Assembly: GCA_037142915.1 (NCBI GenBank)
Contig: JBAWZR010000001.1
Coordinates: 1 to 49,383, forward strand
Direction of reading: 5' to 3'
DNA from: Candidatus Moraniibacteriota bacterium
GTDB lineage: Bacteria; Patescibacteriota; Minisyncoccia; Moranbacterales; UBA1568
Length of the DNA: 49,383 nucleotides
In this document: in pieces, positions 1-49,383 of the stretch
How positions within the stretch are numbered: position 1 is the first letter of the stretch
How the letters are laid out: each line of letters starts with the position of its first letter
Notes under the pieces: generated by a model
What the model was told of the DNA's origin: nothing
Seen by the model: only the letters and a program-made list of their open reading frames with translations
Database searches by the model: none
Translations under genes and position numbers: made by a program

Positions 1-12
1 TTCGAATTTTTT

Positions 13-378
13 ATGGCTACTTATGACAATCTGCCGGTATACAAAGCGAGCTATGATCTCTTGGTGGATCTCTTTCGCTTCACCAAAGAGTTCACGCGTG
101 AATACAAATATACGTTGGGCGAGAGTATCAAGAAGGAGACGGTCGAGATGATCACGAATATCTATCGTGCCAACAGTACGATAGCGCGAAGAAAAGAAAA
201 AATTGCCATGGCGCGGGAAAATGTCGAGACTATACGCTTGTTCTTGCGACTATTGAAAGACTTGCAGCAAGTCGGTTTGAAAAAATTCGTAGCGCTAAAT
301 GAAAATTTGGAATCAGTCAGCAAACAATTATCGGCCTGGTATGGGTCATGCGGAGGAGAGAATTCGAGCCGTTTTTGA
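13..378 (+). CDS. avd: DGR accessory variability determinant (Avd); four-helix-bundle / 23S rRNA intervening-sequence protein family
   Basis: The 121-aa ORF has NLPVYKASYDLLVDLFRFTKEF...KYTLGESIKKE, typical of the four-helix-bundle family that includes DGR Avd. It lies directly 5' of an A-rich template repeat and a DGR-type RT. Confidence 0.75.
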   Translation: MATYDNLPVYKASYDLLVDLFRFTKEFTREYKYTLGESIKKETVEMITNIYRANSTIARRKEKIAMARENVETIRLFLRLLKDLQQVGLKKFVALNENLESVSKQLSAWYGSCGGENSSRF

Positions 379-546
379 GACGATTCGTAGGGGCCGGAGT
401 CGGTCTCGCGCCAAAGAGCGAGACGAGTGTGCCATAACGAGTCCAATAATCTTCTTGTCCGATACTATCGGATAAGGCATAGGAAACAAATACATTCCAT
501 TTGCTTGTCGCGTTCGAGCGACCTGCAAAGAGTAAAAATGATTATT

Positions 547-735
547 CTTGCGCTAGCCGGCAACCGCAATACCACCGGTGGATTCAACAATCGCGGGACG
601 AACGCCAACTTGTGGTCGTCGTCGCAGAGCGGTGCTACTGCATGGAATCGCAACCTGAACACATCGAACGCTACCGTGAACCGTAACCCGAATTCTAAGG
701 CCAACGGTTTCTCTCTTCGTTGTCTGAAGGACTCG
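547..735 (+). repeat. DGR template repeat (TR); boundaries approximate
   Basis: In the frame of ORF 427..1938 this stretch reads AGNRNTTGGFNNRGTNANLWSSSQSGATAWNRNLNTSNATVNRNPNSKANGFSLRCLKD. It has about 14 Asn (AAC/AAT) codons and a C-terminal NGFSLRC motif like C-type-lectin-fold DGR variable regions. It sits between avd and the RT start. No matching VR was seen in this window. Confidence 0.6.
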
Positions 736-747
736 TTTTTTTATCTT

Positions 748-1938
748 ATGGCTTCATCATTGATAGAGGATTTGTTCCAAGCATATTACGATGCCAGGAG
801 GCACAAGCGTAACACGAATAACGCTCTGCGATTCGAAATGAATTTTGAAGCGGAGCTTTTCCAATTGCGGGATGAGATACTGAATCGGACATACGAGATT
901 TCCAAGAGTACCTGCTTCATCTCATTTTACCCCGTTAAGCGGGAGATTTTTGCCGGTCATTTTCGAGACCGGATTATCCATCATCTCTTGTTCAATTATC
1001 TCAATCCTTTGTGCGAGCGATTATTTATCTATGATAGCTACAGTTGTCGCGAGGGCAGGGGAACCTCTTTGGGAGTGAAACGAGCGGAGCACTTCATTCG
1101 ATCCTGCTCGAACAATTACCAGCAGAAATGTTTTATCCTGAAACTGGATATAGCGGGGTATTTTATGACTATTGATAAGCATATTCTTTTTGGAAAAATA
1201 CGAAATATTATTGGGCGGTTTCGGTCGGAAACGAGCTTCGATGAGAATAGGGTATTATGGCTTTTGGAAAAGGTCGTTTTTCATGACCCGACGCAACACT
1301 GTATTATGAAGGGAAAACGAGAAGACTGGGTTGGCTTGCCAAAATCCAAGAGCCTCTTCTTTTCAGAGAAAGACAGGGGCTTGCCCATCGGCAATCTCAC
1401 CTCGCAGCTCTTCGGGAACATCTATTTGAATGACCTCGATCATTTTGTCGGACACACACTCAAATGCCGGTATTATGGGAGGTATGTCGATGATATGTTG
1501 TTCGTGCATACGAGTAAAGAATTTTTGAAGGCCGTAATTCCCTTGGTCGAGCTCTATCTGGAGAATCAGCTCACACTGACGCTTCATCCTAAGAAAATCT
1601 ATCTTCAGCAGGTTGAGAGGGGAGTAACTTTTCTGGGAAGAGTTTTGAAACCATACAGGGTCTATTTGCAAAATCGAGCAAAAGGGAATATGTGGAAAAA
1701 GTTATTTTTACTGAAAATTGTTTTTGACGGGAAAGAGAGGAGCAAAAGAGAGGTGTGCCGATTGGTTGCGTGTCTGAACTCATATATGGGGATGCTCGAC
1801 CATGGAGCGACCTACAAACTTGGGTTGGCATTGCGCGGACGAAGTGAAGTCTGGTTTTCTCGGTATGTTGGGATTGTTGATAATGGTATGGGCAGATGGA
1901 AGGTTGTGCCGAAAGAATGGATTTCTTTTGCGCCCTGA
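748..1938 (+). CDS. DGR-type reverse transcriptase
   Basis: ATG at 748 (MASSLIEDLF...) follows the TR. It carries RT motifs including the YVDD catalytic box (RYVDDMLF) and the DGR-typical LPIGNLTSQLFGNIYLNDLD (I/LGxxxSQ) motif. The upstream 107 codons of ORF 427..1938 are TR/spacer, not RT. Confidence 0.85.
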   Translation: MASSLIEDLFQAYYDARRHKRNTNNALRFEMNFEAELFQLRDEILNRTYEISKSTCFISFYPVKREIFAGHFRDRIIHHLLFNYLNPLCERLFIYDSYSCREGRGTSLGVKRAEHFIRSCSNNYQQKCFILKLDIAGYFMTIDKHILFGKIRNIIGRFRSETSFDENRVLWLLEKVVFHDPTQHCIMKGKREDWVGLPKSKSLFFSEKDRGLPIGNLTSQLFGNIYLNDLDHFVGHTLKCRYYGRYVDDMLFVHTSKEFLKAVIPLVELYLENQLTLTLHPKKIYLQQVERGVTFLGRVLKPYRVYLQNRAKGNMWKKLFLLKIVFDGKERSKREVCRLVACLNSYMGMLDHGATYKLGLALRGRSEVWFSRYVGIVDNGMGRWKVVPKEWISFAP

Positions 1939-2073
1939 GTGCCAGCGAAGTGACGCAGTTGTATAATTTGGGACGGTAGGACGGGGATTCCTGTGTAGAG
2001 ACGACGCCATTGGCGCGTCTCTGGTGCGAAGGATTTTTTTGACGAGGTGGCGGATTTAGTCTATACTGAGAGC

Positions 2074-2508
2074 ATGGAAAGTATAAAAATACTCATCACG
2101 TATTGGCACAAGTTGGCCGATGAAAAGTGGAAAACCACTGAAGGGTTGATGAATCTCGGACGGTATGCCGATGCGCTCTTTTTCTGTCACCTCGTAATAG
2201 AAGCTGAGCTTAAGGCTAGAGTAGTGATTGAAACGGGTGAAAATGCGCCTTTTATCCATGACCTCCCAAGGTTAGCTCAACTCGCAGTCATCGTTCTTTC
2301 AAACGAACAGAATGATGAGTTGGAAGAAATTTCCACCTTCAATATCGAGGGGCGATACGATGACTATAAGTTTGCATTTTACAAGAAGGCAACCAAACAT
2401 TTCGCCGAGAAGCATTTCAAACTCGCTTATAATTTACGCTTATGGATAAGAAAGTATACACCGCCGGAGAAGTCCGGAAAAAAGTCAAAGATTACGCGCG
2501 CTATCTAA
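2074..2508 (+). CDS. HEPN domain protein (partner of the MNT nucleotidyltransferase)
   Basis: All-helical, with ...ADALFFCHLVIEAELKARV...HDLPRLAQL...EGRYDDY..., resembling the HEPN (PF05168-like) pattern. ATG at 2074 is preferred over GTG at 2047. It overlaps the next gene by 67 nt. Confidence 0.6.
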   Translation: MESIKILITYWHKLADEKWKTTEGLMNLGRYADALFFCHLVIEAELKARVVIETGENAPFIHDLPRLAQLAVIVLSNEQNDELEEISTFNIEGRYDDYKFAFYKKATKHFAEKHFKLAYNLRLWIRKYTPPEKSGKKSKITRAI

Positions 2509-2786
2509 GAGAAACGCATCATGTCCCCGTACAAGGTGTGTACCTTTTTGGTTCGTATGCCAAGCACAAGGCTCATGCATGGAGCGATATCGATGTCTGC
2601 ATCATCTCACCCTTGTTCATCAAGGAGGATCGACTTTCGTTTCTCTGGCACCGCCGGCGAGGAGAAGATGTCGAGGCGATGATTGCCCCAATCGGTTTTG
2701 CTCCCGAGGATTTTCGCGGGACTATTTCCAGTCCTCTCGTACATGAGATTAAAACAACCGGGGAAGAGATCTCACTCGAGCCATAA
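2442..2786 (+). CDS. minimal nucleotidyltransferase (MNT, Pol-beta fold)
   Basis: LFGSYAKHKAHAWSDIDVCII matches the GS...DxD nucleotidyltransferase signature. It is adjacent to a HEPN gene. Confidence 0.7.
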   Translation: MDKKVYTAGEVRKKVKDYARYLRETHHVPVQGVYLFGSYAKHKAHAWSDIDVCIISPLFIKEDRLSFLWHRRRGEDVEAMIAPIGFAPEDFRGTISSPLVHEIKTTGEEISLEP

Positions 2787-2791
2787 TACCG

Positions 2792-3085
2792 ATGCGTATC
2801 AAAAAATTGAAACGTATGTCTTACGAAATGAATATTAAAAAAACCAAGAATGGTTTTATCGTAGAAATGCCCGGTGACGAAGAATCTCTTCCTAAAGTTG
2901 AAGTGATTGAGGAAATCGGTACATCATCAGACGAAGAGTTTTTTCGAACTCGTGACGAAGAAAAGATTGCTCTCGGCAAACTCCTCATGCGTGTTGCGGA
3001 ATATTTTGGTATGCCGTATGACAAGTTTTCAAATGATAATTTGAGTATTACTTTTGGCAAAAAAGGGCACAAACTTGAAGATTGA
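2792..3085 (+). CDS. hypothetical small acidic protein
   Basis: ORF only. The composition is protein-like and no family was recognised. The start is uncertain (alternative Met at 2816). Confidence 0.35.
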   Translation: MRIKKLKRMSYEMNIKKTKNGFIVEMPGDEESLPKVEVIEEIGTSSDEEFFRTRDEEKIALGKLLMRVAEYFGMPYDKFSNDNLSITFGKKGHKLED

Positions 3086-3189
3086 TGTCGGGATAGAACC
3101 ATCGATGTTCTCGGTTTTGAGGTGTTGTATTCGGAGTATGGTGGAGTATGTAGGGAGAAAAAAATAGATTCCGTTAATAACGCATACTT

Positions 3190-3481
3190 ATGAAATACTT
3201 TGAACTGGACAAATCTGAAAAAACTGCCCTCAAGGCTTTCGAGACCGGGAAACTGAAAAGCGTCCCGAATGTCAAAAAATCAAAGGTAGCCTGTCAAAGT
3301 GCCGTAGCGGCGATGCTGAAAAAGGGAAAAAATATCAAATATTCGTCTTTCGGAGCATGATCTTTTACAGCTGAAGGCACGAGCGATGGCTGACGGTATT
3401 CCGTATCAGACCTATCTTACTTCTATGGTGCATAAGCATTTGAAGGTTTCAGGCCCCACTTCTCAAATGGGGAACAAATAG
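3190..3481 (+). pseudogene. frameshifted BrnA/CopG-type (COG3514-like) antitoxin
   Basis: Frame 1 (3190..3360) gives MKYFELDKSEKTALKAFETGKLKSVPN...KKGKNIKYSSFGA*. A +1 shift near 3334-3340 (atcaaatatt) continues as IRLSEHDLLQLKARAMADGIPYQTYLTSMVHKHL, the conserved C-terminal ribbon-helix-helix part of this antitoxin family. Both pieces fall below the ORF-track cutoff. Confidence 0.5.
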
Positions 3482-3563
3482 CCGATCGATTAGGGGGAGA
3501 AGCGTTGTAGCTGTATGCGACCGGTCGGTAGATTGTGCAGTTTTCGCGTAAAGTACAACGGAA

Positions 3564-3585
3564 ACCGGGTCGCGAGCCCGGTTTT
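3564..3585 (+). terminator. possible intrinsic terminator
   Basis: ACCGGG-tcgcgag-CCCGGT hairpin followed by TTT. A-run upstream and T-run downstream, so orientation is ambiguous. Confidence 0.35.
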
Positions 3586-3706
3586 CATTTTAAGCGGTCT
3601 TGATGGAATGAAGTTTAGGTGCTACCATAGGAGACAATGTGAGTGATTGCCCAGGGTGGGAGCGTTAGCCTTTTTTGATCCAATGTTTCTCTCTATTTTC
3701 TCGCCT

Positions 3707-6526
<2,820 letters not shown>

Positions 6527-6550
6527 AAAAGAGATATATAAAAAAAAATC

Positions 6551-6585
6551 GGGATTCTTATAATGATAATAAGAATCCCTTTTTT
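6551..6585. terminator. bidirectional intrinsic terminator between convergent genes
   Basis: 11-bp stem GGGATTCTTAT/ATAAGAATCCC flanked by an A-run upstream and TTTTTT downstream. It lies between the uvrA end and the end of the minus-strand gene. Confidence 0.6.
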
Positions 6586-6602
6586 GATTGCCTGAAGATT
6601 TT

Positions 6603-7136
6603 TTAAAACTGCAGGATTAGCAGAAGGACTGTCGCAAGCCAATTTATTTGTGTTGCAACGAATGGTAGAAATGCCATCAGTTTTCCTGGTTGCTTGTTTT
6701 TGTACCCGATAGAGAAGCAAAGAAGAGTCAATGACCCTGACACTATAAAATTTGCCAGAAAGAGATATCCAAAAGTCTTCAATAGAAATATCCCGAAAGA
6801 TCCAAAAAACAGAATTACTCCGACGGAGAAAATTATTTTTAGGATAATCAAATAAATACCGTTAAAATCTTGATGATAGTAGTAGTTTAATACCAACCCA
6901 AATACTGTGGAGAGTATAAGTAGCGTTCCTGCCACCATACCTACTACGGTTGTATCACGCAGAAGTTCAGGAGAAAATTCGATATGGGAAATTCTGGCCA
7001 TTGTTTGGCCGACGATGAGTGCTCCAAAAATACTGGCTGCCACTAGAAAGGCATCCTTTATTGTAGGCAGCGTCCTTTTTAAAATATCCATTGTTATTAA
7101 GAGAATATTCTTTACTGCTGGTATTGCTTTTTTCAT
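6603..7136 (-). CDS. hypothetical multi-pass membrane protein
   Basis: 177-aa ORF with about 5 hydrophobic segments. No family recognised. Confidence 0.55.
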   Translation of the reverse strand: MKKAIPAVKNILLITMDILKRTLPTIKDAFLVAASIFGALIVGQTMARISHIEFSPELLRDTTVVGMVAGTLLILSTVFGLVLNYYYHQDFNGIYLIILKIIFSVGVILFFGSFGIFLLKTFGYLFLANFIVSGSLTLLCFSIGYKNKQPGKLMAFLPFVATQINWLATVLLLILQF

Positions 7137-7340
7137 GATATTGCTCCATCAGCCGCCACTGAAAAGTTGTAAAAGAACCTGGATATCTCGTTTGGCGGAA
7201 CGAAATTGGTTTATTCAGCAGAAGACTGCGCTTCAAGACTGACTTTGTAATATAGCCTATTTGGAGGCAATAGTCAAGACTGCCAAAAAGTCTCGGAGAA
7301 GGCTATACTAAAGGGAGTTGATAATTAATGCGGGATACTT

Positions 7341-8165
7341 ATGAATACGGGATTGGTTGTTTTTGAATCAAAAAAAATCCGTCGGGTGTGGCATGACGGT
7401 CGATGGTTTTTTTCGGTGGTGGACATTGTTGAAGTTTTAACGGAGAGTCGTGCTCCTCGCCAATACTGGGGTGTATTGAAGGGAAGGGAAACTCAGTTGT
7501 TAACAATTTGTTTACAACTGAAATTGGAGAGTTCTGATGGAAAGAAATATAGTACTGACTGCGCCAATACAGAGGGTATGTTTCGTATTATCCAATCAAT
7601 TCCCAGCCCGAAGGCTGAGCCGTTCAAGCGGTGGTTGGCGAAAGTTGGGTATGAGCGCGTACAAGAAATAGAAAATCCTGAATTGGCGCAAGAGCGGATG
7701 AAGCAACTCTATGAACAAAAGGGGTATCCAAAAGATTGGATCGACAAGCGATTGCGCGGGATTGCTATTCGTCAGAATTTGACCGATGAATGGAAAGATC
7801 GCGGTATTGAGAGTGAGCGCGACTACGCTATCTTAACAGCAGAAATTAGTCGGGCGACCTTTGGGATGACGCCGAGCGAGTACCGGAAGCACAAGAATAT
7901 TCCCGAAAAGTCACCGGCGAATTTACGAGATAATATGACTGATCTCGAATTAATTTTTACGATGCTTGGTGAACGGGTGACGACGGAAATTTCTCAAATT
8001 GAAAAACCGGAAGCGTTTGATGAAAATAAGCGGGTCGCTAGACGCGGCGGAAGCGTGGCTGGCAATGCGAGACGGGAGACTGAGAAAGAAATTGGGCGAA
8101 GCGTGATCTCGAAACAGAATGCACTGGCGATAACGAAACAGCGGAAATTGTTGGAGGAGAAATAA
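7341..8165 (+). CDS. Bro-N domain / DNA-damage-inducible protein D (DinD)-like protein
   Basis: The N-terminus FESKKIRRVWHDGRWFFSVVDIVEVLTES...RQYW and KAEPFKRWLAKVGYERVQEIENPE match the Bro-N/DinD-like pattern. Confidence 0.65.
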   Translation: MNTGLVVFESKKIRRVWHDGRWFFSVVDIVEVLTESRAPRQYWGVLKGRETQLLTICLQLKLESSDGKKYSTDCANTEGMFRIIQSIPSPKAEPFKRWLAKVGYERVQEIENPELAQERMKQLYEQKGYPKDWIDKRLRGIAIRQNLTDEWKDRGIESERDYAILTAEISRATFGMTPSEYRKHKNIPEKSPANLRDNMTDLELIFTMLGERVTTEISQIEKPEAFDENKRVARRGGSVAGNARRETEKEIGRSVISKQNALAITKQRKLLEEK

Positions 8166-8172
8166 ATAACTT

Positions 8173-9096
8173 ATGACTGGACTCTCGAGGGATATTGTGG
8201 CGACGGTGGCGTATTATGACGCGATGGATTTTCCTTTGACGGGTTTTGAGATATGGAAATATCTGATGGCGACAGGCGAAGAAAAAGATCGGGTTTCTTT
8301 AGAAGTGGTGTTGGCGACACTTGAGACTGAAGAGATTAAAAAACGTCTCGTGAGCGATCGGGGGTGGTATGCGGTGCGGGGTCGGGAAGATTTGTTCGAT
8401 AAGCGGTGGACTCGCGAGCGACGATCGGAAATCAAGATGAAGCGTATACAGAAGTTGGCGCAAGTGTTGCGGTGGGTACCCTTCGTGCGGATGGTGGCGC
8501 TTACGGGAAGTGTGGCGATGAAGAATACCAAGCGTGACAGTGATTGGGATATGTTGATCAGTGTGCGTGCGGGGCACATTTGGATGGGGCGTGTTCTGGT
8601 GACGGGCGTATTGCATCTGATCGGTAAGCGGCGCTGGGGTACGCACCATCGTGATCGGGCATGTCTCAACTTTTGGATCACTTCGGAATCGTTGGAGATC
8701 ACTTTGAAGGATTGGTTTTCTTCGCATGAGTATACGACATTGGTGCCGGTTTATGGTGCGCATGAATATCGACGGTTTCGTATGGCAAATAGCTGGATAA
8801 CTCGATTTCGGCCGCAGTATCGACCGACGACATTGGTATCGCGGTGGTGTGTGATGGATCGCTGGTATATCCGCGTGGTGCGGGATATTGGCGAGATAGT
8901 GCTTGGTGACAAGTGGTTTGAAAAAAAACTCGGTGAAATGCAAAAGAAGAAAATCGAGGCGAATCCGAAAACGAAATGGGCGGGAAGTTTGATTGTGGCG
9001 AATGATTCAGCATTGCTATTTCTTCCGAAGCCGCGCGGACCAAAAATTTTTGAGAAGTTTAAACACAGGGTGAGTGAAATCGAAGCGATGGTGTGA
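8173..9096 (+). CDS. hypothetical protein with Pol-beta-type nucleotidyltransferase motif
   Basis: VALTGSVAMKNTKRDSDWDMLI resembles a GS...DxD NTase signature. Otherwise unrecognised. Confidence 0.45.
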   Translation: MTGLSRDIVATVAYYDAMDFPLTGFEIWKYLMATGEEKDRVSLEVVLATLETEEIKKRLVSDRGWYAVRGREDLFDKRWTRERRSEIKMKRIQKLAQVLRWVPFVRMVALTGSVAMKNTKRDSDWDMLISVRAGHIWMGRVLVTGVLHLIGKRRWGTHHRDRACLNFWITSESLEITLKDWFSSHEYTTLVPVYGAHEYRRFRMANSWITRFRPQYRPTTLVSRWCVMDRWYIRVVRDIGEIVLGDKWFEKKLGEMQKKKIEANPKTKWAGSLIVANDSALLFLPKPRGPKIFEKFKHRVSEIEAMV

Positions 9097-9128
9097 TATA
9101 CTAAATAGGTAGGTTGTAATATAAAAAT

Positions 9129-10343
9129 ATGCCACAGTTTTCTTATACTGCGCGCGTCATCGCATCGGGAGAGTCGGTGGACGGCGAGTTGTCGGCGACC
9201 GATGAACGGGCGGTGGTTGCGGAATTGCGGAGCAAGGGTCTCTTGTTAACCTCGGTCAAAATAGTGAAGCAGCAGACGACCGTGAAATGGCTCGATCGTT
9301 TTCAGCGTGTGCCCCTGAAGGAACGGATGATGTTCACTCGTAACCTCGGCGTGATGGTGGGTTCAGGGTTGACCGTGTCCAAGGCACTGATGAATCTTTC
9401 CGAACAGACGAAGAATAAATATTTCCAGAAGATTCTCGATGAGGTGCGTCAGCAGGTGGAGAGTGGCAATACCTTTTCGGGGGCGTTGGCCGCGTATCCA
9501 GCAGTCTTCGATCAGCTGTTCACGAGTATGGTGTATGTGGGCGAAATTTCCGGAAACCTCGAAAAGATTCTGGAGATTCTCGCGATACAGCTCGAGAAGG
9601 AACATGAGCTGACCAGCAAAGTGAAGGGCGCTCTGATGTATCCGTCTGTCGTCATGGTGGCGATGATCGGTATCGGGATTGTCATGCTGACGTATGTCTT
9701 GCCGAGGATTACCAGTGTATTCCGTGATATGGATGTCACGCTGCCGGCATCGACCCTGTTCATTATGGGGTTGGGAGACTTTATGCAAAATCATAGCTTT
9801 TTGGTGATGGGCGGTTTTGTCGGTATAGTCGCGGGAACCAAATGGTTCGCAGGAACACCTCATGGCAAACGGATATTTGGTTGGTTGGCGCTGCGGACAC
9901 CCATCATAAGCGATATTATTGTGAAGGTGAACTGCGCGCGGTTTGCCCGAATTTTCAGCTCATTGCTCAAAAGTGGTGTGGCGGTGACGAACGCACTCAT
10001 GATCGTTTCGGATACGATTTCAAATGTTTATTATAAGGACGCTCTCAAGGAGGGACTCGAAGAAATCCAAAAGGGCGTCGAATTGAGCACGGTGATACTC
10101 CGTTACCCGAAAGCTTTTCCTGTTTTGGTTCCGCAGATGCTCGCAGTGGGAGAAGAAACCGGCAAGACAGAAGTGGTGCTCGAGCGGTTGGCGGATTTTT
10201 ATGAAGAGGAAGTGAATCAAGTCACCAAAAATCTCTCCTCGATTTTGGAACCGGTGTTGATGGTATTCATCGGAACCGCGGTAGGATTTTTCGCTGTCGC
10301 GATGCTACAACCGATTTACAGTGTTATGGATAATATCAATTAG
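9129..10343 (+). CDS. pilC: type IV pilus assembly platform protein PilC (GspF family)
   Basis: 404 aa with a duplicated GspF-type cytoplasmic domain plus TM architecture (FTRNLGVMVGSGLTVSKAL..., FARIFSSLLKSGVAVTNAL..., PQMLAVGEETGK). Confidence 0.9.
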   Translation: MPQFSYTARVIASGESVDGELSATDERAVVAELRSKGLLLTSVKIVKQQTTVKWLDRFQRVPLKERMMFTRNLGVMVGSGLTVSKALMNLSEQTKNKYFQKILDEVRQQVESGNTFSGALAAYPAVFDQLFTSMVYVGEISGNLEKILEILAIQLEKEHELTSKVKGALMYPSVVMVAMIGIGIVMLTYVLPRITSVFRDMDVTLPASTLFIMGLGDFMQNHSFLVMGGFVGIVAGTKWFAGTPHGKRIFGWLALRTPIISDIIVKVNCARFARIFSSLLKSGVAVTNALMIVSDTISNVYYKDALKEGLEEIQKGVELSTVILRYPKAFPVLVPQMLAVGEETGKTEVVLERLADFYEEEVNQVTKNLSSILEPVLMVFIGTAVGFFAVAMLQPIYSVMDNIN

Positions 10344-10420
10344 GACTTCCTCGCTTATGCCTCGAACCCGCCTGCGGACGGGCAAGCTGCACTCAAGCGC
10401 GTAAGTCCTAAAAATGTATA

Positions 10421-11809
10421 ATGAAAATAAAAATAAATTCACGACAAAAAGGGACGACATTGGTTGAGGTGCTGGCGCTCCTGTTTGTTTTTGTGGTGGT
10501 CAGTACGGTATTCTTGCAGGCGTGGAGTTTTGGAACGAAGTTGATTTTTGAGACGCGTAATCGGCTTGGTGCGGCATCACTTGCGTCGGAAAAAATGGAA
10601 ATCATCCGTAATTTGGATTATTCCGCTATCGGCACCAAGACCCCTGACGGTGGCGGTGGATGGAATTATGGCCTACCAGGCGGGGACATACTTCAAGACG
10701 AATCCGTGACGGCCAATGCCCACACCTATCAGGTGCGCACATTTATTCAATACATCGATGATCCTTTTGATGGATTGGTGACGGGTACGACTCCGATCGA
10801 TACGGTTCCCAATGATTACAAAAAAGTATTTGTTACTGTTGCATGGGGTACGGCGAGTTCATCGCAGCAAGTGGAAGTTTCTTCGGTATTCGTGCCGAAG
10901 GGTGTCGAGCAGAGTGCGGGCGGGGGAGTATTGTCGATCAATGTGCTCGATCTGGCAGGAAATGGGATTGCGGATGCGACGGTGCATATCGTCAATACGG
11001 CGGTTAGTCCGCATGTTGGTTTGACGACTAATACTGATGATACGGGCAACCTGATGTTCCCTGCTGCTCCGGCGAGTTTGCAATCATACCAGATCAGCGT
11101 TTCGAAATCCGGATACTTTCCCATAACCACATATCCTTCTATGGCAAATGGTGGGACATTTACACCGGTCGAGCCGCATGCTTCGGTAGTAGCTGGGGAG
11201 CTCAATCCGAGTAGCTTGATAACCGATCGCTCGGCCGACATTACCATCAAGACCAAAGATGGACTTAGTCAAGATCTTCCAAGTGTTGCATTTCAACTTG
11301 TCGGAGGCAAGCAGATCGGTACGGCGCCGATAACCTATACTCTTAATGAGAATGATACTTCCGGAGCCGGTGCTTCATTTACCGAGTCATCAGTCAGCCC
11401 CGGTACCTATACCATTACGCCTACCATTCCCGCTCAGCATATTCTTTTGCGGATGGAGCCGCCTGGAGTGACGGCGAGCTCGTTCGTGGTGAGTGCGGGT
11501 GTCAATAGTGAAGAAACTTTGTTCTTTGCGGATATGACGATAGGATCGGTGTTGGCAACGGTTACAGATCAATCTACAACCAGTCCGCTTGCCGGAGCTT
11601 CCGTGCAATTAACCAATAGTATTACGGGATACGATGTGACGCTTACTACGGATCAATTCGGGCGGGCTTACTTCCCAACTTCGGCACCCGCTCTGCCTGC
11701 TGGGACATATGATTTGAAAGTAACAGCGGCCGGCTTTCAGGATCAAACGAAAACCATTTCGGTGTCGGGGAGTCTTCTCCAAGAGAGCGTCGATTTGATA
11801 GCCAGTTAA
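10421..11809 (+). CDS. prepilin-type N-terminal domain protein with CarboxypepD_reg-like beta domains
   Basis: The N-terminus KGTTLVEVLALLFVFVVVS has the class III signal/pilin helix with Glu+5. Two segments (ATVHIVNT...TDDTGNLMF...YQISVSKSGY and ASVQLTN...TDQFGRAYF...YDLKVTAAGF) look like carboxypeptidase-regulatory-like folds. Confidence 0.7.
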   Translation: MKIKINSRQKGTTLVEVLALLFVFVVVSTVFLQAWSFGTKLIFETRNRLGAASLASEKMEIIRNLDYSAIGTKTPDGGGGWNYGLPGGDILQDESVTANAHTYQVRTFIQYIDDPFDGLVTGTTPIDTVPNDYKKVFVTVAWGTASSSQQVEVSSVFVPKGVEQSAGGGVLSINVLDLAGNGIADATVHIVNTAVSPHVGLTTNTDDTGNLMFPAAPASLQSYQISVSKSGYFPITTYPSMANGGTFTPVEPHASVVAGELNPSSLITDRSADITIKTKDGLSQDLPSVAFQLVGGKQIGTAPITYTLNENDTSGAGASFTESSVSPGTYTITPTIPAQHILLRMEPPGVTASSFVVSAGVNSEETLFFADMTIGSVLATVTDQSTTSPLAGASVQLTNSITGYDVTLTTDQFGRAYFPTSAPALPAGTYDLKVTAAGFQDQTKTISVSGSLLQESVDLIAS

Positions 11810-11824
11810 CAGTATCTTTCTCAT

Positions 11825-12460
11825 ATGTCACGATTTTTGAAAAAAACATACCGCGCGATGACTTTGGTCGAAATGGTCGTTGCCATCTCTATCGCTACAC
11901 TGCTATTGTCTGCCTTCAGCGCGTTATTTATTCGGAGTCTTCGTACGAATGCCTTTATCCTCGAAGAGGGGACAACTGCCCTGACCAATCAGCGGGCGGT
12001 CGACAGGCTCGTGCAGGATATTCGTCGGGCTCGACAGGCGGACAATGGGAGTTATCCGATGGTGTCTGGTTCCGATTTTTCCTTGACCTTTTATGCCGAT
12101 TCAGATGGTGATGGTAAGACCGAACGCATCCATTATTTTTTGAGCAACGGACTGTTAAAAAAAGGTGTCCGATTGCCGACGGCCGGAACACCGGTAACGT
12201 ATGCGGCTGGTGACGCGACAGAGACCACGGTCGGCTTGGCAGTCTACAATACGAGTAGCGAACCGATATTTACCTATTACAATGCGAATTATCCTGGCGA
12301 TACAGCAAATAATCCACTCGCAACACCAGTCTCAATCGCCAATGTCCGTCTAGTGAAGGTGCATGTCGCGATGAACATTGATCCCGCTCATGCGCCCGAC
12401 AATATCAATTTCGAATCATTTGCCGAATTACGCAATCTCAACGAATATGTCTCCAACTAA
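11825..12460 (+). CDS. minor pilin-like protein (prepilin-type N-terminus)
   Basis: YRAMTLVEMVVAISIATLLLSAF is a pilin-like hydrophobic N-terminal helix with Glu. It sits in the pilus operon. Confidence 0.65.
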   Translation: MSRFLKKTYRAMTLVEMVVAISIATLLLSAFSALFIRSLRTNAFILEEGTTALTNQRAVDRLVQDIRRARQADNGSYPMVSGSDFSLTFYADSDGDGKTERIHYFLSNGLLKKGVRLPTAGTPVTYAAGDATETTVGLAVYNTSSEPIFTYYNANYPGDTANNPLATPVSIANVRLVKVHVAMNIDPAHAPDNINFESFAELRNLNEYVSN

Positions 12461-14156
12461 AATCCATTCGAATCCAATTTTTCTTCGCGGGAGCTTCCTT
12501 GTGTACGGTTTATTCGTGGTATTTTTCGTTTCTATTATTTTGACCGGCAGTCTTTCGTTTGTGGCGAATTCAACCAAGGTCAGTTTGCAGACCATTTCTC
12601 GTAACGAAGCTTTTCATGTTTCCGAGGCAGGAGTGCTGTGGTATCGATGGTATCTGGCACATATGGTCGATGGTCGCACTGCACAACAGATCCAGGCTTT
12701 TTGGACAGGAGGAACAGCATTGGGAGTGGGCGGTGCCTATACGGGTGTCTATGAAGATAGCTCGGGGCCGGTGGGACATTATAGTATTACTGTCGTTCCA
12801 CCAGCCACTGGCTCGACTATCGTCACGGTCACTTCTCAAGGGTGGATGGATAGGGATTCGACAGCAATACGAACCATCAAGGTGCGTTTTCGTCGACCAT
12901 CGTGGAGCGAATACAGTGCATTGGCCAATGATGAGATACGATTTGGCGAGGGGACAGAGGTATATGGTCGAATCCATTCGAATTTCGGTGTTCGTTTTGA
13001 CGGAGTGGCACACAATATCATAACAAGTTCGGTGGCATCGTATGATGACCCTGATCATTGTGAGGGAGCTCTTCATTGGGATGGAAGTAAGTGGGTATGC
13101 AATTTCAGTAGAGATGAGTTTGGCGTACACACTCACGCGAACGCACCATCAGGGAGCGGAGTGAATGACTCTTATCGTTCTGCCGAGGCTCCGCCGAGTG
13201 CGGTACCGGCACGAATAGATGTGTTTCAGGCCGGGCGGACTTTCCCGGTTCCGACGGTGGATTTCAATGGCGTGTTGGCGGATCTGAATCTGATGAAGGG
13301 GCAGGCCTGCACCTATAATTCGAACACACCGCCACAGTGCACGGTCGTGAATAATTGCTCGGCAGCCGGGTGTTATTTTGATACGACAGGAGTCGGACGG
13401 CAGATCGTTTTGAAAGCGAATGGCACTTATGATGTGTATACGGTGAATTCACTTGATGCGACGACGAATAATATCAATGATTATATGGGGACAAAGAATA
13501 GTGATGGTACCGGTTCCGCTTGTACGACGGGTATCACGACGAGTGGGCCGAATACCATGTGTAAAGATACGACCAGTAATCCGAAGTGTTATTGTGCCAA
13601 GAAAAATTATAAGATTCCTGATAACGGTATTATTTTTGTGGAGGATAATATTTGGCTTGACTCCAATCTCATCAGTGGGACGAATTTTGAGAAGTTCGAT
13701 AAAAGCTATCAGGGCGCTACGCTGATGAATGGTGAAGCAAAAGTATCAATTGTGGCAGCGAATATTTCGGGTGGTTCCGCTGCAAATATGTTTTTGGGCG
13801 GGACACCGATCCAATATGCTCGATCAGATGGGAGTACTATCTTGGGAATTATTGGCCAAAAAGACATAGAAATTATTAAAAATAGTCAGGATCATTTGAG
13901 AATAGACGGAGCTTTATTGGCTCAGACCGGTCGCGTTGGGCGGGCTAATTATGGCTCTTCTGATCATAGATCTGACATCACGGTGAATGGCGCGATCGCT
14001 ACCAATCAGCGGTATGGTTTCGCATGGACAAACGGCTCACTTGATTGGGGATATACCACACGTAATCTCATTTTCGATAATAATCTCCTCTATTATCCGC
14101 CGCCTTTCTTCCCGACGGGCACGCAATATTTGATGGATCTGTGGGAAGAGCTATAA
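12447..14156 (+). CDS. large pilus-operon protein with N-terminal membrane anchor (PilX-like / tip-adhesin candidate)
   Basis: ATG 12447 (MSPTKIHSNPIFLRGSFLVYGLFVVFFVSIILTGS) overlaps the previous stop by 14 nt. 569 aa, Cys-containing and Gly/Thr/Asn-rich extracellular-looking body. No family recognised. Confidence 0.5.
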   Translation: MSPTKIHSNPIFLRGSFLVYGLFVVFFVSIILTGSLSFVANSTKVSLQTISRNEAFHVSEAGVLWYRWYLAHMVDGRTAQQIQAFWTGGTALGVGGAYTGVYEDSSGPVGHYSITVVPPATGSTIVTVTSQGWMDRDSTAIRTIKVRFRRPSWSEYSALANDEIRFGEGTEVYGRIHSNFGVRFDGVAHNIITSSVASYDDPDHCEGALHWDGSKWVCNFSRDEFGVHTHANAPSGSGVNDSYRSAEAPPSAVPARIDVFQAGRTFPVPTVDFNGVLADLNLMKGQACTYNSNTPPQCTVVNNCSAAGCYFDTTGVGRQIVLKANGTYDVYTVNSLDATTNNINDYMGTKNSDGTGSACTTGITTSGPNTMCKDTTSNPKCYCAKKNYKIPDNGIIFVEDNIWLDSNLISGTNFEKFDKSYQGATLMNGEAKVSIVAANISGGSAANMFLGGTPIQYARSDGSTILGIIGQKDIEIIKNSQDHLRIDGALLAQTGRVGRANYGSSDHRSDITVNGAIATNQRYGFAWTNGSLDWGYTTRNLIFDNNLLYYPPPFFPTGTQYLMDLWEEL

Positions 14157-14202
14157 TAGGAAGAGGAACAGATTGGAAAATTCCAAAAACAAAAAACAAA
14201 AT

Positions 14203-15312
14203 ATGTCTTTTTTGCAGACAAACATTTTTTCTTCGCAGAGGGTGCCGGTTGGTTTGGATTTGAGCGATCTTTCCTTGAAGCTCGTGTGGATTAGTCATGG
14301 CTCCAAATGGGATCGGATACGGAGTTTCAGTTCGATTGCACTCGCTCCCGGTGTTATCGTTGATGGTGAGATCGTCCAGGAGGAGAAGGTAGTCGAAGCT
14401 ATCCGGAAACTTTTTGCACAGAGCGGTCCTGAGAAAATCACTTCGCGGCAGGTGTTTTGTTCCCTCCCTGAGATGAAAGTTTTTCTTCGCGTGATTATGC
14501 TTCCGCGAATCGAAAAGGAAGAATTGGCGGAGGCCGTGAAATGGGAAGTGGAAGGGAATATCCCTTTGTCGCTCGATCAGATTTATTATGATTACCATAT
14601 TCTTGATGATGAGCTTGCTTTTTTGGGTAATGAGAAACAGCAATCTGTCCTCGTGGTGGCTGTGGCAAGAACCATCGTCGACCAGTATGTTCGGGTAATC
14701 GAAAAAGCGGGACTGGAAGTGGTTGGTTTGGAAACGGAATCACTGGCTCAGGCGAGAATTTTTGCACCGCCGCCCTCCGATCCCCCTACCACGACACTTA
14801 TCGTCGATTTGGGTGATCGGCGTACGAGTTTTTTGATTTCCGTAGGCAATGTCCCTCTGTTCACCTCGAGCAGTCATTTGTCGGCACAGATGTTCACTGA
14901 TATTCTTTCCAAGACATTGCGGGTTTCTTTTGACGAAGCGGAGTGGTTGAAACGGCAATACGGTATTGAAAACAAATCGAATGATAATCCTCTGCAGGGT
15001 TTGTTGGATAGAGCATTGAATGATGTGGTTTCGGAGATCGAACGAGCTATGGATTTTTATAATGGTAGCTTGAATTATACACCATCAATCGATCGCATTC
15101 TTTTGTGTGGCGGTGGTTCCAACCTTCTTGGATTGGTTCCATATCTGGCACAGCGGCTGCAGCGTTCTGTTGAGAAAGGTGATCCATGGGTGACACTTCG
15201 GCTCGGTCACAAGATTCCGTCAATCCCTTTTGAGGAATCATCTCAATTTTCAACAGCACTCGGTTTATCGTTAGGAGGGATTAACTCTTCCATTTATGCG
15301 TCTACAAATTAA
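14203..15312 (+). CDS. pilM: type IV pilus assembly protein PilM (actin-like ATPase fold)
   Basis: VGLDLSDLSLKLV... N-terminus, LIVDLGDRRTS, and ILLCGGGSNLLGLVPYLAQRL are typical PilM/FtsA-like motifs. ATG 14203 is preferred over TTG 14173. Confidence 0.85.
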   Translation: MSFLQTNIFSSQRVPVGLDLSDLSLKLVWISHGSKWDRIRSFSSIALAPGVIVDGEIVQEEKVVEAIRKLFAQSGPEKITSRQVFCSLPEMKVFLRVIMLPRIEKEELAEAVKWEVEGNIPLSLDQIYYDYHILDDELAFLGNEKQQSVLVVAVARTIVDQYVRVIEKAGLEVVGLETESLAQARIFAPPPSDPPTTTLIVDLGDRRTSFLISVGNVPLFTSSSHLSAQMFTDILSKTLRVSFDEAEWLKRQYGIENKSNDNPLQGLLDRALNDVVSEIERAMDFYNGSLNYTPSIDRILLCGGGSNLLGLVPYLAQRLQRSVEKGDPWVTLRLGHKIPSIPFEESSQFSTALGLSLGGINSSIYASTN

Positions 15313-15856
15313 CCTTCTCTCACCCGAACGGAAACAACAGGCAACTGATTGGCAGTGGTTTCGTTTTGTCATAAATCAGTGCGTGAATGTGGGAATGCTT
15401 GCCGTCCTCGTATTTGGAATATTATGGGGGATTGGCTGGATGCTCAATCAACGACTGATGTTGTTGGACATTTCTGCTGGTGACAAACAAAATGTTCAGA
15501 CGACCAAGGACTTGGAGGGATATCAGAAGGAAATCCAAGCCGTCAATGCGACGACACAAAAGACTATTACTCGCGAGAACAAACAACCGAAGTGGTCGAA
15601 ATTATTCGAGAAGATGGAATCACTGGTTTCCGCAGAGATCGTTCTTGATAGTGTTACGAACGCGGATTATCAAGTGACGATAACCGGGCAGGCGGATAAC
15701 CGGGATGCGCTTATGAGTTTTCGGGATCGGCTCGCTCAGGATGGTTGTTTCGATGATGTCCGGTTGCCGCTTTCCAATCTTTTTTCTCAGGAAAAAGTGA
15801 TTTTTCAGATAGAAGTGATTATACACACGGAATGTCTTAAAGTCCCTCTCTTATGA
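15296..15856 (+). CDS. pilN: PilN-like fimbrial assembly protein
   Basis: MRLQINLLSPERK start, a single TM helix, and position after pilM with a 17-nt overlap. Confidence 0.7.
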   Translation: MRLQINLLSPERKQQATDWQWFRFVINQCVNVGMLAVLVFGILWGIGWMLNQRLMLLDISAGDKQNVQTTKDLEGYQKEIQAVNATTQKTITRENKQPKWSKLFEKMESLVSAEIVLDSVTNADYQVTITGQADNRDALMSFRDRLAQDGCFDDVRLPLSNLFSQEKVIFQIEVIIHTECLKVPLL

Positions 15857-16623
15857 AAATGAACCGTTCAACTTATCGGATAGGTGCGGCGATTGTGGCG
15901 AGCCTGATGGTATACGCTTTGGTTGCTTTTTTTGTGATTCGCCCGATGTGGTTGAAAAATCAGGCGCAATTGAACCAGATCCAAGAGCGCACCGTCGACG
16001 AGGAGGTTGTTCTCCTGAAACAGCAACGATTGCCCGTTATCCGAGATCAGGTGGAGCGCGTCCGTCAGGCGTCGGGTGATTTGGCAGTTACCGCGTCGGC
16101 GAATGACCCTATTCGTTGGGTGCAGGATTTGGAAACGCTTGCCAAGGATACGGGGAATACTATCGCTATCGAGATCGACGACACGATTTCCCCGAAGCCC
16201 AAACTCCCCGAAAAAAACGCAGCCACTACGGGAGCGCCGGAGAGTAGTACCGGGAGTAAGCCAGCGGCGCCCGTTGCTCCAGTGGCTCCCACAACAAAAA
16301 TCGTGAAGAAATCTATTCGTGATGATATCGGATCCACTACGGGACAGGGTTTACGACTGACGATTATGGGAGATTATTTTTCTTTGACGGCTTTTCTTAA
16401 AAAATTGGAATTGCTGCCATACTATGTAGATGTTCTCTCAATTTCTTTTTCCAAGACCGATACACCGAGTGGTGCGACTCCTGCATCCTCGTCGACGCCT
16501 CGAAATATTTTTCAAACGACAACCGGCAGTACTACGCCGACTGCTCCATCTGTATCGAATGATATTCGCCCGATGCAAGCAGTTCTTGGTGTGGTAGTCG
16601 CGCTTCCGGAAACTAACCAATAA
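15853..16623 (+). CDS. pilO: PilO-like pilus assembly protein with low-complexity Pro/Thr/Ala linker
   Basis: N-terminal TM helix followed by coiled-coil (LKNQAQLNQIQERT). 4-nt overlap with pilN. The assignment is positional. Confidence 0.5.
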   Translation: MKMNRSTYRIGAAIVASLMVYALVAFFVIRPMWLKNQAQLNQIQERTVDEEVVLLKQQRLPVIRDQVERVRQASGDLAVTASANDPIRWVQDLETLAKDTGNTIAIEIDDTISPKPKLPEKNAATTGAPESSTGSKPAAPVAPVAPTTKIVKKSIRDDIGSTTGQGLRLTIMGDYFSLTAFLKKLELLPYYVDVLSISFSKTDTPSGATPASSSTPRNIFQTTTGSTTPTAPSVSNDIRPMQAVLGVVVALPETNQ

Positions 16624-16635
16624 AGAGCTTCGGTT

Positions 16636-16965
16636 ATGACAGGACCAAAAATACTTGCCAAAATCAAAAAGTTTTCCGCCACGTTTTTCCGTTGGTGGCT
16701 TCGTCATCAGTGGGTAGTTTTTCTTGGCGTGTGTTTTCTTGTGGTCGTTGTCGGGGTCTGGGAGGGGAATCATGAGGTGTATCTTTTTCGGTGGACGGAT
16801 GACCGAAAAATTGAGTATCGTAACGAGAATTTGAAGCTGATTCAATTCAAAGAGAGTGCTTTTCAGCAGGCATTGGATCTGGTTCACAAGAGGCAATCTG
16901 AATTTTCAGTTCAAACAGGGGGTAGTCATGATATCTTTGGTGCCGGGAAGGTTCATACTCCGTGA
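16636..16965 (+). CDS. hypothetical single-pass membrane protein (last gene of the pilus operon)
   Basis: 109-aa ORF with one TM segment (WVVFLGVCFLVVVVGVW). Same strand, 12 nt after pilO. Confidence 0.4.
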   Translation: MTGPKILAKIKKFSATFFRWWLRHQWVVFLGVCFLVVVVGVWEGNHEVYLFRWTDDRKIEYRNENLKLIQFKESAFQQALDLVHKRQSEFSVQTGGSHDIFGAGKVHTP

Positions 16966-16975
16966 TTGGCTTCTC

Positions 16976-17004
16976 TTGCGTTTTCCTCCGGCTTTTGGTA
17001 TACT
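16976..17004 (+). promoter_or_regulatory. candidate sigma70-type promoter for the tRNA cluster
   Basis: TTGCGT, 17-nt spacer, TATACT preceded by TGG (extended -10-like), about 78 nt upstream of tRNA-Ile. Sequence pattern only. Confidence 0.3.
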
Positions 17005-17081
17005 CTCCATAAGAAGGTCTGAGTGCTTTTTTATTTTGGCGAAAAGAGAGCTTTTTGGGTGAGGGTTGGTTTACCACTATC

Positions 17082-17158
17082 GGGTGATTAGCTCAGTTGG
17101 TTAGAGCGCGACACTGATAATGTCGAGGTCTGAGGTTCGAATCCTCAATCACCCACCA
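17082..17158 (+). tRNA. tRNA-Ile (anticodon GAT), CCA encoded
   Basis: Cloverleaf read by eye: acceptor GGGTGAT/ATCACCC, D arm GCTC...GAGC, anticodon arm CGACA-CTGATAA-TGTCG, T arm with GGTTCGAATCC, and 3' ACCA. Confidence 0.95.
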
Positions 17159-17183
17159 TCTGAGAGAGTAGAGACAATGTGTT

Positions 17184-17437
17184 TATATATCGCTGGGTAG
17201 AGCAGGACTCGATAAGTCAGCTCGTATAGGAACAGTTGAGAAAGTAGAATCGTTGTGTTTCAGGAAAGTATATATCGTGAGACAGAGCAGGGTCTATGGT
17301 GACAGCTCGTACGGGGACAGTATTAGAAGGAAAGTTTTGTGTTTTGTGAGAATATATATCGCGGGGTAGAGCAGGACTCGATAAGTCAGCTCGTATAGGA
17401 ACAGTTGAGAAAGTAGAATCGTTGTGTTTCAGGAAAG
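17184..17437 (+). repeat. three tandem 84-85 nt pseudo-units, each starting with TATATAT plus the 5' acceptor/D-arm sequence of the downstream tRNA-Met
   Basis: Units are 17184-17268, 17269-17352 and 17353-17437. Units 1 and 3 differ by one base as read (cgcTgggtag vs cgcGgggtag). Unit 2 is diverged. All share TATATATCG..G..AGAGCAGG...AGCTCGTA with the true tRNA at 17445. None has a matching 3' acceptor strand. Confidence 0.8.
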
Positions 17438-17444
17438 TATATAT

Positions 17445-17518
17445 CGCGGGGTAGAGCAGTCTGGCAGCTCGTCTGGCTCATAACCAGGAGGTCGTGGGTT
17501 CAAATCCCACCCCCGCAA
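17445..17518 (+). tRNA. tRNA-Met (anticodon CAT), initiator-like
   Basis: CGCGGGG...CCCCGCA acceptor with a C1/A72 mismatch (bacterial initiator hallmark). Anticodon loop CTCATAA. T arm GTGGG-TTCAAAT-CCCAC. No CCA encoded. The anticodon stem has only two of the usual three G-C pairs next to the loop. Confidence 0.9.
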
Positions 17519-17617
17519 CAAAGAGAAAAATCGAAACGGGGGAGCGAACCAACTGCTTGGTTCGCGTTGGGATTTGAAGGGGTGGCGCGTCTCGCGCGAC
17601 AACCCAGGCCTGGAGGG

Positions 17618-17636
17618 AAATCCCACCCCCGCAACA
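17618..17636 (+). repeat. 19-nt direct repeat of the tRNA-Met 3' end (copy of 17502-17520)
   Basis: AAATCCCACCCCCGCAACA occurs at 17502-17520 (T arm/acceptor of the tRNA) and again at 17618-17636, separated by 97 nt. Confidence 0.85.
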
Positions 17637-17648
17637 TTTATAGTATTT

Positions 17649-17722
17649 GGCAGGGTAGCTCAGCTGGTTAGAGCACAGCCTTCATAAGGCTGGGGTCGTG
17701 GGTCCGAGTCCCACCCCTGCTA
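17649..17722 (+). tRNA. tRNA with CAT anticodon (elongator Met or Ile2/lysidine type)
   Basis: GGCAGGG/CCCTGCT acceptor (G1-U72), D arm GCTC...GAGC, anticodon arm CAGCC-TTCATAA-GGCTG, T arm GTGGG-TCCGAGT-CCCAC. Confidence 0.9.
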
Positions 17723-17729
17723 CAAAATT

Positions 17730-19556
17730 ATGTCCGAAGAATCATCCAAGAAAAATATCACCTTCCCAGTAAGAGTGATTTTTCACTATTATTGGCAGTC
17801 AATGCGACCCTACAAGTGGCAGGTGGTTTTTACTTTTGTCGCGTATGGTTTTGCATCACTCATTGCGAATGTTTTCCAGCCACTCATATTTCGGAAAATT
17901 ATTGATGTTATTTCTTCAAATGGTATAGAAAAAATGTTGTTGGCGAACGGTTTATGGTGGTGGTTTTGGTGTTTTGTGATCGTAACAGTTATTTATCAAT
18001 GCTTCTTTCGAGTCGGGGATTTTTTTATTGTTCGTACGGAAAGTATTGTGATGAAGGATTTGGCAGATCGAGCTTTTTCTGACTTACATAGACACAGTTA
18101 TCAGTTTTTTTCCAATTCTTTTTCCGGGAGTCTGGTGGCAAAATCAAAACGATTCGTGGCGGGTTTCGAGGATTTGTACGATAGCATCATTTTCAATTTT
18201 TGGATGACTTTCGTACAAGTCGCGGGAATATTTGTCACACTTTTTGTTTTGACCCCACTCATTTCGGCATTCTTTTTCTTTTTTGTTATTGTGTATGTTT
18301 GGTTTTCTTGGTGGGTGATGATGAAGAAATCGCCTTATGATGAACAATCTTCCGAAGAAGACTCTAAATTAACTGCCAAACTTTCAGATGTACTCTCGAA
18401 TGCTTTGACGGTGAAAACATTTTCAGCCGAACAAAACGAGATAGATTCTTTTGCAGAAACGAGTAACTCATGGGAGCGAGCTCGTCGTAAAGCGTGGAAT
18501 TTTCAGAATATTGCCATCACGGGGCAGACGGTATTGCTTGGTGTGCTCGAGCTCGTGGCTGTGGGGATTTCTCTCTACTTATGGCTGAAGGGAAACATCA
18601 CTTCCGGGACAGTAGTATTGGTCCAGCTCTATGTTGGGAATCTCTTCGGTGCATTGTTCCAGTTGAATCGAGTGTTTGGACGGGTTATTCGTCGGCTTGC
18701 TGATGCGTCCGAGATGATCGAGATATTTGAGACGCCGACTGAAGTGGCGGATATTGTCGAACCGAAGAAATTGGAGAAGGTGAAGGGCGAGTTGGTGCTC
18801 AATAATCTAACATTTAAATATGCTGATGGTGCGCCGGTGTTTGAAAAGCTTTCGGTGCGATTTCGAGCGGGGGAGAAGGTCGGGATTGTCGGGTCGAGTG
18901 GCGCGGGCAAATCGACCCTGACGAAACTCTTGTTGCGATTCCTCGATCCTAATGCGGGCTCGGTGACCATTGATGGTGTGGATATCCGCGAGTTGGCGCA
19001 GGCCGACGTGCGGCGGATGATCGCCTATGTGCCTCAGGAGCCAGCACTCTTTCATCGTACTCTGCGGGAGAATATCGCCTATGCGCACCCGGAGGCATCG
19101 ATGGACGAAGTAATCCGTGTGGCGAAATTGGCTCACGCTCATGAATTCATTGAGAAGCTGTCCAATGGTTATGAGACGCTCGTGGGCGAACGCGGAGTGA
19201 AGCTCTCGGGTGGAGAGCGCCAACGGGTAGCCATCGCGCGCGCGATACTCAAAGATGCTCCAATCCTCATCCTCGACGAGGCCACGAGTGCGCTTGATAC
19301 GATCAGTGAGCAATATATCCAAGAGGCACTCGATGTCTTGATGCAAGGGCGGACGACCCTCGTGATCGCGCATCGCTTGAGCACAGTACGCAAGATGGAT
19401 CGGATCATCGTGTTTGAGGAGGGTGTTATTGTCGAGGAGGGAACACACGACGAACTTGTAGCGAGGGGAGGCGTCTATGCCGGTTTTTGGGTACGCCAGA
19501 CCAGCGGTTTTATTGACGAATTCGATGAAAGTGCTACACTGGAAATACTTGCGTAA
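17730..19556 (+). CDS. ABC transporter, fused permease/ATP-binding protein (MsbA/MdlB-type exporter)
   Basis: 608 aa with an N-terminal 6-TM-like domain. Walker A GSSGAGKSTL, signature LSGGERQRVAIARA, Walker B ILILDEATSALD. Confidence 0.9.
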   Translation: MSEESSKKNITFPVRVIFHYYWQSMRPYKWQVVFTFVAYGFASLIANVFQPLIFRKIIDVISSNGIEKMLLANGLWWWFWCFVIVTVIYQCFFRVGDFFIVRTESIVMKDLADRAFSDLHRHSYQFFSNSFSGSLVAKSKRFVAGFEDLYDSIIFNFWMTFVQVAGIFVTLFVLTPLISAFFFFFVIVYVWFSWWVMMKKSPYDEQSSEEDSKLTAKLSDVLSNALTVKTFSAEQNEIDSFAETSNSWERARRKAWNFQNIAITGQTVLLGVLELVAVGISLYLWLKGNITSGTVVLVQLYVGNLFGALFQLNRVFGRVIRRLADASEMIEIFETPTEVADIVEPKKLEKVKGELVLNNLTFKYADGAPVFEKLSVRFRAGEKVGIVGSSGAGKSTLTKLLLRFLDPNAGSVTIDGVDIRELAQADVRRMIAYVPQEPALFHRTLRENIAYAHPEASMDEVIRVAKLAHAHEFIEKLSNGYETLVGERGVKLSGGERQRVAIARAILKDAPILILDEATSALDTISEQYIQEALDVLMQGRTTLVIAHRLSTVRKMDRIIVFEEGVIVEEGTHDELVARGGVYAGFWVRQTSGFIDEFDESATLEILA

Positions 19557-19577
19557 GTAAGAGGTTTTTGTTTTTTT

Positions 19578-19651
19578 GGACTGGTAGCTCAGTTGGTTAG
19601 AGCACTACCCTGTCACGGTAGGGGTCGCGAGTTCGAGTCTCGTCCAGTCCG
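19578..19651 (+). tRNA. tRNA-Asp (anticodon GTC)
   Basis: GGACTGG/CCAGTCC acceptor, anticodon arm CTACC-CTGTCAC-GGTAG, T arm GCGAG-TTCGAGT-CTCGT. Confidence 0.95.
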
Positions 19652-19660
19652 CATCGATTA

Positions 19661-19686
19661 CAAGGCTTATTTGAGCCTTGTTTTTT
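19661..19686 (+). terminator. intrinsic terminator after tRNA-Asp
   Basis: CAAGGCT-tatttg-AGCCTTG followed by TTTTTT. Confidence 0.7.
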
Positions 19687-19963
19687 GTAGTCTACAAACG
19701 GGACTCGAACAGAGAGTCTGATGTCGCCGGTAATCCTCGCCAATGTTATAATACGCTTGTTGAGAGATACAATTCATTTTTTTGTTTTCCTGATAGGTTG
19801 ATCTTAGAATTTTAAGGAGTATATAGTGTATCAATTATACATTTTAGGATACATAGAGGTGTGGCATGTTTTTAGGTTCTTCTTTTGTTATCTCGCTGTT
19901 AATAATGGTAGCGAGATAGTCAGGAGGCGATTCCTCCCAGTTCTTTATATTAGGAGAAGGACG

Positions 19964-20080
19964 ATGCAAGTTGAAACAATAGCTGATGCAAAGACAAGTG
20001 CTCAGAAAGATCAGGTTATTGCGCGTATTTTAGCGCAACTTAAAGCTGGTAATGGTGCTTGTCAAGGCTGTGAAAGTTAG
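19964..20080 (+). CDS. 38-aa Cys-containing peptide (candidate precursor peptide)
   Basis: AGGAGAAGG lies 4 nt upstream of ATG 19964. Sequence is MQVETIADAKTSAQKDQVIARILAQLKAGNGACQGCES: a helical-looking N-part and a small C-terminal C-x-G-C tail. A strong hairpin follows. The longer ORF 19826..20080 is not supported. Confidence 0.5.
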   Translation: MQVETIADAKTSAQKDQVIARILAQLKAGNGACQGCES

Positions 20081-20115
20081 CCACTACATCAAGCGAATGT
20101 AGTTGGTTCCATTGT

Positions 20116-20157
20116 CCTAGCGTTTCGTAATATACGAAGCGCTAGGATTTATTTTTT
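20116..20157 (+). terminator. hairpin plus T-tract after the small peptide gene (terminator/attenuator)
   Basis: CCTAGCGTTTCG-taatata-CGAAGCGCTAGG (12 bp, one G-U), then ATTTATTTTTT. Confidence 0.55.
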
Positions 20158-20188
20158 ACATTAGGCCAAATAAAGACAGGAGGCCGCA

Positions 20189-20698
20189 ATGAATCAAGAA
20201 TTTACAATGGCGAGCTTGCAGCAAGTGCTCGACTACGATAATGCGCGAGTGCTTAACAAGTTTCGCACCATGTATTCCGTTTCGCAGGATGAAGTGCAAG
20301 AGATCTTTACTGAAATGAAAAAATGGCTTTGGCTAAGTGCTCAACGAAAAGCTTCCGTTAGAAATGGGCAACTGAAAGATTTCGGTACGCTGGTTATTCA
20401 TACCGGAATGGTTATCATCGACGAGTTGTGGCACACTTTCATTCTTCATACGCAGGATTATACGGATTTTTGCAATCGGTATTTTGGATTTTATATCCAT
20501 CATTCACCAGGGAGTCCAGATTTTCTACCACAGTCGGACGAGAAGAACCGAGAGCAGCTCAATTATATATGGGATCTCTTAGGTGGAGAAACTCTTGTTA
20601 GATGGTATGAAGAATATCCTGTAAGGTACTCCCCAGAAATATTGCTTGGGTTGATACGTCAGCCGGTATTTGGCAGACCTTGTGAGGTGGTGGTATGA
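20189..20698 (+). CDS. glycine-rich-domain-containing-protein-like (GRDP/DUF1399-like) protein
   Basis: The IIDELWHTFILHTQDYTDFCNRYFGFYIHHSP motif (D-x2-WH-x-[HF]-IL-x-T-x2-Y) is shared with the paralog at 39520..39987. RBS AGGAGG upstream. 4-nt overlap with the next gene. Confidence 0.55.
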   Translation: MNQEFTMASLQQVLDYDNARVLNKFRTMYSVSQDEVQEIFTEMKKWLWLSAQRKASVRNGQLKDFGTLVIHTGMVIIDELWHTFILHTQDYTDFCNRYFGFYIHHSPGSPDFLPQSDEKNREQLNYIWDLLGGETLVRWYEEYPVRYSPEILLGLIRQPVFGRPCEVVV

Positions 20699-21321
20699 GT
20701 GGGATTGAACCTTGTCCCGATATGGTCCGGTCTCGTCTTGATGAGTATGGTTTCGCGGTAGTAAAGACAGAGAATCTTGATGGATTTTATGCAATATGCA
20801 ATTTGCTGGGAAAAATCAGTCAAACGATAGAAGTTCGTTTGAACCCTGAAAAGGATCAGTATCCATACTGTGCTGATGCGGTGCCGTTTCATACGGATCA
20901 TCCGCACGTGCCGATAGTTGCATGGTATTGTAATCAACAAGATGCTGATAATGGCGCTAACCTGCTTGTAGATTCAAGAGAAATAGTTTGCAAGATGTCG
21001 ACTGTCGAGCAAGAGGCGCTACAGAAGATTCAATTGCGAGTGTTTCATTGTGATGAATATCGACCACTTCTCAGAAGTAATCCGTATCATATATATTGGT
21101 TACCAGTTGTGATTCAAGAAGCGCTGACATATGCCGATACCTTACAAGCTGCCGCTATAACATCGTTTCATGAGGAGCTTGTAAAACAAATGGAGAATGT
21201 CGTGTCACTGAAGTTGAATGTCGGCGAAGCACTGTTCGTGAATAACAGAATAATGCTTCATGGACGTCACGCTATCGCGCAGAATAGCATTCGCCATTTG
21301 ACACGAGCTTATGTGGTGTAG
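20695..21321 (+). CDS. TauD/TfdA-like Fe(II)/2-oxoglutarate dioxygenase
   Basis: PFHTDHP (H-x-D facial-triad motif) and the distal NNRIMLHGRHA resemble the TauD-family pattern. Confidence 0.6.
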   Translation: MSGIEPCPDMVRSRLDEYGFAVVKTENLDGFYAICNLLGKISQTIEVRLNPEKDQYPYCADAVPFHTDHPHVPIVAWYCNQQDADNGANLLVDSREIVCKMSTVEQEALQKIQLRVFHCDEYRPLLRSNPYHIYWLPVVIQEALTYADTLQAAAITSFHEELVKQMENVVSLKLNVGEALFVNNRIMLHGRHAIAQNSIRHLTRAYVV

Positions 21322-21334
21322 TTTTGATTCTTAA

Positions 21335-21371
21335 GACTCCAAACGATAAACAATCGTTTGGAGTCCTTTTT
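21335..21371 (+). terminator. strong intrinsic terminator
   Basis: 13-bp stem GACTCCAAACGAT/ATCGTTTGGAGTC, loop aaaca, then CTTTTT. Confidence 0.8.
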
Positions 21372-21443
21372 ATAATAAGCATGTATTTCAAAATCAGTGT
21401 ATACTTATCTTAGTAAGTAGTATATGCAGTATTTTTATCGAAT

Positions 21444-21971
21444 ATGGAAAAACGCCTTTACAATATCGTTACCGAAACAATGGGAGCGGACTTCTTTCAG
21501 AACGTTACGGTTTTGGATGTCGGTTGTGCTCGTTACGCCGAGAGCATCGCCTTGCGGGATATGGGAGCGGATGTCACAGCACTTGATGTGCTCAAGCGAG
21601 AGGAACCGCCGGAGCGCATCCGTTTTGTCTTGAGTAACTTCTTAGAATGGCAGCCGGATCAGGCATTCGATGTGCTCTACCTTTCTAATTCAGCTCTGTT
21701 CATGCCGAATGCAGATGTCTTCGAAAAAATAGCAGCACTCCGGCCGAAAACAGTCGTCGTCCGCACGATGTATGACTACCCTGAACCGAATTGGGATGCC
21801 AGTCAGTTGAAGCAGCTCTATTTTACCAAACCATCCGATTGGGTCGATTATTTCGAGCCATTGGGGTTTTTGACCATGCATACCGACATCTACGAAGAAG
21901 TGTCTCCTGATATGCTTGGTAGCGTACGTACCTTTCGGGTTACGGAATATATTGGAAGGAGATCTGATTGA
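21444..21971 (+). CDS. class I SAM-dependent methyltransferase
   Basis: VLDVGCARYAESIALRDMGADVTALDV matches motif I plus the acidic residue after beta-2. 175 aa. Confidence 0.7.
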   Translation: MEKRLYNIVTETMGADFFQNVTVLDVGCARYAESIALRDMGADVTALDVLKREEPPERIRFVLSNFLEWQPDQAFDVLYLSNSALFMPNADVFEKIAALRPKTVVVRTMYDYPEPNWDASQLKQLYFTKPSDWVDYFEPLGFLTMHTDIYEEVSPDMLGSVRTFRVTEYIGRRSD

Positions 21972-22058
21972 TAACGGATGAAATATAGTGAGAGCGGGTA
22001 GGGGGTAAGCTACGAAAGTGACACATACTGAAAACATGCATCATTCTCCATCAAAAAA

Positions 22059-22104
22059 GTTCGAACATCGTCCCATATGTCCCGCCATCGTTACGCGAAA
22101 GCGA
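22059..22104 (+). repeat. motif B copy 1: tRNA-3'-end-like 46-nt motif (possible relic att site)
   Basis: GTTCGAACATCGTCCCATATGTCCCGCCATCGTTACGCGAAAGCGA is similar to 30366-30411. It partially resembles the tRNA-Asp 3' end plus flank (GTTCGAGTCTCGTCCAGTCCGCATCGATTAC). Confidence 0.35.
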
Positions 22105-22138
22105 GAGAGAAAACACACATAATCAGCCTCATAAGGGG

Positions 22139-22304
22139 CTGTTTTTGTTTTACTTCTGCAAAAATACGGTATAGAATAGGGGTAAGAGATTTTGAATTCC
22201 TCCCCACCTTTGCGAAGGCGGGGATTGAGGGGCGGTTGAGTTGCATGCGGCTCTGATACAACACCATCCCTCCAGTGGGACAACAAAGGGCTATTGAAAG
22301 CCAT
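22139..22304 (+). repeat. module A copy 1 (166-nt core): T-tract, promoter-like hexamers, conserved leader
   Basis: Near-identical (2 substitutions as read) to 30725-30890 and 41110-41275. It is preceded by its own 7-bp hairpin (22124-22141, CAGCCTC-ATAA-GGGGCTG). TTTACT (22149-22154), 17-nt spacer, TAGAAT (22172-22177). It ends 75 nt before ATG 22380. Confidence 0.85.
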
Positions 22305-22379
22305 CCGTTTCGGCACACGAGGCGACCGCCGGTTTCGGAAAGAGGAGGTTGTAGAAATATTGAAAAGAAAATAATCGTT

Positions 22380-25300
22380 ATGGAAAAAGAAAAAGAGCTT
22401 TCCAGTTTCATAAAATACTGCCTTGGCTATGTCCGGATGACTCGTCAGCGGACGGCTTTGAGTCAGAAAAAGTATTCCATCGAGTTGCCAGCCAACACTT
22501 TTAGTTTGGCTGGCTTACTAAATGGCGAAGAGGATGGAAGTTTGGCAGAACTTATAAACCTAGATACTTTTTATGGATACGATCCAAAGGATGTTCCGGA
22601 GGACTTGAAAGAGGTATATGAAAAAGAGAAGGCATTGGCGAATAAAATAGATGAAATTCACAGTAAATATAGGAATGATCCTTATACAAAACAGACAATT
22701 TTGAATTTTGGTTATTTTGAAATAGAGATACCCACAGAGTCAAATGGTGATGTTGTGGTTGCTGATGATGCTGATGAAGAACCGCAAGCTGAAAATCTAA
22801 AAACGAAAATTGATCGTTATCCACTCTTTACTTTGCCGATACGCATTGAGGCAGATTTTGATAAGGAAGCAAAAAAATATTCTGTCTATTTTGTTGATTC
22901 GGAAATACAGGTGAATATCGGTATTCTCGAGCCAATTCTTGGGGAAGATTTGTATTTTCGTCTTTTGGAAGAATTGGGCGAATATGAAATGAACGGATTG
23001 CTGACTTTGCCAATTTCAGATCTTGAAGTTTTTAGAGAGATTTGGCACAAGATAAAGGCACAGCTCCGTTTGAAGGACGCGAATTTTGACGAAGAGTCTT
23101 TTTCCTTAGAGGATGTGAAAATTTCTTTGAGTCCGAAGGCGAACTATTTTCTTGCTGAGGATCTTACAAAATTAGCGCAATTACCAGAGGATGCTTTGGA
23201 AAATACCGCCCTCACGAGCTGGACGCAGGATGAAGAGCTTAATATTGAGTCGGATATTCCTCATGAACAAGAATTATTTTTTCCATTTTTGTATGATAAG
23301 TATCAACTTTCGACTCTCTCAATCCTTAATAACAAGGCATCGATTATTCAAGGACCTCCTGGAACAGGGAAATCCGAAACCATCTCGAATATTTTGTGTC
23401 ATTTGGCGGCGACTGGAAAGCGAGTATTGTTCGTGAGTCAAAAAGCTCAGGCTCTCAAAGTGGTCAAAGACAAGTTGAATAAACTGAATGTTAAATATCT
23501 GTATGGGTATTTACCGAATCCAAATTCTGCTCAGATAGGTGAGGAAGATGAGATGGATGGTATTGCTCCGCAATTGAGTGCTTTGAGTTCTCATATTGAT
23601 CGGCTTGGATACAAATTCAATAGGAGGGGGCGTTTGATTGAGAGTAATGACGCTGTGTTAGAACAACCGAATATATCTAAAACAGTTGCTCAGAAAGAAA
23701 AGTATACGAAAATCTTCAATTCAGTAATTGATATTCAGCGTTATATTTACAAACTCCATCAGGAATTGAAACAGTTAGTGGATTATGATATTGAAATTAC
23801 GGATTCTGAAAACTTCTCAAGAGAATTTTCATCCGAGATTTGGGATGGAATAAAAAACATGAAACAGGAAGCTGTGAGGCTTTCAAAAATTATTGAAGGT
23901 TATGATGGCAGTGACGAAAAAGAATATTTTGATAAACTGTTTTCTAGTTTGGAGGTGAGAGGGAAAGAATACGCCCCTGTCTTAGAGGCAATTCGTGATG
24001 ATATGAATGCTTCTGGCTTTGACGGACACTCTAAGATTGGGCGTTCTTTGAATAATTTCTATAGAAATATCCGCCTCGGGTCTGTATTTTCTCAGCTGCC
24101 CAGAGAGATTCGTGATTATATTGACGAGGAGTTGAAGAAGGACATTTCGAGAAACGAAGCAGTTAAATTCCTAAACTTTCTCCATACGCACTGTGCTTAT
24201 CACGAAGCTGTTGAGCGTCTACAAGACCTCGAAACAGATTTCCGAGAAAGACTGGCGGGTTGTGGAGTTTCGGAGGAAGAGTTTTCTTTGCTTGAGAATT
24301 TGATTGATACCTCAAGCACTGATGGATTGGATGATGTAAAAAATAAAATATTGAGAGTTCAAGAAATTAAATCGGAGCTTTTGACGCTGTTCAAGACGGA
24401 GAGTATCAATAGAGCGTCTTCGGCATTGAAAAGTATTGAGCAAGAACGGAAAGATCGTGTCGCTCTGTACATTCAAAATATCGTGAATAAGAATATTCTT
24501 GAAAAATGGAAAACAGGCATAATGATCAAACAAATTATCCAAAAATTCTCGCGCGCCTTTGGAAAATCAAAAAAGGCATTCAAGACATTCGATAATCTTC
24601 GGAAAGATGCCGATAATTTTAATGCGGTACTCGACTTGATACCGATTTGGATTATGGAATTGGATGATGCAAGTCGGATCATCCCTTTAGAATCAGGAAT
24701 CTTTGACTATGTGATTTTAGATGAAGCATCACAGTGTAATGTGGCATATACTTTGCCAGTGATGTTTCGATCATCGCGGGCGATTTTTGTTGGCGATAGC
24801 GAACAGATGCGTGACAGTACGATAATGTTCAAGTCAAATCGCGTTTTTGATGAATTAGCTCGACGCTATCAGATACCTGAAGAGCATCAGATCAAGGCCA
24901 CTGGCTCAGCAGTGCAGTCGGTTCTAGATATTGCCAAAAATCGTGGATTTATGTGCCGAACGCTCCACTATCATTACCGCTCCCCAATGGAATTGATTGA
25001 TTTTAGCAATCGGTATTTCTATAAGCCGAATGGAAAAGATTTGATCCCACTCAATAATAATTACTTGACCTACAAGGATACAAACCGCGTCCTATTACTT
25101 CACCATGTTCAATCGGATTGGAGTGAGGAAATTTCCGACAATGTGAATGTCGCCGAGGCAAAAGCCATTCTCAATCTATTCAAGGAGCTACGCTCCGATG
25201 AGCACTACCAAGATAAATCAATTGGTATTCTCGCATTTTTCAACGCACAAGCGAGTTATATTCGAGAACTCTTTGAAGAAGCGGGCTATAAAGAGGAGAA

Positions 25301-25952
25301 AGAAAACTACAAAGTGAGCATCGTTGAGGGTATACAAGGAGATGAGAAGGACATTATCATCTATTCTTTTGTTATCCGTGATCCAAAACAGAAGAATCGT
25401 TATGGTGCATTAACTGGTGAGGGTGGAGATATTCGAGGGGATATAAACAAAGGGCGCGTTAATGTTGCTTTCTCGCGAGCGCGTTTGCAAGTACATTGCT
25501 TTACAAGTTTATTGCCACATGAAATGCCAACGGGAATTTGGCTGAAGAAATATCTTGAGTATGTCGAAGAGAACGGCGAAGTCGCCTTTAATTCAGGAGA
25601 TTTAAAGCCTTTCGATTCTTATTTTGAAGAGGAGTTTTACCATCTACTCAAAGCAAAACTAAAAAGAGGTTACAAAATACAAAATCAGGTTGAGAGTTGC
25701 GGCTTCAAAATTGATTTTGTCGCAAGCAACTTGAAGACGGGAAAGCGCCTTGCCATAGAATGCGATGGCCCGACACATTTCAAGGACGAGATCGATGAAG
25801 AGTATGGCATTTATATTGAAAGTGATGAAGAAAGACAACGAGTACTCGAAGCAGCCGGCTGGCAGTTTTGTCGGATTAAATATGCAGACTGGATCAATGA
25901 GAATTTTGATCGGGATGCCGTTGTCGCTTATGTTGAGGAATTACTGAACTGA
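22380..25952 (+). CDS. DUF4011-like N-terminus + SF1 (Upf1/DNA2-like) helicase + C-terminal DUF559/Vsr-like endonuclease domain
   Basis: 1190 aa from ATG 22380. Walker A IIQGPPGTGKSET, motif II VILDEASQ, VGDSEQM, and late helicase motifs (EGIQGDEKDIIIYS, VNVAFSRAR). The C-terminus FKIDFVASN...RLAIECDGPTHF is typical of DUF559-type nuclease. The upstream part of ORF 22275 lies inside repeat A and is not counted. Confidence 0.85.
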   Translation: MEKEKELSSFIKYCLGYVRMTRQRTALSQKKYSIELPANTFSLAGLLNGEEDGSLAELINLDTFYGYDPKDVPEDLKEVYEKEKALANKIDEIHSKYRNDPYTKQTILNFGYFEIEIPTESNGDVVVADDADEEPQAENLKTKIDRYPLFTLPIRIEADFDKEAKKYSVYFVDSEIQVNIGILEPILGEDLYFRLLEELGEYEMNGLLTLPISDLEVFREIWHKIKAQLRLKDANFDEESFSLEDVKISLSPKANYFLAEDLTKLAQLPEDALENTALTSWTQDEELNIESDIPHEQELFFPFLYDKYQLSTLSILNNKASIIQGPPGTGKSETISNILCHLAATGKRVLFVSQKAQALKVVKDKLNKLNVKYLYGYLPNPNSAQIGEEDEMDGIAPQLSALSSHIDRLGYKFNRRGRLIESNDAVLEQPNISKTVAQKEKYTKIFNSVIDIQRYIYKLHQELKQLVDYDIEITDSENFSREFSSEIWDGIKNMKQEAVRLSKIIEGYDGSDEKEYFDKLFSSLEVRGKEYAPVLEAIRDDMNASGFDGHSKIGRSLNNFYRNIRLGSVFSQLPREIRDYIDEELKKDISRNEAVKFLNFLHTHCAYHEAVERLQDLETDFRERLAGCGVSEEEFSLLENLIDTSSTDGLDDVKNKILRVQEIKSELLTLFKTESINRASSALKSIEQERKDRVALYIQNIVNKNILEKWKTGIMIKQIIQKFSRAFGKSKKAFKTFDNLRKDADNFNAVLDLIPIWIMELDDASRIIPLESGIFDYVILDEASQCNVAYTLPVMFRSSRAIFVGDSEQMRDSTIMFKSNRVFDELARRYQIPEEHQIKATGSAVQSVLDIAKNRGFMCRTLHYHYRSPMELIDFSNRYFYKPNGKDLIPLNNNYLTYKDTNRVLLLHHVQSDWSEEISDNVNVAEAKAILNLFKELRSDEHYQDKSIGILAFFNAQASYIRELFEEAGYKEEKENYKVSIVEGIQGDEKDIIIYSFVIRDPKQKNRYGALTGEGGDIRGDINKGRVNVAFSRARLQVHCFTSLLPHEMPTGIWLKKYLEYVEENGEVAFNSGDLKPFDSYFEEEFYHLLKAKLKRGYKIQNQVESCGFKIDFVASNLKTGKRLAIECDGPTHFKDEIDEEYGIYIESDEERQRVLEAAGWQFCRIKYADWINENFDRDAVVAYVEELLN

Positions 25953-25990
25953 GAAAATATTTTTAGAGCATAGATTTAAGATGAAATAAT

Positions 25991-27277
25991 ATGAATGAAA
26001 TTATCTGTCCGCATTGCGGAAAAACCTTTAAGGTTGACGAGGCTGGTTTTGCTGACATCCTGAAACAAGTCCGCAATCATGAGTTTGAAAAAGAACTACA
26101 TGCGCGTGTGGAAATGTTCGAAAGAGAGAAAGAAAACGCCATCAAACTCGCAGAGGCTAATATTACGAATACATTGCAAAAGGATCTTGCGAAGAAGGAG
26201 TCTGAGTTAGCTGAACTAGAGGCTAAAAAAGAACGCGAGCTTACTGAGCTTACAGCCAAGAAGGAGGCTGAACTTGCCGAAATGAAATCAAAAATAAACA
26301 ATGCAGAGCTTGAGAAAAAACTTGCTGTCACTGAAGCAGTCAATAAAATTGAGAAAGAGCGTGATGAACTTTCCGGTGAGCTGAAAAGCAAGGATACTGA
26401 GAGACAATTGCTGGAGACATCGCTAAAGGAAAAGTATGCCACTGAGCTTAAGACTAAGGATGACATCATCAAAATGAAGGACGAGGAGATTGCTCTCCGT
26501 AAAGACATGAAGCTCAAGCTCTCGACAAAAATGATCGGTGAAACACTCGAACAGCACTGCGAGACGGAATTCAATAAGCTCCGTGCGACTGGCTTTCAGA
26601 ATGCCTATTTCGAAAAAGACAATGACGCAAAAACCGGTAGCAAGGGCGATTATATTTATTGCGAAAAGGATGAGGCGGGCAATGAAATCATTTCTATTAT
26701 GTTCGAAATGAAAAATGAAGGTGATGAAACCACTACCAAAAAACGAAATGAAGAGTTTTTTCGAGAACTAGATAGGGATCGCATTGAGAAAAAATGTGAA
26801 TATGCTGTATTAGTAACGCTTTTGGAAGCTGAAAGCGAACTTTACAATACCGGAATTGTTGATGTTTCCCATAAATATCCAAAAATGTATGTCGTTCGCC
26901 CGCAGTTTTTCATCTCTATGATAACGCTGCTACGAAACGCCGCTATGAATTCCCTCAAATATAAAGCCGAGCTTGCTCTGATAAAGAACCAGGATATCGA
27001 CATTACCAATTTCGAGGAAAATATGAATAAGTTTAAAGAGGGTTTTGCTAAAAACTATCAGCTAGCTTCTGATCGCTTTAAAACAGCTATCGAAGAAATA
27101 GACAAAACCATTGACCACCTCCAGAAAACCAAAGATGCCCTCTTGTCGTCTGAAAACAACCTCCGTCTCGCCAATAACAAGGCAGAAGATCTGACAATCA
27201 AAAAACTAACACGCGGGAATCCTACGATGACAGCGAAGTTTGCAGAGCTTTCCAATACCGACAAAACCATAGAATAA
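25991..27277 (+). CDS. DUF2130-like protein (Zn-ribbon, long coiled coil, RmuC/PD-(D/E)xK-like C-terminal domain)
   Basis: N-terminal CPHCGK, then about 170 aa of E/K/L-rich coiled coil, then GDYIY...IMFEMKNE...YAVLV, resembling a nuclease-like core. Confidence 0.7.
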
Positions 27278-27321
27278 AATATGAACACATTCAAATATCT
27301 AACTTTATCAAAAAACAAATT

Positions 27322-27795
27322 ATGAACGACATACTTTTTGCGAGAAATTTGGTAAAAGGAAAAATCGCGGAAACGGTATTTGCGCAGATGCTCCGACAGT
27401 CGGGCGAGTTTACGGTTTTGGAATTCGGTTATGAGAAAATCATTCCACAGTTTATCCAAAACGGACGGAAGGAAGACAATGAAATGATTGAGACGCTCAG
27501 GACTGCACCGGATTTTGCCGTGATCAATCACAAGACACGGGAAGTTCGTTTGGTCGAGGTGAAATATATGCAATCCTTACGGCAAGAGTATGTCTTGAAA
27601 TTCGCCGAAAGGATGCATACCTCGTGGAATCCGTCTTACTTGTTTGTGGCGACTTTGGACGGGTTTTACTTTGACGAGATCAATGAAATCATAAAAAACA
27701 AAGGGAATATCTCTTCGCTTCAACACCCGCAAATCTCGGAAGAAATTCAAAACCAATACCTGCAGATCATCAGGGATTTCGAAAGAGGAAAATGA
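27322..27795 (+). CDS. small PD-(D/E)xK nuclease-fold candidate
   Basis: KGKIAETVFAQML ... APDFAVIN ... VRLVEVKYM gives an E / PD / ExK arrangement as in YraN/Hjc-like nucleases. 157 aa. Confidence 0.45.
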   Translation: MNDILFARNLVKGKIAETVFAQMLRQSGEFTVLEFGYEKIIPQFIQNGRKEDNEMIETLRTAPDFAVINHKTREVRLVEVKYMQSLRQEYVLKFAERMHTSWNPSYLFVATLDGFYFDEINEIIKNKGNISSLQHPQISEEIQNQYLQIIRDFERGK

Positions 27796-27819
27796 AGATT
27801 ATAATTTTAGTTTCACCTT

Positions 27820-28503
27820 ATGTCCTACCCAAAAGTCCGTTTCAAGATTAGCAAGAAATTCGATAAAGAAATCGGGGTATACTTTCTCAATAATAAGATC
27901 GGGAAGTACGACTTCGGTAAGGACCGGATTATTAGCGAACACCCTGTTTTTTCGAAGTGGCGAAAATTGAGCGAAGAGGATTTGTGGAAACAGGTTAATC
28001 CGTATGTTGACCGATACTATATTGAACATCAAGCGGAGATCGAATCCTCTTTGGTTGCTATGCAGGTGATATGGGATGCAATTGCCGAGCGGTACTTTCA
28101 AGAGATTGAAAAACTTTTCGGGTCGGTGTCTTTTTATCGTACCAAGACAATTACTGCGCATCTCTCGATTTTCAAGTGTGGGGTGATTGAGGATAATCTG
28201 CGCGGTTTTCAGATTTGGTATAAGACGGAGAGCGAGCCGGATGAGGTGCGTCGGCATATAGCGCACGAGGTATTGCACTTTTACTATTACGCTTACTTGA
28301 AGAAAATGAAGCAAGAAAAACTGCTCGAAAATTGGGATGCGACAGAGATTTTCAATCGAATCATTTTGAACCTCCCACAGTTTAAAGCCTTGACAGGAAA
28401 GGAAGAAATAGGCTATAGTATGCACACTAGAAGCCTCCCGAAATATCGGAAGCTCTGGCAGTCCTCGTCGAACCTTGACGAGTATTTGAGTAAACTTGGC
28501 TGA
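27820..28503 (+). CDS. hypothetical protein with HExxH motif (putative zinc metallopeptidase)
   Basis: RRHIAHEVLHFYYYAY is the only recognisable motif. 227 aa. Its stop is 15 nt before the Cys-peptide start. Confidence 0.4.
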   Translation: MSYPKVRFKISKKFDKEIGVYFLNNKIGKYDFGKDRIISEHPVFSKWRKLSEEDLWKQVNPYVDRYYIEHQAEIESSLVAMQVIWDAIAERYFQEIEKLFGSVSFYRTKTITAHLSIFKCGVIEDNLRGFQIWYKTESEPDEVRRHIAHEVLHFYYYAYLKKMKQEKLLENWDATEIFNRIILNLPQFKALTGKEEIGYSMHTRSLPKYRKLWQSSSNLDEYLSKLG

Positions 28504-28518
28504 ATGGAGGAAAATCCT

Positions 28519-28662
28519 ATGCCTAAGTCATTTGTTGTACCGGGTCAAGCGGCGTTTGACGCCCTGTTGCCCCAAAAAGCCCCCACTACCTCAGTCACCG
28601 GCCGTTGCGGCATGTGCTCAGGGCGTTGTGGCAAGTCGGCACCGAGGCGCGTAAAGCGGTAA
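28519..28662 (+). CDS. 47-aa Cys-rich peptide (candidate RiPP precursor)
   Basis: GGAGG lies 8 nt upstream of the ATG. Sequence is MPKSFVVPGQAAFDALLPQKAPTTSVTGRCGMCSGRCGKSAPRRVKR, with three Cys in GRCGMCSGRCG. It is directly upstream of a radical SAM/SPASM gene and is not in the ORF track (below 60 aa). Confidence 0.5.
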   Translation: MPKSFVVPGQAAFDALLPQKAPTTSVTGRCGMCSGRCGKSAPRRVKR

Positions 28663-28705
28663 GGGCGTATTAACGCTCAGGAAGTATGGCCATACTGACT
28701 GGCAT

Positions 28706-28737
28706 GGCGGGGGAGACTTTGTTTCCCTCGCCATTTT
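28706..28737 (+). terminator. hairpin between peptide and radical SAM gene (attenuator candidate)
   Basis: GGCGGGGGA-gactttgtt-TCCCTCGCC (9 bp, one G-U), then ATTTT. The T-tract is weak. Confidence 0.4.
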
Positions 28738-28766
28738 CATAGCACATTACAAATTGAAGGAGAACA

Positions 28767-30125
28767 GTGATGATTTTTTCGCGCTATTTAAGAACTTTAG
28801 AACGAAGCGGAACAATGGCAGTCTTTCACGCTTTGAAACCCATTCCCGCTTTTGTGGACACGACCGCATGGCAGAACTTCTGTCAGTCAATGGATGACGA
28901 AGCTCTGCGTTCGTGGCTCGATGGGCAGGGGTTATTAGTGGAAAGTGAGGTTGAAGACGATTTGTTTCGTGATGCGATTATCGAGGAAACTTTGACGAAG
29001 CGGATGATGTCGATTCTGTACTTGGTACTGACGAAGGCATGCAATTTTCGATGTCGCCAATGCTTCCAACCCGAGCGCCATCCACAAGATCATCTTGAAC
29101 TGGCGGGGGCGGCTTCGTTAATGACCAAAGAGACGGCGATGCTTGGCATCGACGCTTTTGCGCGTCATCTCAATGAGTCTGAGGCAGACGGTTTGGAACC
29201 GCAGATTTATTTCTACGGTGGTGAGCCTTTGTTAAATTGGGATGTATTGGTGGATGCCGTTGAGTATGTCGAGTTGTTGCGTGGTCGAGAACTACCCGAG
29301 GAGATCGGCTTTGTCGTGATTACCAACGGGTCGCTCGTGGATCATGAAAAGGCGGACTTCTTCGCCCGACATAATATCGGAGTCGGGTTGTCGATAGATG
29401 GGCCGAAAGAGAAAAACGATGCTTTCCGTATTTTGGCCCATGGTCAAGGAACTTACGACAAGATTGTTTCAGTTTTGCGTATCCTCCAAGAGCATAACGT
29501 CGGCGTGACACTTTCTATCACCATCAATCCAAATATAGCTAACGACCTGCCAGGGATTATCCAGTGGGCGAAAGAAGAACTCGGTGTCGATTCTGTCAGC
29601 TTCAATATGGTTGGCGGAGGCAGTTACGCTCATACCGGTGCCGAGTTTTCTTTGGAAGCATATAACGATATGGTGGCGACTGGTTTGGTGGAAGCTTATC
29701 AATTGGCACGGAACATCGGATTACACGAAGATCGTGTTGGTAGAAAGGCGGAGGACTTCATTTACCATTCGTTCAAGGCGGTCGATTGTGGCGCAGTCAA
29801 TAATCAGTTGGTTATTCAGCCAGACGGATTGATTGCCTTCTGTCACGCTTCAACCGAGTACAATGTCGGGTCGGTGCGGGATCCCGAGTTTCGGATTTTC
29901 GGACACCCGGCCATCCAAGCATGGGAAGATGTTTTACCGATTCACAATCCGAAGTGTCAAAGTTGTCCGGCAATGTCCATTTGCGGGTACGGTTGTTTCC
30001 ATCATATGTTGGAATTGGAGCGTCCGCTCGCAGATGGAGACGACCAGTTTTGCTTACATACGAGGCGAGTCATGGACTTTCTCGTGTGGGATTTGCTGGC
30101 GCAATCGCAACAGCAGGAAGAGTAA
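28767..30125 (+). CDS. radical SAM enzyme with C-terminal SPASM-type auxiliary cluster domain
   Basis: LTKACNFRCRQCF contains the CxxxCxxC motif. The C-terminus CQSCPAMSICGYGCFH is SPASM-like. The start is GTG 28767 or ATG 28770, after GAAGGAG. Confidence 0.85.
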   Translation: MMIFSRYLRTLERSGTMAVFHALKPIPAFVDTTAWQNFCQSMDDEALRSWLDGQGLLVESEVEDDLFRDAIIEETLTKRMMSILYLVLTKACNFRCRQCFQPERHPQDHLELAGAASLMTKETAMLGIDAFARHLNESEADGLEPQIYFYGGEPLLNWDVLVDAVEYVELLRGRELPEEIGFVVITNGSLVDHEKADFFARHNIGVGLSIDGPKEKNDAFRILAHGQGTYDKIVSVLRILQEHNVGVTLSITINPNIANDLPGIIQWAKEELGVDSVSFNMVGGGSYAHTGAEFSLEAYNDMVATGLVEAYQLARNIGLHEDRVGRKAEDFIYHSFKAVDCGAVNNQLVIQPDGLIAFCHASTEYNVGSVRDPEFRIFGHPAIQAWEDVLPIHNPKCQSCPAMSICGYGCFHHMLELERPLADGDDQFCLHTRRVMDFLVWDLLAQSQQQEE

Positions 30126-30166
30126 TCGGCAACATAAGCTTCAACGAGAGCAGTGTATAATAGAGA

Positions 30167-30204
30167 CCTTGGTTTTTCGCAAGAAAGACCAGGGCTCTTT
30201 TTTT
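30167..30204 (+). terminator. strong intrinsic terminator
   Basis: 12-bp stem CCTTGGTTTTTC-GCAA-GAAAGACCAGGG (two G-U pairs, GNRA loop) followed by CTCTTTTTTT. Confidence 0.75.
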
Positions 30205-30365
30205 GAAAAATAAATTTTTCAATCCAATTATTGCAAAATAGAGAAGACAGGCAATTTGTTTTCACTTATCAACCCCGACTCATAACCGCCTCCATCCGCC
30301 AGAACAACACCTCCCATCTCTTGCCGTTCTCGAGCATTTTTGAGAGGATGAGAGGGAAGTAATCG

Positions 30366-30411
30366 GTTCGAAGTGTATCCCGTCGTCCCCGCCATTGTTA
30401 CGCGAAAGTGA
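30366..30411 (+). repeat. motif B copy 2: tRNA-3'-end-like motif
   Basis: GTTCGAAGTGTATCCCGTCGTCCCCGCCATTGTTACGCGAAAGTGA. It shares GTTCGAA...TCCC...GTCCC(C)GCCAT.GTTACGCGAAAG.GA with 22059-22104. Confidence 0.35.
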
Positions 30412-30591
30412 CATTTAGTGAAAAAACAGTTTCTCTGAAAAACAAAAACCCCTTGCGGGGAAGCTGCCCAAAAGACTTGTATCGTCTCGACTCTAGCCAA
30501 CCGATGGATGGGAACATCGAGAACAGTCTCTCAAGGACTTATGCCTATCGTTAGTATATGAGATATCGGGAAATTTAGCAAGAAAAATCAC

Positions 30592-30890
30592 AAAAAGAAG
30601 CTTTTATAAAAGAAAAAATGAAGATTAACTTTTGGGGTATCCTCTGGTAAACAAATAGTGGCTAAATAAATTCCAACCTTGTCCAAAATTTCCGGCCATT
30701 CGGAACGAGCAGTCGCGCAAGCGTCTGTTTTTGTTTTACTTCTGCAAAAATACGGTATAGAATAGGGGTAAGAGATTTTGAATTCCTCCCCACCTTTGCG
30801 AAGGCGGGGATTGAGGGGCGGTTGAGTTGCATGCGGCTCTGATACAACACCATCCCTCCAGTGGGACAAGAAAGGGCTCTTGAAAGCCAT
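30592..30890 (+). repeat. module A copy 2 (299-nt long form)
   Basis: 30592-30890 aligns with 40977-41275, with a few mismatches in the first 50 nt. It contains hairpin CAGTCGC-GCAA-GCGTCTG (30710-30727) plus a T-tract, TTTACT (30735-30740), 17-nt spacer, TAGAAT (30758-30763), and leader hairpins at 30788-30809 and 30824-30839. It ends 79 nt before ATG 30970. Confidence 0.85.
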
Positions 30891-30969
30891 TTGGTTTGGC
30901 GGGCAATGCAAACATTGTTTCAGTAGCGACACCTTATGAAAATTATGAATAGCTGAAAATAGTAACAAT

Positions 30970-32556
30970 ATGACAAATAAAAAATCAAGTTCTAGTATGA
31001 CCAAAGAGCAGGAGCGTTCAGAGCTCCATCGTGCTATCTGGCAGATTGCCAATGACTTGCGCGGGAGCGTCGATGGTTGGGATTTCAAACAGTATGTACT
31101 CGGGGTGCTTTTTTATCGCTTCATTAGTGAGAATCTGACCAATTATATCAACGCTGATGAGCGTCGCGCAGGTAAAAATGATTTTGATTACAGTGCGCTT
31201 TCCGACAAAGAAGCTGAGTTTGGCCGAACTGATACGGTCAAAGAGAAGGGTTTTTATATTCTCCCGAGCGAGCTGTTCATCAATGTCCGCAAGAATGCCC
31301 GTAATGATGCCAACCTAAACGAAACACTTACTGCCGTTTTTCGTAACATTGAAAGTTCCGCCAGAGGTACTGAAAGCGAGCCTGATCTCAAGGGTTTATT
31401 TGATGATCTTGATGTAAATTCTAATAAACTGGGAAGCACGGTAGAGAAACGAAATCAGAGACTCACGAAACTCTTTGAATCTATTGGCGACCTTCGTCTC
31501 GGTGATTACGCCGACAACACTATCGATGCTTTCGGTGATGCGTATGAGTTCTTGATGACGATGTATGCCTCCAATGCAGGGAAGTCGGGTGGTGAATTTT
31601 ATACCCCGCAGGAAGTAAGCGAGCTCTTGGCCGAGATCACCACGGTTGGCAAGACAGAAGTGAACAAAGTCTATGACCCCGCTTGCGGTTCGGGATCACT
31701 GCTTCTCAAGTTCGCCAAAGTACTCGGCAAGGAAAACGTGCGCCAAGGTTTCTACGGGCAGGAGATCAACCTCACTACCTACAACCTCTGCCGTATCAAT
31801 ATGTTTTTGCACGACATCAACTATAATAATTTCGACATCGCTCACGGTGATACACTCATAGATCCAAAGCACTGGGATGATGAACCGTTTGACGCTATCG
31901 TTTCCAATCCGCCATATTCTATCCGATGGGAGGGCGACGCTAATCCGCTTCTGATCAATGATCCGCGTTTTTCACCTGCGGGAGTGCTTGCGCCAAAGAG
32001 TAAAGCTGACCTCGCCTTTACGATGCATATGCTCTCGTGGCTCTCGACGAGCGGCACGGCGGCGATTGTTGAATTTCCCGGCGTTCTCTATCGTGGCGGT
32101 GCGGAGGGTAAAATAAGAAAGTATCTGGTAGATAACAACTACATCGATGCGGTCATCCAGCTCCCACCCGATCTCTTCTTTGGTACGACTATCGCGACCT
32201 GTGTCATCGTGATCAAAAAGAGCAAGAAGGATAATAAGACGCTCTTTATTGATGCTTCTGCTGAGTTTGTGCGAGGGGGTAACAAAAATAAATTGAGCGA
32301 GGGCAATCGTCTCAAGATTTTAGATGCATTCAGTACTCGCAAAGATGCAGAATATTTTGCCAAGCTGGTAGATAACAAGACTATTGCCGATAATGACTAC
32401 AATATCGCCGTATCCAGCTATGTTGTGGGTGAAGATACTCGCGAAGTAGTGGATATTACAGAACTCAATATAAAAATCACCAAGATTGTCGCCAGACAAA
32501 ATGAACTCCGCACGGCGATTGATGAAATTGTGGCAGATATTGAGGGGACAAAATAA
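30970..32556 (+). CDS. hsdM: Type I restriction-modification system, DNA methyltransferase subunit
   Basis: HsdM N-terminal domain (LHRAIWQIANDLRGSVDGWDFKQYVLGVLFYRFISE), SAM motif VYDPACGSGSLLL, and catalytic SNPPYS. The start could also be ATG 30997. Confidence 0.95.
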   Translation: MTNKKSSSSMTKEQERSELHRAIWQIANDLRGSVDGWDFKQYVLGVLFYRFISENLTNYINADERRAGKNDFDYSALSDKEAEFGRTDTVKEKGFYILPSELFINVRKNARNDANLNETLTAVFRNIESSARGTESEPDLKGLFDDLDVNSNKLGSTVEKRNQRLTKLFESIGDLRLGDYADNTIDAFGDAYEFLMTMYASNAGKSGGEFYTPQEVSELLAEITTVGKTEVNKVYDPACGSGSLLLKFAKVLGKENVRQGFYGQEINLTTYNLCRINMFLHDINYNNFDIAHGDTLIDPKHWDDEPFDAIVSNPPYSIRWEGDANPLLINDPRFSPAGVLAPKSKADLAFTMHMLSWLSTSGTAAIVEFPGVLYRGGAEGKIRKYLVDNNYIDAVIQLPPDLFFGTTIATCVIVIKKSKKDNKTLFIDASAEFVRGGNKNKLSEGNRLKILDAFSTRKDAEYFAKLVDNKTIADNDYNIAVSSYVVGEDTREVVDITELNIKITKIVARQNELRTAIDEIVADIEGTK

Positions 32557-32557
32557 T

Positions 32558-33802
32558 ATGACTAAACATGTAAGCAAAATTGAAAAGTTAATCACTGAGT
32601 TCTGCCCGAAAGGGGTGAAATACAGGGAGTTAGTGGAACTCGGCGATTTTTATGGTGGACTGTCTGGAAAGAGCAAGGACGATTTTAGTAATGGTAACGC
32701 AAAATTTGTTACCTACATGAATATTTTTTCTAACATCGCAGTAAACACAGACATCAACACTTTTGTAAAAATGGGCAACGAAGAAAATCAGAATAAAATT
32801 GAATACGGCGATGTGTTGTTTACAGGATCATCAGAAACGCCAAACGAGTGTGGAATGTCATCCGTTTTGACAAGGGAGACTGATGAGTCATTGTATCTGA
32901 ATAGTTTTTGTTTTGGTTTTCGCTTACATGACAAAAATTTGTTTTTGCCGGAATTTTTAAAATATTTGTTCAGGGATGAACAGATGAGAAAACAAATTGC
33001 AAAAACTGCAAGCGGAGTGACAAGATTTAATGTTTCAAAAAAACGATTTGCAAAAATGCTAATTCCTCTTCCACCGCTTGCGGTGCAGGAAGAAATTATT
33101 AAGGCACTTAATAATTTTACAGAGCTGGAAGCAGAGCTAGAAGCAGAGCTTGAAGCAAGGAAGAAGCAATATGAGTATTATCGGGAGGAGTTGCTGACGT
33201 GTGATCAGAAAATAAATAGGAAGACATTGGGAGAAGCAAGCCTTTCAACTAATAATATTAAATGGAAAGACACAAATGGAACTTATAAGTATATAGACTT
33301 AACTTCCGTGAGTCGAGGAGATCATAGTATTTATGGGGCTGTTGAAATTAATGCTAATAGTGCACCTAGTCGGGCGCAAAAAATAATACATAAGGATGAT
33401 GTAATTTTTGCAACTACACGACCAACATTACGCCGTTTTACGCTTATTGGTGATAACTTTGACGGACAAATTGCTAGTACTGGTTATTGTGTACTAAGAG
33501 CGAATAAGGATGTAGTTTTACCGAAATGGATTTATTTTAATATTGCATCGAGTGTTTTCAATGATTATGTTGAAAAAAATCAAGAAGGATCTGCATATCC
33601 ATCAATTTCTGATGCAAAAGTAAAAGCGTTTATAATTCCAGTTCCACTCATTGCCGAACAAGAACGCATTGTGAAGATTTTAGATAAATTTGATGCTCTT
33701 GTGAACGACATTTCAATCGGTTTACCGGCGGAGCTTTCGGCTCGCAGACAGCAATATGAATACTATCGGGGTAAGCTTTTAACTTTCAAGAAAATGATAT
33801 GA
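32558..33802 (+). CDS. hsdS: Type I R-M specificity subunit
   Basis: Two target-recognition halves separated by conserved helices (LPPLAVQEEIIKALN...ARKKQYEYYREELL and PLIAEQERIVKILD...ARRQQYEYYRGKLL). ATG 32558 lies 1 nt after the hsdM stop. Confidence 0.9.
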   Translation: MTKHVSKIEKLITEFCPKGVKYRELVELGDFYGGLSGKSKDDFSNGNAKFVTYMNIFSNIAVNTDINTFVKMGNEENQNKIEYGDVLFTGSSETPNECGMSSVLTRETDESLYLNSFCFGFRLHDKNLFLPEFLKYLFRDEQMRKQIAKTASGVTRFNVSKKRFAKMLIPLPPLAVQEEIIKALNNFTELEAELEAELEARKKQYEYYREELLTCDQKINRKTLGEASLSTNNIKWKDTNGTYKYIDLTSVSRGDHSIYGAVEINANSAPSRAQKIIHKDDVIFATTRPTLRRFTLIGDNFDGQIASTGYCVLRANKDVVLPKWIYFNIASSVFNDYVEKNQEGSAYPSISDAKVKAFIIPVPLIAEQERIVKILDKFDALVNDISIGLPAELSARRQQYEYYRGKLLTFKKMI

Positions 33803-34827
33803 AAAAAGAATTACAAAACCAAATAATTATTTACGAAGGTGATGATGGAGAATCTCACATAGATGTGAGGTTTGAAGGTGAGACTGTTTGGCTTACACAG
33901 GCGCAATTGGTTGAGCTTTTTCAATCCAGTAAAGCCAACATCAGTGAACATATTAAAAATATCTATACAGAGAAAGAATTAACCACGGAAGCAACTGTTC
34001 GGAATTTCCGAACAGTTCAAAAAGAGGGTGGCAGAGAGGTTTCTAGGGATATTGAACACTACAATCTTGATCTCATCATATCGCTTGGTTACAGAGTGAA
34101 ATCACATGTTGCTACAAAATTCCGTATTTGGGCAACCGCACGACTTCGTGAATATATCGTCAAAGGTTTTACTATTGATTCGGATCGTTTGAAAAATTTG
34201 GGCGGTGGGAATTATTGGAAAGAATTACTCGATGAAATTCGAGATATTCGTAGCAGTGAAAAGGTGCTGTATCGTCAGGTGCTTGATTTGTATGCAACCG
34301 CTATCGATTATGACTCTCAAGCAAACGAGTCTTTGAAATTTTTTAAAATTGTCCAAAATAAGCTCCATTTTGCGGCTCATGGACATACGGCAGCGGAAGT
34401 AATTTATTTGCGGGTTGATTCGGATAAGCCATTCGTAGGGCTTACAAATTTCAAGGGCAAGCAACCTACTCAAACCGAAGCTATGGTTGCTAAAAACTTT
34501 TTGGAATTAAGTGAGCTGAAAATTTTAAATAATCTTGTTTCGGCTTATTTTGATTTGGCTGAAATTAATGCCATGGAACAAAAACCGATGAAGATGGCGG
34601 ATTACATCCGTGAGTTGGACAATATTTTAAAATCAACAGGCAGAAAACTTTTGAGCGATGCCGGAAAAATAAGCCATGAAAAAGCAATAGAGAAAGTCGA
34701 AAAAGAATATCGCAAATACCAAGTAAAGACCTTGTCTTCAGTGGAGAAAGATTATTTGGATGCTATAAAAGTAACAGAAAAAAAGATTGTTAAAAAAGTT
34801 AAATCAAATAAGAAATATGCCAAATAA
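33799..34827 (+). CDS. rhuM: RhuM-family protein embedded in the Type I R-M operon
   Basis: IIIYEGDDGESHIDVRFEGETVWLTQAQLVELFQSSKANISEHIKNI...RNFRTVQKEG...YNLDLIISLGYRVKS matches the RhuM pattern. It overlaps hsdS (4 nt) and hsdR (11 nt). Confidence 0.8.
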   Translation: MKKELQNQIIIYEGDDGESHIDVRFEGETVWLTQAQLVELFQSSKANISEHIKNIYTEKELTTEATVRNFRTVQKEGGREVSRDIEHYNLDLIISLGYRVKSHVATKFRIWATARLREYIVKGFTIDSDRLKNLGGGNYWKELLDEIRDIRSSEKVLYRQVLDLYATAIDYDSQANESLKFFKIVQNKLHFAAHGHTAAEVIYLRVDSDKPFVGLTNFKGKQPTQTEAMVAKNFLELSELKILNNLVSAYFDLAEINAMEQKPMKMADYIRELDNILKSTGRKLLSDAGKISHEKAIEKVEKEYRKYQVKTLSSVEKDYLDAIKVTEKKIVKKVKSNKKYAK

Positions 34828-37800
34828 TAATGGATACAATTTAGTTGCAGAAAATCCGCAAAGTACTGTGGTTGCTGAATACTATAAACCTGCAGAAATG
34901 GTGCGAGATGGTTCTTCTTACCAGAGCGAGGCAGATCTGGAGCGCGCTTTTATTAAGCAACTTGAGACGCAAGCGTACGAATATCTTGCCATCATCTCTG
35001 AAGCTGATTTGGTGGCAAACCTCCGAGTGCAACTGGAGAAGCTTAATAATTTTACTTTTACCGATACCGAATGGGAGCATTTCTTTGCCAGTGAGCTCGC
35101 CAACCCAAATCAAAGCATTGCCGAAAAGACCGCCACCATTCAAGAAGATCCCATCAAAAACCTGACGCGTGAGGATGGAACGGTCAAAAATGTCTATCTC
35201 ATCAAAAAGGATAATATTCACGACAACAGTTTGCAGGTGATCAATCAATATGCCACAGAAGAAGGTCAGCGCGCCAATCGTTATGATGTGACGGTGCTGG
35301 TGAACGGCTTGCCGATGGTGCATATCGAGCTCAAACGGCGAGGCGTAGCCATTCAGGAAGCATTCAATCAGATCAACCGGTATCATCGAGAAAGTTTTTG
35401 GGCTTCGGCCGGTCTTTTCGAATATGTACAACTCTTCGTCATTTCCAACGGAACACATACAAAGTATTACAGCAACACTACGCGCAAAGAGCATATCAAG
35501 GAAACGAGTGAGGGTGCGGTGAAAAAAGGGAAGCGATCGAGTAGTAGTTTTGAGTTCACCAGCTGGTGGGCAGATGCTACCAATCGACCAATTACGGACT
35601 TGATGGATTTCGCCAAGACATTTTGTGCGAAGCATACACTTTTGAATATCTTGACTCGCTATTGCGTGTTTACTACGGATAAACAACTGTTAGTAATGCG
35701 CCCGTATCAAATCGTAGCGACGGAGCGAATATTGAGTCGCATCGAAGTCAGTACGAATTACAAGAAGCTCGGCACGGTAGAGGCGGGTGGGTATATTTGG
35801 CATACAACTGGATCAGGAAAAACATTGACCAGCTTCAAAACAGCACAACTTGTGAGTAAGTTGCCGTATATCGATAAAGTGGTTTTTGTTGTCGACCGCA
35901 AAGACTTGGACTACCAGACGATGAGGGAATATGACAAGTTCGAAAAAGGCGCGGCTAATAGCAATACGAGCACGGCGATTTTAGCCCATCAGCTGGAAAA
36001 TCCGAATGCGCGCATCATCATCACTACTATTCAGAAGCTGGATCGTTTTATTGGGCGCAATACAGGGCACAATATTTTTGACGGCCATGTCGTATTGATC
36101 TTTGATGAATGCCATCGTTCGCAGTTTGGCGATATGCACTCTGCCATTACCAAGACATTTAAGAATTATCATCTTTTTGGTTTTACCGGTACGCCGATTT
36201 TTGCCATGAATGCGTCTTCCGGAGGACGACCGGATTTGAAAACCACTGAGCAAGCGTTTGGAGAAAAACTGCACACCTACACTATCGTGAATGCCATAGC
36301 AGATAAAAATGTCCTGCCGTTTAAGGTTGATTATGTTTCTACGGTTCGTGAGGCTGAGAATATCGAAGATAAGAAAGTGAGCGATATCGATCGAGAGGCG
36401 GTGCTTGCGTCGTCGGAGCGCCTAGCAAATATTGTCAAATATATTCGTGAGCATTTCGACCAAAAGACCAAGCGGAATACTTTTTATAAATTAAAGGATC
36501 GTAGATTGGCTGGGTTTAACTCCATCTTTGCGGTTTCGTCTATTGATGTCGCCAAGAAATACTATGCTGAGTTCAGAAAACAGCTTACAGATGTGCCGAG
36601 TGACAGGCGACTCAAGGTAGCAACGATTTATAGCTTTGGGGTGAATGACGAGGATGCTGATGGAATGGTAGATGAAAACTCCGAGGATACGAGCGGGCTT
36701 GATGTGAGTTCACGGGATTTCCTAGATGGGGCTATCAAGGATTACAATGCTATGTTTGGAACATCCTACGATACTTCGTCTGATAAGTTTCAGAATTATT
36801 ACAAGGATGTCAGTCAACGAGTAAAAAATCGTGAGATCGATATCCTCATCGTGGTCAATATGTTTTTGACTGGTTTTGATGCAACAACGCTCAATACGCT
36901 CTGGGTAGATAAAAACCTGCGTTTGCACGGACTATTGCAAGCATACTCACGAACGAATCGTATTTTAAACAGCGTGAAGAGTTTTGGGAATATCGTGTGT
37001 TTTCGCAATCTGGAAAAAGCAACCAACGAATCGATCGCGCTCTTTGGCGATAAAGAAGCGGGCGGTATTGTTCTTCTTAAGTCGTATGAGGAGTATTACC
37101 ATGGATACAAAGATGGTGAAAAAGAAGTGCGCGGGTATGCGAGCTTAGTATCAGAGCTTTTGGAGAGATTCCCAGTCGGCGAACCCATTATTGGCGAACA
37201 AAACCAAAAAGACTTCATCAAGCTTTATGGAGCGATTTTGCGAGTACGCAACATCTTGGTAGCTTTTGATGAGTTTGCTGGTAATGAGATTTTATCCCCG
37301 CGTGATATTCAGGATTACCATAGTGCCTATATTGATCTCTATAACGAGTTTCGTAAAGGCAAGGAAGACGAAAAGGAGAATATCAATGACGACCTTGTTT
37401 TTGAAATGGAGCTTATCAAACAGGTCGAGATAAATATTGATTATGTGCTTGGCCTTATTAAGCAATACCACGAAGACCATATCAAGAACCGCGAGCTTCT
37501 GGTTGATATCAACAAGGCGATAGACTCAAGCGTTGAATTGCGTAATAAAAAAGATTTGATCAATCAATTCATTACTACGCTCGATGTCAATTCGATGGTG
37601 GATGAAGATTGGCAGAAGTTTGTTGAAGGGAAGAAGGTTGAAGAGCTTGAGAAAATTATTGCCAATGAGAATCTTGATCGTGATGCTACCTATACGTTTA
37701 TACGTAATGCATTCCGTGACGGGAGCGTATCAACGACTGGTACAGCTATCACTGGAGTTCTCCCGCCAGTCTCTCGATTTTCTCCAACAGGAGAACGAAC

Positions 37801-37885
37801 CAAGAAACGAGAGAGTGTATTGGATAAACTAACGAGTTTCTTCGAACGATTCTTCAGTATCTCTGGGGGTAAGTTTTCAGAATAA
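34817..37885 (+). CDS. hsdR: Type I restriction enzyme, endonuclease/helicase subunit
   Basis: N-terminal nuclease region (YDVTVLVNGLPMVHIELKRR), SF2 motifs (HTTGSGKTLTSF, LIFDECHRSQ, FGFTGTP), and a C-terminal helical domain. ATG 34817. Confidence 0.95.
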   Translation: MPNNNGYNLVAENPQSTVVAEYYKPAEMVRDGSSYQSEADLERAFIKQLETQAYEYLAIISEADLVANLRVQLEKLNNFTFTDTEWEHFFASELANPNQSIAEKTATIQEDPIKNLTREDGTVKNVYLIKKDNIHDNSLQVINQYATEEGQRANRYDVTVLVNGLPMVHIELKRRGVAIQEAFNQINRYHRESFWASAGLFEYVQLFVISNGTHTKYYSNTTRKEHIKETSEGAVKKGKRSSSSFEFTSWWADATNRPITDLMDFAKTFCAKHTLLNILTRYCVFTTDKQLLVMRPYQIVATERILSRIEVSTNYKKLGTVEAGGYIWHTTGSGKTLTSFKTAQLVSKLPYIDKVVFVVDRKDLDYQTMREYDKFEKGAANSNTSTAILAHQLENPNARIIITTIQKLDRFIGRNTGHNIFDGHVVLIFDECHRSQFGDMHSAITKTFKNYHLFGFTGTPIFAMNASSGGRPDLKTTEQAFGEKLHTYTIVNAIADKNVLPFKVDYVSTVREAENIEDKKVSDIDREAVLASSERLANIVKYIREHFDQKTKRNTFYKLKDRRLAGFNSIFAVSSIDVAKKYYAEFRKQLTDVPSDRRLKVATIYSFGVNDEDADGMVDENSEDTSGLDVSSRDFLDGAIKDYNAMFGTSYDTSSDKFQNYYKDVSQRVKNREIDILIVVNMFLTGFDATTLNTLWVDKNLRLHGLLQAYSRTNRILNSVKSFGNIVCFRNLEKATNESIALFGDKEAGGIVLLKSYEEYYHGYKDGEKEVRGYASLVSELLERFPVGEPIIGEQNQKDFIKLYGAILRVRNILVAFDEFAGNEILSPRDIQDYHSAYIDLYNEFRKGKEDEKENINDDLVFEMELIKQVEINIDYVLGLIKQYHEDHIKNRELLVDINKAIDSSVELRNKKDLINQFITTLDVNSMVDEDWQKFVEGKKVEELEKIIANENLDRDATYTFIRNAFRDGSVSTTGTAITGVLPPVSRFSPTGERTKKRESVLDKLTSFFERFFSISGGKFSE

Positions 37886-38009
37886 GCTACGAATACGTTT
37901 CTCGAGATGGAAAACCACCAAAGAAGAGCTCAATGATTTCATTCTGTCGTACGAGGACTGGGGGAGATAAATAGTGAGCGTGGGTAGGAGGGTATTTATA
38001 AGAAAAAAT

Positions 38010-38588
38010 ATGCACCGAAAACCATTTTTAGAAATTGTAGAACAGTATAGAATTACTGCCCCTTCCGATGAATATGTCGTTATTGACGAGTTGGTACAGT
38101 ACGTAGCGTCTCGAGAGGATTGTTTTGAAAGGAAACACGAAGAAGGCGCGAAACACATTGCAACATCTGTTTTGCTGGTAACGCCGGATTTTAAGAAGGC
38201 GCTCTTTTTGTGGCATAGTAAGATACAATGCTGGGCGCAACCCGGCGGACATGCAGACGGTGATTCAGATATTCATGCCGTGGCTTTGAAAGAACTTGAG
38301 GAGGAAACGGGAGTGACGGGTGCAACACTTGCATCACCTATCCCTCTTGATATCTATCGATTTGATTATGCGCCCGAGGTTTTCGGCTATCGAAAAAGTA
38401 TTTACAACCTCTTTTTCGTGGTGGTTCTTCCGACAGATCAAGAACCGAAGATTATGGAACTCGACAAGTGCGAGGCAATACGTTGGGCTACACCCGATGA
38501 AGCGTTAGAAATGATAAAAGGAATACCTCATGAGGGTACTGAAAGACTGATTCGAAAATGGCAGACTTTTGCTAAAAATAAAAAATAA
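38010..38588 (+). CDS. Nudix hydrolase
   Basis: Nudix box GGHADGDSDIHAVALKELEEETGV. ATG 38010 is preferred over GTG 37974. Confidence 0.8.
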   Translation: MHRKPFLEIVEQYRITAPSDEYVVIDELVQYVASREDCFERKHEEGAKHIATSVLLVTPDFKKALFLWHSKIQCWAQPGGHADGDSDIHAVALKELEEETGVTGATLASPIPLDIYRFDYAPEVFGYRKSIYNLFFVVVLPTDQEPKIMELDKCEAIRWATPDEALEMIKGIPHEGTERLIRKWQTFAKNKK

Positions 38589-38627
38589 AAAGAGAGGTCG
38601 GATATATCCAAACCTCTCAATAATGCT

Positions 38628-39302
38628 TTAGTCGTTTTTTATAGCCAATATCCACAAGTGTTTTTCAGTGCTTCCATAGTCCTTCTCGTTGAGGGCTTTG
38701 AGAATCGTGAACCCGCATTGTGAAATAATATCCTTATTCGTTTCGGTATCAAAGTAACTCCAAGCCATTTTTGATTTGCAAAAGACATCTCTTTCTTTGT
38801 AGTCAACATCTTCGGTGCCGACAGTGATAAGCAGATGGCCGCTTGGTTTAAGGGTTGATGCTATTTTTGAAATCACTTCGGTATGTCGGTCTCGCGGAAT
38901 ATGAAAGAGCGCGTAAAGTGAAATGACGGCATCGAATTGCTCTTTCGGGAATGGATAATCAAGGAAATCTCCTAAGATATACTTTGTCTGCGGGACATTA
39001 TTGCGCGCCATGTCAATGTGTTTTTCCGATATGTCTATACCGGTAACATCATACCTCATTTGGATGAGATAGAGGTCGTAGGGAATACCCGGACCCGATC
39101 CAAGATCCAATACTTCCGATCCCTGTTTAAGTGTTTGCGTAAGTCCTTCGAAGAATAGTTTTTCAAAGGGAGTGAGTGAAAGTCTGTTTCTGTATACATC
39201 GGCGTAATCGCCTTCATCATAACCAGCTTTCACGGTATATTGACAGTATTGTGTAGTGTGGTATCCTACCTGTGTTGAGCAATTATATTTTTGTTTGACC
39301 AA
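38628..39302 (-). CDS. class I SAM-dependent methyltransferase
   Basis: EVLDLGSGPGIPYDL motif I, DVTGIDISEKHI, and AVISLYALFHIP. Apparent TTG start at 39302. Confidence 0.75.
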   Translation of the reverse strand: MVKQKYNCSTQVGYHTTQYCQYTVKAGYDEGDYADVYRNRLSLTPFEKLFFEGLTQTLKQGSEVLDLGSGPGIPYDLYLIQMRYDVTGIDISEKHIDMARNNVPQTKYILGDFLDYPFPKEQFDAVISLYALFHIPRDRHTEVISKIASTLKPSGHLLITVGTEDVDYKERDVFCKSKMAWSYFDTETNKDIISQCGFTILKALNEKDYGSTEKHLWILAIKND

Positions 39303-39519
39303 TATTGCTTAATAAGTGGTATTGAGTGGTATTAAATCCAAGATATTACGAATCTTAGATTTATCGGTGGTGTATAGCTTTGTGTACCCACCATATCATA
39401 TTGCAGTTCTTTAAAAGAGATTTTTTGAATCAAGTACATTTCGTTTCGTGCTTCTTTCATTAAATAAATAGTGCTGGTGCAAATCAGTGTTTTGTAAATT
39501 TAAAAAAGAGGATCCTCTA

Positions 39520-39987
39520 ATGGAAAATTTTGAAGCTTCTAAGTTTGCGGATTTTGACCTAGGCATGATCAGGTTAAAGCTGACTCATCCTGAAGAAGGT
39601 GAAGGTTGGTCGAAGGAATTCGCTGATGCGGTTGAGAAAGACTATCGACGTTTTTTGTACCTCAACGCAAAATATAAAGGTGCTGTGCTTGTGCCATCAA
39701 AATTAGTTGATAAGTACTGGCATTCGCATATTTTGGATACGCGAAAATATGCCCATGATTCAAATATGCTTTTCGGCGAATTCTTCCATCATTTTCCATA
39801 TTTCGGCATACGCGGAGCTGAAGATGAGGTGATGCATAGAAATGCTTTCGCCAATACTCAGCAGTTGTGGCTGAAAGAATTTGGAAAAATGCAAGATTCT
39901 CACACTAGCATACCTTTTTCCAGGGAAGCGTCAACCTGTCAAGGTGTTTGCTGTTGTGACGTTGTATCCTACAAAGAAGCAGCTTGA
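39520..39987 (+). CDS. GRDP/DUF1399-like protein with Cys-rich C-terminal tail
   Basis: LVDKYWHSHILDTRKYAHDSNMLFGEFFHHFPYFG is paralogous to 20189..20698. The C-terminal tail is EASTCQGVCCCDVVSYKEAA. ATG 39520 follows AAGAGGA. Confidence 0.6.
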   Translation: MENFEASKFADFDLGMIRLKLTHPEEGEGWSKEFADAVEKDYRRFLYLNAKYKGAVLVPSKLVDKYWHSHILDTRKYAHDSNMLFGEFFHHFPYFGIRGAEDEVMHRNAFANTQQLWLKEFGKMQDSHTSIPFSREASTCQGVCCCDVVSYKEAA

Positions 39988-40013
39988 TAATATTTGAGCC
40001 TTACCACCCCTTT

Positions 40014-40045
40014 AAACGGCACTGAATTTAGTGCCGTTTCTTACT
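40014..40045 (+). terminator. intrinsic terminator
   Basis: 10-bp stem AAACGGCACT/AGTGCCGTTT, followed by a T-rich tail. Confidence 0.6.
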
Positions 40046-40067
40046 TTATATATCGTTTGAAATATCT

Positions 40068-40934
40068 ATGAAATTTGAAAATGAATTAGAGAATAATAAA
40101 GATGTTTCTTGCGTCGAACTTGTTGACTTTGGTGGTGTAATTAATGGTGCAGAGAAAAAAGAGCAACGGAAAATTAAAGAGTTACTTGTTTTGGCAGAGA
40201 CATATAGGTTTTTATACGCTGTAAATTCAAAAAAGGTAGTTGGCTATATTTCTATACCAAAACATGTAACTCATGCCCCGTGTCTTATTCATCTGCGTGG
40301 CGGCGGCGGTGATTTTAGCATGTTACAAGAATCTTCTATTCTGGAAAAGCTTGTTAAGTTTTCCATGGAGGGATATGTCGTAATAACAACGCAATACCCA
40401 GGTGTTGAAGGTGGAGACGGATCCGATGCTTACGGCGGTCAGGAGGATATTTTAAGTATCATAAAGCTCAAAGATATTCTTGAGTCGATTTCAGTGGCAG
40501 ACACCAGAAAAATAGGTGTTAAGGGTCATTCGCGAGGAGGACTCATGGCATATATGCTTCTAAGAAAAGTTGATTGGGTTACCTGTGCTGTTATCGGGAG
40601 CGCGCCAGTGGATCAAATACAGCTAGTAAGGGAGCGCAGTGAATGGAGAGAATATCAAATTTCAATGTGGGGTTATTCAAAGAACGATGCTATTGATAGA
40701 TCCCCTATATACTGGTCACGTGATCTGCCTGAAAATAGTCCATTATTGCTGGTTCATGGATCTTCCGATGAAAGAGTGGACGTTTCGCATTCATTGCGAA
40801 TGAATGCGAGTTTAGATGAGTTATCAATCCCTCATGAATTTATTTTATTCGAAGGCGATGATCATGGTATAACCAGGCATAAGCAAGAATATTTTGATCG
40901 AACACTGAATTGGTTTAATCGATTTTTAAGATAA
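40068..40934 (+). CDS. alpha/beta hydrolase, S9 prolyl-oligopeptidase / dienelactone-hydrolase-like
   Basis: Nucleophile elbow GVKGHSRGG, LLVHGSSDERVD, and GDDHG suggest a Ser-Asp-His triad arrangement. Confidence 0.7.
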   Translation: MKFENELENNKDVSCVELVDFGGVINGAEKKEQRKIKELLVLAETYRFLYAVNSKKVVGYISIPKHVTHAPCLIHLRGGGGDFSMLQESSILEKLVKFSMEGYVVITTQYPGVEGGDGSDAYGGQEDILSIIKLKDILESISVADTRKIGVKGHSRGGLMAYMLLRKVDWVTCAVIGSAPVDQIQLVRERSEWREYQISMWGYSKNDAIDRSPIYWSRDLPENSPLLLVHGSSDERVDVSHSLRMNASLDELSIPHEFILFEGDDHGITRHKQEYFDRTLNWFNRFLR

Positions 40935-40976
40935 AGAGAACTTCTATCAAATGTAAGGTTTCGCGATTAACTTGAT

Positions 40977-41275
40977 AAAAAGAGGCTTTTATAAAGGAAA
41001 AAATGAAGATTAACCTTTAGGGTATCCTCTGGTAAACAAATAGTGGCTAAATAAATTCCAACCTTGTCCAAAATTTCCGGCCATTCGGAACGAGCAGTCG
41101 CGCAAGCGTCTGTTTTTGTTTTACTTCTGCAAAAATACGGTATAGAATAGGGGTAAGAGATTTTGAATTCCTCCCCACCTTTGCGAAGGCGGGGATTGAG
41201 GGGCGGTTGAGTTGCATGCGGCTCTGATACAACACCATCCCTCCAGTGGGACAAGAAAGGGCTCTTGAAAGCCAT
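40977..41275 (+). repeat. module A copy 3 (299-nt long form)
   Basis: Aligns to 30592-30890 and, for the core 41110-41275, to 22139-22304. TTTACT 41120-41125 and TAGAAT 41143-41148. It ends 92 nt before ATG 41368. Confidence 0.85.
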
Positions 41276-41367
41276 CCGCATCGGGGAGCGCAAGGCGAGA
41301 AGGTATCGCAAGGAGGATATTCTGAAGATGATTGAGGATAAATAAAAACAAAATATATTATATTACT

Positions 41368-43818
41368 ATGGCGATCAAGAAATCTCAACTGTACAGCTCT
41401 ATATGGAAAGCGTGTGATGAATTGCGTGGCGGAATGGATGCATCGCAGTATAAGGACTATGTGTTGGTACTTTTATTTGTCCGGTATGTATCCGACAAAT
41501 ACAGTAATCTTGAGGATTCGTTGGTGGAAATTCCAAAGGGTGGTGGCTTTGTAGATCTTATTGCACTCAAAGGGACAACGGATATTGGAAGCGGTATCAA
41601 TATAGTGTTGTCGAAATTGGCAAGCGCCAACGGACTTGTCGGTGTGATAGATCAAGTGGATTTTGATGATGAAGACAAACTTGGAAAGGGTAAGGAAATG
41701 CAAGATCGTCTTTCTGCATTGATTGGTATATTTGAAAATGCGGATTTGGATTTTAGTAAGAACCGCGCTGAAGGGGATGATCTTTTGGGCGATGCCTATG
41801 AGTATTTGATGAAACATTTTGCGGTGCAATCAGGAAAAAGCAAGGGTCAATTCTATACTCCAGCAGAAGTATCGCGCATTATGGCAAAGGTGATCGATGC
41901 TCGGCATTCATCCGGACAAACACAAACCGTGTACGATCCAGCATGCGGGAGTGGCTCGCTTCTCTTGAAAGTTGCCGATGAAGCGCACAAAGGTATCACT
42001 ATTTACGGGCAAGAATTGGACAATGCCACTGCCGGATTGGCCGTCCTGAATATGTGGCTTCACGGGAGAGCTATTTCCACCATCAAGAAAGGGCAGAGTA
42101 CGCTTTCCGATCCTCTTTTTACTGAGAATAGGGAGCTCAAAACATTTGATTATGTAGTTGCCAATCCGCCTTTCTCTTCAAAAAATTGGCGCAACGGTTT
42201 TGATCCTTCCAATGATACATACGATCGTTTTGACGGCTATGGTATCCCGCCCGAGAAAAATGGCGATTACGCTTTTTTGCTTCACATTCTCAAGTCATTA
42301 AAAAGCACGGGAACGGGTGCAGTCATTTTGCCTCACGGTGTTTTGTTTCGTGGCAATGTGGAGGCGGATATTCGCACCAACATCATCCATCGCGGATATA
42401 TCAAAGGTATCATTGGTTTGCCTGCCAATCTTTTCTATGGCACGGGTATTCCGGCTTGTATTATCGTGTTGGACAAAGCGGGCGCAGGGGAGCGCAAGGG
42501 GATTTTTATGATCGATGCTTCCAAAGGATTCGTCAAAGACGGCAACAAAAACCGTCTGCGTGAGCAAGACATCCGCAAGATCACAGATGCGTGGAGCAAT
42601 GCTTTAGAAATTCCAAAATACTCCCGTTTCGTTTCCAATGAGGAAATTCACAAAAACGAATACAATCTCAATCTTCCTCGGTATATTGATACGCAAGCGC
42701 CCGAAGATATTCAAGATATCGAGGCTCATCTCAAAGGTGGTATTCCTGATGGCGATATCGAAATCCTCGCTCCGTATTGGCAGGTCTGTCCGACGCTCAA
42801 GAAAGCGCTTTTCAAAAAGAACGGTCGAGCGGGGTATAGTGAGATGCTCATCGCGCACGACGAGGTCAAGAAAACCATCCTCACACATCCCGAATTTCTG
42901 ACATTCAAAAAACAAACCCTTGCAACCTTTACCGAGTGGAAAGAAATATCGACGCCATTTTTCAAAGCACTCTCGCAAAAGGATCACCCTAAGGCTATCA
43001 TCTCAACCATTACCGAAACACTCTTGCAACACTGCGCAGATTTTCGTTTGATTGACAAATATGACCTCTATCAACACCTGATGAATTATTGGGAAGAGAC
43101 GATGCAAGACGATGCGTATGTCATCACGGTGGACGGCTGGCAAGCAGGCAAGGAATTGATGCGTATGCAAAAAGAAACCAAAAACAAAGGCAAGAACGTC
43201 AAAAAAACGGTGCCGGGACTCTATGGTCTTGAAGGGCGATTGGTGCCGATCGAACTTGCCATCGAAACCTATTTTTCCAAAGAGCAATCTGCACTCGATG
43301 CGCTCATTATCGCATTGGAGCAAACAGGTGCCGATATGGAAGCATTCAAAGATGAACACGGAGGCGAGGATGGTCTGCTTGCCGAGGTGATCGAGAATGA
43401 CAAGATTAAAAAAATTGATGTGCAAAAACGCATCAAGATGATCAAAAAGAGCAAGGCTGATGCCGAGGAGTTGGCAGTGCTTGAGTTGTATCTTGCGCTC
43501 TTTGAAAAAGAAACCGCAACCAAACAATTCATCAAAGATGCCGAGAAGGATTTGGAGAACAAACTCTTGGCGAAGTACCCGACACTTTCAGAAGAAGAAA
43601 TCAAGACACTGACTATCGATAAAAAATGGATGGGTGAATTGACCATGCGGGTAACGGGCGAGGTGGATCGCTTGTCGCAAACCCTTGCCGGAAGGGTCAA
43701 GGAATTGGCGGAGCGTTATGAGACACCCTTGCCGATCATTAAGCGGGAAGTGGAAACATTGACCGAGAAAGTCGAGCAACATCTGACAAAGATGGGTTTT
43801 GATGTGACAAAACTATGA
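41368..43818 (+). CDS. hsdM: Type I R-M DNA methyltransferase subunit (long form with coiled-coil C-terminal extension)
   Basis: SQLYSSIWKACDELRGGMDASQYKDYVLVLLFVRYVSDKY, VYDPACGSGSLLL, and VANPPFS. 816 aa. Confidence 0.95.
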   Translation: MAIKKSQLYSSIWKACDELRGGMDASQYKDYVLVLLFVRYVSDKYSNLEDSLVEIPKGGGFVDLIALKGTTDIGSGINIVLSKLASANGLVGVIDQVDFDDEDKLGKGKEMQDRLSALIGIFENADLDFSKNRAEGDDLLGDAYEYLMKHFAVQSGKSKGQFYTPAEVSRIMAKVIDARHSSGQTQTVYDPACGSGSLLLKVADEAHKGITIYGQELDNATAGLAVLNMWLHGRAISTIKKGQSTLSDPLFTENRELKTFDYVVANPPFSSKNWRNGFDPSNDTYDRFDGYGIPPEKNGDYAFLLHILKSLKSTGTGAVILPHGVLFRGNVEADIRTNIIHRGYIKGIIGLPANLFYGTGIPACIIVLDKAGAGERKGIFMIDASKGFVKDGNKNRLREQDIRKITDAWSNALEIPKYSRFVSNEEIHKNEYNLNLPRYIDTQAPEDIQDIEAHLKGGIPDGDIEILAPYWQVCPTLKKALFKKNGRAGYSEMLIAHDEVKKTILTHPEFLTFKKQTLATFTEWKEISTPFFKALSQKDHPKAIISTITETLLQHCADFRLIDKYDLYQHLMNYWEETMQDDAYVITVDGWQAGKELMRMQKETKNKGKNVKKTVPGLYGLEGRLVPIELAIETYFSKEQSALDALIIALEQTGADMEAFKDEHGGEDGLLAEVIENDKIKKIDVQKRIKMIKKSKADAEELAVLELYLALFEKETATKQFIKDAEKDLENKLLAKYPTLSEEEIKTLTIDKKWMGELTMRVTGEVDRLSQTLAGRVKELAERYETPLPIIKREVETLTEKVEQHLTKMGFDVTKL

Positions 43819-45047
43819 GTGCGAATATGACGAACATCAAAAAGGGGTACAAACAAACCGAGATCGGCGTGATTCCGGAGGATTGGGAGGTGAAGAAGCT
43901 GGGAGATGTTGGAGAGATAAGAATGTGCAGACGAATTTTTAATCACGAAACTGAAGCAATAGGTGTAATTCCTTTTTATAAGATTGGAACATTTGGAAAA
44001 GATGCAGATGCCTACATATCACAAGATTTGTATGATAGCTATCGGCGAAGATTTTCATTTCCTAAAAAAGGAGATGTATTGATTTCTGCCGCTGGAACTA
44101 TAGGAAGAACGATAGTTTATGATGGAAAGCCGGCTTATTTTCAGGATTCAAATATAATATGGATTGATAATGATGAGATACTTATTTCTAATAGATACCT
44201 TTATTATGTGTTTCAAATTGTAAAATATAATACTGAAGGAGGGACAATTCAAAGGTTGTACAATAGTATTCTTCATAATACGAGTTTTATTTGTTCTACA
44301 AAACCCGAACAAGAAGCCATTGCGGAGGTGCTTTCGGATGCGGATGCTTTGATTGAGCAATTGGGAATGCTTATCGAGAAGAAAAAGAACCTCAAGCAAG
44401 CCACGATGCAACAACTCCTCACTGGTAAAAAAAGACTGTCTGGGTTTAGCGGTGAATGGAAAGTGATGCGATTGGGAGATATCGCAGAATTTTATAAAGG
44501 AAAAGGTTTACCAAAAAGCGCAATAATATCGGATGGAAAGTATAAATGTATTCATTATGGTGAGTTATTTACGTTATATCCCGAAGAAATAAAAGAAGTC
44601 TTGAGTCGTACGGATGAGAGAGAAAATTTTCTTTTCTCACATATTGATGATGTATTGATGCCAACGTCAGATGTTACACCAAATGGTTTAGCAAAAGCTA
44701 GTTGTGTTAAGGAGGAAGGGGTTATTCTTGGCGGTGATATTTTAGTTATACGTTTGTTTGAGGGTATTTTAGACGGTGTATTTTTGGCATATAGTATACG
44801 ACACAGTAAAGATAAAATAATGCAGTTAGTTTCTGGATCAACAGTTTATCATCTGTACAGTTCTGATATGAGAAGATATGAGCTCTTAGTTCCGCCAACA
44901 ATCGAAGAACAAAAAGCTATCACTGCCATCCTCTCCGATATGGACGCTGAAATCGAAGCCTTGGAAAAAGAAAGAGCGAAGTATCAATCCATCAAACAAG
45001 GCATGATGCAGTCCCTCCTCACCGGTGCCATACGTTTGGCATGTTAA
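43815..45047 (+). CDS. hsdS: Type I R-M specificity subunit
   Basis: Two TRD halves with conserved helices (PEQEAIAEVLSDADALIEQL...ATMQQLLTGKKRL and IEEQKAITAILSDMDAEIEAL...GMMQSLLTGAIRL). 4-nt overlap with hsdM. Confidence 0.9.
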   Translation: MSANMTNIKKGYKQTEIGVIPEDWEVKKLGDVGEIRMCRRIFNHETEAIGVIPFYKIGTFGKDADAYISQDLYDSYRRRFSFPKKGDVLISAAGTIGRTIVYDGKPAYFQDSNIIWIDNDEILISNRYLYYVFQIVKYNTEGGTIQRLYNSILHNTSFICSTKPEQEAIAEVLSDADALIEQLGMLIEKKKNLKQATMQQLLTGKKRLSGFSGEWKVMRLGDIAEFYKGKGLPKSAIISDGKYKCIHYGELFTLYPEEIKEVLSRTDERENFLFSHIDDVLMPTSDVTPNGLAKASCVKEEGVILGGDILVIRLFEGILDGVFLAYSIRHSKDKIMQLVSGSTVYHLYSSDMRRYELLVPPTIEEQKAITAILSDMDAEIEALEKERAKYQSIKQGMMQSLLTGAIRLAC

Positions 45048-45162
45048 GTGAGCAAAGTCTGAATTGATAAGTAACAGTAGTGGCTTTTTAGAAGTATATT
45101 GCTTAAAATAGGCATTTATAGTACACTTATGTAAAGTAACTAAGCAGTATAAAAAAAGTACT

Positions 45163-46323
45163 ATGAACAGCGCAACAGACATACGTATTCCTGATCCGGC
45201 ATGGGGGAGTACACTTGCCGGAGTAGTTTTGGATCTCGAGAAGCTTCGCTCGAGGAAGCTTTTTGGCGAGGTGCCGGCGCATATCTTTTTCCAGCTCAAG
45301 GAAACCTTTCAAATACTCGAAACCTTGGGATCGGCAAGGATTGAGGGAAACAACACGACACTACCGGCTTATGTTGAGAAAATCATAGAAGGAAAAACAA
45401 AAAAAGACGAGAGTCAACGGGAGATTAAAAACTTGGAGGATGCTATAAAGTTTATAGAAGAAAACACCACGGAGAACACTGTGATTACACGTGCTTATAT
45501 TTCGGAGCTTCACAAAATTGTTACCAGAGACCTTGCTCCACCGCCTAGTGGAGAGGGATCAAATAATCCCGGCGGGCTTCGGATGGTCAATGTGATTATC
45601 AAAAAATCACAACATACCCCTCCTGATGTGGCTGTGTTGCCGGAGCATTTCGAGAAATTTTTGGAGTTTATCAATACTGACTTTGGCGAACAATATCAAC
45701 TTTTGATGGTAGCGGTATCGCATCATCGGTTCGCGCATATTCACCCATTTGACAATGGTAACGGAAGAATGGGGAGACTACTCAATTACGCCTTGCTTAT
45801 CAAGTCCGGTTTTCAGGTAAAGAAAGGGAGGATTATCAATCCTTCGTCCGTGTTTTATGGTAACAGGGATAAGTATTACGATATGCTTTCTGTTGCCGAT
45901 TCGCTTGCGGATGCGGATGTTTTGTCATGGGCGGAATATTTCCTTTTGGGCTTGAAAAATGAGATTGAAAAAGTGGATTGTCTTTTGGGAAAGAAGTATG
46001 TCGAGGAAGAAATCTTTCTTCCGGCATTGGCATCCGCTTTGGAGAAGAAATATATTACCGATCAAGAATGTGACATTCTCAAGTATTTGGTTTCAAAGGA
46101 CGATATGTCAATGAAGGCAGAGGAATTGGATGCTCTCGGTATCAGCGGATCTGTGCAAAAATCGAGAACAATGACGAAGCTTCGTGATAAAAAGATGATT
46201 CGTCCTCTCACAAAAGGCGGAAGGATTTACACAATACACTTTATCAATAACTATTTATTGAGGAGTGTGATAGATGTTCTCGAGCAAAAAGGATTTGTCT
46301 CGGATTTCTTAAATAAAAACTAA
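45163..46323 (+). CDS. fic: Fic family protein embedded in the Type I R-M locus
   Basis: Canonical Fic motif HPFDNGNGRMGRLL. 386 aa. It lies between hsdS and hsdR. Confidence 0.9.
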   Translation: MNSATDIRIPDPAWGSTLAGVVLDLEKLRSRKLFGEVPAHIFFQLKETFQILETLGSARIEGNNTTLPAYVEKIIEGKTKKDESQREIKNLEDAIKFIEENTTENTVITRAYISELHKIVTRDLAPPPSGEGSNNPGGLRMVNVIIKKSQHTPPDVAVLPEHFEKFLEFINTDFGEQYQLLMVAVSHHRFAHIHPFDNGNGRMGRLLNYALLIKSGFQVKKGRIINPSSVFYGNRDKYYDMLSVADSLADADVLSWAEYFLLGLKNEIEKVDCLLGKKYVEEEIFLPALASALEKKYITDQECDILKYLVSKDDMSMKAEELDALGISGSVQKSRTMTKLRDKKMIRPLTKGGRIYTIHFINNYLLRSVIDVLEQKGFVSDFLNKN

Positions 46324-46329
46324 CGCATT

Positions 46330-49300
46330 ATGCAAACATTTCAATCACCCACAGTCGGACAATTGGAACGCAAGACGCAAAATCGAATCGTAACACTGCT
46401 TCGCGATACGCTCGGCTATGACTATCTTGGCAATTGGGAAGATCGCGAGAATAATAGTAATGTCGAGGAAGAATACTTGCGAGCCTTCCTTGTGAAGTCG
46501 GGACACAGTGAGACACTCATCGTCAAAGCCATCGAAGAGCTCAAGAAAACGGTCAATCGCTCGCAAATGGCGCTCTACGATCTCAATAAGGAGACATATG
46601 GGCTATTGCGCTATGGCGTGAGTGTACGCGAGGGATTGGGTGATAAAAATACGCGTGTCGCTTTTATCGATTGGAAGCATCCGGAGAGCAATCATTTTGC
46701 CATTGCTGAAGAAGTGACCATTCGAGGCAATCGGGTCAAGCGTCCGGACATCGTGCTGTATGTCAATGGTATCGCATTTGGTGTGATCGAGCTCAAACGA
46801 AGCACGGTCTCGGTATCCGAAGGCATCCGACAAAATATTGGCAATCAAAAAGACGACTTTATCAAAAACTTTTTTGCCACGATGCAATTGGTGATGGCGG
46901 GCAATGATACTGAAGGCTTGCGCTATGGTACGACCAACACAGAAGAGTCATACTATTTGTCATGGAAAGAAGCGGGGTCTGAGGAAACATTGTTATTGGA
47001 TCGATCGGTGATGCAATTGTGTCGCAAAGATCGGTTTTTGGAGATGATTCATGATTTCATTGTTTTTGATAGCGGAATCAAGAAAACGTGTCGGCACAAT
47101 CAATACTTTGGTGTGAAGAAGGCTCAGGAATATATGAAACGTCGCGAGGGCGGGATTATTTGGCATACCCAAGGGTCGGGCAAGAGCTTGACGATGGTGT
47201 GGCTTGCCAAGTGGATACGGGAAAATATTACCGATGCGCGCGTGTTGCTTTTGACCGATCGGACGGAGCTTGATGAACAATTGGAAAAAGTCTTTATCGG
47301 AGTGGATGAAAAATCCATCAAACGGATACGTCCTCAAAATGGTCTTTCGGGTGGGCGGATGCTAATGGAGACACTTAACAAAAAAGAGGATTGGCTGATG
47401 TGCGCTTTGATTCACAAATTCGGATTGGGAGACAAAACTGGTGCAGATGAAGAAGTGAATCGTTATGTGACGGATATGCGAAGCGGTTTTGGATCGGACT
47501 TTTCCGCCAAAGGAAATTTGTTTGTGTTTGTGGATGAATGCCACCGAACGCATACAGGAGCATTACACGAAGCTATGAAAGAGATGCTTCCTGATGCGGT
47601 GTTTGTTGGTTTCACGGGGACACCTCTGCTCAAAGTGGAGAAGAAAGCGGACTTGCTTGCACAAAGCAATCGCGTATGGGGAGACTATATCCATACCTAT
47701 AAATACGATGAAGCGGTGGCGGATAAAGTGGTGCTTGATTTGCGCTATGAAGCGCGTCGAGTGGCACAGAGAATTGTTGAACAAGACAAGATCGATGAGT
47801 GGTTTGAAACTCGCACCAAAGGACTGACCGATGTCGCCAAGTCCGAATTGAAGCGACGTTGGGGGACGATGCAAAGCCTGCTTTCTTCGAAGGGTCGCTT
47901 GGAAAAAGTGGTGTTTGATATTGTTGATGATTTTTACAAAAAAGATCGCTTGTCGAGCGGTCGTGGCAATGCGATGCTCGTGGCGAGCAGTATTTATGAG
48001 GCGTGTCAGTACTATGAGATTTTTCAGACGGCGGGATTTACCAAGTGTGCGGTGGTGACGTCTTATGAGCCCGACGCTCTTTCAACCGATACGCGCGAAT
48101 ATGCCATTTACCGACAAATGATCGAGGACTTCAAGAAGAATTACGGAGCCATTACCAAAAAATCGGGAGAAAGTGAAACCGATGCTTTTGAGCGTCAAGT
48201 GAAAAAGATATTTATCGATGAACCGGGTAGAATGCAATTGCTTATCGTGGTGGACAAGCTTTTGACGGGTTTTGACGCGCCACCAGCAACCTATTTGTAC
48301 ATCGACCGAAATATGCAGGATCACGGATTGTTTCAGGCTATTTGCCGTGTGAATCGTTTGGACGGTGAGGATAAAGAATATGGGTATATTGTGGACTATC
48401 GTGATCTGTTCAAGAAATTGGAAAGTGCTGTCACCGAATATACCGGTGGGGCTTTGGATGGATTTGATGCGGGAGATATAACGGGTCTTTTGAAGGACAG
48501 ATTGGGAGAAGGAAAGAAAGATTTGGAAGATGCTTTGGAAATCGTGCGTGCCTTGTGTGAACCGGTGCAACCGCCCAAGGACAATCCTTCGTATATACGC
48601 TATTTCTGCGGAGACACGGAGAATCCGTATGCTCTCAAAGAGAACGAGATGAAGCGAGTGAAACTGTACAAGTCAGTGAGTCATTTGCTTCGCGCTTATG
48701 CCGACGTTGCTAATGAGATGACGGATGCCGGCTTTGATGAGGGTCAGATCAATGCTATTCAAAGGGAGGTGAGACATTATGAGCAAGTGAGAGGTGAGGT
48801 GAAATTGGCATCGGGTGACTATATCGACCTGCGAAAATATGAGAAGGATATGCGAATGTTGATCAATAATTTCGTGGGCGCTGATGCGAGCGATAAAATA
48901 TCGACCTTTGATGATATGACGATTGTCGATTTGCTTTTGCAAAAAGGGGATGATGCTCTTAATGACTTGCCTGAGGCGGTGCGTAAAAGTCGTGAAGCAG
49001 TCCAAGAAACAATTGAAAACAATATCCGCAAGCTCATTATCGATGAGATGCCGACGAACCCGAAGTATTACAATAGTATGTCTGAGCTTTTGAGTGAGCT
49101 GATACGGAAACGAAAACAAGAGGATGTGGAATATACGGAATACTTGGAGCAGATAAAGGTTTTGTGTAAAAAAGTGAAAGACCCAATGAGCGATACATCA
49201 ATTGTAGGGATAGATACTCCCGCCAAACGTGCACTATATGACAACCTCGGAAAGGATACAGCGAAAGCTCAAGCCGTACATGAAGCCGTGATGCGTTCAC

Positions 49301-49383
49301 GGTATGCTGATTGGCGAGGAGATTTTCTCAAAGAGAAGGCTATAAAGATCAAGGTTCGAGAAACCTTGCTGGATATTCCTGAT
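46330..49383 (+). CDS. hsdR: Type I restriction enzyme R subunit, 3'-truncated by the window end
   Basis: Absent from the ORF track because no stop is reached. Hand translation from ATG 46330 through about 48420 found no stop; the remaining ~960 nt to the window end was not hand-translated. If open throughout, the ORF is 1018 codons. It starts MQTFQSPTVGQLERKTQNRIVTLLRDTLGYDYLGNW... It carries the nuclease motif PDIVLYVNGIAFGVIELKR and SF2 motifs WHTQGSGKSLTMV, VFVDECHRTH, FTGTPL and DKLLTGFDAP. Confidence 0.9.
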   Translation, partial: MQTFQSPTVGQLERKTQNRIVTLLRDTLGYDYLGNWEDRENNSNVEEEYLRAFLVKSGHSETLIVKAIEELKKTVNRSQMALYDLNKETYGLLRYGVSVREGLGDKNTRVAFIDWKHPESNHFAIAEEVTIRGNRVKRPDIVLYVNGIAFGVIELKRSTVSVSEGIRQNIGNQKDDFIKNFFATMQLVMAGNDTEGLRYGTTNTEESYYLSWKEAGSEETLLLDRSVMQLCRKDRFLEMIHDFIVFDSGIKKTCRHNQYFGVKKAQEYMKRREGGIIWHTQGSGKSLTMVWLAKWIRENITDARVLLLTDRTELDEQLEKVFIGVDEKSIKRIRPQNGLSGGRMLMETLNKKEDWLMCALIHKFGLGDKTGADEEVNRYVTDMRSGFGSDFSAKGNLFVFVDECHRTHTGALHEAMKEMLPDAVFVGFTGTPLLKVEKKADLLAQSNRVWGDYIHTYKYDEAVADKVVLDLRYEARRVAQRIVEQDKIDEWFETRTKGLTDVAKSELKRRWGTMQSLLSSKGRLEKVVFDIVDDFYKKDRLSSGRGNAMLVASSIYEACQYYEIFQTAGFTKCAVVTSYEPDALSTDTREYAIYRQMIEDFKKNYGAITKKSGESETDAFERQVKKIFIDEPGRMQLLIVVDKLLTGFDAPPATYLYIDRNMQDHGLFQAICRVNRLDGEDKEYGYIVDYRDLFKKLESAVTEYTGGALDGFDAGDITGLLKDRLGEGKKDLEDALEIVRALCEPVQPPKDNPSYIRYFCGDTENPYALKENEMKRVKLYKSVSHLLRAYADVANEMTDAGFDEGQINAIQREVRHYEQVRGEVKLASGDYIDLRKYEKDMRMLINNFVGADASDKISTFDDMTIVDLLLQKGDDALNDLPEAVRKSREAVQETIENNIRKLIIDEMPTNPKYYNSMSELLSELIRKRKQEDVEYTEYLEQIKVLCKKVKDPMSDTSIVGIDTPAKRALYDNLGKDTAKAQAVHEAVMRSRYADWRGDFLKEKAIKIKVRETLLDIPD

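What the first reader, a model, noticed from the sequence alone, without database searches (positions are those of the whole stretch)
17184..17444. Tandem array of three 84-85 nt pseudo-units copying the promoter-proximal TATATAT box and 5' acceptor/D-arm of the initiator-like tRNA-Met
- Each unit starts TATATATCG(C/T)G..G.AGAGCAGG...AGCTCGTA, like the real tRNA at 17445, then diverges. None can close an acceptor stem.
- Units 1 and 3 differ by a single base as read, while unit 2 is strongly diverged. The array is therefore not simple uniform decay.
- It is not CRISPR-like and has no coding potential.
- Possible explanations: repeated illegitimate recombination at the tRNA 5' end, stacked promoters or leaders, or a tRNA-half-like small RNA family.
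Basis: seen in the sequence. Interest (0 to 1): 0.6.

Follow-up and report, generated by a model that had tools for sequence, protein, structure and literature searches.

The report
Tandem dead initiator-tRNA 5' copies
Three head-to-tail dead copies of the first half of the initiator tRNA gene, each with its leader, sit in front of the working gene; they are most likely non-functional scars of the tRNA-gene duplication that is common in this ultra-small bacterium and its relatives.

Summary
The array is real: period 85, 3.3 copies, 17184-17459. Each unit consists of tRNA-fMet nt 1 to about 46, with a 13-nt D-loop insert and no anticodon loop, followed by a copy of the tRNA-Ile/tRNA-fMet spacer. 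Units 1 and 3 differ by one base; unit 2 is about 70% identical to them.

There is no tRNA or Rfam match, no ORF, no promoter-like or terminator-like site, and no unusual folding stability. The TATATAT is the leader that abuts the mature 5' end, conserved across the order. It is not a -10 box.

Context:
- At this same site, 15 of 107 genomes in the family carry a 5' tRNA-fMet fragment with a hairpin insert, then a small GIY-YIG nuclease ORF that reads into the intact tRNA.
- Five genomes carry ORF-less units of 78-85 nt.
- This genome has the ORF form at tRNA-Glu and ORF-less 5' units at tRNA-Pro and tRNA-Val.

My reading is an ORF-less, tandemly amplified relic of this hairpin-marked pseudo-tRNA class, co-transcribed and discarded (confidence about 0.55).

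One point is unexplained. The D-loop insert (RTAAGTC) is shared by three deeply diverged genera, while everything around it is of local origin.

Downstream, 17537-17636 is a folded pseudo-tRNA module resembling the E. coli tRNA-linked repeats.

The parts
17082..17158 (+). tRNA-Ile(GAT), first gene of the conserved cluster Ile-fMet-Met-(Asp)
   Evidence: ARAGORN; Rfam tRNA 74.5 bits; the same cluster order in 20 related genomes.
17159..17190 (+). Original tRNA-Ile/tRNA-fMet spacer and leader (TCTGAGAGAGTAGAGACAATGTGTTTATATAT), the source of the unit tails
   Evidence: 19/24 identical to the tail of units 1 and 3, p=0.0025 against 2000 shuffles. It starts ATCTG and ends TATATA(T/C), like the 31-nt spacer of L009.
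17191..17275 (+). Pseudo-unit 1. It has tRNA-fMet nt 1 to about 46 (one mismatch in the acceptor strand, a 13-nt D-loop insert at 17206-17218, anticodon loop deleted) followed by a spacer copy
   Evidence: alignment A1; A3; 84/85 identical to unit 3.
17276..17359 (+). Pseudo-unit 2, a decayed copy of the same unit (acceptor CGTGAGA, insert GGTCTATGGTGAC at 17291-17303)
   Evidence: 69-70% identical to units 1 and 3 over both the tRNA-derived part and the tail.
17360..17444 (+). Pseudo-unit 3, with a 5' block identical to the real tRNA (TATATATCGCGGGGTAGAGCAG) and the insert GACTCGATAAGTC at 17375-17387
   Evidence: pattern hit at 17369-17393.
17445..17519 (+). Intact initiator-type tRNA-Met(CAT), the only such gene in the genome
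   Evidence: ARAGORN; Rfam tRNA 62.7 bits with a 1:72 mismatch.
17537..17636 (+). Downstream hairpin-decorated pseudo-tRNA-fMet module. It has an acceptor-like stem CGGGGG/CCCCCG, a 9-bp hairpin P1, a T-stem TGGGATTT/AAATCCCA with hairpin P2 inside the T-loop, and it ends in an exact 19-nt copy of the tRNA 3' end (17618-17636)
   Evidence: - Exact 19-nt repeat.
- MFE -49 kcal/mol, z=-2.89.
- Homologues lie after tRNA-fMet in at least 11 related genomes; 12 of 19 predicted pairs have compensatory changes.
- The module is tandem in G062 and G076.
17649..17723 (+). Elongator-type tRNA-Met(CAT), followed 6 nt later by the ATG of an ABC-transporter gene (17730)

Best explanation
The array is a non-coding relic of local duplication of the 5' side of the initiator tRNA gene. 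It belongs to the hairpin-marked pseudo-tRNA class that in this lineage accompanies small GIY-YIG nuclease cassettes.

Proposed history:
- Step 1 (inferred): an event at the tRNA-fMet gene left a 5' fragment upstream of a regenerated intact gene. The fragment broke in the variable loop at about nt 46, carried a short hairpin insert in the D-loop, and was followed by a copy of the Ile-fMet spacer. No nuclease ORF is present, and none may ever have been.
- Step 2 (shown by the sequence relationships): the unit was duplicated head to tail through the 22-40-nt blocks it shares with the real leader and tRNA. One copy (unit 2) decayed to about 70% identity. A recent duplication or gene conversion made units 1 and 3 nearly identical.

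Today the units are most likely transcribed as part of the Ile-fMet spacer of one polycistronic precursor. They would be discarded when RNase P and the 3' processing enzymes release the tRNAs, and have no function of their own (inferred).
For: Anatomy
- The unit is tRNA nt 1 to about 46 plus a spacer copy.
- No tRNA or Rfam match, no ORF, no promoter or terminator, and folding no better than shuffles.

Same site in relatives
- 15 of 107 family genomes from four genera carry a 5' tRNA-fMet fragment with a hairpin insert, then an 85-96-aa ORF, then the intact tRNA. The two 5' blocks lie 304-360 nt apart.
- The ORFs are PF01541 GIY-YIG, E 1e-13 to 1e-16. The 14 intact ones read (the G070 frame was not recovered) run into the tRNA and stop at TAA in the anticodon loop.
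- ORF-less units of 78-85 nt occur in G000, G002, G044, G077 and G100. In G044 such a unit sits next to an ORF-bearing copy and carries the same hairpin.

Same genome
- tRNA-Glu(ttc) has a 5' fragment with a double hairpin, then a GIY-YIG ORF, then the intact tRNA.
- tRNA-Pro(cgg) and tRNA-Val(gac) have ORF-less 5' units with hairpin inserts.
- tRNA-Pro(tgg) and tRNA-Pro(cgg) have 3' fragments with the same double hairpin.
- tRNA-Ala has a relic of a GIY-YIG C-terminus just upstream.
- In all, 6 of 43 tRNAs have partial duplicates by the 15-mer scan, and the tRNA-Ala relic adds a seventh marked locus.

Local origin of each unit
- The acceptor part follows the resident tRNA: C1 here, A1 in G002, G077 and G100.
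- The tail follows the resident spacer. Only the insert is shared between genera.
Against: - No trace of a GIY-YIG ORF lies in 17159-17444. A tblastn search with the cassette ORFs read from 17 loci gives nothing there at E<=1.
- None of the four genomes with this insert type has an ORF at the site. The link to the nuclease cassettes therefore rests on architecture and context, not on homology.
- The insert is a weak 4-bp AT-rich hairpin, unlike the GC-rich hairpins of the cassettes.
- The insert is 70-77% conserved across genera whose syntenic ABC transporter is only about 50% identical. Unit length is also kept at 81-85 nt. Neither is expected of neutral junk.
- Transcription and processing were not observed.
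Confidence: 0.55

Rival explanations
1. Plain tandem duplication by replication slippage or unequal crossing-over of [spacer + 5' part of tRNA-fMet], unrelated to any nuclease or hairpin element. On this view the D-loop insert and the loss of the anticodon loop are ordinary decay.
For: - The unit tail is a copy of the local spacer.
- No ORF remnant is present.
- Units 1 and 3 look like a recent recombination product.
- E. coli has a comparable 178-bp x 3.1 array on the 3' side of tyrV without any nuclease.
Against: - The same 12-13-nt D-loop insert, ending RTAAGTC, occurs at the same position in three genera whose units are otherwise of local origin. Random decay would not produce this repeatedly.
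- The same breakpoint in the variable loop recurs.
- Many other tRNAs of this genome carry fragments with inserts placed exactly in loops.
Confidence: 0.2
2. The units are functional RNA or DNA modules. Possibilities include a 5'-half-like small RNA, a decoy that pairs with the tRNA 3' acceptor strand during precursor folding, or a protein-binding extended D-hairpin that modulates initiator tRNA supply.
For: - The D-stem and insert are conserved across deeply diverged genera, while the tails are not.
- Unit length is conserved at 81-85 nt.
- All versions can extend the D-stem with a small hairpin.
- In G077 versus G100 the unit is 80% identical while the spacer upstream of it is unalignable at 52%.
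Against: - The unit is present in only 4 of 319 genomes of the order, and in the 241-million-record metagenome collection only on three contigs whose unit matches G077's in the 160 nt compared.
- Folding z-scores are not significant.
- Unit 2 and the anticodon-arm remnants of G077, G100 and G002 are visibly decaying.
- There is no own promoter or terminator.
Confidence: 0.12
3. The copy number is an assembly artefact. Short-read assembly of a metagenome bin may have expanded or collapsed an array with 84-nt exact repeats, so the true locus has fewer or more units.
For: - Units 1 and 3 share 81 nt exactly within the units (about 90 with the flanking leader and CG), long enough to confuse small-k assembly.
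- The genome is an 88-contig draft.
Against: - Two clearly different unit types sit in a fixed order with unique junctions, and the one-base difference between units 1 and 3 argues for distinct copies.
- Homologous single units at the same place in independent assemblies (G002, G077, G100, G044) show that the feature itself is biological.
Confidence: 0.06
4. Stacked promoters: each TATATAT acts as a -10 box and gives multiple starts for tRNA-fMet.
For: An AT-rich TATATAT recurs every 85 nt. In G077 the insert plus the anticodon-loop remnant happen to give TTGGTA-17-CATAAT (read directly from the sequence).
Against: - No plus-strand promoter-like site was found in the array.
- TATATAT directly abuts the mature 5' end.
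- The same leader motif is present in relatives that have a canonical promoter further upstream.
- The G077 motif is not kept in G100, G002 or here.
Confidence: 0.03

Closest known systems
E. coli tRNA-linked repeats at tyrT-tyrV (178-bp units, rttR/RtT RNA; Egan and Landy 1978 and Rudd 1999, cited from memory)
   Same: A tandem array of about three non-coding units adjoins a tRNA gene, and each unit re-copies a terminal piece of that tRNA. I checked this here: 178 bp x 3.1 copies at 95% identity, starting in the last 19 nt of tyrV, with rttR annotated over it. No function is established for those repeats either.
   Different: - The E. coli units lie downstream and copy the 3' end (19 nt). These lie upstream and copy the leader plus the first 46 or so nt, with an insert in the D-loop.
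- There is no Rfam RtT match here.
- The true counterpart of the E. coli repeats at this locus is the downstream module at 17537-17636, not the array.
Partial tRNA genes left by integrase-mediated integration of mobile elements (attL/attR; reviewed in PMC9897764)
   Same: A truncated copy of a tRNA gene lies beside an intact one, created by a DNA-level event that keeps the tRNA functional.
   Different: - The examples described there bracket kilobases of foreign DNA.
- Here the 5' part is duplicated, only 40-45 nt of local spacer lies between the copies, no integrase is present, and the copies are in tandem.
Free-standing GIY-YIG homing endonuclease SegB in the phage T4 tRNA gene cluster (PMC2330249)
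   Same: A GIY-YIG nuclease gene is embedded among tRNA genes and acts on tRNA-gene DNA. Relatives of this genome carry GIY-YIG ORFs wedged against tRNA-fMet at exactly this site.
   Different: - No ORF is present in this array.
- From memory, SegB is a much larger protein than these 80-96-aa, catalytic-domain-only ORFs, and the SegB abstract read here mentions no duplicated tRNA fragments or hairpin inserts.
Hairpin-marked pseudo-tRNA plus mini GIY-YIG cassettes of CPR bacteria
   Same: - A 5' tRNA fragment with an insert placed in a loop lies directly upstream of an intact copy of the same tRNA.
- The same genome and the same site in relatives carry the ORF form.
   Different: The array is ORF-less, tandemly amplified three times, and marked by a short AT-rich insert instead of a GC-rich palindrome.

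Membership tests
Canonical tRNA gene (Rfam RF00005 / ARAGORN) | A cloverleaf with a closed acceptor stem, anticodon arm and T-arm, scoring above the gathering threshold | tested here: not met
   No hit in 17159-17444 with ARAGORN or with cmscan at E<=10. The units have no 3' acceptor strand, no T-arm and no anticodon loop.
tRNA-linked repeats / RtT RNA (E. coli tyrT type) | Units lie 3' of the tRNA and each contains the tRNA's last 18-19 nt | tested here: not met
   The array lies 5' of the tRNA and copies nt 1 to about 46. The E. coli array was verified as 3'-side. The downstream module at 17537-17636 does meet this feature.
tRNA-linked repeats / RtT RNA (E. coli tyrT type) | Sequence and structure match to the Rfam RtT model | tested here: not met
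   No RtT hit anywhere in 16900-17800 at E<=10.
att-site tRNA fragment from integrase-mediated integration | Direct repeats of part of the tRNA bracket an inserted element that encodes or once encoded an integrase | tested here: not met
   Between the repeats lie only 40-45 nt homologous to the local spacer. There is no ORF.
GIY-YIG / hairpin tRNA cassette (undescribed class seen in this scan) | A truncated copy of a tRNA lies directly beside an intact copy of the same tRNA | tested here: met
   Three 5' fragments lie upstream of tRNA-fMet.
GIY-YIG / hairpin tRNA cassette (undescribed class seen in this scan) | A short palindromic insert sits in a loop of the truncated copy | tested here: inconclusive
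   - The 13-nt insert lies exactly in the D-loop and forms a 4-bp hairpin, GACT-CGATA-AGTC.
- It is AT-rich and short, and in G002 the pairing is imperfect.
- The cassettes of relatives use GC-rich hairpins of 14-20 nt.
GIY-YIG / hairpin tRNA cassette (undescribed class seen in this scan) | A small GIY-YIG ORF lies between the fragment and the intact tRNA | tested here: not met
   - tblastn with the cassette ORFs read from 17 loci finds nothing in 17159-17444, and the ORF listing finds nothing.
- The feature is met at this site in 15 relatives and at tRNA-Glu of this genome.
Sigma-70 promoter stack | -35 and -10 hexamers with 16-18-nt spacing upstream of a start site | tested here: not met
   No plus-strand site in the array. 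TATATAT abuts the mature 5' end.
Stable structured small RNA | Folding energy clearly below shuffled controls, and covariation | tested here: not met
   Folding z-scores of the six units are +0.27, -0.02, -0.24, -0.58, -0.76 and -1.56. There are too few independent sequences for a covariation test.

The most novel reading that the evidence does not exclude
The shared D-loop insert (G..T.GRTAAGTC) is a small non-autonomous hairpin element, or a selected module. It enters the D-loop of the single-copy initiator tRNA gene, and its insertion is mechanistically coupled to local duplication of [leader + tRNA nt 1-46], so that an intact gene is regenerated. On this reading the array records repeated hits by such an element, possibly mobilised in trans by a mini GIY-YIG nuclease such as the one at tRNA-Glu of this genome. 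It would then be part of an undescribed mobile system that targets tRNA loops.
Probability: 0.2. Interest if true: 0.7.

Novelty: new variant of a known kind. Interest (0 to 1): 0.4.

Why it matters
- By itself the array is probably junk in the leader of an essential tRNA. It is, however, a clean 5'-side mirror image of the long-known and still unexplained tRNA-linked repeats of E. coli.
- It sits in a lineage where tRNA genes are routinely flanked by hairpin-marked fragments and tiny GIY-YIG nuclease genes.
- It shows that such fragments can persist and amplify without the nuclease gene.
- It isolates one short insert that is conserved across very distant genera while everything around it is local. 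That insert is the sort of handle needed to work out how these tRNA-gene duplications arise.
- For annotation, it warns that this stretch is neither a promoter stack nor a set of tRNA genes.

Tried and rejected
- **Promoter stack:** the scan found nothing on the plus strand, and comparison with relatives places real promoters further upstream.
- **Known RNA families:** Rfam at E<=10 gave only the three tRNAs and chance-level hits.
- **Coding:** no ORF of 40 aa or more.
- **ORF remnant in the units:**
  - tblastn with the cassette ORFs read from 17 loci gave no hit in the array.
  - A resemblance between the unit tail (..TTTCAGGAAAGTATATAT) and the 3' ends of type I ORFs (..GGTTTCGAAAGATAATTTAT) is explained by the conserved leader that every duplication carries. 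I dropped it as evidence.
- **Unit tail as a decayed T-arm and acceptor of a full tRNA copy:** rejected, because the tail matches the Ile-fMet spacer significantly.
- **Vertical descent of the unit from a family ancestor:** rejected, because the tails are unalignable between genera while the within-genome spacer and tail still align.
- **Close relatives in metagenomes:** 74 pattern hits; only three are real, and their units match G077's in the 160 nt compared.
- **G051 repeats:** these matched a loose pattern but proved to be unrelated GTCACAAGTCGAAAG-type microsatellites.
- **Derivation of the insert from the 3' half of the type II hairpin** (GGCGGACAAGCTGGCAG versus GGTTGGTAAGTCAG): suggestive by eye, but the sequences are too short to test. 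It remains a conjecture.

Full report
**What is there**

The window carries a tRNA cluster: Ile(GAT) 17082-17158, Met(CAT) 17445-17519, Met(CAT) 17649-17723 and Asp 19578-19652. The first Met tRNA has the C1xA72 mismatch of bacterial initiators.

Tandem Repeats Finder reports an array at 17184-17459 between tRNA-Ile and that tRNA, with period 85, 3.3 copies and score 352. Phased on the mature tRNA 5' end, the units are 17191-17275, 17276-17359 and 17360-17444.
- Units 1 and 3 differ by one base.
- Unit 2 is 69-70% identical to them, over both its tRNA-like part and its tail.
- The array occurs once in the 985-kb, 88-contig genome.

**Anatomy of a unit**

Aligned with the real gene (alignment A1, A3), each unit reads as follows:
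- CGCGGGGTAGAGCAG (acceptor 5' strand, nt 8-9, D-stem 5' strand and the start of the D-loop).
- A 13-nt insert, GACTCGATAAGTC, in place of TCTGGC in the D-loop.
- AGCTCGT (the D-stem 3' strand).
- A remnant of the anticodon stem with the 9-nt loop region missing, ending at about tRNA position 46 in the variable loop.
- About 40 nt of tail that ends in TATATAT.

The tail is a copy of the original Ile-fMet spacer at 17159-17190. The two are 19/24 identical, and only 0.25% of 2000 shuffles reach that score. A unit is therefore a duplicate of [spacer + first 46 or so nt of tRNA-fMet]. The left border lies just after tRNA-Ile and the right border lies in the variable loop.

**What it is not**

- Not a tRNA: ARAGORN and Infernal against all Rfam families at E<=10 find nothing in the array.
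- Not coding: the longest ORF is 38 aa.
- Not a promoter or terminator: the scan finds no plus-strand promoter-like site and no terminator-like site.
- Not a -10 box: TATATAT touches the mature 5' end. The same (T)ATATA(T/C) precedes tRNA-fMet across the order, including genomes where a canonical TTGACA-N17-TAnnnT promoter lies 13-60 nt further upstream (L003, L006, L012, L013, L014, L017). It is the 5' leader next to the RNase P site.
- Not an unusually stable RNA: the three units and their three homologues fold no better than shuffled controls, with z from +0.27 to -1.56.

**Relatives**

The cluster (Ala)-Ile-fMet-Met-Asp is conserved in the family and order, and its spacers are highly variable. 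I searched the 107 genomes of the family for the tRNA-fMet 5' block.

ORF-bearing form:
- 14 genomes have two exact copies 304-360 nt apart, and G004 has a copy with one mismatch. That is 15 genomes from four genera.
- In every case examined the layout is the same: a 5' tRNA-fMet fragment with a GC-rich hairpin insert, then a small ORF, then the intact tRNA.
- The ORFs match PF01541 GIY-YIG at E 1e-13 to 1e-16.
- They fall into two subfamilies, each with its own hairpin type.
- The 14 intact ORFs read (the G070 frame was not recovered) run into the tRNA and stop at the TAA of the anticodon loop.
- Congeneric species carry different subfamilies at the same site (G004 and G044 versus G013 and G020). 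This points to turnover.

ORF-less form:
- Units of 78-85 nt occur in G000 (three copies), G002, G044, G077 and G100.
- In G044 the ORF-less unit sits between an ORF-bearing copy and the tRNA, and it carries the same hairpin.

**The same genome**

Partial tRNA duplicates were detected at 6 of 43 tRNAs by the 15-mer scan, and the tRNA-Ala relic adds a seventh marked locus.
- tRNA-Glu(ttc) on contig C75 has a 5' fragment with a double hairpin in the anticodon loop (TCAGCCAAAGGCTGA plus CCACCCTCTGGGTGG). An 80-aa GIY-YIG ORF and then the intact tRNA follow.
- tRNA-Pro(cgg) and tRNA-Val(gac) have ORF-less 5' units of 65 and 110 nt, with TCCGCC..GGCGGA-type hairpins.
- tRNA-Pro(tgg) and tRNA-Pro(cgg) have 3' fragments with the same double hairpin in the T-loop.
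- tRNA-Ala(tgc) has a relic of a GIY-YIG C-terminus just upstream.

The fMet array is thus one instance of a genome-wide habit. The other instances include both ORF-bearing and ORF-less forms.

**The odd part**

The insert type of this array (GAGCAGG-N3-5-RTAAGTCAGCT) occurs in only 4 of 319 genomes of the order: G000, G002, G077 and G100, in three genera. In the metagenome collection it occurs only on three contigs whose unit matches G077's in the 160 nt compared. It never has an ORF.

These genera are distant. The syntenic ABC transporter is only about 50% identical in protein, and tails and spacers are unalignable between them.

Even so:
- The insert is 70-77% conserved, with RTAAGTC invariant.
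- Each unit's acceptor strand follows its own tRNA: C1 here, A1 in the others.
- Unit 3 is closer in its first 34 nt to the units of other genera (80-83%) than to unit 2 of its own genome (69%).

Neutral vertical descent does not explain this. The GC-rich hairpins show the same pattern. A 20-nt palindrome, CCTGCCTGCCGGCAGGCAGG, sits in loops of tRNA pseudo-copies in G013, G020, G065 and G076. The double hairpin of this genome marks fragments of three different tRNAs.

I therefore read the insert as another small hairpin module of this system. The link is by analogy, and selection on the unit is not excluded.

**Mechanism I commit to (confidence about 0.55)**

1. An event at the initiator tRNA gene left a hairpin-marked 5' fragment plus a leader copy upstream of a regenerated intact gene (inferred).
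2. Unequal recombination or slippage between the shared leader and 5' tRNA blocks multiplied the unit. One copy decayed, and a recent duplication or conversion produced the near-identity of units 1 and 3. The 107-nt, 95% repeat at 169-nt spacing shows this.
3. The array is now co-transcribed in the Ile-fMet spacer and removed during tRNA maturation, with no role of its own (inferred, from the lack of promoter, terminator, stable fold and conservation).

**Rivals**

- Plain slippage unrelated to any element (0.2).
- A functional RNA or decoy (0.12).
- An assembly error in copy number (0.06).
- Stacked promoters (0.03).

**Known things**

The nearest published analogue is the E. coli tRNA-linked repeat at tyrT-tyrV. 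I verified a 178-bp x 3.1 array at 95% identity that starts in the last 19 nt of tyrV and carries the rttR annotation. It is a 3'-side array; this one is a 5'-side array. No Rfam RtT match exists here.

Partial tRNA genes are otherwise attributed to integrase-mediated integration or to CRISPR activity (PMC9897764). That does not fit a 40-nt local spacer with no integrase.

Phage T4 SegB is a GIY-YIG homing endonuclease in a tRNA cluster (PMC2330249). It does not resemble these 80-96-aa ORFs in size, and it is not reported to come with duplicated tRNA fragments.

Earlier AI notes of this scan describe the GIY-YIG and hairpin tRNA cassettes in many CPR genomes and report finding no publication. 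I reached the same picture independently from the loci above. I treat those notes as agreement, not as evidence.

**Beyond the given coordinates**

Downstream of the tRNA, 17537-17636 is a hairpin-decorated pseudo-tRNA-fMet. Its parts are:
- an acceptor-like stem CGGGGG/CCCCCG;
- a 9-bp hairpin P1;
- a T-stem TGGGATTT/AAATCCCA with a second hairpin inside the T-loop;
- an exact 19-nt copy of the tRNA 3' end at 17618-17636.

It folds at -49 kcal/mol, z=-2.89. Homologues follow tRNA-fMet in at least 11 related genomes from eight or more genera and one other family. Compensatory changes occur in 12 of 19 predicted pairs. The module is tandemly repeated in G062 (2.6 copies) and G076.

The position and the copy of the 3' end fit that reading, but the Rfam model does not match.

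The working initiator tRNA gene thus sits between dead 5' pieces and a dead but well-folded copy on its 3' side.

**Verdict**

This is a real, non-coding tandem array and a new 5'-side variant of tRNA-linked partial duplications. It is probably a relic, with one unexplained conserved insert. Interest is moderate.

Noticed in passing
window 17521-17636: A folded pseudo-tRNA-fMet module lies directly after the initiator tRNA. It ends in an exact 19-nt copy of the tRNA 3' end, and its fold has z=-2.89. It is conserved with compensatory changes after tRNA-fMet in at least 11 related genomes and is tandem in G062 and G076. It resembles the E. coli tRNA-linked repeats but gives no Rfam RtT hit.
   Followed up: partly
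G000 contig C75:2001-2450 (minus strand), outside the window: tRNA-Glu(ttc) of this genome has a 5' fragment with a double hairpin (TCAGCCAAAGGCTGA plus CCACCCTCTGGGTGG) in its anticodon loop. An intact 80-aa GIY-YIG ORF and then the intact tRNA follow.
   Followed up: partly
G000 contigs C21:14050-14260, C23:7670-7860, C8:1-160, C78:~2650-2730, C54:6360-6640, C7:4480-4560: - ORF-less hairpin-marked 5' units lie before tRNA-Pro(cgg) and tRNA-Val(gac).
- 3' fragments with the same double hairpin in the T-loop lie after tRNA-Pro(tgg) and tRNA-Pro(cgg).
- A 3' duplicate lies after tRNA-Glu(ctc).
- A relic of a GIY-YIG C-terminus lies just before tRNA-Ala(tgc).
   Followed up: partly
L018 (G013), L024 (G020, three sites), L030 (G065), L033 (G076): A near-identical 20-nt perfect palindrome, CCTGCCTGCCGGCAGGCAGG, is inserted in the D-, anticodon- or T-loops of tRNA pseudo-copies (fMet, Ile, Met-like) in four genomes from three genera.
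   Followed up: no
L011, L018, L022-L024, L030-L039: - At the tRNA-fMet site the GIY-YIG ORFs fall into two subfamilies: MFDTSLPFSVYVIQ... and MYTVYALQF....
- Each subfamily has its own hairpin type.
- The intact ORFs read use the first 38 nt of the tRNA as their last 12 codons (..SGVEQSGSSLGS) and stop at the TAA of the anticodon loop.
   Followed up: partly
G000 genome-wide (e.g. C3:6985, C3:12755, C6:5998, C7:9194, C10:13289): About 18 dispersed copies of a small GC-rich hairpin, TCCGCC-N2-6-GGCGGA. Some lie inside tRNA fragments and others are nested in longer inverted repeats.
   Followed up: no
window 17723-17730: The ATG of a 608-aa ABC-transporter gene lies 6 nt after the 3' end of the elongator tRNA-Met. 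The tRNA cluster and this gene are syntenic in many relatives and are probably co-transcribed.
   Followed up: no
window 17445-17519 and relatives: The initiator tRNA has only two G:C pairs at the base of the anticodon stem (TCTGG/CCAGG). Within the family, position 1 is either C (C1xA72) or A (A1xA72).
   Followed up: no
L115-L117 (G051 contigs C76, C14, C3): Long microsatellite-like arrays of GTCACAAGTCGAAAGTGAAAAG-type units are interspersed with GCGGGGGAGAATAG. They are unrelated to tRNA fragments.
   Followed up: no

What the first reader, a model, noticed from the sequence alone, without database searches (positions are those of the whole stretch)
19964..21971. Small Cys peptide with a GRDP-like protein and a TauD-like dioxygenase, followed by a methyltransferase: possible uncharacterised peptide-modification cluster
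- A 38-aa peptide (…LKAGNGACQGCES) has a good RBS and its own hairpin/T-tract.
- It is followed by translationally coupled genes for a DUF1399/GRDP-like protein of unknown function and a Fe(II)/2OG dioxygenase.
- After a strong terminator comes a SAM methyltransferase.
- The layout (abundant short peptide, attenuator, modifying enzymes) is RiPP-like. The GRDP-like family has no assigned biochemical role that I know of.
- The peptide's CQGC tail resembles the CQGVCCC tail fused to the second GRDP-like paralog at 39520..39987.
Basis: inference. Interest (0 to 1): 0.7.

Follow-up and report, generated by a model that had tools for sequence, protein, structure and literature searches.

The report
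Cys peptide with new maturase family
The small cysteine peptide is a real, conserved gene that always travels with a widespread protein family of unknown fold (either next to it or fused to its end), so this is probably a peptide natural-product pathway of a kind I could not find described.

Summary

- **The cluster.** The 38-aa peptide (19964..20080) ends in ACQGCES. It recurs in all seven independent candidate-phyla-radiation (CPR) loci found. In each it sits with the same 169-aa protein (Pfam PF27765, UCP032817-like, a remote sibling of GRDP-like/DUF1399), a translationally coupled short TauD dioxygenase, and a small methyltransferase-like gene.
- **The wider family.** PF27765 is large: 9,357 clusters at 50% identity and at least 584 species genomes. 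Its genes are paired, same strand and adjacent, with small ORFs. These ORFs carry a conserved N-terminal helix motif (K-x-x-L-I-x-x-L-L-x-K) and a hypervariable Cys-rich C-terminus.
- **Statistics.** A leader HMM hits 48 of 170 loci on the gene strand, against 0 of 170 on the reverse-strand control.
- **Fusions.** In other members the leader plus Cys core, a Cys-rich tail, or tandem repeats such as AAYCYAAK ×8-11 are fused to the protein's C-terminus. One natural protein fuses the domain to the same TauD subfamily.
- **Second locus.** The window's second locus (39520..39987, tail STCQGVCCC, then an S9 hydrolase) is the fused form.
- **Fold and literature.** The domain is confidently all-alpha, has invariant Asp/His/His-His/Tyr, and matches nothing in the PDB. 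I found no paper on it.

It is most likely a new RiPP-like class. The chemistry is unknown.

The parts
19798..19827 (+). Promoter-like site (TTGATC-18-TATAGT) upstream of the peptide gene
   Evidence: Consensus scan only. Weak evidence.
19890..19937 (+). Two 5'-UTR hairpins just before the peptide's ribosome-binding site
   Evidence: ATCTCGCT..AGCGAGAT and GGAGG..CCTCC. Both are kept in L001 with compensatory changes (ATCTCAGC..GCTGAGAT; AGAGG..CCTCT). No Rfam match at E <= 1.
19964..20080 (+). Precursor-like peptide, 38 aa. The leader helix is ..QVIARILAQLKAG and the core is (G)ACQGCES.
   Evidence: Has an RBS. Conserved in 7 of 7 CPR loci. Leader HMM E = 3e-4. The core differs from L001 only by synonymous changes.
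20114..20158 (+). Hairpin plus T-tract between the peptide gene and the enzyme genes (possible partial terminator)
   Evidence: 16-bp stem plus TTATTTTTT. Kept in L001 with a compensatory change (TTTCG/CGAAG to TTCCG/CGGAG). Absent in L002.
20189..20698 (+). UCP032817-like (PF27765) protein, 169 aa. It is the only partner present in every locus and the candidate maturase.
   Evidence: invariant D78 W81 H82 L86 T88 Y91 H105; H104 and C95 >=90%. AlphaFold2 pLDDT 89.9, all-alpha. No PDB fold or sequence match.
20695..21321 (+). Short (208 aa) TauD-family Fe(II)/2-oxoglutarate dioxygenase, translationally coupled (ATGA overlap)
   Evidence: PF02668 at 47 bits. H66-x-D68...H189. Coupled in all CPR loci. 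Fused to the partner domain in P0150.
21335..21375 (+). Intrinsic-terminator-like hairpin after the TauD gene
   Evidence: 13-bp stem plus T-run. An equivalent hairpin follows the TauD gene in L002.
21444..21971 (+). Small class-I SAM methyltransferase-like protein, 175 aa
   Evidence: Pfam hits fall below the cut-off (19.2 bits). A profile of 4 orthologues matches the cypemycin N-terminal methyltransferase CypM (7wzg) at E = 2.3e-6. A small methyltransferase-like gene follows the TauD gene in the other CPR loci where the contig reaches that far (cut off in L173), but L004 and L011 carry a different subfamily.
38628..39302 (-). Second locus: SAM methyltransferase, 224 aa
   Evidence: Methyltransf_25 at 68.6 bits and Methyltransf_11 at 66.3 bits. 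Only its adjacency links it to the system.
39520..39987 (+). Second locus: UCP032817-like protein with a fused Cys-rich tail (..EASTCQGVCCCDVVSYKEAA). This is the 'fused' form of the system.
   Evidence: PF27765. The tail is kept in CPR homologues P0174-P0176. AlphaFold2 gives a confident domain and a disordered tail (pLDDT < 50 from residue 143).
40068..40934 (+). Second locus: S9-family serine hydrolase/peptidase, 288 aa. Candidate processing protease.
   Evidence: Peptidase_S9 at 74 bits. The same pairing occurs in L090. An S9-type hydrolase lies within 3.5 kb in 14 of the 86 first-set loci, directly downstream in 10 of them. Homologous to the L002 S9 protein (E = 2e-22).
17730..19556 (+). 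ABC exporter (transmembrane domain plus ATPase), upstream beyond tRNA-Asp. Membership doubtful.
   Evidence: ABC_membrane plus ABC_tran. ABC exporters neighbour the family in 19 of 86 loci, but not in the other six CPR loci.

Best explanation
This is a RiPP-like (ribosomally synthesised, post-translationally modified peptide) pathway of a class I could not find described. The 38-aa gene product is a precursor. Its N-terminal amphipathic helix (..QVIARILAQLK..) acts as the leader, and the C-terminal ACQGCES is the core.

The 169-aa UCP032817-like protein is the one partner present in every locus. I propose that it recognises the leader and modifies the core. The target is most likely the cysteines, and the active site is most likely a metal site formed by the invariant Asp78/His82/His104-His105 (with Tyr91). 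The coupled TauD dioxygenase and the small methyltransferase would then be clade-specific tailoring enzymes (hydroxylation, methylation).

The second locus in the window is the cis form of the same system. There the Cys core is fused to the enzyme's C-terminus, and an S9 hydrolase downstream would release it.

What is shown: the peptide is conserved; the leader/core architecture holds; the peptide-enzyme pairing and fusions hold across bacteria; and TauD is coupled to the enzyme. What is inferred: that any modification occurs, that the UCP032817-like protein is the catalyst, that it uses a metal, and that Cys is the target.
For: **The CPR cluster**
- Seven CPR-type loci keep the peptide (core ACQGC), the UCP032817-like gene, an overlapping TauD gene, and (where the contig reaches that far) a small methyltransferase-like gene. 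The peptide gene changes position between loci.
- In the core, only synonymous differences separate the window from L001.

**The pairing across bacteria**
- A leader HMM searched against 26,009 six-frame segments of 90 loci gave 36 hits at E < 0.05. All 36 lie on the gene strand within 1 kb of the family gene, and none lies elsewhere.
- At a threshold of 8 bits or more, 48 of 170 loci score on the gene strand and 0 of 170 on the reverse-strand control. Among loci not used for training the figures are 20 of 141 and 0 of 141.
- In an independent metagenome set the five best hits all lie directly upstream of the family gene.

**RiPP-like architecture**
- Cores are hypervariable while leaders are conserved. 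Some loci carry several precursor copies: L013 has 4-5 and L014 has 2.

**Fusions**
- Domain plus leader motif plus core of the form YCGxxCGxYC(S/T)C.
- Domain plus tandem short repeats such as AAYCYAAK x8-11, AAFCSLAAK x9 and KTAWCSPAA x5.
- Domain plus the same TauD subfamily (P0150, E = 7e-23).

**Recurrent neighbours typical of RiPP clusters**
- ABC exporter in 19 loci, S9 peptidase in 14, HlyD in 10, TonB receptor in 8, methyltransferases, P450 and JmjC.
- Minimal loci hold only the peptide and this protein (Legionella fallonii L008), or only the fused protein (L091, L092). This argues that the domain itself is the modifier.

**The domain**
- Invariant D/W/H/T/Y/HH residues.
- In the paralog model the fused tail is disordered, which fits a substrate rather than a structural module.
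Against: - No chemistry is demonstrated, and no mass or structure of any product exists.
- The domain has no detectable relative of known function, so 'enzyme' and 'metal site' are inferences from conservation alone.
- Many fused tails have regular Cys/His spacing (for example DCTSDCHQCHAGCHDSP). That could be a bona fide metal-binding module rather than a substrate.
- The methyltransferases in the CPR loci belong to two barely related subfamilies. The window one is only weakly recognisable.
- A crude 'small ORF with at least 2 Cys' rule has a high background: 92 loci against 61 on the reverse strand. The fraction of loci with a peptide is therefore known only as a lower bound, from the leader HMM plus the fused tails.
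- CPR loci lack a conserved exporter or protease next to the first cluster.
Confidence: 0.6

Rival explanations
1. Metal- or redox-handling pair, not a natural product. The Cys-rich peptide or tail is a metal-binding or thiol-redox module (metallothionein- or chaperone-like, or it supplies ligands for a cluster). It works with the UCP032817-like metalloprotein in trans or in cis. The methyltransferases (TehB/TPMT-like) and the dioxygenase act on a small molecule or metalloid.
For: - Regularly spaced Cys/His tails occur, such as CTSDCHQCHAGCHDSP and CSANCERCCSGGH.
- SCO1 and PCuAC-like copper chaperone genes lie next to L009.
- TPMT- and TehB-like methyltransferases and an ArsS-like radical SAM gene lie in L006.
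- TonB receptors occur in 8 loci.
- The window methyltransferase has weak TehB hits.
Against: - Core length (4 to more than 60 residues), Cys number and Cys spacing are hypervariable, while the leader is conserved.
- Tandem-repeat tails exist, including two without any Cys (TAWSGA and AYSGAP repeats).
- Some loci have several precursor copies.
- Some peptides carry double-glycine-type leaders.
- Exporters, HlyD and S9 peptidases are recurrent neighbours.
- The fused tail is predicted to be disordered.
Confidence: 0.17
2. The UCP032817-like protein is not the catalyst. It is a leader-binding scaffold or chaperone, equivalent to a RiPP recognition element, or an immunity or sequestration protein. 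The chemistry is done by the variable neighbours (TauD/JmjC, methyltransferases, P450, S9).
For: - The accessory enzymes differ between clades.
- The domain is small (about 130-170 aa) and all-helical.
- It is fused to other enzymes, namely TauD and a glycosyltransferase, as recognition domains often are.
Against: - Minimal loci and stand-alone fused proteins have no other enzyme nearby.
- The invariant residues are polar and metal-ligand-like (D, H, HH, Y, near-invariant C) rather than a hydrophobic binding groove.
Confidence: 0.15
3. The peptide ORF is a chance ORF, or merely a regulatory leader peptide or attenuator for an operon that makes or degrades a small molecule.
For: - The ORF is short.
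- It is flanked by hairpins, with a terminator-like structure before the enzyme genes.
- Small Cys-containing ORFs are common by chance (61 of 170 loci on the control strand).
Against: - The peptide sequence is conserved (ACQGC core, leader helix) in 7 of 7 CPR loci even when it is relocated downstream of the TauD gene.
- Changes in the core are synonymous only.
- The leader HMM scores 48 loci on the gene strand and 0 on the control strand.
- The same leader plus core is fused in frame to the enzyme in other genomes.
Confidence: 0.03

Closest known systems
Borosins (OphMA-type fused and 'split' borosin pathways; PMC10549244, bioRxiv 10.1101/2021.12.24.474128)
   Same: The modifying domain occurs either fused to its own core peptide at its C-terminus or as a separate enzyme with a stand-alone precursor gene. 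The window holds both forms (20189..20698 with 19964..20080, and 39520..39987).
   Different: Borosin enzymes are SAM-dependent alpha-N-methyltransferases of a known fold. The domain here is an unrelated all-alpha protein with a His/Asp/Tyr signature. The cores here are defined by Cys.
Burpitides (plant BURP-domain copper-dependent peptide cyclases; PMC12186524, PMC11253845) and fungal dikaritins (UstYa/DUF3328; from my own knowledge)
   Same: Core motifs are repeated in tandem within the same polypeptide as, or next to, a small His-rich oxidative domain. Compare the tails AAYCYAAK x8-11, AAFCSLAAK x9 and KTAWCSPAA x5.
   Different: Those systems are eukaryotic, use different folds and motifs (CH motifs, HxxHC), and cross-link Tyr or Trp. 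No sequence or fold relationship was detected here.
MNIO (DUF692) pathways: methanobactins, bufferins, TglH, chryseobasins (from my own knowledge)
   Same: Small Cys-containing precursors are modified at Cys by an O2-dependent metalloenzyme. Some loci carry TonB receptors or copper chaperone genes nearby.
   Different: No DUF692/DUF2063 genes occur in the window or in the loci examined. The candidate enzyme is about 150 aa and all-alpha, not a TIM barrel.
Plant and fungal GRDP proteins (Pfam PF07173, DUF1399; PMC4299439, PMC8585784)
   Same: The motif block W-H-x-H-x-L-x-T..Y..D...HH is shared. Some bacterial PF27765 members also hit PF07173. A low-complexity Gly- or Cys-rich tail follows the domain.
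   Different: Plant GRDPs are known only from stress and developmental phenotypes and have no assigned biochemistry. The window's 169-aa protein does not reach PF07173 at all.
Tailoring enzymes of known RiPPs: CypM (the cypemycin N-terminal methyltransferase, PDB 7wzg), 2OG hydroxylases such as CinX (from my own knowledge), and S9 proteases in RiPP maturation (bioRxiv 10.1101/2025.10.18.683210)
   Same: The best solved-structure match of the window methyltransferase profile is CypM (E = 2.3e-6). A TauD-fold oxygenase and an S9 hydrolase are encoded beside the two loci.
   Different: The similarity covers only the SAM-binding half. The TauD is unusually short (208 aa). Its best named hits (TmpA, gamma-butyrobetaine dioxygenase) cover only the C-terminal 50 residues. 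No substrate can be inferred.

Membership tests
RiPP biosynthetic gene cluster (generic definition) | A gene-encoded precursor with a conserved recognition (leader) part and a variable core | tested here: met
   The leader motif is conserved across phyla while the cores are hypervariable. Within the CPR clade the core ACQGC is conserved and the leader varies.
RiPP biosynthetic gene cluster (generic definition) | The precursor is genetically linked to its modifying enzyme or enzymes | tested here: met
   Leader HMM: 48 of 170 loci on the gene strand against 0 of 170 on the control strand. All 36 strict hits are adjacent to the family gene. In-frame fusions exist.
RiPP biosynthetic gene cluster (generic definition) | The peptide is post-translationally modified and the leader is removed | not testable with these tools
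   This needs mass spectrometry of co-expressed or native peptide.
Pfam PF27765 UCP032817-like | A match to the family model | tested here: met
   The precomputed Pfam annotation of the identical proteins P0001 and P0173 is PF27765. The model is absent from the local Pfam copy, so I could not re-score it.
Pfam PF07173 GRDP-like (DUF1399) | A score at or above the gathering cut-off (22.7 bits) | tested here: not met
   The 169-aa protein has no hit at E <= 1. The paralog scores 19.4 bits, E = 0.0018. Relatives such as P0192 reach 21.8 bits, and some carry both annotations. This makes it a sibling family, not a member.
TauD/TfdA Fe(II)/2-oxoglutarate dioxygenases (PF02668) | A model match above the cut-off, plus the H-x-D...H facial triad | tested here: met
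   47 bits against a cut-off of 27. H66-T-D68 and H189 are present, and a basic residue follows in ..RHLTRAYV.
Class I SAM-dependent methyltransferases | A Rossmann SAM-binding motif or a model match above the cut-off | tested here: inconclusive
   The best Pfam score is 19.2 bits against a cut-off of 27. The orthologue profile matches CypM (7wzg) at E = 2.3e-6 over residues 18-99. Motif I reads VLDVGCA rather than GxGxG.
MNIO/methanobactin-like or bufferin pathways | A DUF692 (MbnB/BufB-like) enzyme with its partner protein | tested here: not met
   No such family appears among the window genes scanned or among the recurrent neighbour clusters.
Known anti-phage defence systems (PADLOC) | A match of the cluster proteins to a defence model | tested here: not met
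   There are no hits for the two UCP032817-like proteins, the TauD or the S9 hydrolase. Only the neighbouring 1225-aa helicase-like gene matches.

The most novel reading that the evidence does not exclude
The UCP032817/GRDP-like domain is the class-defining maturase of a large RiPP class that I could not find described. It would be a new metalloenzyme fold that modifies Cys (and in some members Ser next to an aromatic residue). It would act on leader-bearing peptides in trans, or on its own C-terminal tail or tandem core repeats in cis. The class would be present from CPR bacteria to Proteobacteria, Bacteroidota, cyanobacteria and Streptomyces. By extension, the 'glycine-rich domain' of eukaryotic GRDPs could be a substrate tail of the same kind.
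Probability: 0.4. Interest if true: 0.9.

Novelty: new variant of a known kind. Interest (0 to 1): 0.8.

Why it matters
If correct, this assigns a first functional context to a very large protein family with no assigned biochemical function. The family comprises 9,357 clusters at 50% identity and occurs in at least 584 species. It is a sibling of the plant and fungal GRDP/DUF1399 domain.

It would also define a new route to Cys-modified peptides with a fold absent from the PDB. It would show that tiny-genome CPR bacteria carry two copies of such a pathway.

The many culturable carriers (Pseudoalteromonas, Flavobacterium, Chryseobacterium, Legionella, Streptomyces, Oxalobacteraceae) make the hypothesis directly testable. 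The split, fused and tandem-repeat architectures supply ready-made substrates for finding the chemistry.

Tried and rejected
- **Pfam and NCBIfam scans** of the peptide and the 169-aa protein gave nothing meaningful. NCBIfam has no model for ten representative peptides either.
- **Searches for a known relative** gave nothing. A PDB sequence profile found no match. Foldseek of both AlphaFold2 models against the PDB gave a best E of 2.5 and 4.2, with TM below 0.3. No mechanism could therefore be borrowed from a known fold.
- **Defence-system reading** was rejected, because PADLOC has no hits for the cluster proteins.
- **Structured-RNA reading** of the untranslated regions found no Rfam match.
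- **Literature.** Eight searches covered DUF1399, GRDP-like, UCP032817, PF27765, RiPP plus glycine-rich domain, Bacteroidota and Patescibacteria RiPPs, Pseudoalteromonas, burpitide-like bacterial systems, and sequence motifs. They found only plant GRDP phenotype papers. The library is not exhaustive.
- **A crude rule** ('adjacent small ORF with at least 2 Cys in the last 22 residues') proved non-specific: 92 loci against 61 on the reverse strand. I replaced it with the leader HMM.
- **The metagenome scan for more CPR-type loci** added only one short contig (L093). It did provide an independent test set.
- **The upstream ABC exporter** is not counted as part of the CPR cluster, because it is absent from the other six CPR loci.
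- **A specific trimethylammonium-type chemistry** is not claimed. The idea came from the BBOX/TmpA-like hits of the TauD together with a CypM-like methyltransferase, but the hits cover only about 50 residues.
Full report
**1. What is in the window**

- The peptide gene runs from ATG 19964 to TAG 20080 and encodes MQVETIADAKTSAQKDQVIARILAQLKAGNGACQGCES. AGGAG lies 7 nt upstream of the ATG.
- A 16-bp hairpin with a T-tract follows at 20114..20158.
- A 169-aa gene runs 20189..20698, with AGGAGG before it. Its stop overlaps the start of a 208-aa gene (20695..21321) in an ATGA.
- A strong terminator-like hairpin lies at 21335..21375.
- A 175-aa gene runs 21444..21971.

The 208-aa protein is a TauD-family dioxygenase. 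PF02668 scores 47 bits against a cut-off of 27, and the triad H66-x-D68...H189 is present.

The 175-aa protein is only weakly recognisable as a class-I methyltransferase, since its Pfam scores fall below cut-off. A profile of four orthologues matches the cypemycin N-terminal methyltransferase CypM at E = 2.3e-6.

The 169-aa protein is not detectably GRDP-like (PF07173) in the local Pfam copy. The protein collection annotates the identical sequence as PF27765 'UCP032817-like', in a Candidatus Moraniibacteriota genome assembled from a metagenome.

The second copy, at 39487/39520..39987, is also PF27765. It hits PF07173 weakly. The two window proteins align at 26% identity.

**2. The peptide is a real gene**

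I found seven independent loci of this clade: the window, L001, L002, L004, L011, L173 and L174. They come from Moraniibacteria, Doudnabacteria, Saccharibacteria and unassigned CPR contigs.

Each encodes a UCP032817-like protein with an overlapping TauD gene. A small methyltransferase-like gene follows in every locus whose contig reaches that far (in L173 the contig ends inside the next gene). Each also has a small ORF ending in ACQGC(E/T)(S/G):
- L001: ..QVVARILAQLQASGGACQGCES
- L002: MKEKVIARIIARLREASAGACQGCTGCG
- L174: MKEKIIAQIVAKLQASSGGACQGCTGCSK
- L173: ..REVIGRILTKLHSANCSSACQGCTSVSSK
- L011: MTRKERIRRIAEKLCAAKCAACQGCTS
- L004: ..TRKERIKRIVKKLSASDCSACQGCTS

In L004 and L011 the ORF lies between the TauD and methyltransferase genes instead of upstream, so what is conserved is the gene and not a piece of untranslated region.

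Between the window and L001, the last 26 codons differ at 8 synonymous and 7 mostly conservative non-synonymous positions. Within GACQGCES every change is synonymous.

The hairpin after the peptide gene and two hairpins in its 5' UTR are kept in L001 with compensatory changes.

The window TauD has only five word-indexed homologues. Every one that I could place lies directly after a UCP032817-like gene.

**3. The pairing is general**

The family is large. A profile of 24 members finds 9,357 representative proteins (one per cluster at 50% identity) at E <= 1e-3. A pattern scan found it in at least 584 species genomes: Bacteroidota, Pseudoalteromonas, Shewanella, cyanobacteria, Bdellovibrionota, Myxococcota, Planctomycetota, Legionellaceae, Streptomyces and CPR.

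In the first 80 genome loci most have a small ORF on the same strand, directly before or after the gene. These ORFs share an N-terminal motif K-(K/E)-x-L-I-x-x-(L/I)-(L/I)-x-K and end in a Cys-rich segment with no conserved sequence. Examples:
- MVNSKKALIAAILAAKSAVGGTHCSKCGHCTATL
- MNKAKIINSLVNKNLESNNGARFCGCVICCVDRHSPNNK
- MKATLIERLIQKNVVNVTYCCVLDDWVTSQKR (Streptomyces ipomoeae)
- MTKDEMICRVIRYVAQKPSTKQSCCGR (Legionella fallonii)

I built an HMM of the leader part and searched it against all 26,009 six-frame segments of 90 loci. It gave 36 hits at E < 0.05. All 36 lie on the gene strand within 1 kb of the family gene, and none lies elsewhere. The window peptide is among them, at E = 3e-4.

I then compared the flanks of the gene with the reverse strand of the same DNA. 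At 8 bits or more, 48 of 170 loci score on the gene strand and 0 of 170 on the control strand. Among loci not used to build the model, the figures are 20 of 141 and 0 of 141.

In an independent set of 80 metagenome loci, the five best hits all lie directly upstream of the gene.

A cruder Cys-counting rule is not specific (92 against 61) and I do not rely on it. Some loci carry several precursor copies: L013 has 4-5 and L014 has 2.

**4. Fusions**

Many members carry the peptide in frame at their own C-terminus.
- Some have a linker, then a leader-like motif (DAVIAEILA, ADLIEAIVA, DDMVKAIIN), then a core of the form YCGxxCGxYC(S/T)C (also L046, L080 and L082).
- The subfamily of the window's second copy has Cys-rich tails. 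The CPR relatives keep EASTC(Q/E/K)G(V/I)CCCD.
- In Burkholderiales and others the tails are tandem short repeats: AAYCYAAK x8-11, AAFCSLAAK x9, SAYCGATAAKQAD x4-5 and KTAWCSPAA x5. Two have no Cys at all (RTAWSGAATTSPAA x6 and IAYSGAPA x6).
- About 35 of the 80 metagenome loci have fused Cys-rich tails.
- One protein (P0150) fuses the domain to a TauD domain that aligns with the window TauD over its whole length (29% identity, E = 7e-23). This is Rosetta-stone support for the coupled pair in the window.
- Others fuse the domain to a glycosyltransferase.

The window's second locus is therefore the cis form. An S9-family hydrolase follows it (40068..40934; Peptidase_S9 at 74 bits), as in the Paceibacterota relative L090. 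An S9-type hydrolase also lies within 3.5 kb of the family gene in 14 of the 86 first-set loci, directly downstream in 10 of them.

**5. Neighbours**

I clustered the ORFs within 3.5 kb of the family gene in 86 loci. The recurrent neighbours are:
- ABC exporters (19 loci)
- S9 hydrolases (14)
- HlyD-type proteins (10)
- an unknown 308-aa protein (10)
- TauD (8, including three non-CPR loci)
- small methyltransferases (8, plus 6 in Pseudoalteromonas together with a P450)
- TonB-dependent receptors (8)
- JmjC oxygenases (4)

This is the usual make-up of peptide natural-product clusters: variable tailoring enzymes, export and proteolysis around one constant enzyme-substrate pair.

Minimal loci contain only the peptide and the domain (L008) or only the fused protein (L091, L092).

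**6. The domain**

AlphaFold2 gives a confident all-alpha model for the 169-aa protein (pLDDT 89.9, pTM 0.86) and for the paralog's domain. The paralog's Cys tail is disordered, with pLDDT below 50 from residue 143.

Neither model resembles any solved structure (best Foldseek E of 2.5 and 4.2). A sequence profile finds nothing in the PDB.

Across the family the invariant residues are D78, W81, H82, L86, T88, Y91 and H105, with H104 and C95 at 90% or more. The paralog subfamily has W-H-x-H-I-L-D-T..Y..D...HHFPYFG.RG..D. This looks like a metal or catalytic site, but that reading is an inference.

**7. Interpretation**

The best-supported reading is a RiPP-like pathway in which the UCP032817-like protein is the class-defining maturase. 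It would act on Cys of a leader-bearing peptide (in trans) or of its own tail (in cis). TauD and the methyltransferase would be clade-specific tailoring enzymes.

Rivals are as follows.
- A metal or redox partner pair. It is favoured by the regular Cys/His tails and the copper, metalloid and TonB neighbours. Hypervariable cores, tandem repeats, Cys-free repeats, multiple precursor copies and exporters argue against it.
- A non-catalytic leader-binding scaffold. Minimal loci and the nature of the invariant residues argue against it.
- A chance ORF. The conservation refutes this.

I could not find this system in Pfam descriptions, NCBIfam, PADLOC, Rfam or the paper library. The only literature on the related DUF1399 domain concerns plant stress phenotypes.

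**8. Caveats**
- No chemistry is shown.
- The fraction of family members with a peptide is a lower bound.
- The methyltransferase call is weak, and the CPR loci use two subfamilies.
- The upstream ABC exporter is not conserved in the CPR loci.
- The contig carries conflicting taxonomic labels in two submissions: Moraniibacteriota and Actinomycetota. Its relatives are CPR.

Noticed in passing
window ~22138..22312 and ~41088..41262: A block of about 170 nt occurs twice and is identical but for 2 bases. It includes a promoter-like TTTACT-17-TAGAAT. Each copy lies just downstream of one of the two UCP032817-like loci. Each also lies just upstream of a large defence-type gene: a 1225-aa helicase-like protein matching PADLOC PDC-S37/Hhe/MkoA, and an HsdM-like methylase at 41332..43818. 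There is no Rfam family at gathering score, only a weak HgcC hit on the minus strand (E = 0.48).
   Followed up: partly
window 19890..19937 (and L001 ~3692..3740): Two hairpins in the 5' UTR of the peptide gene are conserved with compensatory base changes between the window and L001. There is no Rfam match. They could be a regulatory or stabilising leader.
   Followed up: partly
window 30456..30553 (-): An Rfam DUF3800-V RNA motif scores 49.9 bits against a gathering score of 37.4.
   Followed up: no
C-termini of PF27765 proteins P0177-P0288; window 20672..20695: After the variable Cys-rich or repeat region, many tails end in a conserved R-P-x-(F/L) motif (..SRPIFTG..TRPSLS..RPALALAA). The CPR 169-aa clade ends in ..VFGRPCE. 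This may be a follower or recognition sequence, or a cleavage site for the S9 (prolyl-oligopeptidase-family) hydrolase.
   Followed up: no
L091 2493..4661 and L092 3054..4865: The stand-alone tandem-repeat-tailed members in two Oxalobacteraceae (Noviherbaspirillum galbum, Pseudoduganella dura) both sit next to a CHASE-domain histidine kinase. This could be shared synteny, or a hint of a signalling role.
   Followed up: no
L013 5559..8138: A Ferruginibacter locus carries four to five leader-bearing precursor genes in a row after the family gene. Their long cores are Cys-, Gly- and Pro-rich.
   Followed up: no
whole window: The same 49,383-nt contig length is attached to two NCBI labels: Candidatus Moraniibacteriota for P0001 and Actinomycetota bacterium for P0173. 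The contig was therefore probably binned into two different genome assemblies from metagenomes. Gene relatives are CPR.
   Followed up: no
L006 185..3675: A distant family member with a downstream Cys peptide (MEKSTLIQKLIEKNVKVRSTKGCTGNCVGSKCKCR) is flanked by TPMT- and TehB-like methyltransferases and an ArsS-like radical SAM gene (DUF3641). This hints at thiol or metalloid methylation in some clusters.
   Followed up: no

What the first reader, a model, noticed from the sequence alone, without database searches (positions are those of the whole stretch)
22124..22379. Near-identical non-coding module repeated three times, each just upstream of a defence-type operon (copy 1, before the helicase-nuclease operon)
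**Copies and position**
- A 166-nt core (22139-22304, 30725-30890, 41110-41275) differs by only about 2 bases between copies.
- All copies are in direct orientation.
- They end 75, 79 and 92 nt before the start codons of the helicase-nuclease gene, hsdM-1 and hsdM-2.

**Plus-strand reading**
- A 7-bp hairpin plus T-tract comes first. The stem sequences differ between copy 1 (CAGCCTC-ATAA-GGGGCTG) and copies 2/3 (CAGTCGC-GCAA-GCGTCTG), but pairing is kept.
- Then TTTACT, a 17-nt spacer, and TAGAAT.
- Then a leader of about 125 nt with hairpins CCCCACCTT-TGCG-AAGGCGGGG (one A-C mismatch) and GAGTTG-CATG-CGGCTC.

**Strand and interpretation**
- Three G-U pairs are valid only on the plus strand, against one on the minus strand. 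This favours a plus-strand RNA.
- This looks like a shared promoter plus structured 5' leader (cis-regulator or small RNA) controlling several defence operons. It could also be a recombination or cassette boundary.
- I do not recognise it as a known RNA family.
Basis: partly seen in the sequence, partly recalled or inferred. Interest (0 to 1): 0.85.

Follow-up and report, generated by a model that had tools for sequence, protein, structure and literature searches.

The report
Decayed regulator-gene leader repeated before defence operons
The thrice-repeated "non-coding module" is real, but it is best read as a promoter plus a disabled copy of a small DNA-binding "leader" gene that heads restriction and defence operons in related bacteria, copied between three operons by recombination, not as a new structured RNA.

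Summary
Three direct copies of a 166-nt core (22139-22304, 30725-30890, 41110-41275) are 164-166/166 identical and end 75, 79 and 92 nt before a helicase-nuclease gene and two hsdM genes.

The right end of every copy is the 3' third of a 66-68-aa HTH_17 (excisionase/MerR-like) gene. In about 46 related loci this gene is intact and lies 1-5 nt before the first gene of R-M or defence operons. A strain variant (L002) has the intact gene in front of the very same helicase operon.

In the window the gene is dead: an in-frame TGA, an unrecognisable N-terminal half, and no N-terminal fragment anywhere. To its left lie a promoter-like site with the family's layout, a terminator hairpin and degenerate tRNA-Asp 3'-end remnants. 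A relative (L008) carries the same kind of 298-nt repeat with intact genes.

Population contigs show mosaic junctions inside the conserved WDNKGLLKA codons. The module is therefore a cassette boundary with a shared promoter and pseudo-leader, homogenised by recombination.

No Rfam family matches and no diverged homologue was found. Covariation cannot be tested. The plus strand folds no better than shuffles. The minus strand folds unusually well, and this is unexplained.

The parts
19578..19651 (+). tRNA-Asp gene, the anchor of the island (last gene of an Ile-Met-Met-Asp tRNA cluster, as in relative L008)
   Evidence: ARAGORN and Rfam; same tRNA cluster in L008
22058..22094 (+). Degenerate remnant of the tRNA-Asp 3' end plus its 3' flank (att-like direct repeat), left of copy 1
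   Evidence: Local alignment to window tRNA-Asp 3' end; score reached by 1 of 1000 shuffles; alignment A4
22124..22150 (+). 7-bp hairpin plus T-tract (intrinsic-terminator-like). Corresponds to the terminator that follows tRNA-Asp in L008 and in the window
   Evidence: -11.1 kcal/mol, z = -3.35; L008 layout
22139..22304 (+). Core copy 1 (166 nt; 164/166 identical to copy 2)
22149..22177 (+). Promoter-like site TTTACT-17-TAGAAT, followed by GTAAG; same layout as the conserved promoter block of intact HTH leader genes
   Evidence: PWM from 32 related units: the three cores are the three best hits in the window (8.8 bits; reached by 2 of 200 shuffles; training sequences score 31-59)
22192..22239 (+). 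Residual 15-codon reading frame (TTG ... TGA) in the same frame as the HTH remnant. No similarity to the N-terminal half of the family. Contains the hairpin CCCCACCTT-TGCG-AAGGCGGGG
   Evidence: Translation; TGA is a genuine stop here (12 of 33 window ORFs end in TGA); nhmmer finds no homology here
22259..22374 (+). Remnant of the HTH_17 leader gene: WDNKGLLKAIRFGTRGDRRFRKEEVVEILKRK, stop TAA at 22372-22374, 5 nt before the helicase ATG
   Evidence: tblastn 22276-22371, E = 2e-18; nhmmer 22274-22374, E = 3e-23, envelope from 22259; identical to the intact gene of L002 from 22297 on
22380..25952 (+). SF1 helicase + MTES_1575 nuclease gene (first gene of operon 1)
   Evidence: Pfam; PADLOC PDC-S37/Hhe/Mokosh-like
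30364..30394 (+). Second tRNA-Asp 3'-end remnant; matches the tRNA-Asp of relative L008 rather than the window's own
   Evidence: Local alignment, 0 of 1000 shuffles
30456..30553 (-). DUF3800-V RNA gene with its own promoter-like site and minus-strand terminator. A neighbour of copy 2, not part of the core
   Evidence: Rfam RF02964, 49.9 bits against gathering score 37.4; promoter-like site 30581->30553; terminator read
30574..30724 (+). Left extension shared by copies 2 and 3 (92%). Holds a weak relic of a promoter block (about 30616-30671), a probable third tRNA-end remnant (about 30670-30702) and the hairpin + T-tract (30710-30736)
   Evidence: The remnant here is not significant on its own
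30725..30890 (+). Core copy 2
30860..30901 (+). HTH remnant of copy 2 (WDKKGLLKAIWFG, then degenerate)
   Evidence: E = 4.5e-8
30970..32556 (+). hsdM-1 (operon hsdM-hsdS-RhuM-hsdR)
40959..41109 (+). Left extension of copy 3; begins 25 nt after the peptidase S9 gene
41110..41275 (+). Core copy 3 (166/166 identical to copy 2)
41245..41345 (+). HTH remnant of copy 3 (WDKKGLLKAIRIGERKARRYRKEDILKMIEDK, stop). Open to the normal stop and diverged from copy 1 by conservative changes
   Evidence: E = 3.5e-16
41368..43818 (+). hsdM-2 (operon hsdM-hsdS-Fic-hsdR)

Best explanation
Each copy is the left boundary of a defence cassette in an island that starts at tRNA-Asp.

From left to right a copy holds:
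- a degenerate remnant of the tRNA-Asp 3' end;
- a terminator hairpin;
- a sigma-70-like promoter;
- a disabled copy of a small HTH_17 (excisionase/MerR-like) 'leader' gene.

In relatives this leader gene is intact. It abuts or overlaps the first gene of R-M and other defence operons, which suggests translational coupling.

The 166-nt identical core is the promoter plus the dead 5' two-thirds of that gene. It was spread over, or homogenised among, three operons by homologous recombination or gene conversion. The right-hand crossover lies in the gene's most conserved stretch (codons WDNKGLLKA).

Shown:
- the repeat itself;
- the gene remnant and its in-frame stop;
- the intact gene at the same operon in another strain;
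- the family's position at the head of defence operons;
- the tRNA remnants;
- the mosaic variants.

Inferred:
- Transcription of each operon starts at the shared promoter (about 22184) and runs through a roughly 190-nt leader.
- No HTH protein is made from these copies. Control by that protein is therefore either lost (constitutive expression) or supplied in trans.
- The direct repeats are substrates for loss, gain and reshuffling of the cassettes between them.
For: (1) tblastn and a DNA profile of 42 related units place HTH-family homology at 22274-22374, 41245-41345 and 30860-30901, in frame and ending at the family's normal stop.

(2) Contig L002 carries the same helicase-nuclease operon (99.95% over 8.6 kb) but with an intact 67-aa HTH gene and a divergent upstream gene. 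It becomes identical to the window from 22297 on. It also ends in a copy-2-type module.

(3) Ten intact proteins define the family, with invariant residues including A22, C23 and W36-R50. P0001 passes the cutoff of TIGR01764 'excisionase family DNA-binding'.

(4) In the units examined the downstream ORF mostly starts 1-5 nt after the HTH stop or overlaps it. Of 46 downstream ORFs, 13 match ResIII, 9 match N6_N4 methylase, 5 match SNF2, and others are HsdM, helicase-nuclease, HamA and EcoRI methylase. The upstream neighbours of 49 units include 13 divergent DNA methylases and 7 large serine recombinases.

(5) Intact units share a promoter block, CTTTACT-N17-TGTAAACTnATGGTAAGT. The window's three cores are the three best PWM hits, in the right register.

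(6) L008 has tRNA-Asp, terminator, promoter and HTH#1, then a partial tRNA-Asp 3' end, the same terminator and promoter, and HTH#2. This is a 298-nt direct repeat at 95% before two consecutive cassettes.

(7) The window's left-flank motifs align significantly with tRNA-Asp 3' ends.

(8) Variants: L097 keeps NTLRQ in frame and shows synonymous changes in RFGT; L098 differs again; L094 joins flank 1 and the core directly to hsdM-2.

(9) TGA is a real stop in this genome, and no N-terminal fragment of the gene exists anywhere in the window.
Against: - The left 120-135 nt of the core shows no statistically detectable similarity to intact units by local alignment. The promoter-layout match is weak (8.8 bits against 31-59 for real units; reached by 2 of 200 shuffles). 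This part could therefore be foreign sequence fused to the gene rather than a decayed copy.
- 166/166 identity beside a 92% flank could reflect selection on the core rather than recent conversion.
- The minus strand of 22178-22304 folds much better than shuffles (z = -3.07). The pseudogene reading does not predict this.
- No integrase is present in the window among the ORFs scanned, so how the cassettes arrived is open.
- L094 may be an assembler path through the repeat; L099 shows the assembler can cross it.
- No expression data exist.
Confidence: 0.7

Rival explanations
1. Site-specific cassette adaptor. The core, or its sharp right edge in ...GAAAGCCAT, would be the attachment site of a recombinase such as a large serine recombinase encoded elsewhere. 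Defence operons would be captured, stacked and excised as cassettes, much as on an integron-like platform.
For: - All three copies and the L002/window junction share one right boundary (22297-22304).
- The copies are in direct orientation with different cargo between them.
- tRNA-end remnants lie beside each copy.
- 7 of 49 related HTH units have a large serine recombinase gene immediately upstream and divergent.
- L094 looks like a precise excision of the two intervening cassettes.
Against: - No recombinase gene was found among the window ORFs scanned.
- The common boundary coincides with the most conserved DNA of the HTH family, which is where homologous crossovers are expected anyway.
- L097 has its junction about 45 nt further left, and the identical tract of copies 2/3 is 256 nt rather than 166. 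Boundaries are therefore not fixed.
- No inverted repeats were found.
Confidence: 0.12
2. Plus-strand structured 5' leader. The transcript from the shared promoter would fold into hairpins that act as a cis-regulator, or are processed into a small RNA, controlling all three operons.
For: - Promoter-like site and hairpins are present in all copies.
- In L097 a GAGGGG/CCCTTC pairing would survive as a G-U on the plus strand only (my reading of the sequence).
- The core is more uniform than its flank.
Against: - The plus-strand fold is no better than shuffles (z = -0.15 on two intervals).
- There is no Rfam match.
- There is no homologue in related loci or in the collections scanned.
- The three copies are identical, so there is no covariation.
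- Half of the proposed leader is a decayed coding sequence.
Confidence: 0.08
3. Minus-strand element. The core would encode, or act as, a structured RNA or single-stranded DNA on the minus strand. Examples would be an antisense RNA to the operon leaders, or an RNA comparable to the DUF3800-V sRNA that lies on the minus strand next to copy 2.
For: - The minus strand of 22178-22304 folds at -44.7 kcal/mol, z = -3.07, with 0 of 200 shuffles as good. A longer interval gives z = -2.62.
- Two helices have a G-U on the minus strand where the plus strand has A-C.
- A genuine minus-strand sRNA gene (DUF3800-V) occupies the equivalent position after another tRNA remnant.
Against: - No promoter-like site on the minus strand to the right of copy 1, and no T-run after the minus-strand hairpin.
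- The right flanks differ between copies, so a shared promoter would have to lie inside the core.
- A covariance model of the minus-strand fold finds nothing in 92 other loci.
- The z-score comes from a single sequence.
Confidence: 0.07
4. The leader gene is still functional. A recoding event at the TGA, or a restart, would yield a small protein that regulates the operons.
For: - The frame is continuous from TTG 22192 to TAA 22372 apart from one TGA. The total is 62 codons, against 66-68 in the family.
- The C-terminal parts of copies 1 and 3 stay open and differ by conservative changes.
Against: - TGA terminates 12 of 33 ORFs in the window.
- The segment that should form the first helices (PDILTLxxACxxLNCHxNTLR) is unrecognisable and Gly/Pro/Arg-rich.
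- Copy 2 is frameshifted after 13 residues.
Confidence: 0.03

Closest known systems
Controller (C) proteins of restriction-modification systems (e.g. C.PvuII, C.AhdI, C.Esp1396I)
   Same: A small helix-turn-helix gene lies immediately upstream of, and abuts or overlaps, the restriction or first operon gene. A methylase gene is often transcribed divergently. Related loci show this layout: 13 of 46 downstream ORFs match ResIII and 13 of 49 upstream neighbours are methylases. The comparison with C proteins rests on general knowledge.
   Different: The fold family is HTH_17 / excisionase-MerR-like (PF12728, TIGR01764), not the Xre-type HTH_3 of C proteins. No C-box operator has been shown. The family also heads non-R-M defence genes (helicase-nuclease, HamA). 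In the window the gene is dead in all three copies.
Excisionase-family / BldC / MerR-like small DNA-binding proteins (TIGR01764, PF12728; PDB 6amk, 6ama, 4j2n)
   Same: The intact relatives (P0001-P0010) belong here by sequence.
   Different: Those proteins act as recombination directionality factors or developmental regulators. Here the gene is the first cistron of defence operons, and only its last 32 codons survive in the window.
Genomic or defence islands built by tandem insertion at a tRNA gene, bounded by direct repeats of the tRNA 3' end
   Same: An intact tRNA-Asp lies at one end, with degenerate tRNA-Asp 3'-end remnants before successive cassettes. L008 shows the clean version of this arrangement.
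   Different: No integrase is present in the window. The remnants are degenerate. The repeated unit extends far beyond the att-like repeat into a terminator, a promoter and a gene. Only 4 of 67 related units sit next to an intact tRNA.
Integron gene cassettes and attC sites
   Same: Direct-repeat boundaries lie between unrelated cargo operons. The minus (bottom) strand folds better.
   Different: There is no IntI gene and no attC-type imperfect palindrome. The cassettes carry their own promoter. The repeat is nearly identical in sequence, whereas attC sites are conserved in structure only.
DUF3800-associated RNA motifs (Weinberg et al. 2017, PMC5737381)
   Same: A bona fide DUF3800-V RNA lies 170 nt left of core copy 2, on the minus strand. 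That paper describes 11 unrelated structures around DUF3800 genes.
   Different: The core does not match any DUF3800 model or any other Rfam model. The window has no DUF3800 gene.
MADS MAD1 helix-turn-helix protein (NCBIfam NF047737)
   Same: It is a small HTH protein named as part of a methylation-associated defence system.
   Different: The match is only 16 bits against a cutoff of 80, so the family here is not a member.

Membership tests
Any Rfam family / known structured RNA | Covariance-model match at or near the gathering score | tested here: not met
   Gathering scan of the whole window and E <= 10 scans of all three copies. Only weak hits (HgcC on the minus strand 17.7 bits against 50; IRES_Tobamo; rli61; STnc240)
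Novel structured RNA (either strand) | Compensatory base changes in helices across homologues | not testable with these tools
   The three copies are identical over 22178-22275. No diverged homologue was found
Novel structured RNA (either strand) | Fold more stable than shuffled sequence | tested here: inconclusive
   Plus strand z = -0.15; minus strand z = -3.07 for the same 127 nt
HTH_17 leader-gene unit of defence operons (family defined here from P0001-P0010 and 80 loci) | Sequence homology to the family gene | tested here: met
   nhmmer E = 3e-23, 3.5e-16 and 4.5e-8 for copies 1, 3 and 2, profile positions 158-258 only; tblastn
HTH_17 leader-gene unit of defence operons | Intact 66-68-codon ORF with the helix-turn-helix half (PDILTLxxACxxLNCHxNTLR) | tested here: not met
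   In-frame TGA at 22237-22239. The N-terminal half is unrecognisable and no fragment exists elsewhere in the window
HTH_17 leader-gene unit of defence operons | Stop codon a few nt before the first operon gene | tested here: met
   Copy 1: TAA 22372-22374, ATG 22380 (5 nt, identical to L002). Copy 3: 22 nt. Family: mostly 1-5 nt or overlapping
HTH_17 leader-gene unit of defence operons | Conserved promoter block CTTTACT-N17-TGTAAACTnATGGTAAGT | tested here: inconclusive
   The -35, the spacing and GTAAG are kept. PWM 8.8 bits against 31-59 for members. These are the top three hits in the window, but the score is reached by 2 of 200 shuffles
C-protein-controlled R-M system | Xre-type (HTH_3) controller protein binding C-box operators | tested here: not met
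   The family is PF12728/TIGR01764, not HTH_3. No clear palindromic operator was seen in the promoter block (my reading)
C-protein-controlled R-M system | Autoregulatory delay of restriction relative to methylation | not testable with these tools
   Needs expression experiments
tRNA-linked integrative island | Direct repeats of the tRNA 3' end flanking inserted DNA, with an intact tRNA at one end | tested here: met
   tRNA-Asp at 19578-19651. Remnants at 22058-22094 (1 of 1000 shuffles) and 30364-30394 (0 of 1000). A third at about 30670 is not significant alone
tRNA-linked integrative island | Integrase or recombinase encoded in the island | tested here: not met
   None among the 33 window ORFs scanned with Pfam. 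7 of 49 related units have an adjacent large serine recombinase
Integron cassette / attC | IntI integrase and attC imperfect palindromes between promoterless cassettes | tested here: not met
   No integrase; no inverted-repeat pairs; the cassettes carry a promoter-like site
IS / MITE end | Terminal inverted repeats, target-site duplication, multiple dispersed copies | tested here: not met
   0 inverted-repeat pairs in the window. The copies occur only at the equivalent place before operons. No hit in plasmid, phage, viral or genome collections
Intrinsic terminator (left edge of module) | GC-rich hairpin followed by a T-run | tested here: met
   Equivalent terminators follow tRNA-Asp in the window and in L008

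The most novel reading that the evidence does not exclude
The 166-nt core would not be debris. It would be a selected, portable 'leader adaptor' that does three things. It replaces the protein controller of defence operons with a fixed promoter. It adds an unrecognised structured element (the roughly 80-nt GC-rich segment whose minus strand folds exceptionally well). Through the conserved WDNKGLLKA codons, it acts as a landing pad that lets small-genome bacteria capture, stack and shed defence operons without a dedicated integrase. A wider version: the HTH_17 leader unit, seen in at least 342 metagenomic loci, would be a previously undescribed controller family and a recombination anchor for R-M and defence systems.
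Probability: 0.15. Interest if true: 0.7.

Novelty: new variant of a known kind. Interest (0 to 1): 0.38.

Why it matters
For the original claim, the result is deflationary. A candidate new regulatory RNA turns out to be mostly a promoter plus a pseudogenised regulator gene.

What remains useful:
- A small excisionase/MerR-like gene with a conserved promoter block heads hundreds of R-M and defence operons in related, probably small-genome, uncultured bacteria. This is a controller-like arrangement using a different fold from the classical C proteins.
- The gene's conserved codons act as crossover points. As a result, whole defence operons differ between strains of one lake population.
- The window shows an end state in which three operons have lost the regulator and share one promoter.

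If expression data confirmed this, it would be a natural experiment on what the leader protein does.

Tried and rejected
Collection scans and similarity searches:
- Exact-pattern scans for the core: viral contigs gave 0 hits. GTDB genomes gave 2 hits, both judged chance: L007 is the end of a coding gene, and L006 shares 27 nt including a similar hairpin but nothing else. Metagenome contigs gave 0 hits.
- blastn and nhmmer of the core against 91 loci found only same-population contigs. blastn against plasmids and phages gave no match.
- A covariance model of the minus-strand fold gave nothing below E = 0.3.

Protein searches with conceptual translations of the core:
- The plus frame matched only through the HTH C-terminus.
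- The minus-strand 114-aa ORF gave nothing.
- A 47-aa minus frame against 1.8 billion representatives gave one repetitive spurious protein, which I rejected.

Ideas tested and dropped:
- That the roughly 80-nt unknown segment is another tRNA-Asp remnant: not significant (371-876 of 1000 shuffles).
- That short minus-strand 'MAG...' ORFs left of each copy are gene starts: these sequences are tRNA 3'-end remnants read backwards.
- That TGA might be a sense codon (code 25): TGA ends 12 of 33 ORFs.
- A search for the divergent gene of L002 to find what lies upstream in that strain: no hit.
- A literature search for HTH_17-led R-M operons or tRNA-linked defence islands in Patescibacteria: nothing specific.
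Full report
**1. Observation**

The repeat is real and the coordinates are accurate.
- The repeat finder and a MAFFT alignment recover three direct copies.
- The core 22139-22304 / 30725-30890 / 41110-41275 is 164/166 identical between copies 1 and 2. The differences are at 22284 and 22293. Copies 2 and 3 are 166/166 identical.
- Copies 2 and 3 are in fact identical over 256 nt (30635-30890). They stay alignable to 30574, at 92% over 30574-30724.
- The cores end 75, 79 and 92 nt before ATG 22380, 30970 and 41368.

The downstream genes are defence genes.
- The first is an SF1 helicase fused to an MTES_1575 nuclease (PADLOC PDC-S37/Hhe-like), followed by DUF2130.
- The other two are type I R-M operons, carrying RhuM and Fic genes.

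The hairpin plus T-tract and TTTACT-17-TAGAAT are found by the consensus scans. One detail is overstated: the hairpin of copies 2/3 has an internal T-T mismatch.

**2. The right end of the module is coding sequence**

I looked up contigs that encode the identical helicase-nuclease protein. This gave L002, which is 99.95% identical to the window over 8.6 kb (22276-30865).
- Upstream of the helicase, L002 has a 67-aa gene with HTH_17/MerR domains, ending 5 nt before the helicase ATG.
- L002 and the window are identical from 22297 on and unrelated to the left of 22276.
- The window sequence 22276-22371 translates to WDNKGLLKAIRFGTRGDRRFRKEEVVEILKRK, the exact C-terminus of that protein.
- Copy 3 encodes a diverged but open version (WDKKGLLKAIRIGERKARRYRKEDILKMIEDK-stop).
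- Copy 2 keeps 13 residues and then degenerates.
- A DNA profile of 42 related units aligns to 22274-22374 (E = 3e-23), 41245-41345 and 30860-30901. Only profile positions 158-258 align.

Upstream in the same frame there is a TGA at 22237-22239 and no usable start after it.
- TGA is a genuine stop here: it ends 12 of 33 ORFs.
- No N-terminal fragment of the gene exists anywhere in the window.

All three operons are therefore preceded by the same truncated, dead copy of this gene.

**3. What the gene is in relatives**

A protein search returned ten intact 66-68-aa proteins. Their pattern is MKKQ..PDILTLxxACxxLNCHxNTLRxWDNKGLLKAIRFGTRxDRRYRKEDV.
- P0001 passes the cutoff of TIGR01764 'excisionase family DNA-binding'.
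- The nearest solved structures are BldC-type proteins and a mycobacteriophage Xis, at weak E-values.

A metagenome scan found 342 loci encoding relatives, of which 80 were fetched.
- In the units examined, the next ORF mostly starts 1-5 nt after the HTH stop or overlaps it.
- Of 46 such ORFs, 13 match ResIII, 9 match N6_N4 methylase, 5 match SNF2, 3-4 are AAA_11/12 + MTES_1575 helicase-nucleases, and 3 are HsdM. There is also one HamA and one EcoRI methylase.
- The upstream neighbours of 49 units include 13 divergent DNA methylases (9 with ParB_N) and 7 large serine recombinases.
- The family is almost absent from viral contigs.

The gene is thus the first cistron of R-M and defence operons. 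The layout recalls controller (C) proteins, but the fold family is different. That it regulates these operons is inferred from position only.

**4. The rest of the module**

Intact units share a conserved promoter block: CTTTACT, 17 nt, TGTAAACTnATGGTAAGT, then about 10 nt to the ATG.
- The window core has TTTACT, 17 nt, TAGAAT, AGGG, GTAAG. A TTG at 22192 then opens the HTH frame.
- A PWM built from 32 units puts the three cores as the three best hits in the window, in the correct register. The score is low, however (8.8 bits against 31-59 for real units), and 2 of 200 shuffles reach it.

Left of the promoter, relative L008 is the key comparison.
- L008 has the same tRNA Ile-Met-Met-Asp cluster as the window.
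- Its order is tRNA-Asp, terminator, promoter, HTH#1 and a small cassette. Then come a partial tRNA-Asp 3' end, the same terminator, promoter and HTH#2, and a type I R-M operon with a DUF3800 gene.
- This forms a 298-nt direct repeat at 95%.
- The window's left-flank motifs align with tRNA-Asp 3' ends. 22058-22094 matches the window's own tRNA-Asp plus its flank (1 of 1000 shuffles). 30364-30394 matches the L008-type tRNA-Asp (0 of 1000). A third motif near 30670 / 41055 is only probable.

The module is therefore: tRNA-end remnant, terminator, promoter, leader gene. This is the same architecture as in L008, with the gene disabled.

**5. Evidence for recombination**

Contigs from the same lakes that carry the methyltransferase gene upstream of copy 1 show several arrangements.
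- L097 has the core, but with a different right end that keeps NTLRQWDKKGILTAIRFGT in frame and shows synonymous changes. Profile homology there starts 14 positions earlier.
- L098 differs again.
- L094 joins flank 1 and the core directly to the copy-3 right side and hsdM-2, skipping 19 kb. The helicase and peptidase proteins were not found in that sample. L099, however, shows the assembler can traverse this repeat, so a chimera is not excluded.
- L002 has the intact gene plus a divergent gene ('geneY'). That gene is conserved next to such units in L009, L013 and L034 and is absent from the window. L002 also ends in a copy-2-type module.

The crossover shared by all copies and by L002 lies in the family's most conserved DNA, the codons WDNKGLLKA.

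Zero differences in 166 nt beside a flank with 8% divergence would have a probability of about 1e-6 if the two had evolved alike (my calculation). This points to recent conversion or to selection.

**6. Is there an RNA?**

- No Rfam family matches the core on either strand.
- The three copies are identical over 22178-22275, so covariation cannot be assessed.
- No homologue of the roughly 80-nt segment between promoter and gene remnant was found by any route. It is not a tRNA remnant.
- The plus strand folds like shuffled sequence (z = -0.15).
- The minus strand of the same 127 nt folds at z = -3.07, with 0 of 200 shuffles as good. The 9-bp hairpin's A-C mismatch becomes a G-U there.
- I found no minus-strand promoter or terminator at copy 1.

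This minus-strand result remains unexplained and keeps a small probability on an RNA or single-stranded-DNA role.

**7. Mechanism proposed**

Shown:
- the anatomy of the module;
- the dead gene;
- the intact counterpart at the same operon in another strain;
- the family's position at the head of defence operons;
- the att-like remnants;
- the mosaic junctions.

Inferred:
- The hairpin insulates each cassette from upstream transcription.
- The shared promoter drives each operon through a roughly 190-nt leader.
- No HTH protein is made from these copies. Control by it is either lost or supplied in trans by a paralogue outside the window.
- The three direct repeats mediate deletion, duplication and exchange of the cassettes.

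How the cassettes first arrived is open. Candidates are site-specific integration at tRNA-Asp by a recombinase encoded elsewhere, or homologous capture through the leader.

**8. Verdict**

The feature is real. The novel-RNA reading is largely explained away. The cassette-boundary and shared-promoter readings are supported.

The HTH_17 leader family and its role as a crossover point are a modestly new variant of known themes: controller genes, tRNA-linked islands, and gene conversion between paralogous leaders. Interest is moderate.

Noticed in passing
window 30456-30553 (minus), with 30581-30553 and 30468-30440: A bona fide DUF3800-V RNA (RF02964, 49.9 bits) with its own promoter-like site and minus-strand terminator. 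It sits between two tRNA-Asp 3'-end remnants, like a 300-nt mini-cassette. There is no DUF3800 protein gene in the window, whereas relative L008 has one inside its type I R-M operon.
   Followed up: partly
window 427-1938 (+): Reverse transcriptase gene (RVT_1; PADLOC RT/DRT-like hits) at the left end of the window, upstream of uvrA.
   Followed up: no
window 17184-17290 and 17353-17459: A 107-nt direct repeat (95%) inside the tRNA Ile-Met-Met cluster.
   Followed up: no
L017, L021, L023, L030, L060, L075, about 60-120 nt upstream of the HTH start: Conserved motif gggATGACGC-N10-12-GGAGTCCAGAGCGTCC upstream of the HTH promoter. In L023 it lies between the promoter and a divergent ~440-aa minus-strand ORF. 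These loci all have such an ORF, and large serine recombinases are among the upstream neighbours (7 of 49), but I did not assign them locus by locus. No Rfam hit at gathering score. It could be an att site or a 5' UTR element.
   Followed up: no
L008-L091, 60 nt upstream of the HTH start codons: Strongly conserved promoter block CTTTACT-N17-TGTAAACTnATGGTAAGTyA. Weaker look-alikes at window 21368 (before the methyltransferase gene) and 45090 (before the Fic gene) suggest TGTAnACTTAT..TAAGT may be a general promoter/start signature of these organisms rather than an operator.
   Followed up: partly
L002:2-463 (minus); homologues in L009, L013, L034: An uncharacterised gene ('geneY', no Pfam domain) is a conserved divergent partner of the HTH leader unit in four loci (followed by a helicase-nuclease in L002 and L009). 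It is missing from the window, so the window's helicase system is a 5'-truncated version.
   Followed up: partly
window 20189-20698 and 39487-39987: Two UCP032817-like paralogues, each in the small non-defence gene group that precedes a module (before copy 1 and before copy 3).
   Followed up: no
window 33799-34827 and 45163-46323: RhuM (PADLOC PDC-S05) and Fic (SoFic-like) genes are embedded inside the two type I R-M operons, between hsdS and hsdR.
   Followed up: no
L006:5772-5798 (Candidatus Subterrananammoxibius MAG): A 27-nt near-identical match to the core's hairpin region (CCTTGCGAAGGCGGGGATTGAGGGG), forming a similar hairpin. Nothing else is shared. Judged chance given the size of the collection.
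   Followed up: partly

What the first reader, a model, noticed from the sequence alone, without database searches (positions are those of the whole stretch)
28506..30204. 47-aa Cys-rich peptide plus radical SAM/SPASM enzyme: RiPP-like pair inside the defence island
- MPKSFVVPGQAAFDALLPQKAPTTSVTGRCGMCSGRCGKSAPRRVKR has a strong RBS. It has a leader-like N-part, a C-x2-C-x3-C core and a basic tail.
- A hairpin separates it from a CxxxCxxC radical SAM gene with a SPASM C-terminus, followed by a strong terminator.
- SPASM enzymes commonly install thioether or other crosslinks on such peptides (sactipeptide/ranthipeptide-like logic).
- The pair looks GC-richer than its neighbours.
- The peptide starts only 15 nt after the HExxH gene, which could be the leader peptidase rather than part of the upstream operon.
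Basis: partly seen in the sequence, partly recalled or inferred. Interest (0 to 1): 0.65.

Follow-up and report, generated by a model that had tools for sequence, protein, structure and literature searches.

The report
Cys-rich peptide, radical SAM, zincin cassette
A real and conserved three-gene module (a 47-residue cationic Cys-rich precursor peptide, a radical SAM/SPASM enzyme and a previously unclassified HExxH metalloenzyme) that looks like an uncharacterised peptide natural-product pathway, found mostly in ultra-small Patescibacteria and sitting here among defence genes probably by chance.

Summary
The peptide ORF (28519-28662), a hairpin, the rSAM/SPASM gene (28770-30125) and a terminator are all present.

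Comparative data support the RiPP reading and extend it to three genes.
- Every one of 13 distinct orthologous loci carries the same peptide family, with core G-[RK]-C-G-x-(C)-S-G-R-C...K-S-A-x-R-R and leader FVVPxQxxFxAL.
- Each also carries the upstream 227-aa HExxH protein, in four different gene orders and in unrelated neighbourhoods.
- Invariant peptide residues are encoded by 2-5 synonymous codons.
- DNA homology to relatives covers exactly 27817-30099.

The enzyme has an RRE-like N-domain, CxxxCxxC and a 7-Cys SPASM domain. It is closest to thioether-forming maturases (CteB; TIGR04136, PapB, QhpD) but falls below every curated cut-off.

The HExxH protein has invariant H149/E150/H153/E176/Y199, a gluzincin-type motif. 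Its AF2 model is confident but has no significant structural neighbour, and it matches no Pfam or NCBIfam family. It is not a detectable aKG-HExxH hydroxylase.

Most likely mechanism: leader-guided thioether crosslinking, then leader removal. The chemistry and the biological role are inferred, not shown. There is no conserved exporter, immunity gene or defence partner. I class it as a new variant of a known kind, of moderate interest.

The parts
27820..28503 (+). 227-aa HExxH protein. It is a new zincin/gluzincin-like family with no Pfam or NCBIfam model. It is the putative leader peptidase or a tailoring metalloenzyme.
   Evidence: H149, E150, H153, E176 and Y199 are invariant or nearly so in 38-41 homologues down to 19% identity. 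AF2 gives pLDDT 93.8. It is co-conserved with the rSAM. DNA homology to L161 and L164 starts at 27817.
28390..28419 (+). Promoter-like site TTGACA-18-TATAGT (11/12 match), about 100 nt upstream of the peptide start and inside the 3' end of the HExxH gene.
   Evidence: Found. The same element at the same distance occurs in L161, L164, L167 and L174. It overlaps conserved codons (LT...GYS), so its conservation is not independent evidence.
28508..28512 (+). Shine-Dalgarno GGAGG for the peptide.
   Evidence: Seen. SD-like sequences precede the peptide start in 10 of the 11 loci examined; the L174 start coordinate was mis-set in that script.
28519..28662 (+). Precursor peptide of 47 aa. Residues 1-27 form the leader (FVVPxQxxFxAL). 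The core and tail are GRCGMCSGRCGKSAPRRVKR, with net charge +7.
   Evidence: It is conserved in 22 distinct sequences, with G28, C30, S34, C37 and S40 invariant. Invariant residues use 2-5 synonymous codons.
28704..28738 (+). GC-rich 14-bp hairpin plus T-run between the peptide and the rSAM gene. It looks like an attenuator or leaky terminator.
   Evidence: Seen. An equivalent hairpin plus T-run, with a different sequence, is present in all 9 loci that have the order peptide then rSAM.
28770..30125 (+). Radical SAM/SPASM peptide maturase (451 aa from ATG 28770; GTG 28767 is an alternative start). Residues ~1-78 form an RRE-like domain. CxxxCxxC lies at nt 29040-29063 and the SPASM Cys residues at nt ~29787-30053.
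   Evidence: Supported. The AF2 model has pLDDT 92.7. Foldseek finds CteB at E = 4e-20 over its full length, then TigE, ChlB and anSME.
30167..30204 (+). Intrinsic terminator that ends the cassette.
   Evidence: Seen. Homology to L161 and L164 ends at about 30099.

Best explanation
This is a self-contained three-gene RiPP biosynthetic cassette.

Proposed mechanism:
1. The 47-aa precursor is made in excess. It may have its own promoter, and a leaky terminator hairpin lies before the enzyme gene.
2. Its conserved N-terminal leader (FVVPxQxxFxAL) is bound by the RRE-like N-domain of the radical SAM/SPASM enzyme.
3. The enzyme uses 5'-deoxyadenosyl radical chemistry and two auxiliary Fe-S clusters to modify the Cys-rich core G-R-C30-G-x-(C33)-S34-G-R-C37...S40.
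4. The most likely modification is intramolecular thioether (sactionine or ranthionine-type) bridges from the two invariant cysteines.
5. The co-conserved 227-aa HExxH metalloenzyme then most likely removes the leader, releasing a small, rigid, strongly cationic peptide.

Shown here: the genes, their co-conservation, purifying selection on the peptide, the cofactor motifs and the domain architecture.

Inferred: that the peptide is the substrate, the thioether chemistry, the peptidase role, the cleavage site just before G28, and the biological role of the product.
For: Co-occurrence of the three genes
- The peptide, the HExxH protein and the rSAM occur together in 13 of 13 distinct orthologous loci.
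- They appear in four gene orders, including a divergently transcribed peptide, and in otherwise unrelated neighbourhoods.
- Nucleotide homology of the window to L161 and L164 covers exactly the cassette, 27817-30099.

The peptide is a real gene
- The peptide alignment gives 5 invariant residues in 22 sequences.
- Synonymous codon variation is seen at every invariant column, including AGR/CGN and AGY/TCN switches. Window versus L164 shows 15 synonymous and 12 non-synonymous codon differences.
- SD sequences precede the peptide start in 10 of the 11 loci examined.
- A conserved hairpin plus T-run follows the peptide in 9 of 9 loci with that order.

The enzyme
- The CxxxCxxC motif and the 7 SPASM cysteines are invariant in 34 orthologues.
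- Its best curated matches are all peptide maturases: TIGR04136 210 bits, PapB 134, QhpD 131, SCIFF maturase 110, against anSME 98.
- The closest solved structure by sequence and by fold is the thioether-forming CteB, aligned over 459-486 columns including the N-terminal domain.
- The AF2 model shows a three-strand, three-helix N-domain typical of RREs.
- A wider set of ~30%-identical enzymes has analogous leaders (VVPx8LG) and Cys-rich cores (KCGTCACKCACRYNN, LKCGACASC...). Most also have the HExxH partner.

The HExxH protein
- It has invariant HExxH-x22-E plus Tyr.
- The HExxH motif and E176 lie on consecutive helices that follow two beta-strands.
- Its weak hits are consistently to zincin peptidases: DUF5700, DUF3267, SprT, M78, ACE, and the M1 family including the lanthipeptide peptidase EryP.
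Against: - No modification has been observed. The chemistry is argued only from the nearest characterised relatives, which are 17-19% identical.
- The core contains no Asp, Glu or Thr, which are the acceptors used by PapB, QhpD and CteB. The closest orthologue (82% identity) pairs with a 2-Cys peptide. The crosslink pattern cannot be predicted.
- The HExxH protein has no significant structural or sequence neighbour. Foldseek gives E >= 0.9 against both PDB and BFVD.
- An HExxH-plus-carboxylate site can also bind Fe(II) (PMC12636437).
- No exporter or immunity gene is conserved with the cassette.
- In L174/L175 the HExxH gene and the peptide persist without the rSAM. There the peptide has lost its stop codon, so this looks like decay.
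Confidence: 0.72

Rival explanations
1. The cassette is the same, but the HExxH protein is not a protease. It would be a tailoring metalloenzyme, for example an Fe(II)/aKG-type oxygenase that hydroxylates or oxidatively cleaves the peptide, as the aKG-HExxH enzymes ChlH, BpmH and PflC do. Another hydrolase role is also possible.
For: - HExxH proteins next to or fused with rSAM enzymes in RiPP clusters have been shown to be aKG/Fe hydroxylases with a zincin-like fold. PflC even cleaves the backbone oxidatively (PMC12636437; reference to Nat Chem 2024 seen).
- The 2-His-1-carboxylate set H149/H153/E176 is compatible with either metal.
- No significant match to any solved peptidase was found.
Against: - The positive control PflC hits TIGR04267 (aKG-HExxH) at 98.5 bits. 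The window protein and 37 relatives give no hit to that model even at E <= 1.
- hhalign of the family profile against PflC gives 0.66% probability, matching only the HExxH helix.
- No solved aKG-HExxH structure appears among the Foldseek hits shown.
- The hosts are mostly Patescibacteria, which are generally anaerobic fermenters with little TCA metabolism. That last point is general knowledge, not tested here.
Confidence: 0.15
2. The modified peptide is not a secreted antibiotic. It would act inside the producer, like SCIFF (role unknown) or the peptide-derived cofactors PQQ and mycofactocin. Possible roles are redox carrier, metal carrier, or a ligand for nucleic acid or the ribosome. This rival concerns the biological role, not the biosynthesis.
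For: - No transporter, immunity gene or signal peptide is conserved with the cassette in any of the loci.
- The cassette is widespread in genome-reduced Patescibacteria: 20 of the 25 named genome loci with the HExxH partner.
- It is often next to housekeeping genes (aaRS, HIT, DnaJ, ribosomal proteins).
- The core and tail are strongly basic, +4 to +9.
Against: - The cassette is patchily distributed and sits in variable regions, often with defence or TA genes.
- It decays in L174.
- This pattern fits an accessory trait such as an antimicrobial better than an essential cofactor.
- Cationic crosslinked peptides are typical antimicrobials, and general exporters could serve for secretion.
Confidence: 0.3
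3. The cassette is a functional part of the surrounding anti-phage island, for example a defence system that produces a modified peptide effector.
For: - In the window it lies between a PDC-S37/Hhe-like helicase-nuclease, DUF2130 and an REase-like gene upstream, and a type I R-M system downstream.
- Relatives are also often near defence or TA genes: GmrSD and DUF2130 in L164, Zeta toxin and a UvrD-like helicase in L165, a DNA methylase in L166, AbiEii in L169.
Against: - No defence gene is conserved with the cassette across loci.
- L161-163, L167, L168 and L170 have housekeeping neighbours.
- PADLOC gives only a generic rSAM-core match to pVip. The enzyme has RRE and SPASM domains, which viperins lack.
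- The cassette has its own terminator and apparently its own promoter.
Confidence: 0.07
4. The small ORF is a chance ORF, and the enzyme is an anSME-like or other non-RiPP radical SAM enzyme.
For: - The window tail S-A-P-R-R fits the sulfatase motif S-x-P-x-R.
- anSME is among the structural neighbours.
Against: - The peptide is conserved with a synonymous-substitution signature in 22 sequences.
- The motif is not conserved at position 5 (SAHRK, SVERK, SAART, SAPRG).
- No sulfatases are nearby.
- The anSME model scores 98 bits against a cut-off of 349.
Confidence: 0.02

Closest known systems
SCIFF / ranthipeptide systems (CteA-CteB, Tte1186; TIGR03973 + TIGR03974)
   Same: - A short Cys-rich precursor with an N-terminal leader.
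- A maturase with RRE-rSAM-SPASM architecture.
- CteB is the best solved-structure match by sequence (8e-20) and by fold (4e-20, full length).
- A minimal cassette without an exporter.
- The C-G-x-C-x3-C spacing resembles the SCIFF core as I recall it. That is from memory and is a lead, not a test.
   Different: - The enzyme scores 109.8 bits against the 425 cut-off.
- No peptide matches any NCBIfam precursor model at E <= 10.
- The peptide has 2-4 Cys rather than 6, and a long basic tail.
- There is an obligatory HExxH partner.
- The hosts are Patescibacteria rather than Clostridia.
FibroRumin system radical SAM maturase (TIGR04136)
   Same: - It is the best-scoring curated family (210 bits, aligned over residues 56-443).
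- More distant relatives from Bacteroides, Culturomica and Fibrobacter have Cys-rich precursors whose leaders are detected by the same iterated profile.
   Different: - The score is about half of the 400-bit equivalog cut-off.
- Those relatives lack the HExxH partner and have much longer CxC-rich cores.
- I found no literature on that system.
PapB (freyrasin) and QhpD thioether-forming rSAM/SPASM enzymes
   Same: They are the second and third best curated matches (134 and 131 bits). Both make Cys-to-side-chain thioethers.
   Different: Both scores are below the cut-offs (340 and 453). Their acceptors are Asp or Glu, and the conserved G-[RK]-C...C37 motif contains no Asp or Glu; acidic residues occur only in the variable tails of a few members.
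aKG-HExxH peptide hydroxylases (TIGR04267 / IPR026337: ChlH, BpmH, PflC/PosC)
   Same: They are HExxH-motif proteins genetically coupled to RiPP precursors and often to rSAM enzymes. They have a zincin-reminiscent fold (PMC12636437).
   Different: No detectable sequence or profile similarity was found, although the positive control works. The protein here is a stand-alone ~230-aa domain with an HExxH-x22-E-x22-Y signature.
Gluzincin metallopeptidases, including RiPP leader peptidases of the M1 type (AplP/EryP)
   Same: - HExxH followed by a Glu on the next helix, and a conserved Tyr.
- Beta-strands precede the active-site helix.
- The top (non-significant) Foldseek hits are all M1 enzymes, EryP and selecase.
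- A weak local alignment to ACE runs across the strand plus HExxH helix.
   Different: - No hit is significant (E >= 0.9, TM <= 0.33).
- No Pfam model reaches threshold; the best is DUF5700 at 1.3e-3 in 7 of 38 members.
- It is much smaller than M1 or M2 enzymes.
- The family has 516 50%-identity representative clusters and no annotation.

Membership tests
RRE-dependent radical SAM/SPASM RiPP maturase system | CxxxCxxC radical SAM cluster motif | tested here: met
   C92, C96 and C99 are invariant in 34 orthologues. PF04055 scores E = 4.6e-18.
RRE-dependent radical SAM/SPASM RiPP maturase system | C-terminal SPASM domain with the 7-Cys motif for two auxiliary [4Fe-4S] clusters | tested here: met
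   The pattern C341-x12-G-x4-C359 ... C397-x2-C400-x5-C406-x3-C410 ... C429 is conserved. Pfam SPASM scores 21.1 bits against a 21.5 cut-off. Fold alignment to CteB and anSME runs through the C-terminus.
RRE-dependent radical SAM/SPASM RiPP maturase system | N-terminal RiPP recognition element (PqqD-like winged helix) | tested here: met
   The AF2 model has strands 8-13, 16-21 and 24-31 and helices 32-41, 45-53 and 61-75, at pLDDT ~95. Full-length Foldseek alignment to the RRE-containing CteB was obtained. There is no Pfam PqqD hit, so the evidence is structural prediction only.
RRE-dependent radical SAM/SPASM RiPP maturase system | Adjacent, co-conserved small precursor gene with a leader/core organisation | tested here: met
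   Found in 13 of 13 distinct loci. There are 22 distinct peptides with a conserved leader motif and core. A coding signature is present.
RRE-dependent radical SAM/SPASM RiPP maturase system | Demonstrated post-translational modification of the peptide | not testable with these tools
   This requires co-expression and MS/NMR.
FibroRumin system (TIGR04136) | Equivalog score of at least 400 bits | tested here: not met
   The score is 210.3 bits.
SCIFF / ranthipeptide (TIGR03974 maturase, SCIFF precursor) | Maturase at or above 425 bits and a precursor that matches the SCIFF model | tested here: not met
   The maturase scores 109.8 bits. All 12 peptides give no NCBIfam hit at E <= 10.
PapB-type ranthipeptide | Maturase at or above 340 bits and Cys-X3-Asp/Glu motifs in the core | tested here: not met
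   The maturase scores 134.3 bits. The conserved G-[RK]-C...C37 motif has no Asp or Glu; acidic residues appear only in the variable tails of a few members.
Sactipeptide | Cys sulfur to alpha-carbon thioether bridges | not testable with these tools
   Only analogy is available. RumMC, the only curated sactipeptide-maturase model among the hits, scores 84 bits, far below its cut-off.
Anaerobic sulfatase maturase (anSME) | TIGR03942 at or above 349 bits, a sulfatase substrate gene nearby, and a C/S-x-P/A-x-R target motif | tested here: not met
   The score is 98.5 bits. No sulfatase is in any of 10 neighbourhoods. The S-A-P-R-R in the window fits the motif, but position 5 is not conserved.
aKG-HExxH peptide beta-hydroxylase (TIGR04267 / IPR026337) | Match to the family model | tested here: not met
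   None of 38 family members hits the model at E <= 1. The control PflC scores 98.5 bits. hhalign probability is 0.66%.
Zincin / gluzincin metallopeptidase | HExxH on a helix plus a third ligand Glu on the following helix | tested here: met
   H149 and E150 are invariant and H153 is present in 39 of 41. E176 is invariant, and Y199 is present in 40 of 41. The relevant helices are 140-162 and 172-183.
Zincin / gluzincin metallopeptidase | Significant sequence or fold similarity to an established peptidase family | tested here: inconclusive
   The best Foldseek E is 0.93, although the top 29 hits are all M1 gluzincins or selecase. Pfam gives only sub-threshold zincin hits. The PDB profile search gives ACE at E = 0.06.
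Known anti-phage defence systems (PADLOC) | Match of the cassette proteins to a defence-system model | tested here: not met
   Only a generic rSAM-core match to pVip was found (E = 2.6e-14, residues 86-264). Nothing was found for the peptide or the HExxH protein.

The most novel reading that the evidence does not exclude
The cassette would define a Patescibacteria-centred RiPP class with two unusual properties.

- Its product, a 16-30-residue crosslinked and highly basic peptide, would be made without any dedicated exporter or immunity gene. It would act inside the cell, or on the host or phage, for example by binding nucleic acid or ribosomes.
- Its partner would be a previously unrecognised zincin-fold enzyme family. 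That family has 516 representative clusters and no Pfam, NCBIfam or PDB relative, and it might perform chemistry other than simple leader hydrolysis.
Probability: 0.15. Interest if true: 0.75.

Novelty: new variant of a known kind. Interest (0 to 1): 0.5.

Why it matters
Patescibacteria (CPR) have tiny genomes and very few recognised natural-product pathways. A compact three-gene peptide-modification module that recurs across this radiation is therefore a tractable entry point into their chemistry and their interactions with hosts.

The finding also provides three concrete things:
- A defined, uncharacterised precursor family (G-R-C-G-x-C-S-G-R-C...KSAxRR).
- An rSAM/SPASM clade that falls below every curated cut-off.
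- A confidently folded HExxH enzyme family with no structural or sequence relatives. Its metal and reaction (Zn protease or Fe oxygenase) are an open and directly testable question.

It is still one more candidate in the large and well-populated class of rSAM-dependent RiPPs, so interest is moderate rather than high.

Tried and rejected
- **Genetic code 25 (TGA = Gly) fusing the HExxH protein to the peptide.** The two ORFs are in frame across a single TGA in the window and in L164. I rejected this because TGA ends 11 of 31 window genes, with ATGA overlaps, and the frames differ in L161.
- **An anSME-type S-x-P-x-R target in the tail.** The motif is not conserved.
- **The peptide as an Fe-S or metal ligand through C-x2-C-x3-C.** This is weakened by the 2-Cys variants that pair with the closest enzymes.
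- **Viperin-like defence enzyme.** The PADLOC pVip hit is only generic rSAM-core similarity.
- **aKG-HExxH membership.** Tested with a positive control and not met.
- **Literature searches.** 'FibroRumin', 'TIGR04136', Parcubacteria with SPASM, and Patescibacteria or CPR with ranthipeptide found nothing on this family.
- **Foldseek of the HExxH model.** Nothing significant against PDB or BFVD.
- **Sequence search of PDB for the HExxH protein.** Only noise.
- **Taxon of the window.** It could not be established. The closest named relatives are Parcubacteria MAGs at about 54% identity, and closer ones are unnamed metagenome contigs.
Full report
**1. What is in the sequence**

- A 227-aa ORF (27820-28503) contains IAHEVLH and ends in TGA.
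- Fifteen nucleotides later, preceded by GGAGG, a 47-codon ORF (28519-28662) encodes MPKSFVVPGQAAFDALLPQKAPTTSVTGRCGMCSGRCGKSAPRRVKR.
- A 104-nt spacer follows. It folds into a 14-bp GC-rich hairpin followed by TTTT (28704-28738). The fold has z = -4.4, and 0 of 200 shuffles fold as well.
- The radical SAM gene comes next. I place its start at ATG 28770, because the homologues begin MIFSRYLR. It ends at 30125.
- A strong intrinsic terminator lies at 30167-30204.

GC content is 59.7% for the peptide and 49.2% for the enzyme, against 36-43% for the flanking defence genes. It matches the 45-53% of the pilus, uvrA and other core-like genes elsewhere in the window. The contrast therefore says more about the AT-rich neighbours than about the pair.

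**2. The enzyme**

- Pfam finds Radical_SAM (4.6e-18) and Fer4_12. SPASM is borderline at 21.1 bits against a 21.5 cut-off.
- In an alignment of 34 orthologues (40-82% identity), C92/C96/C99 and seven SPASM cysteines are conserved in the canonical spacing.
- NCBIfam ranks only peptide maturases at the top: FibroRumin TIGR04136 at 210 bits, PapB 134, QhpD 131, the nif11-type 119 and the SCIFF maturase 110. All are far below their equivalog cut-offs. anSME scores 98 bits.
- The nearest solved structure by sequence is CteB.
- An AF2 model (pLDDT 92.7) has an N-terminal domain of three strands and three helices.
- The model aligns over its full length with CteB (E = 4e-20). TigE, ChlB, anSME, SkfB and SuiB follow.

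The architecture is therefore RRE-like domain, rSAM core and SPASM domain. That is the standard layout of leader-dependent peptide maturases.

**3. The peptide is a real, conserved gene**

I recovered neighbourhoods of orthologous enzymes from public assemblies.
- A profile built from the first few upstream ORFs finds the peptide in every one of the 13 distinct loci of the orthologous clade.
- It lies just upstream of the rSAM in most loci. It lies upstream of the HExxH gene in L166, and it is divergently transcribed in L169 and L170.
- A database search added more called copies.

Twenty-two distinct peptides align with an invariant G28, C30, S34, C37 and S40. R/K29 is nearly invariant, the leader motif is F-V-V-P-x-Q-x-x-F-x-A-L, and the basic tail gives a net charge of +4 to +9. 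Three subtypes exist:
- GRCGxCSGRC(A)GKSAxRR
- a 2-Cys form, GRCGGSGRCPSPKSAxRR
- a short form, GRCGKCSGRCAS[IV]xRR

The enzyme closest to the window's (82% identity) pairs with the 2-Cys form. Only C30 and C37 can therefore be essential.

The other lines of evidence for a translated gene are these.
- Every invariant amino-acid column is encoded by 2-5 different synonymous codons, including AGR/CGN and AGY/TCN switches. This is the signature of selection on the protein.
- SD-like sequences precede the peptide start in 10 of the 11 loci examined, including GTG and TTG starts.
- In all nine loci with the order peptide then rSAM, the spacer holds a GC-rich hairpin plus T-run of unrelated sequence. 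This is the arrangement commonly used to over-produce a precursor relative to its enzyme.

**4. The HExxH protein belongs to the cassette**

- A homologue of the 227-aa protein is adjacent to the rSAM in all 13 loci, upstream or downstream.
- Among all 171 sequences held (the window plus 170 loci fetched through the rSAM), 65 carry a homologue, and in 59 of those it lies within 600 nt of the enzyme.
- Of the 25 such loci with organism names, 20 are Patescibacteria/CPR lineages.
- The window's nucleotide homology to L161 and L164 runs from 27817 to about 30099. That span covers exactly these three genes.

The protein has no Pfam, NCBIfam or PADLOC match.
- Across 38-41 homologues down to 19% identity, the only conserved residues are H149, E150, H153, E176 and Y199, plus D15 and F130. 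This is an HExxH-x22-E gluzincin-type signature.
- The AF2 model is confident (pLDDT 93.8). It places HExxH and E176 on consecutive helices that follow two beta-strands.
- Foldseek finds nothing significant in PDB or BFVD.
- The weak top hits are uniformly M1 gluzincins (IRAP, ERAP1, LTA4H), the lanthipeptide peptidase EryP and selecase.
- Sub-threshold Pfam hits among family members are zincin families: DUF5700, DUF3267, SprT and M78.
- An exhaustive profile search finds 516 representative clusters, nearly all single-domain proteins of 220-250 aa.

**5. An important rival for that protein**

Recent work shows that HExxH proteins coupled to rSAM enzymes in RiPP clusters can be Fe(II)/aKG hydroxylases, or even oxidative backbone cleavers, with a zincin-like fold (PMC12636437). 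I tested membership directly.
- PflC, taken from that paper's supplement, hits the family model TIGR04267 at 98.5 bits.
- The window protein and 37 relatives give no hit at E <= 1.
- A profile-sequence hhalign run matches only the 27-column HExxH helix, at 0.66% probability.

Membership is therefore not met. An oxygenase-type function cannot be excluded from sequence, so I give it about 0.15.

**6. The wider family**

An iterated peptide profile also detects precursors next to the ~30%-identical enzymes.
- These have leaders such as VVPxxxxxxxxLG and cores such as KCGTCACKCACRYNN, LKCGACASCxGSPQACK and KCGPCADSCTSG.
- Most sit next to an HExxH homologue.
- Bacteroides-type long CxC-rich precursors are detected too, but without the HExxH partner.

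The window's family is one well-separated branch of a larger superfamily of leader-sharing, Cys-rich peptides. No curated precursor model matches any of them.

**7. Context**

The cassette's neighbours differ in every locus.
- Housekeeping neighbours: aaRS, HIT and MreB in L161; DnaJ/DnaK in L170; ribosomal proteins in L167 and L168.
- Defence or TA neighbours: GmrSD and DUF2130 in L164, Zeta toxin in L165, a methylase in L166, AbiEii in L169.

No exporter, immunity gene, sulfatase or defence gene is conserved with the cassette. In L174/L175 the HExxH gene and the peptide remain, but the rSAM has been replaced and the peptide has lost its stop codon. This is a decaying copy. The defence-island location in the window is therefore best read as residence in a variable region, not as functional coupling.

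**8. Mechanism and confidence**

I commit to a three-gene RiPP pathway with these steps.
1. The RRE-like domain recognises the leader.
2. The rSAM/SPASM enzyme modifies the core around C30 and C37.
3. The modification is most probably thioether bridging. Every characterised near relative (CteB, PapB, QhpD) does this, and the 7-Cys SPASM domain resembles CteB's.
4. The gluzincin-like enzyme removes the leader.

My confidence levels are:
- About 0.72 that this is a RiPP cassette with the peptide as substrate.
- About 0.45 that the chemistry is thioether formation.
- About 0.5 that the HExxH protein is the leader peptidase.

The acceptor residues are unknown, because the usual Asp, Glu or Thr acceptors are absent from the conserved G-[RK]-C...C37 motif. 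The invariant S34 and S40 and the nearly invariant R43 are candidates. The biological role is open: a secreted cationic antimicrobial, or an intracellular SCIFF-like function.

**9. Novelty**

The kind of system is well known: rSAM/SPASM-modified Cys-rich RiPPs. This branch, however, has a precursor family, an enzyme clade and a partner enzyme family that no curated model, solved structure or accessible paper covers. It is also concentrated in Patescibacteria. I therefore rate it a new variant of a known kind, with interest 0.5.

Noticed in passing
window 22138-22304, 30724-30890, 41109-41275 (+): There are three near-identical direct copies of a ~170-215-nt element. Each lies just upstream of a defence operon: the helicase-nuclease at 22275, hsdM#1 at 30970 and hsdM#2 at 41332. 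The element contains a promoter-like TTTACT-17-TAGAAT and a ~120-nt leader. It has no Rfam hit, and its RNA fold is no better than shuffles (z = -0.09). Copies 1 and 2 bracket the 8.6-kb block that includes the RiPP cassette. It could be a shared regulatory region or a recombination substrate.
   Followed up: partly
window 30456-30553 (-): A DUF3800-V RNA motif (RF02964) scores 49.9 bits against a gathering score of 37.4. It lies in the 760-nt gap between the rSAM terminator and hsdM. No DUF3800 gene is evident beside it.
   Followed up: partly
L174 8001-9279 and L175 534-1812: This is a decayed copy of the cassette. The HExxH protein (83% identical) and the peptide are present, but the rSAM gene is absent. 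The peptide ORF has lost its stop (…RRLKRICQNAYHCKMILLM), and an unrelated 158-aa gene follows.
   Followed up: partly
window 27820-28662; L164 5024-5866: The HExxH gene and the peptide ORF are in the same reading frame, separated by a single TGA, in the window and in L164 but not in L161. TGA is an ordinary stop in this genome (11 of 31 genes, with ATGA overlaps), so a read-through fusion is unlikely. It is not excluded as a minor product.
   Followed up: yes
window 17082-17723 and 19578-19652: A tRNA cluster (Ile, Met, Met) and a tRNA-Asp lie immediately before the AT-richer stretch rich in defence genes (~20-47 kb). That stretch holds a PDC-S37/Hhe-like helicase-nuclease, DUF2130, two type I R-M systems and RhuM. 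A reverse transcriptase lies at 427-1938. This may be an island inserted at the tRNA.
   Followed up: no
window 27322-27795 (+): A 157-aa gene has a weak REase-ARP (PF22558) match at E = 1e-4. It sits between DUF2130 and the cassette in the window, but it is absent from the otherwise syntenic L164, where DUF2130 abuts the HExxH gene.
   Followed up: no
L167 3601-4680 (-): A second, shorter rSAM/SPASM gene (359 aa) with small adjacent ORFs lies 1.3 kb from the cassette in a Parcubacteria MAG. It may be another peptide-modification module.
   Followed up: no
window 28767-28814: The public gene call for the rSAM (436 aa, starting at M17) omits 15-16 N-terminal residues that are conserved in orthologues and form the first strand of the RRE-like domain.
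   Followed up: yes

What the first reader, a model, noticed from the sequence alone, without database searches (positions are those of the whole stretch)
40977..41367. Module A copy 3 directly upstream of Type I R-M system 2; direct repeats 8.6 and 10.4 kb apart could drive cassette deletion or exchange
- The third copy (299 nt, near-identical to copy 2) precedes hsdM-2.
- Three long direct repeats in one island are substrates for homologous recombination. Recombination would excise or duplicate whole defence blocks (22.3-30.9 kb and 30.9-41.3 kb).
- Each block would keep the same promoter and leader.
- This gives a cassette-like organisation without any integron integrase or attC-like sites visible.
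Basis: inference. Interest (0 to 1): 0.6.

Follow-up and report, generated by a model that had tools for sequence, protein, structure and literature searches.

The report
Repeated operon head between defence blocks
The third copy of a repeated promoter plus broken regulator gene sits in front of a restriction system in an uncultured lake bacterium. Contigs from other samples of the same lakes join the neighbouring gene blocks differently at exactly these repeats, so the repeats probably do mediate loss and exchange of defence blocks, though only read pairs or long reads can prove it.

Summary
Window 40977-41275 matches copy 2 at 295 of 299 bases (256 consecutive identical) and shares a perfect 145-nt core with copy 1. 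Spacings are 8586 and 10385 nt.

The module is an operon head. It has a terminator hairpin, a sigma-70-like promoter and a disabled copy of a 67-aa HTH_17 (excisionase-family) leader gene. This leader gene family heads restriction and defence operons across Patescibacteria. Here the first 23 codons are replaced by the promoter, and a 51-nt palindromic insertion carries a stop codon.

Perfect cores joined to diverged 3' remnants point to recombination, probably gene conversion. Other assemblies from the same lake system show three variant junctions:
- copy 1's left flank joined through the core to hsdM-2;
- block 1 headed by an intact leader gene with a different left neighbour;
- block 2 followed by a different head and gene.

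One relative genome has a 284-nt, 97% head repeat before two adjacent restriction cassettes.

Caveats:
- All junction evidence comes from short-read contigs that can be chimeric across the repeat.
- In the two deep samples the blocks sit at about single-copy depth.
- No recombinase was found in the window.

The recombination idea is therefore supported but not proven. [quoted passage not shown]

The parts
40977..41122 (+). 'Tail' part of the module (LF3). It is shared only with copy 2 (30592-30737, 4 mismatches) and ends in the terminator.
   Evidence: The same 146 nt is followed by a different head in contig L004.
41095..41122 (+). Intrinsic-terminator-like hairpin (CAGTCGC-GCAA-GCGTCTG) followed by TTTTTGTTTT. 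It closes the preceding block.
   Evidence: Read from the sequence. Copy 1 has a different stem (CAGCCTC-ATAA-GGGGCTG) that still pairs, so the hairpin is kept through changes on both sides.
41120..41148 (+). Sigma-70-like promoter, TTTACT-17-TAGAAT, identical in all three copies.
   Evidence: 9 of 12 matches. It differs from the promoter of intact leader genes, TTGCGT-17-TAAACT.
41110..41254 (+). Core that is letter-identical in all three copies (equals 22139-22283 and 30725-30869).
   Evidence: In run X1 it forms one 145-nt unitig at depth 52, about the sum of the three flanks.
41170..41212 (+). Best-conserved part of the GC-rich palindromic insertion. The insertion is 51 nt net, in frame, with a TGA, and interrupts the leader ORF.
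   Evidence: The same 43 nt (one mismatch) lies in the atpE-atpF spacer of contig L186. The depth of L186 tracks the window across four runs.
41247..41345 (+). 3' remnant of the HTH_17 leader gene (WDKKGLLKAIRIGERKARRYRKEDILKMIEDK, then stop). It has no usable start codon.
   Evidence: It is 56% identical to residues 36-67 of the intact 67-aa protein of L019.
41368..43818 (+). hsdM-2, the first gene of Type I R-M system 2. hsdS, a Fic gene and hsdR follow.
22139..22375 (+). Copy 1: the core plus its own leader-gene remnant, in front of the helicase-nuclease gene (ATG at 22380).
   Evidence: The remnant is 100% identical to residues 36-67 of the intact gene in L019.
30592..30890 (+). Copy 2: tail plus core, in front of hsdM-1. 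Its leader remnant is further decayed.
22380..30591 (+). Block 1, between copies 1 and 2.
   Evidence: The block is contiguous in L010 and L020.
30997..40934 (+). Block 2, between copies 2 and 3: Type I R-M system 1 plus four accessory genes.
   Evidence: The block is contiguous in L004.

Best explanation
Copy 3 is one of three copies of an operon head in the defence island of an uncultured Patescibacteria bacterium related to Moranbacteria.

**What the module contains**
- A tail segment with a terminator that closes the preceding block.
- A promoter.
- A roughly 220-nt leader that is a disabled copy of a small HTH_17 (excisionase-family) leader gene.

**How the leader gene was disabled**
In intact form this gene is 67 aa long and lies 1-7 nt ahead of restriction-modification and other defence genes across the Patescibacteria. 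In this genome the first 23 codons were replaced by a new promoter. The rest was split by a 51-nt palindromic repeat element that carries a stop codon.

**How the copies arose**
This broken head was then copied onto three operons that each had their own diverged leader gene. The likely route is homologous recombination or gene conversion. That step is inferred from perfect cores joined to diverged 3' remnants, and from different tract ends in different strains.

**What the copies do now**
The module drives hsdM-2 (function inferred, not measured). As 145-299-nt direct repeats, the copies are substrates for RecA-type recombination that can delete or swap whole blocks. Contigs from other samples carry junctions of exactly that kind, so exchange at the module has probably happened in the population. 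In the two samples where this genome is abundant, the array looks stable and single-copy.
For: **Repeat anatomy**
-.

**Leader-gene remnants**
- The remnants are in frame with a TGA.
- An intact 67-aa HTH_17 gene sits in front of the same helicase gene in L019. It is 100% identical to copy 1 from 22297 onward.

**The leader family**
- 29 close homologues.
- 371 confirmed loci in species representative genomes; the 80 kept are mostly labelled Patescibacteria.
- The downstream gene is an R-M or defence gene in most of 65 cases: N6_Mtase 13, ResIII 14, N6_N4_Mtase 10, SNF2 9, HsdM_N 7, HamA 1.
- Examples are L023 and L024.

**Mosaic structure and conversion tracts**
- Copy 1 versus copy 3 remnants are 56% identical at protein level, behind a 100% identical core.
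- In strain L015 the identity with the core ends about 25 nt earlier, and its sequence there is closer to the native gene.
- Within a genome the heads are near-identical. Between genomes they are only 64-83% identical at nucleotide level.

**Variant junctions**
- L012 consists of 19809-22283 joined to 41255-41802.
- The same hybrid appears as a 622-nt k=31 unitig in run X3, which runs without a break from copy 1's left flank to copy 3-specific bases.
- L004 and an X3 unitig both go from the tail segment into a different head and gene.

**Parallel case in a relative**
- L118.

**Palindromic element elsewhere, probably in the same genome**
-.
Against: **Junction evidence is weak in kind**
- All variant junctions come from short-read de Bruijn assemblies. 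The identical tract (145 nt) exceeds k=141 by four bases and k=31 by far.
- A pruned graph at low coverage (run X3 is about 4x) could produce the copy 1/copy 3 hybrid as a chimera.
- L012 and the X3 unitig may come from the same sample.
- L004 ends in adapter sequence. Its alternative head could belong to a fourth tail copy elsewhere in the genome.

**The array looks stable where it is abundant**
- In X1 and X2, blocks 1-3 are at 0.8-1.2 times the depth of the neighbouring core genes. Excision or deletion is not frequent there.

**Other limits**
- No circular junction was seen.
- Tandem heads are rare in relatives (1 of 80).
- Promoter activity, and the role of the intact HTH protein, are untested.
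- The window's own order of blocks at copies 2 and 3 is unverified.
Confidence: 0.6

Rival explanations
1. The repeats are real but inert. They are simply three copies of a shared promoter and leader. Every 'variant junction' is an assembly chimera, or belongs to other strains whose differences arose by ordinary horizontal gain of genes rather than by recombination between these copies.
For: - Contigs of all assemblies break at, or thread ambiguously through, the core.
- The 145-nt identity is longer than both k values used.
- X3 coverage is about 4x.
- Blocks are single-copy in X1 and X2.
Against: - Two of the three variant junctions (L019 and L004) involve sequence that is absent from the window, so they cannot be mis-joins between the window's own copies.
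- In X3 the tail runs into the alternative head, and the core has a single entry and exit. That is three expected parental junctions missing and two alternative ones present.
- Perfect cores joined to 56%-identical remnants require recombination at some time.
Confidence: 0.22
2. Copies 2 and 3 arose when Type I R-M system 1 (block 2) inserted with a long target duplication. This is the mode described for mobile restriction-modification units by Furuta, Abe and Kobayashi. On this reading the repeats are a scar of insertion and not the product of gene conversion.
For: - Block 2 is an R-M unit flanked by 299-nt direct repeats at 98.7% identity.
- Such flanking repeats are enriched around R-M systems and can drive amplification (PMC2853133).
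Against: - The unit between the repeats carries four unrelated genes besides the R-M system.
- Copy 1 shares only the core, not the tail.
- The three downstream leader remnants are diverged paralogues, which fits overwriting of pre-existing heads better than one duplication.
- I found no clean empty site of the form block 1-tail-core-hsdM-2.
Confidence: 0.1
3. The array is a site-specific cassette system, integron-like. The module holds recombination sites, the HTH_17 (excisionase-family) protein acts as a directionality factor, and the recombinase is encoded elsewhere.
For: - The intact leader matches the excisionase-family model TIGR01764 and weakly matches the N-terminal region of IS607-type transposases.
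- Each block boundary has a stereotyped tail plus head.
Against: - No integrase or recombinase domain occurs in the window, and there is no tRNA-Asp attachment-site repeat.
- Each block has its own promoter, unlike integron cassettes.
- In 79 of 80 relatives the leader gene is single and simply heads one operon.
- The three leader genes in the window are disabled.
- Crossover positions differ between strains, as expected for homologous and not site-specific exchange.
Confidence: 0.04
4. The identical core is kept by selection as a structured regulatory RNA (a leader or riboswitch-like element) common to the three operons.
For: - 43 nt of the core are 98% conserved in a second locus whose flanks differ.
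- The segment can form a GC-rich hairpin.
Against: - No Rfam family matches, even at E up to 10.
- The predicted folding energy is no better than for shuffled sequence (z = +0.55).
- The second locus is an atpE-atpF spacer that holds two inverted copies of the palindrome. That fits a dispersed repeat element, not a defence-specific leader.
- No homologue of the insertion or the tail occurs in about 80 relatives' heads.
Confidence: 0.04

Closest known systems
Restriction-modification units flanked by long direct repeats (Furuta, Abe and Kobayashi 2010, PMC2853133; amplification shown earlier by Sadykov et al., as cited there)
   Same: A complete Type I R-M system lies between long direct repeats (299 nt) that could mediate its loss, duplication or exchange. 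No transposase or integrase is nearby.
   Different: - The repeats here are not duplicated target DNA. They are homogenised operon heads: terminator, promoter and a broken regulator gene.
- There are three copies, bounding two blocks that also carry non-R-M genes.
- Depth shows no amplification.
Small leader regulators of defence operons: RptR (PMC12255303), controller (C) proteins of Type II R-M systems, BrxR/CapW, and MAD1 of the MADS system
   Same: - The intact relatives of the module's ORF are small HTH proteins encoded as the first gene, a few bases ahead of R-M and defence genes.
- There is a weak PADLOC match to mad1 (E = 6e-9).
   Different: - The fold family differs: HTH_17, excisionase/MerR-like, versus the RptR helical dimer or Xre-type C proteins.
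- The NCBIfam MAD1 score is 16 bits against a cut-off of 80.
- In the window all three copies are disabled, so any control must act in trans or is lost.
- DNA binding and regulation are untested.
Integron gene-cassette arrays
   Same: A tandem series of accessory-gene blocks is separated by a repeated boundary element.
   Different: - No integrase and no attC-type sites were found.
- Each block has its own promoter and terminator.
- Exchange, if real, is by general homologous recombination.
REP/MITE-like palindromic repeat elements
   Same: The 51-nt insertion is a GC-rich palindrome. It also occurs in a housekeeping intergenic spacer (atpE-atpF), there as two inverted copies.
   Different: - Only two independent sites are known so far.
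- No associated transposase or target duplication has been identified.

Membership tests
R-M unit flanked by long direct repeats (Kobayashi type) | A complete R-M gene complex bracketed by direct repeats much longer than transposon target duplications | tested here: met
   hsdM-S-(RhuM)-hsdR at 30997-37885 lies between 30592-30890 and 40977-41275. The repeats match at 295 of 299 bases.
R-M unit flanked by long direct repeats (Kobayashi type) | An empty site with a single repeat copy in a related genome | tested here: inconclusive
   L012 and the X3 unitig have one core between block 0 and hsdM-2, but they lack both blocks and could be chimeric. I found no contig of the form block 1-core-hsdM-2.
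R-M unit flanked by long direct repeats (Kobayashi type) | Amplification of the unit through the repeats | tested here: not met
   Block 2 depth is 16-21 in X1 and 10-15 in X2. The neighbouring core genes are at about 21 and 14.
Integron cassette array | An integron integrase next to the array | tested here: not met
   No recombinase domain appears in any ORF of the window (Pfam).
Integron cassette array | Promoterless cassettes, each ending in an attC site | tested here: not met
   Each block starts with its own promoter and the previous block ends with a terminator. No inverted repeat of 40 nt or more was found.
Leader or controller regulator of defence operons (C protein / RptR / MAD1-like) | An intact small DNA-binding gene as the first ORF of the operon | tested here: not met
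   In the window all three ORFs lack the first 23 codons and a start codon, and they carry an in-frame TGA. The feature is met in relatives and in strain variant L019.
Leader or controller regulator of defence operons (C protein / RptR / MAD1-like) | The protein binds its own promoter and controls the operon | not testable with these tools
   This needs EMSA and reporter assays.
HTH_17 / excisionase-family DNA-binding domain | A sequence match above the curated threshold | tested here: met
   The intact homologue P0001 scores 37.1 bits against TIGR01764 (cut-off 28.8). Pfam PF12728 is recorded for all 29 homologues. The window remnants keep only residues 36-67.
Structured cis-regulatory RNA | A match to a known family, or folding or covariation beyond chance | tested here: not met
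   No Rfam hit. The z-score is +0.55. The copies are identical, so no covariation can be read.
REP/MITE-like dispersed palindrome (for the 51-nt insertion) | The same palindromic unit at several unrelated intergenic sites of one genome | tested here: inconclusive
   A second site lies in the atpE-atpF spacer of L186. The depth of L186 tracks the window in four runs. A genome-wide count was not possible.

The most novel reading that the evidence does not exclude
In ultra-small Patescibacteria, defence operons may be built as portable units. Each unit would be headed by a conserved HTH_17 leader gene and closed by a terminator tail. Concerted evolution of these heads within a genome would create long direct repeats. 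Those repeats would let whole defence blocks be lost, reordered or swapped by plain homologous recombination. The result would be a recombinase-free counterpart of an integron, here caught with several alternative arrangements coexisting in one lake system.
Probability: 0.3. Interest if true: 0.6.

Novelty: new variant of a known kind. Interest (0 to 1): 0.45.

Why it matters
Patescibacteria have tiny genomes. From general knowledge, they mostly lack CRISPR and rely heavily on restriction systems.

If their defence operons share a common head that is homogenised within a genome, that head does two things. It gives a common point of expression control, and it gives a built-in route for rapid turnover of defence content without any dedicated recombinase. 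This would help explain strain-level variation in defence islands in uncultured lineages.

The HTH_17 leader family found here has 371 confirmed loci in species representatives. It is also a candidate regulator class for restriction systems that I could not find described in the searched literature.

For genome scanning there is a practical lesson. The island's block order in this metagenome-assembled genome rests on repeats longer than the reads that built it.

Tried and rejected
I could not test which runs hold the intact-leader or alternative-head forms.

**Searches that found nothing**
- Exact 31-mer and 27-mer searches of the core in species genomes and JGI metagenomes gave no hits.
- Rfam found only tRNAs and one DUF3800-V RNA outside the module, at both the gathering and the permissive threshold.
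- No RNA-seq runs were found that could map a transcription start.
- The core's insertion and tail were not found in about 80 relatives' heads.

**Ideas tested and rejected**
- Stable RNA fold: z = +0.55.
- tRNA-Asp attachment-site duplication bounding the island: no repeat of the tRNA 3' end.
- Read-through of the in-frame TGA by an alternative genetic code: rejected because long ORFs throughout the window are intact under table 11.
- Heads as inter-genome recombination adaptors: between genomes the heads are only 64-83% identical at nucleotide level, so this is not supported.

**Inconclusive**
- Depth as evidence for deletion subpopulations: unitig depths are too noisy, and blocks 1-3 are near the baseline.

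Full report
**1. The observation**

The repeat finder returns one three-member direct family, with start-to-start spacings of 8586 and 10385 nt. A three-way alignment and exact extension give the details.
- Copy 3 and copy 2 align over 299 nt (40977-41275 and 30592-30890) with four mismatches. All four lie in the first 45 nt.
- They are letter-identical for 256 nt (41020-41275 and 30635-30890).
- Copy 1 shares a perfect 145-nt core with both (22139-22283, 30725-30869 and 41110-41254).

hsdM-2 starts at the ATG at 41368 and gives an 816-aa protein with HsdM_N and N6_Mtase domains. Gene content of the blocks is also as described.

**2. Source organism**

The window is held at 99% of sampled words by two lake-water metagenome runs, X1 and X2, and in part by several others. 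The UvrA-like protein at 3647-6526 finds its best relatives in Candidatus Moranbacteria genomes, at only 57% identity. This is an uncultured Patescibacteria lineage without a close representative genome.

**3. What the module is**

Reading 5' to 3', the module contains:
- a tail segment found only in copies 2 and 3;
- a hairpin plus T-run that looks like an intrinsic terminator for the preceding block; copy 1 has a different stem sequence that still pairs;
- a sigma-70-like promoter, TTTACT-17-TAGAAT;
- a leader of about 220 nt.

In one frame the leader reads EILNSSPPLRRRGLRGG*VACGSDTTPSLQWDKKGLLKAIRIGERKARRYRKEDILKMIEDK*. The last 32 residues look like the C-terminal half of an excisionase-family HTH. 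There is no start codon, and there is an in-frame TGA.

The missing half turned up in another assembly. Contig L019 (ERZ27300140) carries block 1 at 99.95% identity. Ahead of the helicase gene it has an intact 67-aa gene, MKKQTKPKTIEEYPDILTLTQACELLNCHRNTLRSWDNKGLLKAIRFGTRGDRRFRKEEVVEILKRK. This gene hits HTH_17 and MerR_1, and it is identical to the window from 22297 onward.

Compared with that gene, the window's core shows three changes:
- It keeps codons 24-28 and 31-67.
- It replaces everything upstream with a different promoter.
- It carries a net 51-nt in-frame insertion that contains the stop codon.

Copy 2's remnant is decayed further.

**4. The leader-gene family**

The 67-aa protein has 29 close homologues in the large protein collection. 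A profile search gave 371 confirmed loci in species representative genomes, and the 80 kept are mostly labelled Patescibacteria.

In those 80 loci a same-strand gene usually starts 1-7 nt after the stop codon. Of 65 such downstream proteins, many are restriction or defence proteins:

| Pfam family | Downstream proteins (of 65) |
|---|---|
| ResIII | 14 |
| N6_Mtase | 13 |
| N6_N4_Mtase | 10 |
| SNF2 | 9 |
| HsdM_N | 7 |

Eco57I/MmeI-type methylases, PLD nucleases and HamA also occur. Two close examples head a helicase-nuclease (L023) and a DUF5655 protein (L024).

The protein passes the excisionase-family model TIGR01764. It gives a weak match to MAD1 of the MADS defence system, well below the NCBIfam cut-off.

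In the full-text library I found functional analogues: RptR, a different small repressor that heads Type I R-M islands (PMC12255303), together with C proteins and BrxR as cited in that paper. My searches turned up no paper describing this HTH_17 family as a leader of R-M operons.

This agrees with an earlier agent's note on copy 1 (e1-3368702), which I re-derived independently here.

**5. The insertion**

Logan contigs showed a second locus in X1, X2 and X3 that shares only 43 nt (41170-41212) with the core. A search for its flank retrieved contig L186.

In L186 the segment lies in the spacer between atpE and atpF, as two inverted copies of a GC-rich palindrome of the form CCCCRCC-TTTGCGAA-GGYGGGG. 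L186 has the GC content of the window's core-gene part, about 50%. Its depth tracks the window's across four runs: 19.2, 10.9, about 4.8 and 2-4.

L186 is therefore probably from the same genome, and the insertion is a copy of a dispersed palindromic repeat element. No Rfam family matches the module, and its predicted fold is no better than shuffled sequence.

**6. Evidence that the heads were copied by recombination**

- The remnants downstream of the core are old paralogues. Copy 1's remnant is 100% identical to L019, copy 3's is 56% identical, and yet the cores are identical.
- Copy 1 is a patchwork around the right end of the tract, between the L019-type and copy 3-type alleles.
- In strain L015 the identity with the core stops about 25 nt earlier. 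The sequence beyond that point is closer to the native gene and carries many synonymous-type differences. Tract ends therefore differ between strains.
- Between genomes the heads are 64-83% identical at nucleotide level. Within a genome they are near-identical.
- An independent Moraniibacteriota genome (L118) has two intact heads 1986 nt apart that share 284 nt at 97%, with the promoter at 99%. One stands before an SNF2 fragment plus RhuM. The other stands before an HsdR-like gene, DUF3800 and a methylase-specificity fusion.

Together this is the signature of concerted evolution by gene conversion. The step itself is inferred.

**7. Evidence for rearrangement at the module**

Contigs fetched by exact protein look-up from other assemblies of the same lake system, and what each shows:

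| Contig (assembly) | What it shows |
|---|---|
| L010 (ERZ27300155, 19 kb) | Equals window 11746-30775 with 3 mismatches; supports block 0-copy 1-block 1-tail-core |
| L006 (JGI), L008 (NCBI), L005 (Logan) | Run from block 2 through the tail into the core |
| L012 (ERZ27300181, 3023 nt) | Window 19809-22283 followed by 41255-41802: copy 1's left flank, the core, then copy 3's alleles and hsdM-2. The 19 kb between are absent |
| L019 (ERZ27300140) | Block 1 headed by the intact leader gene, with a different left neighbour (a 154-aa gene on the other strand) |
| L004 (ERZ27300140) | Window 30750-41122 at 100%, then leaves the window at the end of the terminator. It runs into a different promoter, a leader gene that keeps codons 19-64 but lacks the first 18 and a start codon, and an unrelated gene |

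- The L012 hybrid also appears in run X3 as a 622-nt k=31 unitig. It runs unbroken from 21688 through the core to copy 3-specific bases at 41279-41280.
- The L004 junction also appears in X3, as a 289-nt unitig.
- In X3 the core has one way in and one way out, and the tail leads only to the alternative head.
- In X1 the core is a separate 145-nt unitig at depth 52, about the sum of the three flanks. In X2 the tail leads into the core.

Different samples thus appear to hold different arrangements that differ exactly at module boundaries.

**8. Limits of that evidence**

- The identical tract is longer than both k values, and X3 has only about 4x coverage. A pruned graph could therefore thread the wrong flanks.
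- L012 and the X3 unitig may come from one sample.
- L004 ends in adapter sequence, and its alternative head might belong to a fourth tail copy elsewhere.
I could not count spanning reads.
- Depth argues against frequent excision where the genome is abundant:

| Region | Depth in X1 | Depth in X2 |
|---|---|---|
| Neighbouring core genes | about 21 | about 14 |
| Block 1 | 22-26 | 13-18 |
| Block 2 | 16-21 | 10-15 |
| hsdM-2 | 17.8 | 12.6 |
| Block 0 | 30.8 | 21 |

- Only block 0 is higher than the baseline, probably because further strains share it.
- Most other short-read assemblies break at these repeats (L010 runs through copy 1), and two end exactly at the window's last base. The window's order of flanks at copies 2 and 3 is therefore unverified.

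**9. Alternatives considered**

- An integron-like or site-specific system is unlikely. The window has no recombinase and no tRNA-Asp attachment repeat. Each block has its own promoter. In 79 of 80 relatives the leader gene is single.
- Origin of copies 2 and 3 by insertion of the R-M unit with a long target duplication (PMC2853133) remains possible. It fits less well than overwriting of pre-existing heads.
- A structured-RNA reading has no support.

**10. Verdict**

It is best described as a new variant of a known situation, R-M systems bracketed by long direct repeats. Here the repeats are homogenised, disabled copies of a conserved HTH_17 operon head.

It is of moderate interest. The decisive test is simple: spanning reads, long reads or PCR on the lake DNA.

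Noticed in passing
window 427-2508: A reverse-transcriptase gene (RVT_1, 503 aa) is followed by a HEPN-domain gene. This could be an RT-based defence or retroelement pair at the left end of the window.
   Followed up: no
window 30228-30553 (minus strand): A DUF3800-V RNA (Rfam RF02964, 49.9 bits) ends in its own terminator. It is followed by a 61-aa ORF starting MAGTTG. Related start regions (ATGGCSGG...) recur at 22059-22104 and inside both tail segments. About 100 nt of this stretch is 82% conserved after the helicase cassette of L023.
   Followed up: partly
L186 10230-10400 (atpE-atpF spacer): Two inverted copies of the GC-rich palindrome that interrupts the leader gene, in a housekeeping operon of what is probably the same genome. 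This is a candidate dispersed REP/MITE-like element in Patescibacteria.
   Followed up: partly
L118 8001-10190: A Moraniibacteriota genome has two intact HTH_17 heads 2 kb apart (284 nt at 97%). The first is followed by only a 102-aa SNF2 fragment and a RhuM gene, which looks like the product of a past deletion between heads.
   Followed up: partly
window 49383 (end of window): Two independent assemblies (ENA k141_1419500 and JGI Ga0194044_10005147) end at exactly the window's last base, inside hsdR-2. A Logan contig runs on into a YgjP-like metallopeptidase gene. Some repeat or strain break lies there.
   Followed up: no
window 17184-17290 and 17353-17459: A 107-nt direct repeat (95%) lies inside the tRNA cluster (Ile, Met, Met, Asp). 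Logan contigs show several alternative joints among these tRNA genes.
   Followed up: no
window 19272-22168 (block 0): The peptide-modification cluster just left of copy 1 has about 1.45 times the depth of the rest of the contig in X1 and X2. It is probably shared with another co-occurring strain or organism.
   Followed up: no
L186 10814-11081: A roughly 270-nt stretch has depth in the hundreds to thousands in all four runs, with many alternative joints skipping about 100 nt. It is probably a highly conserved or repeated element shared by many organisms.
   Followed up: no
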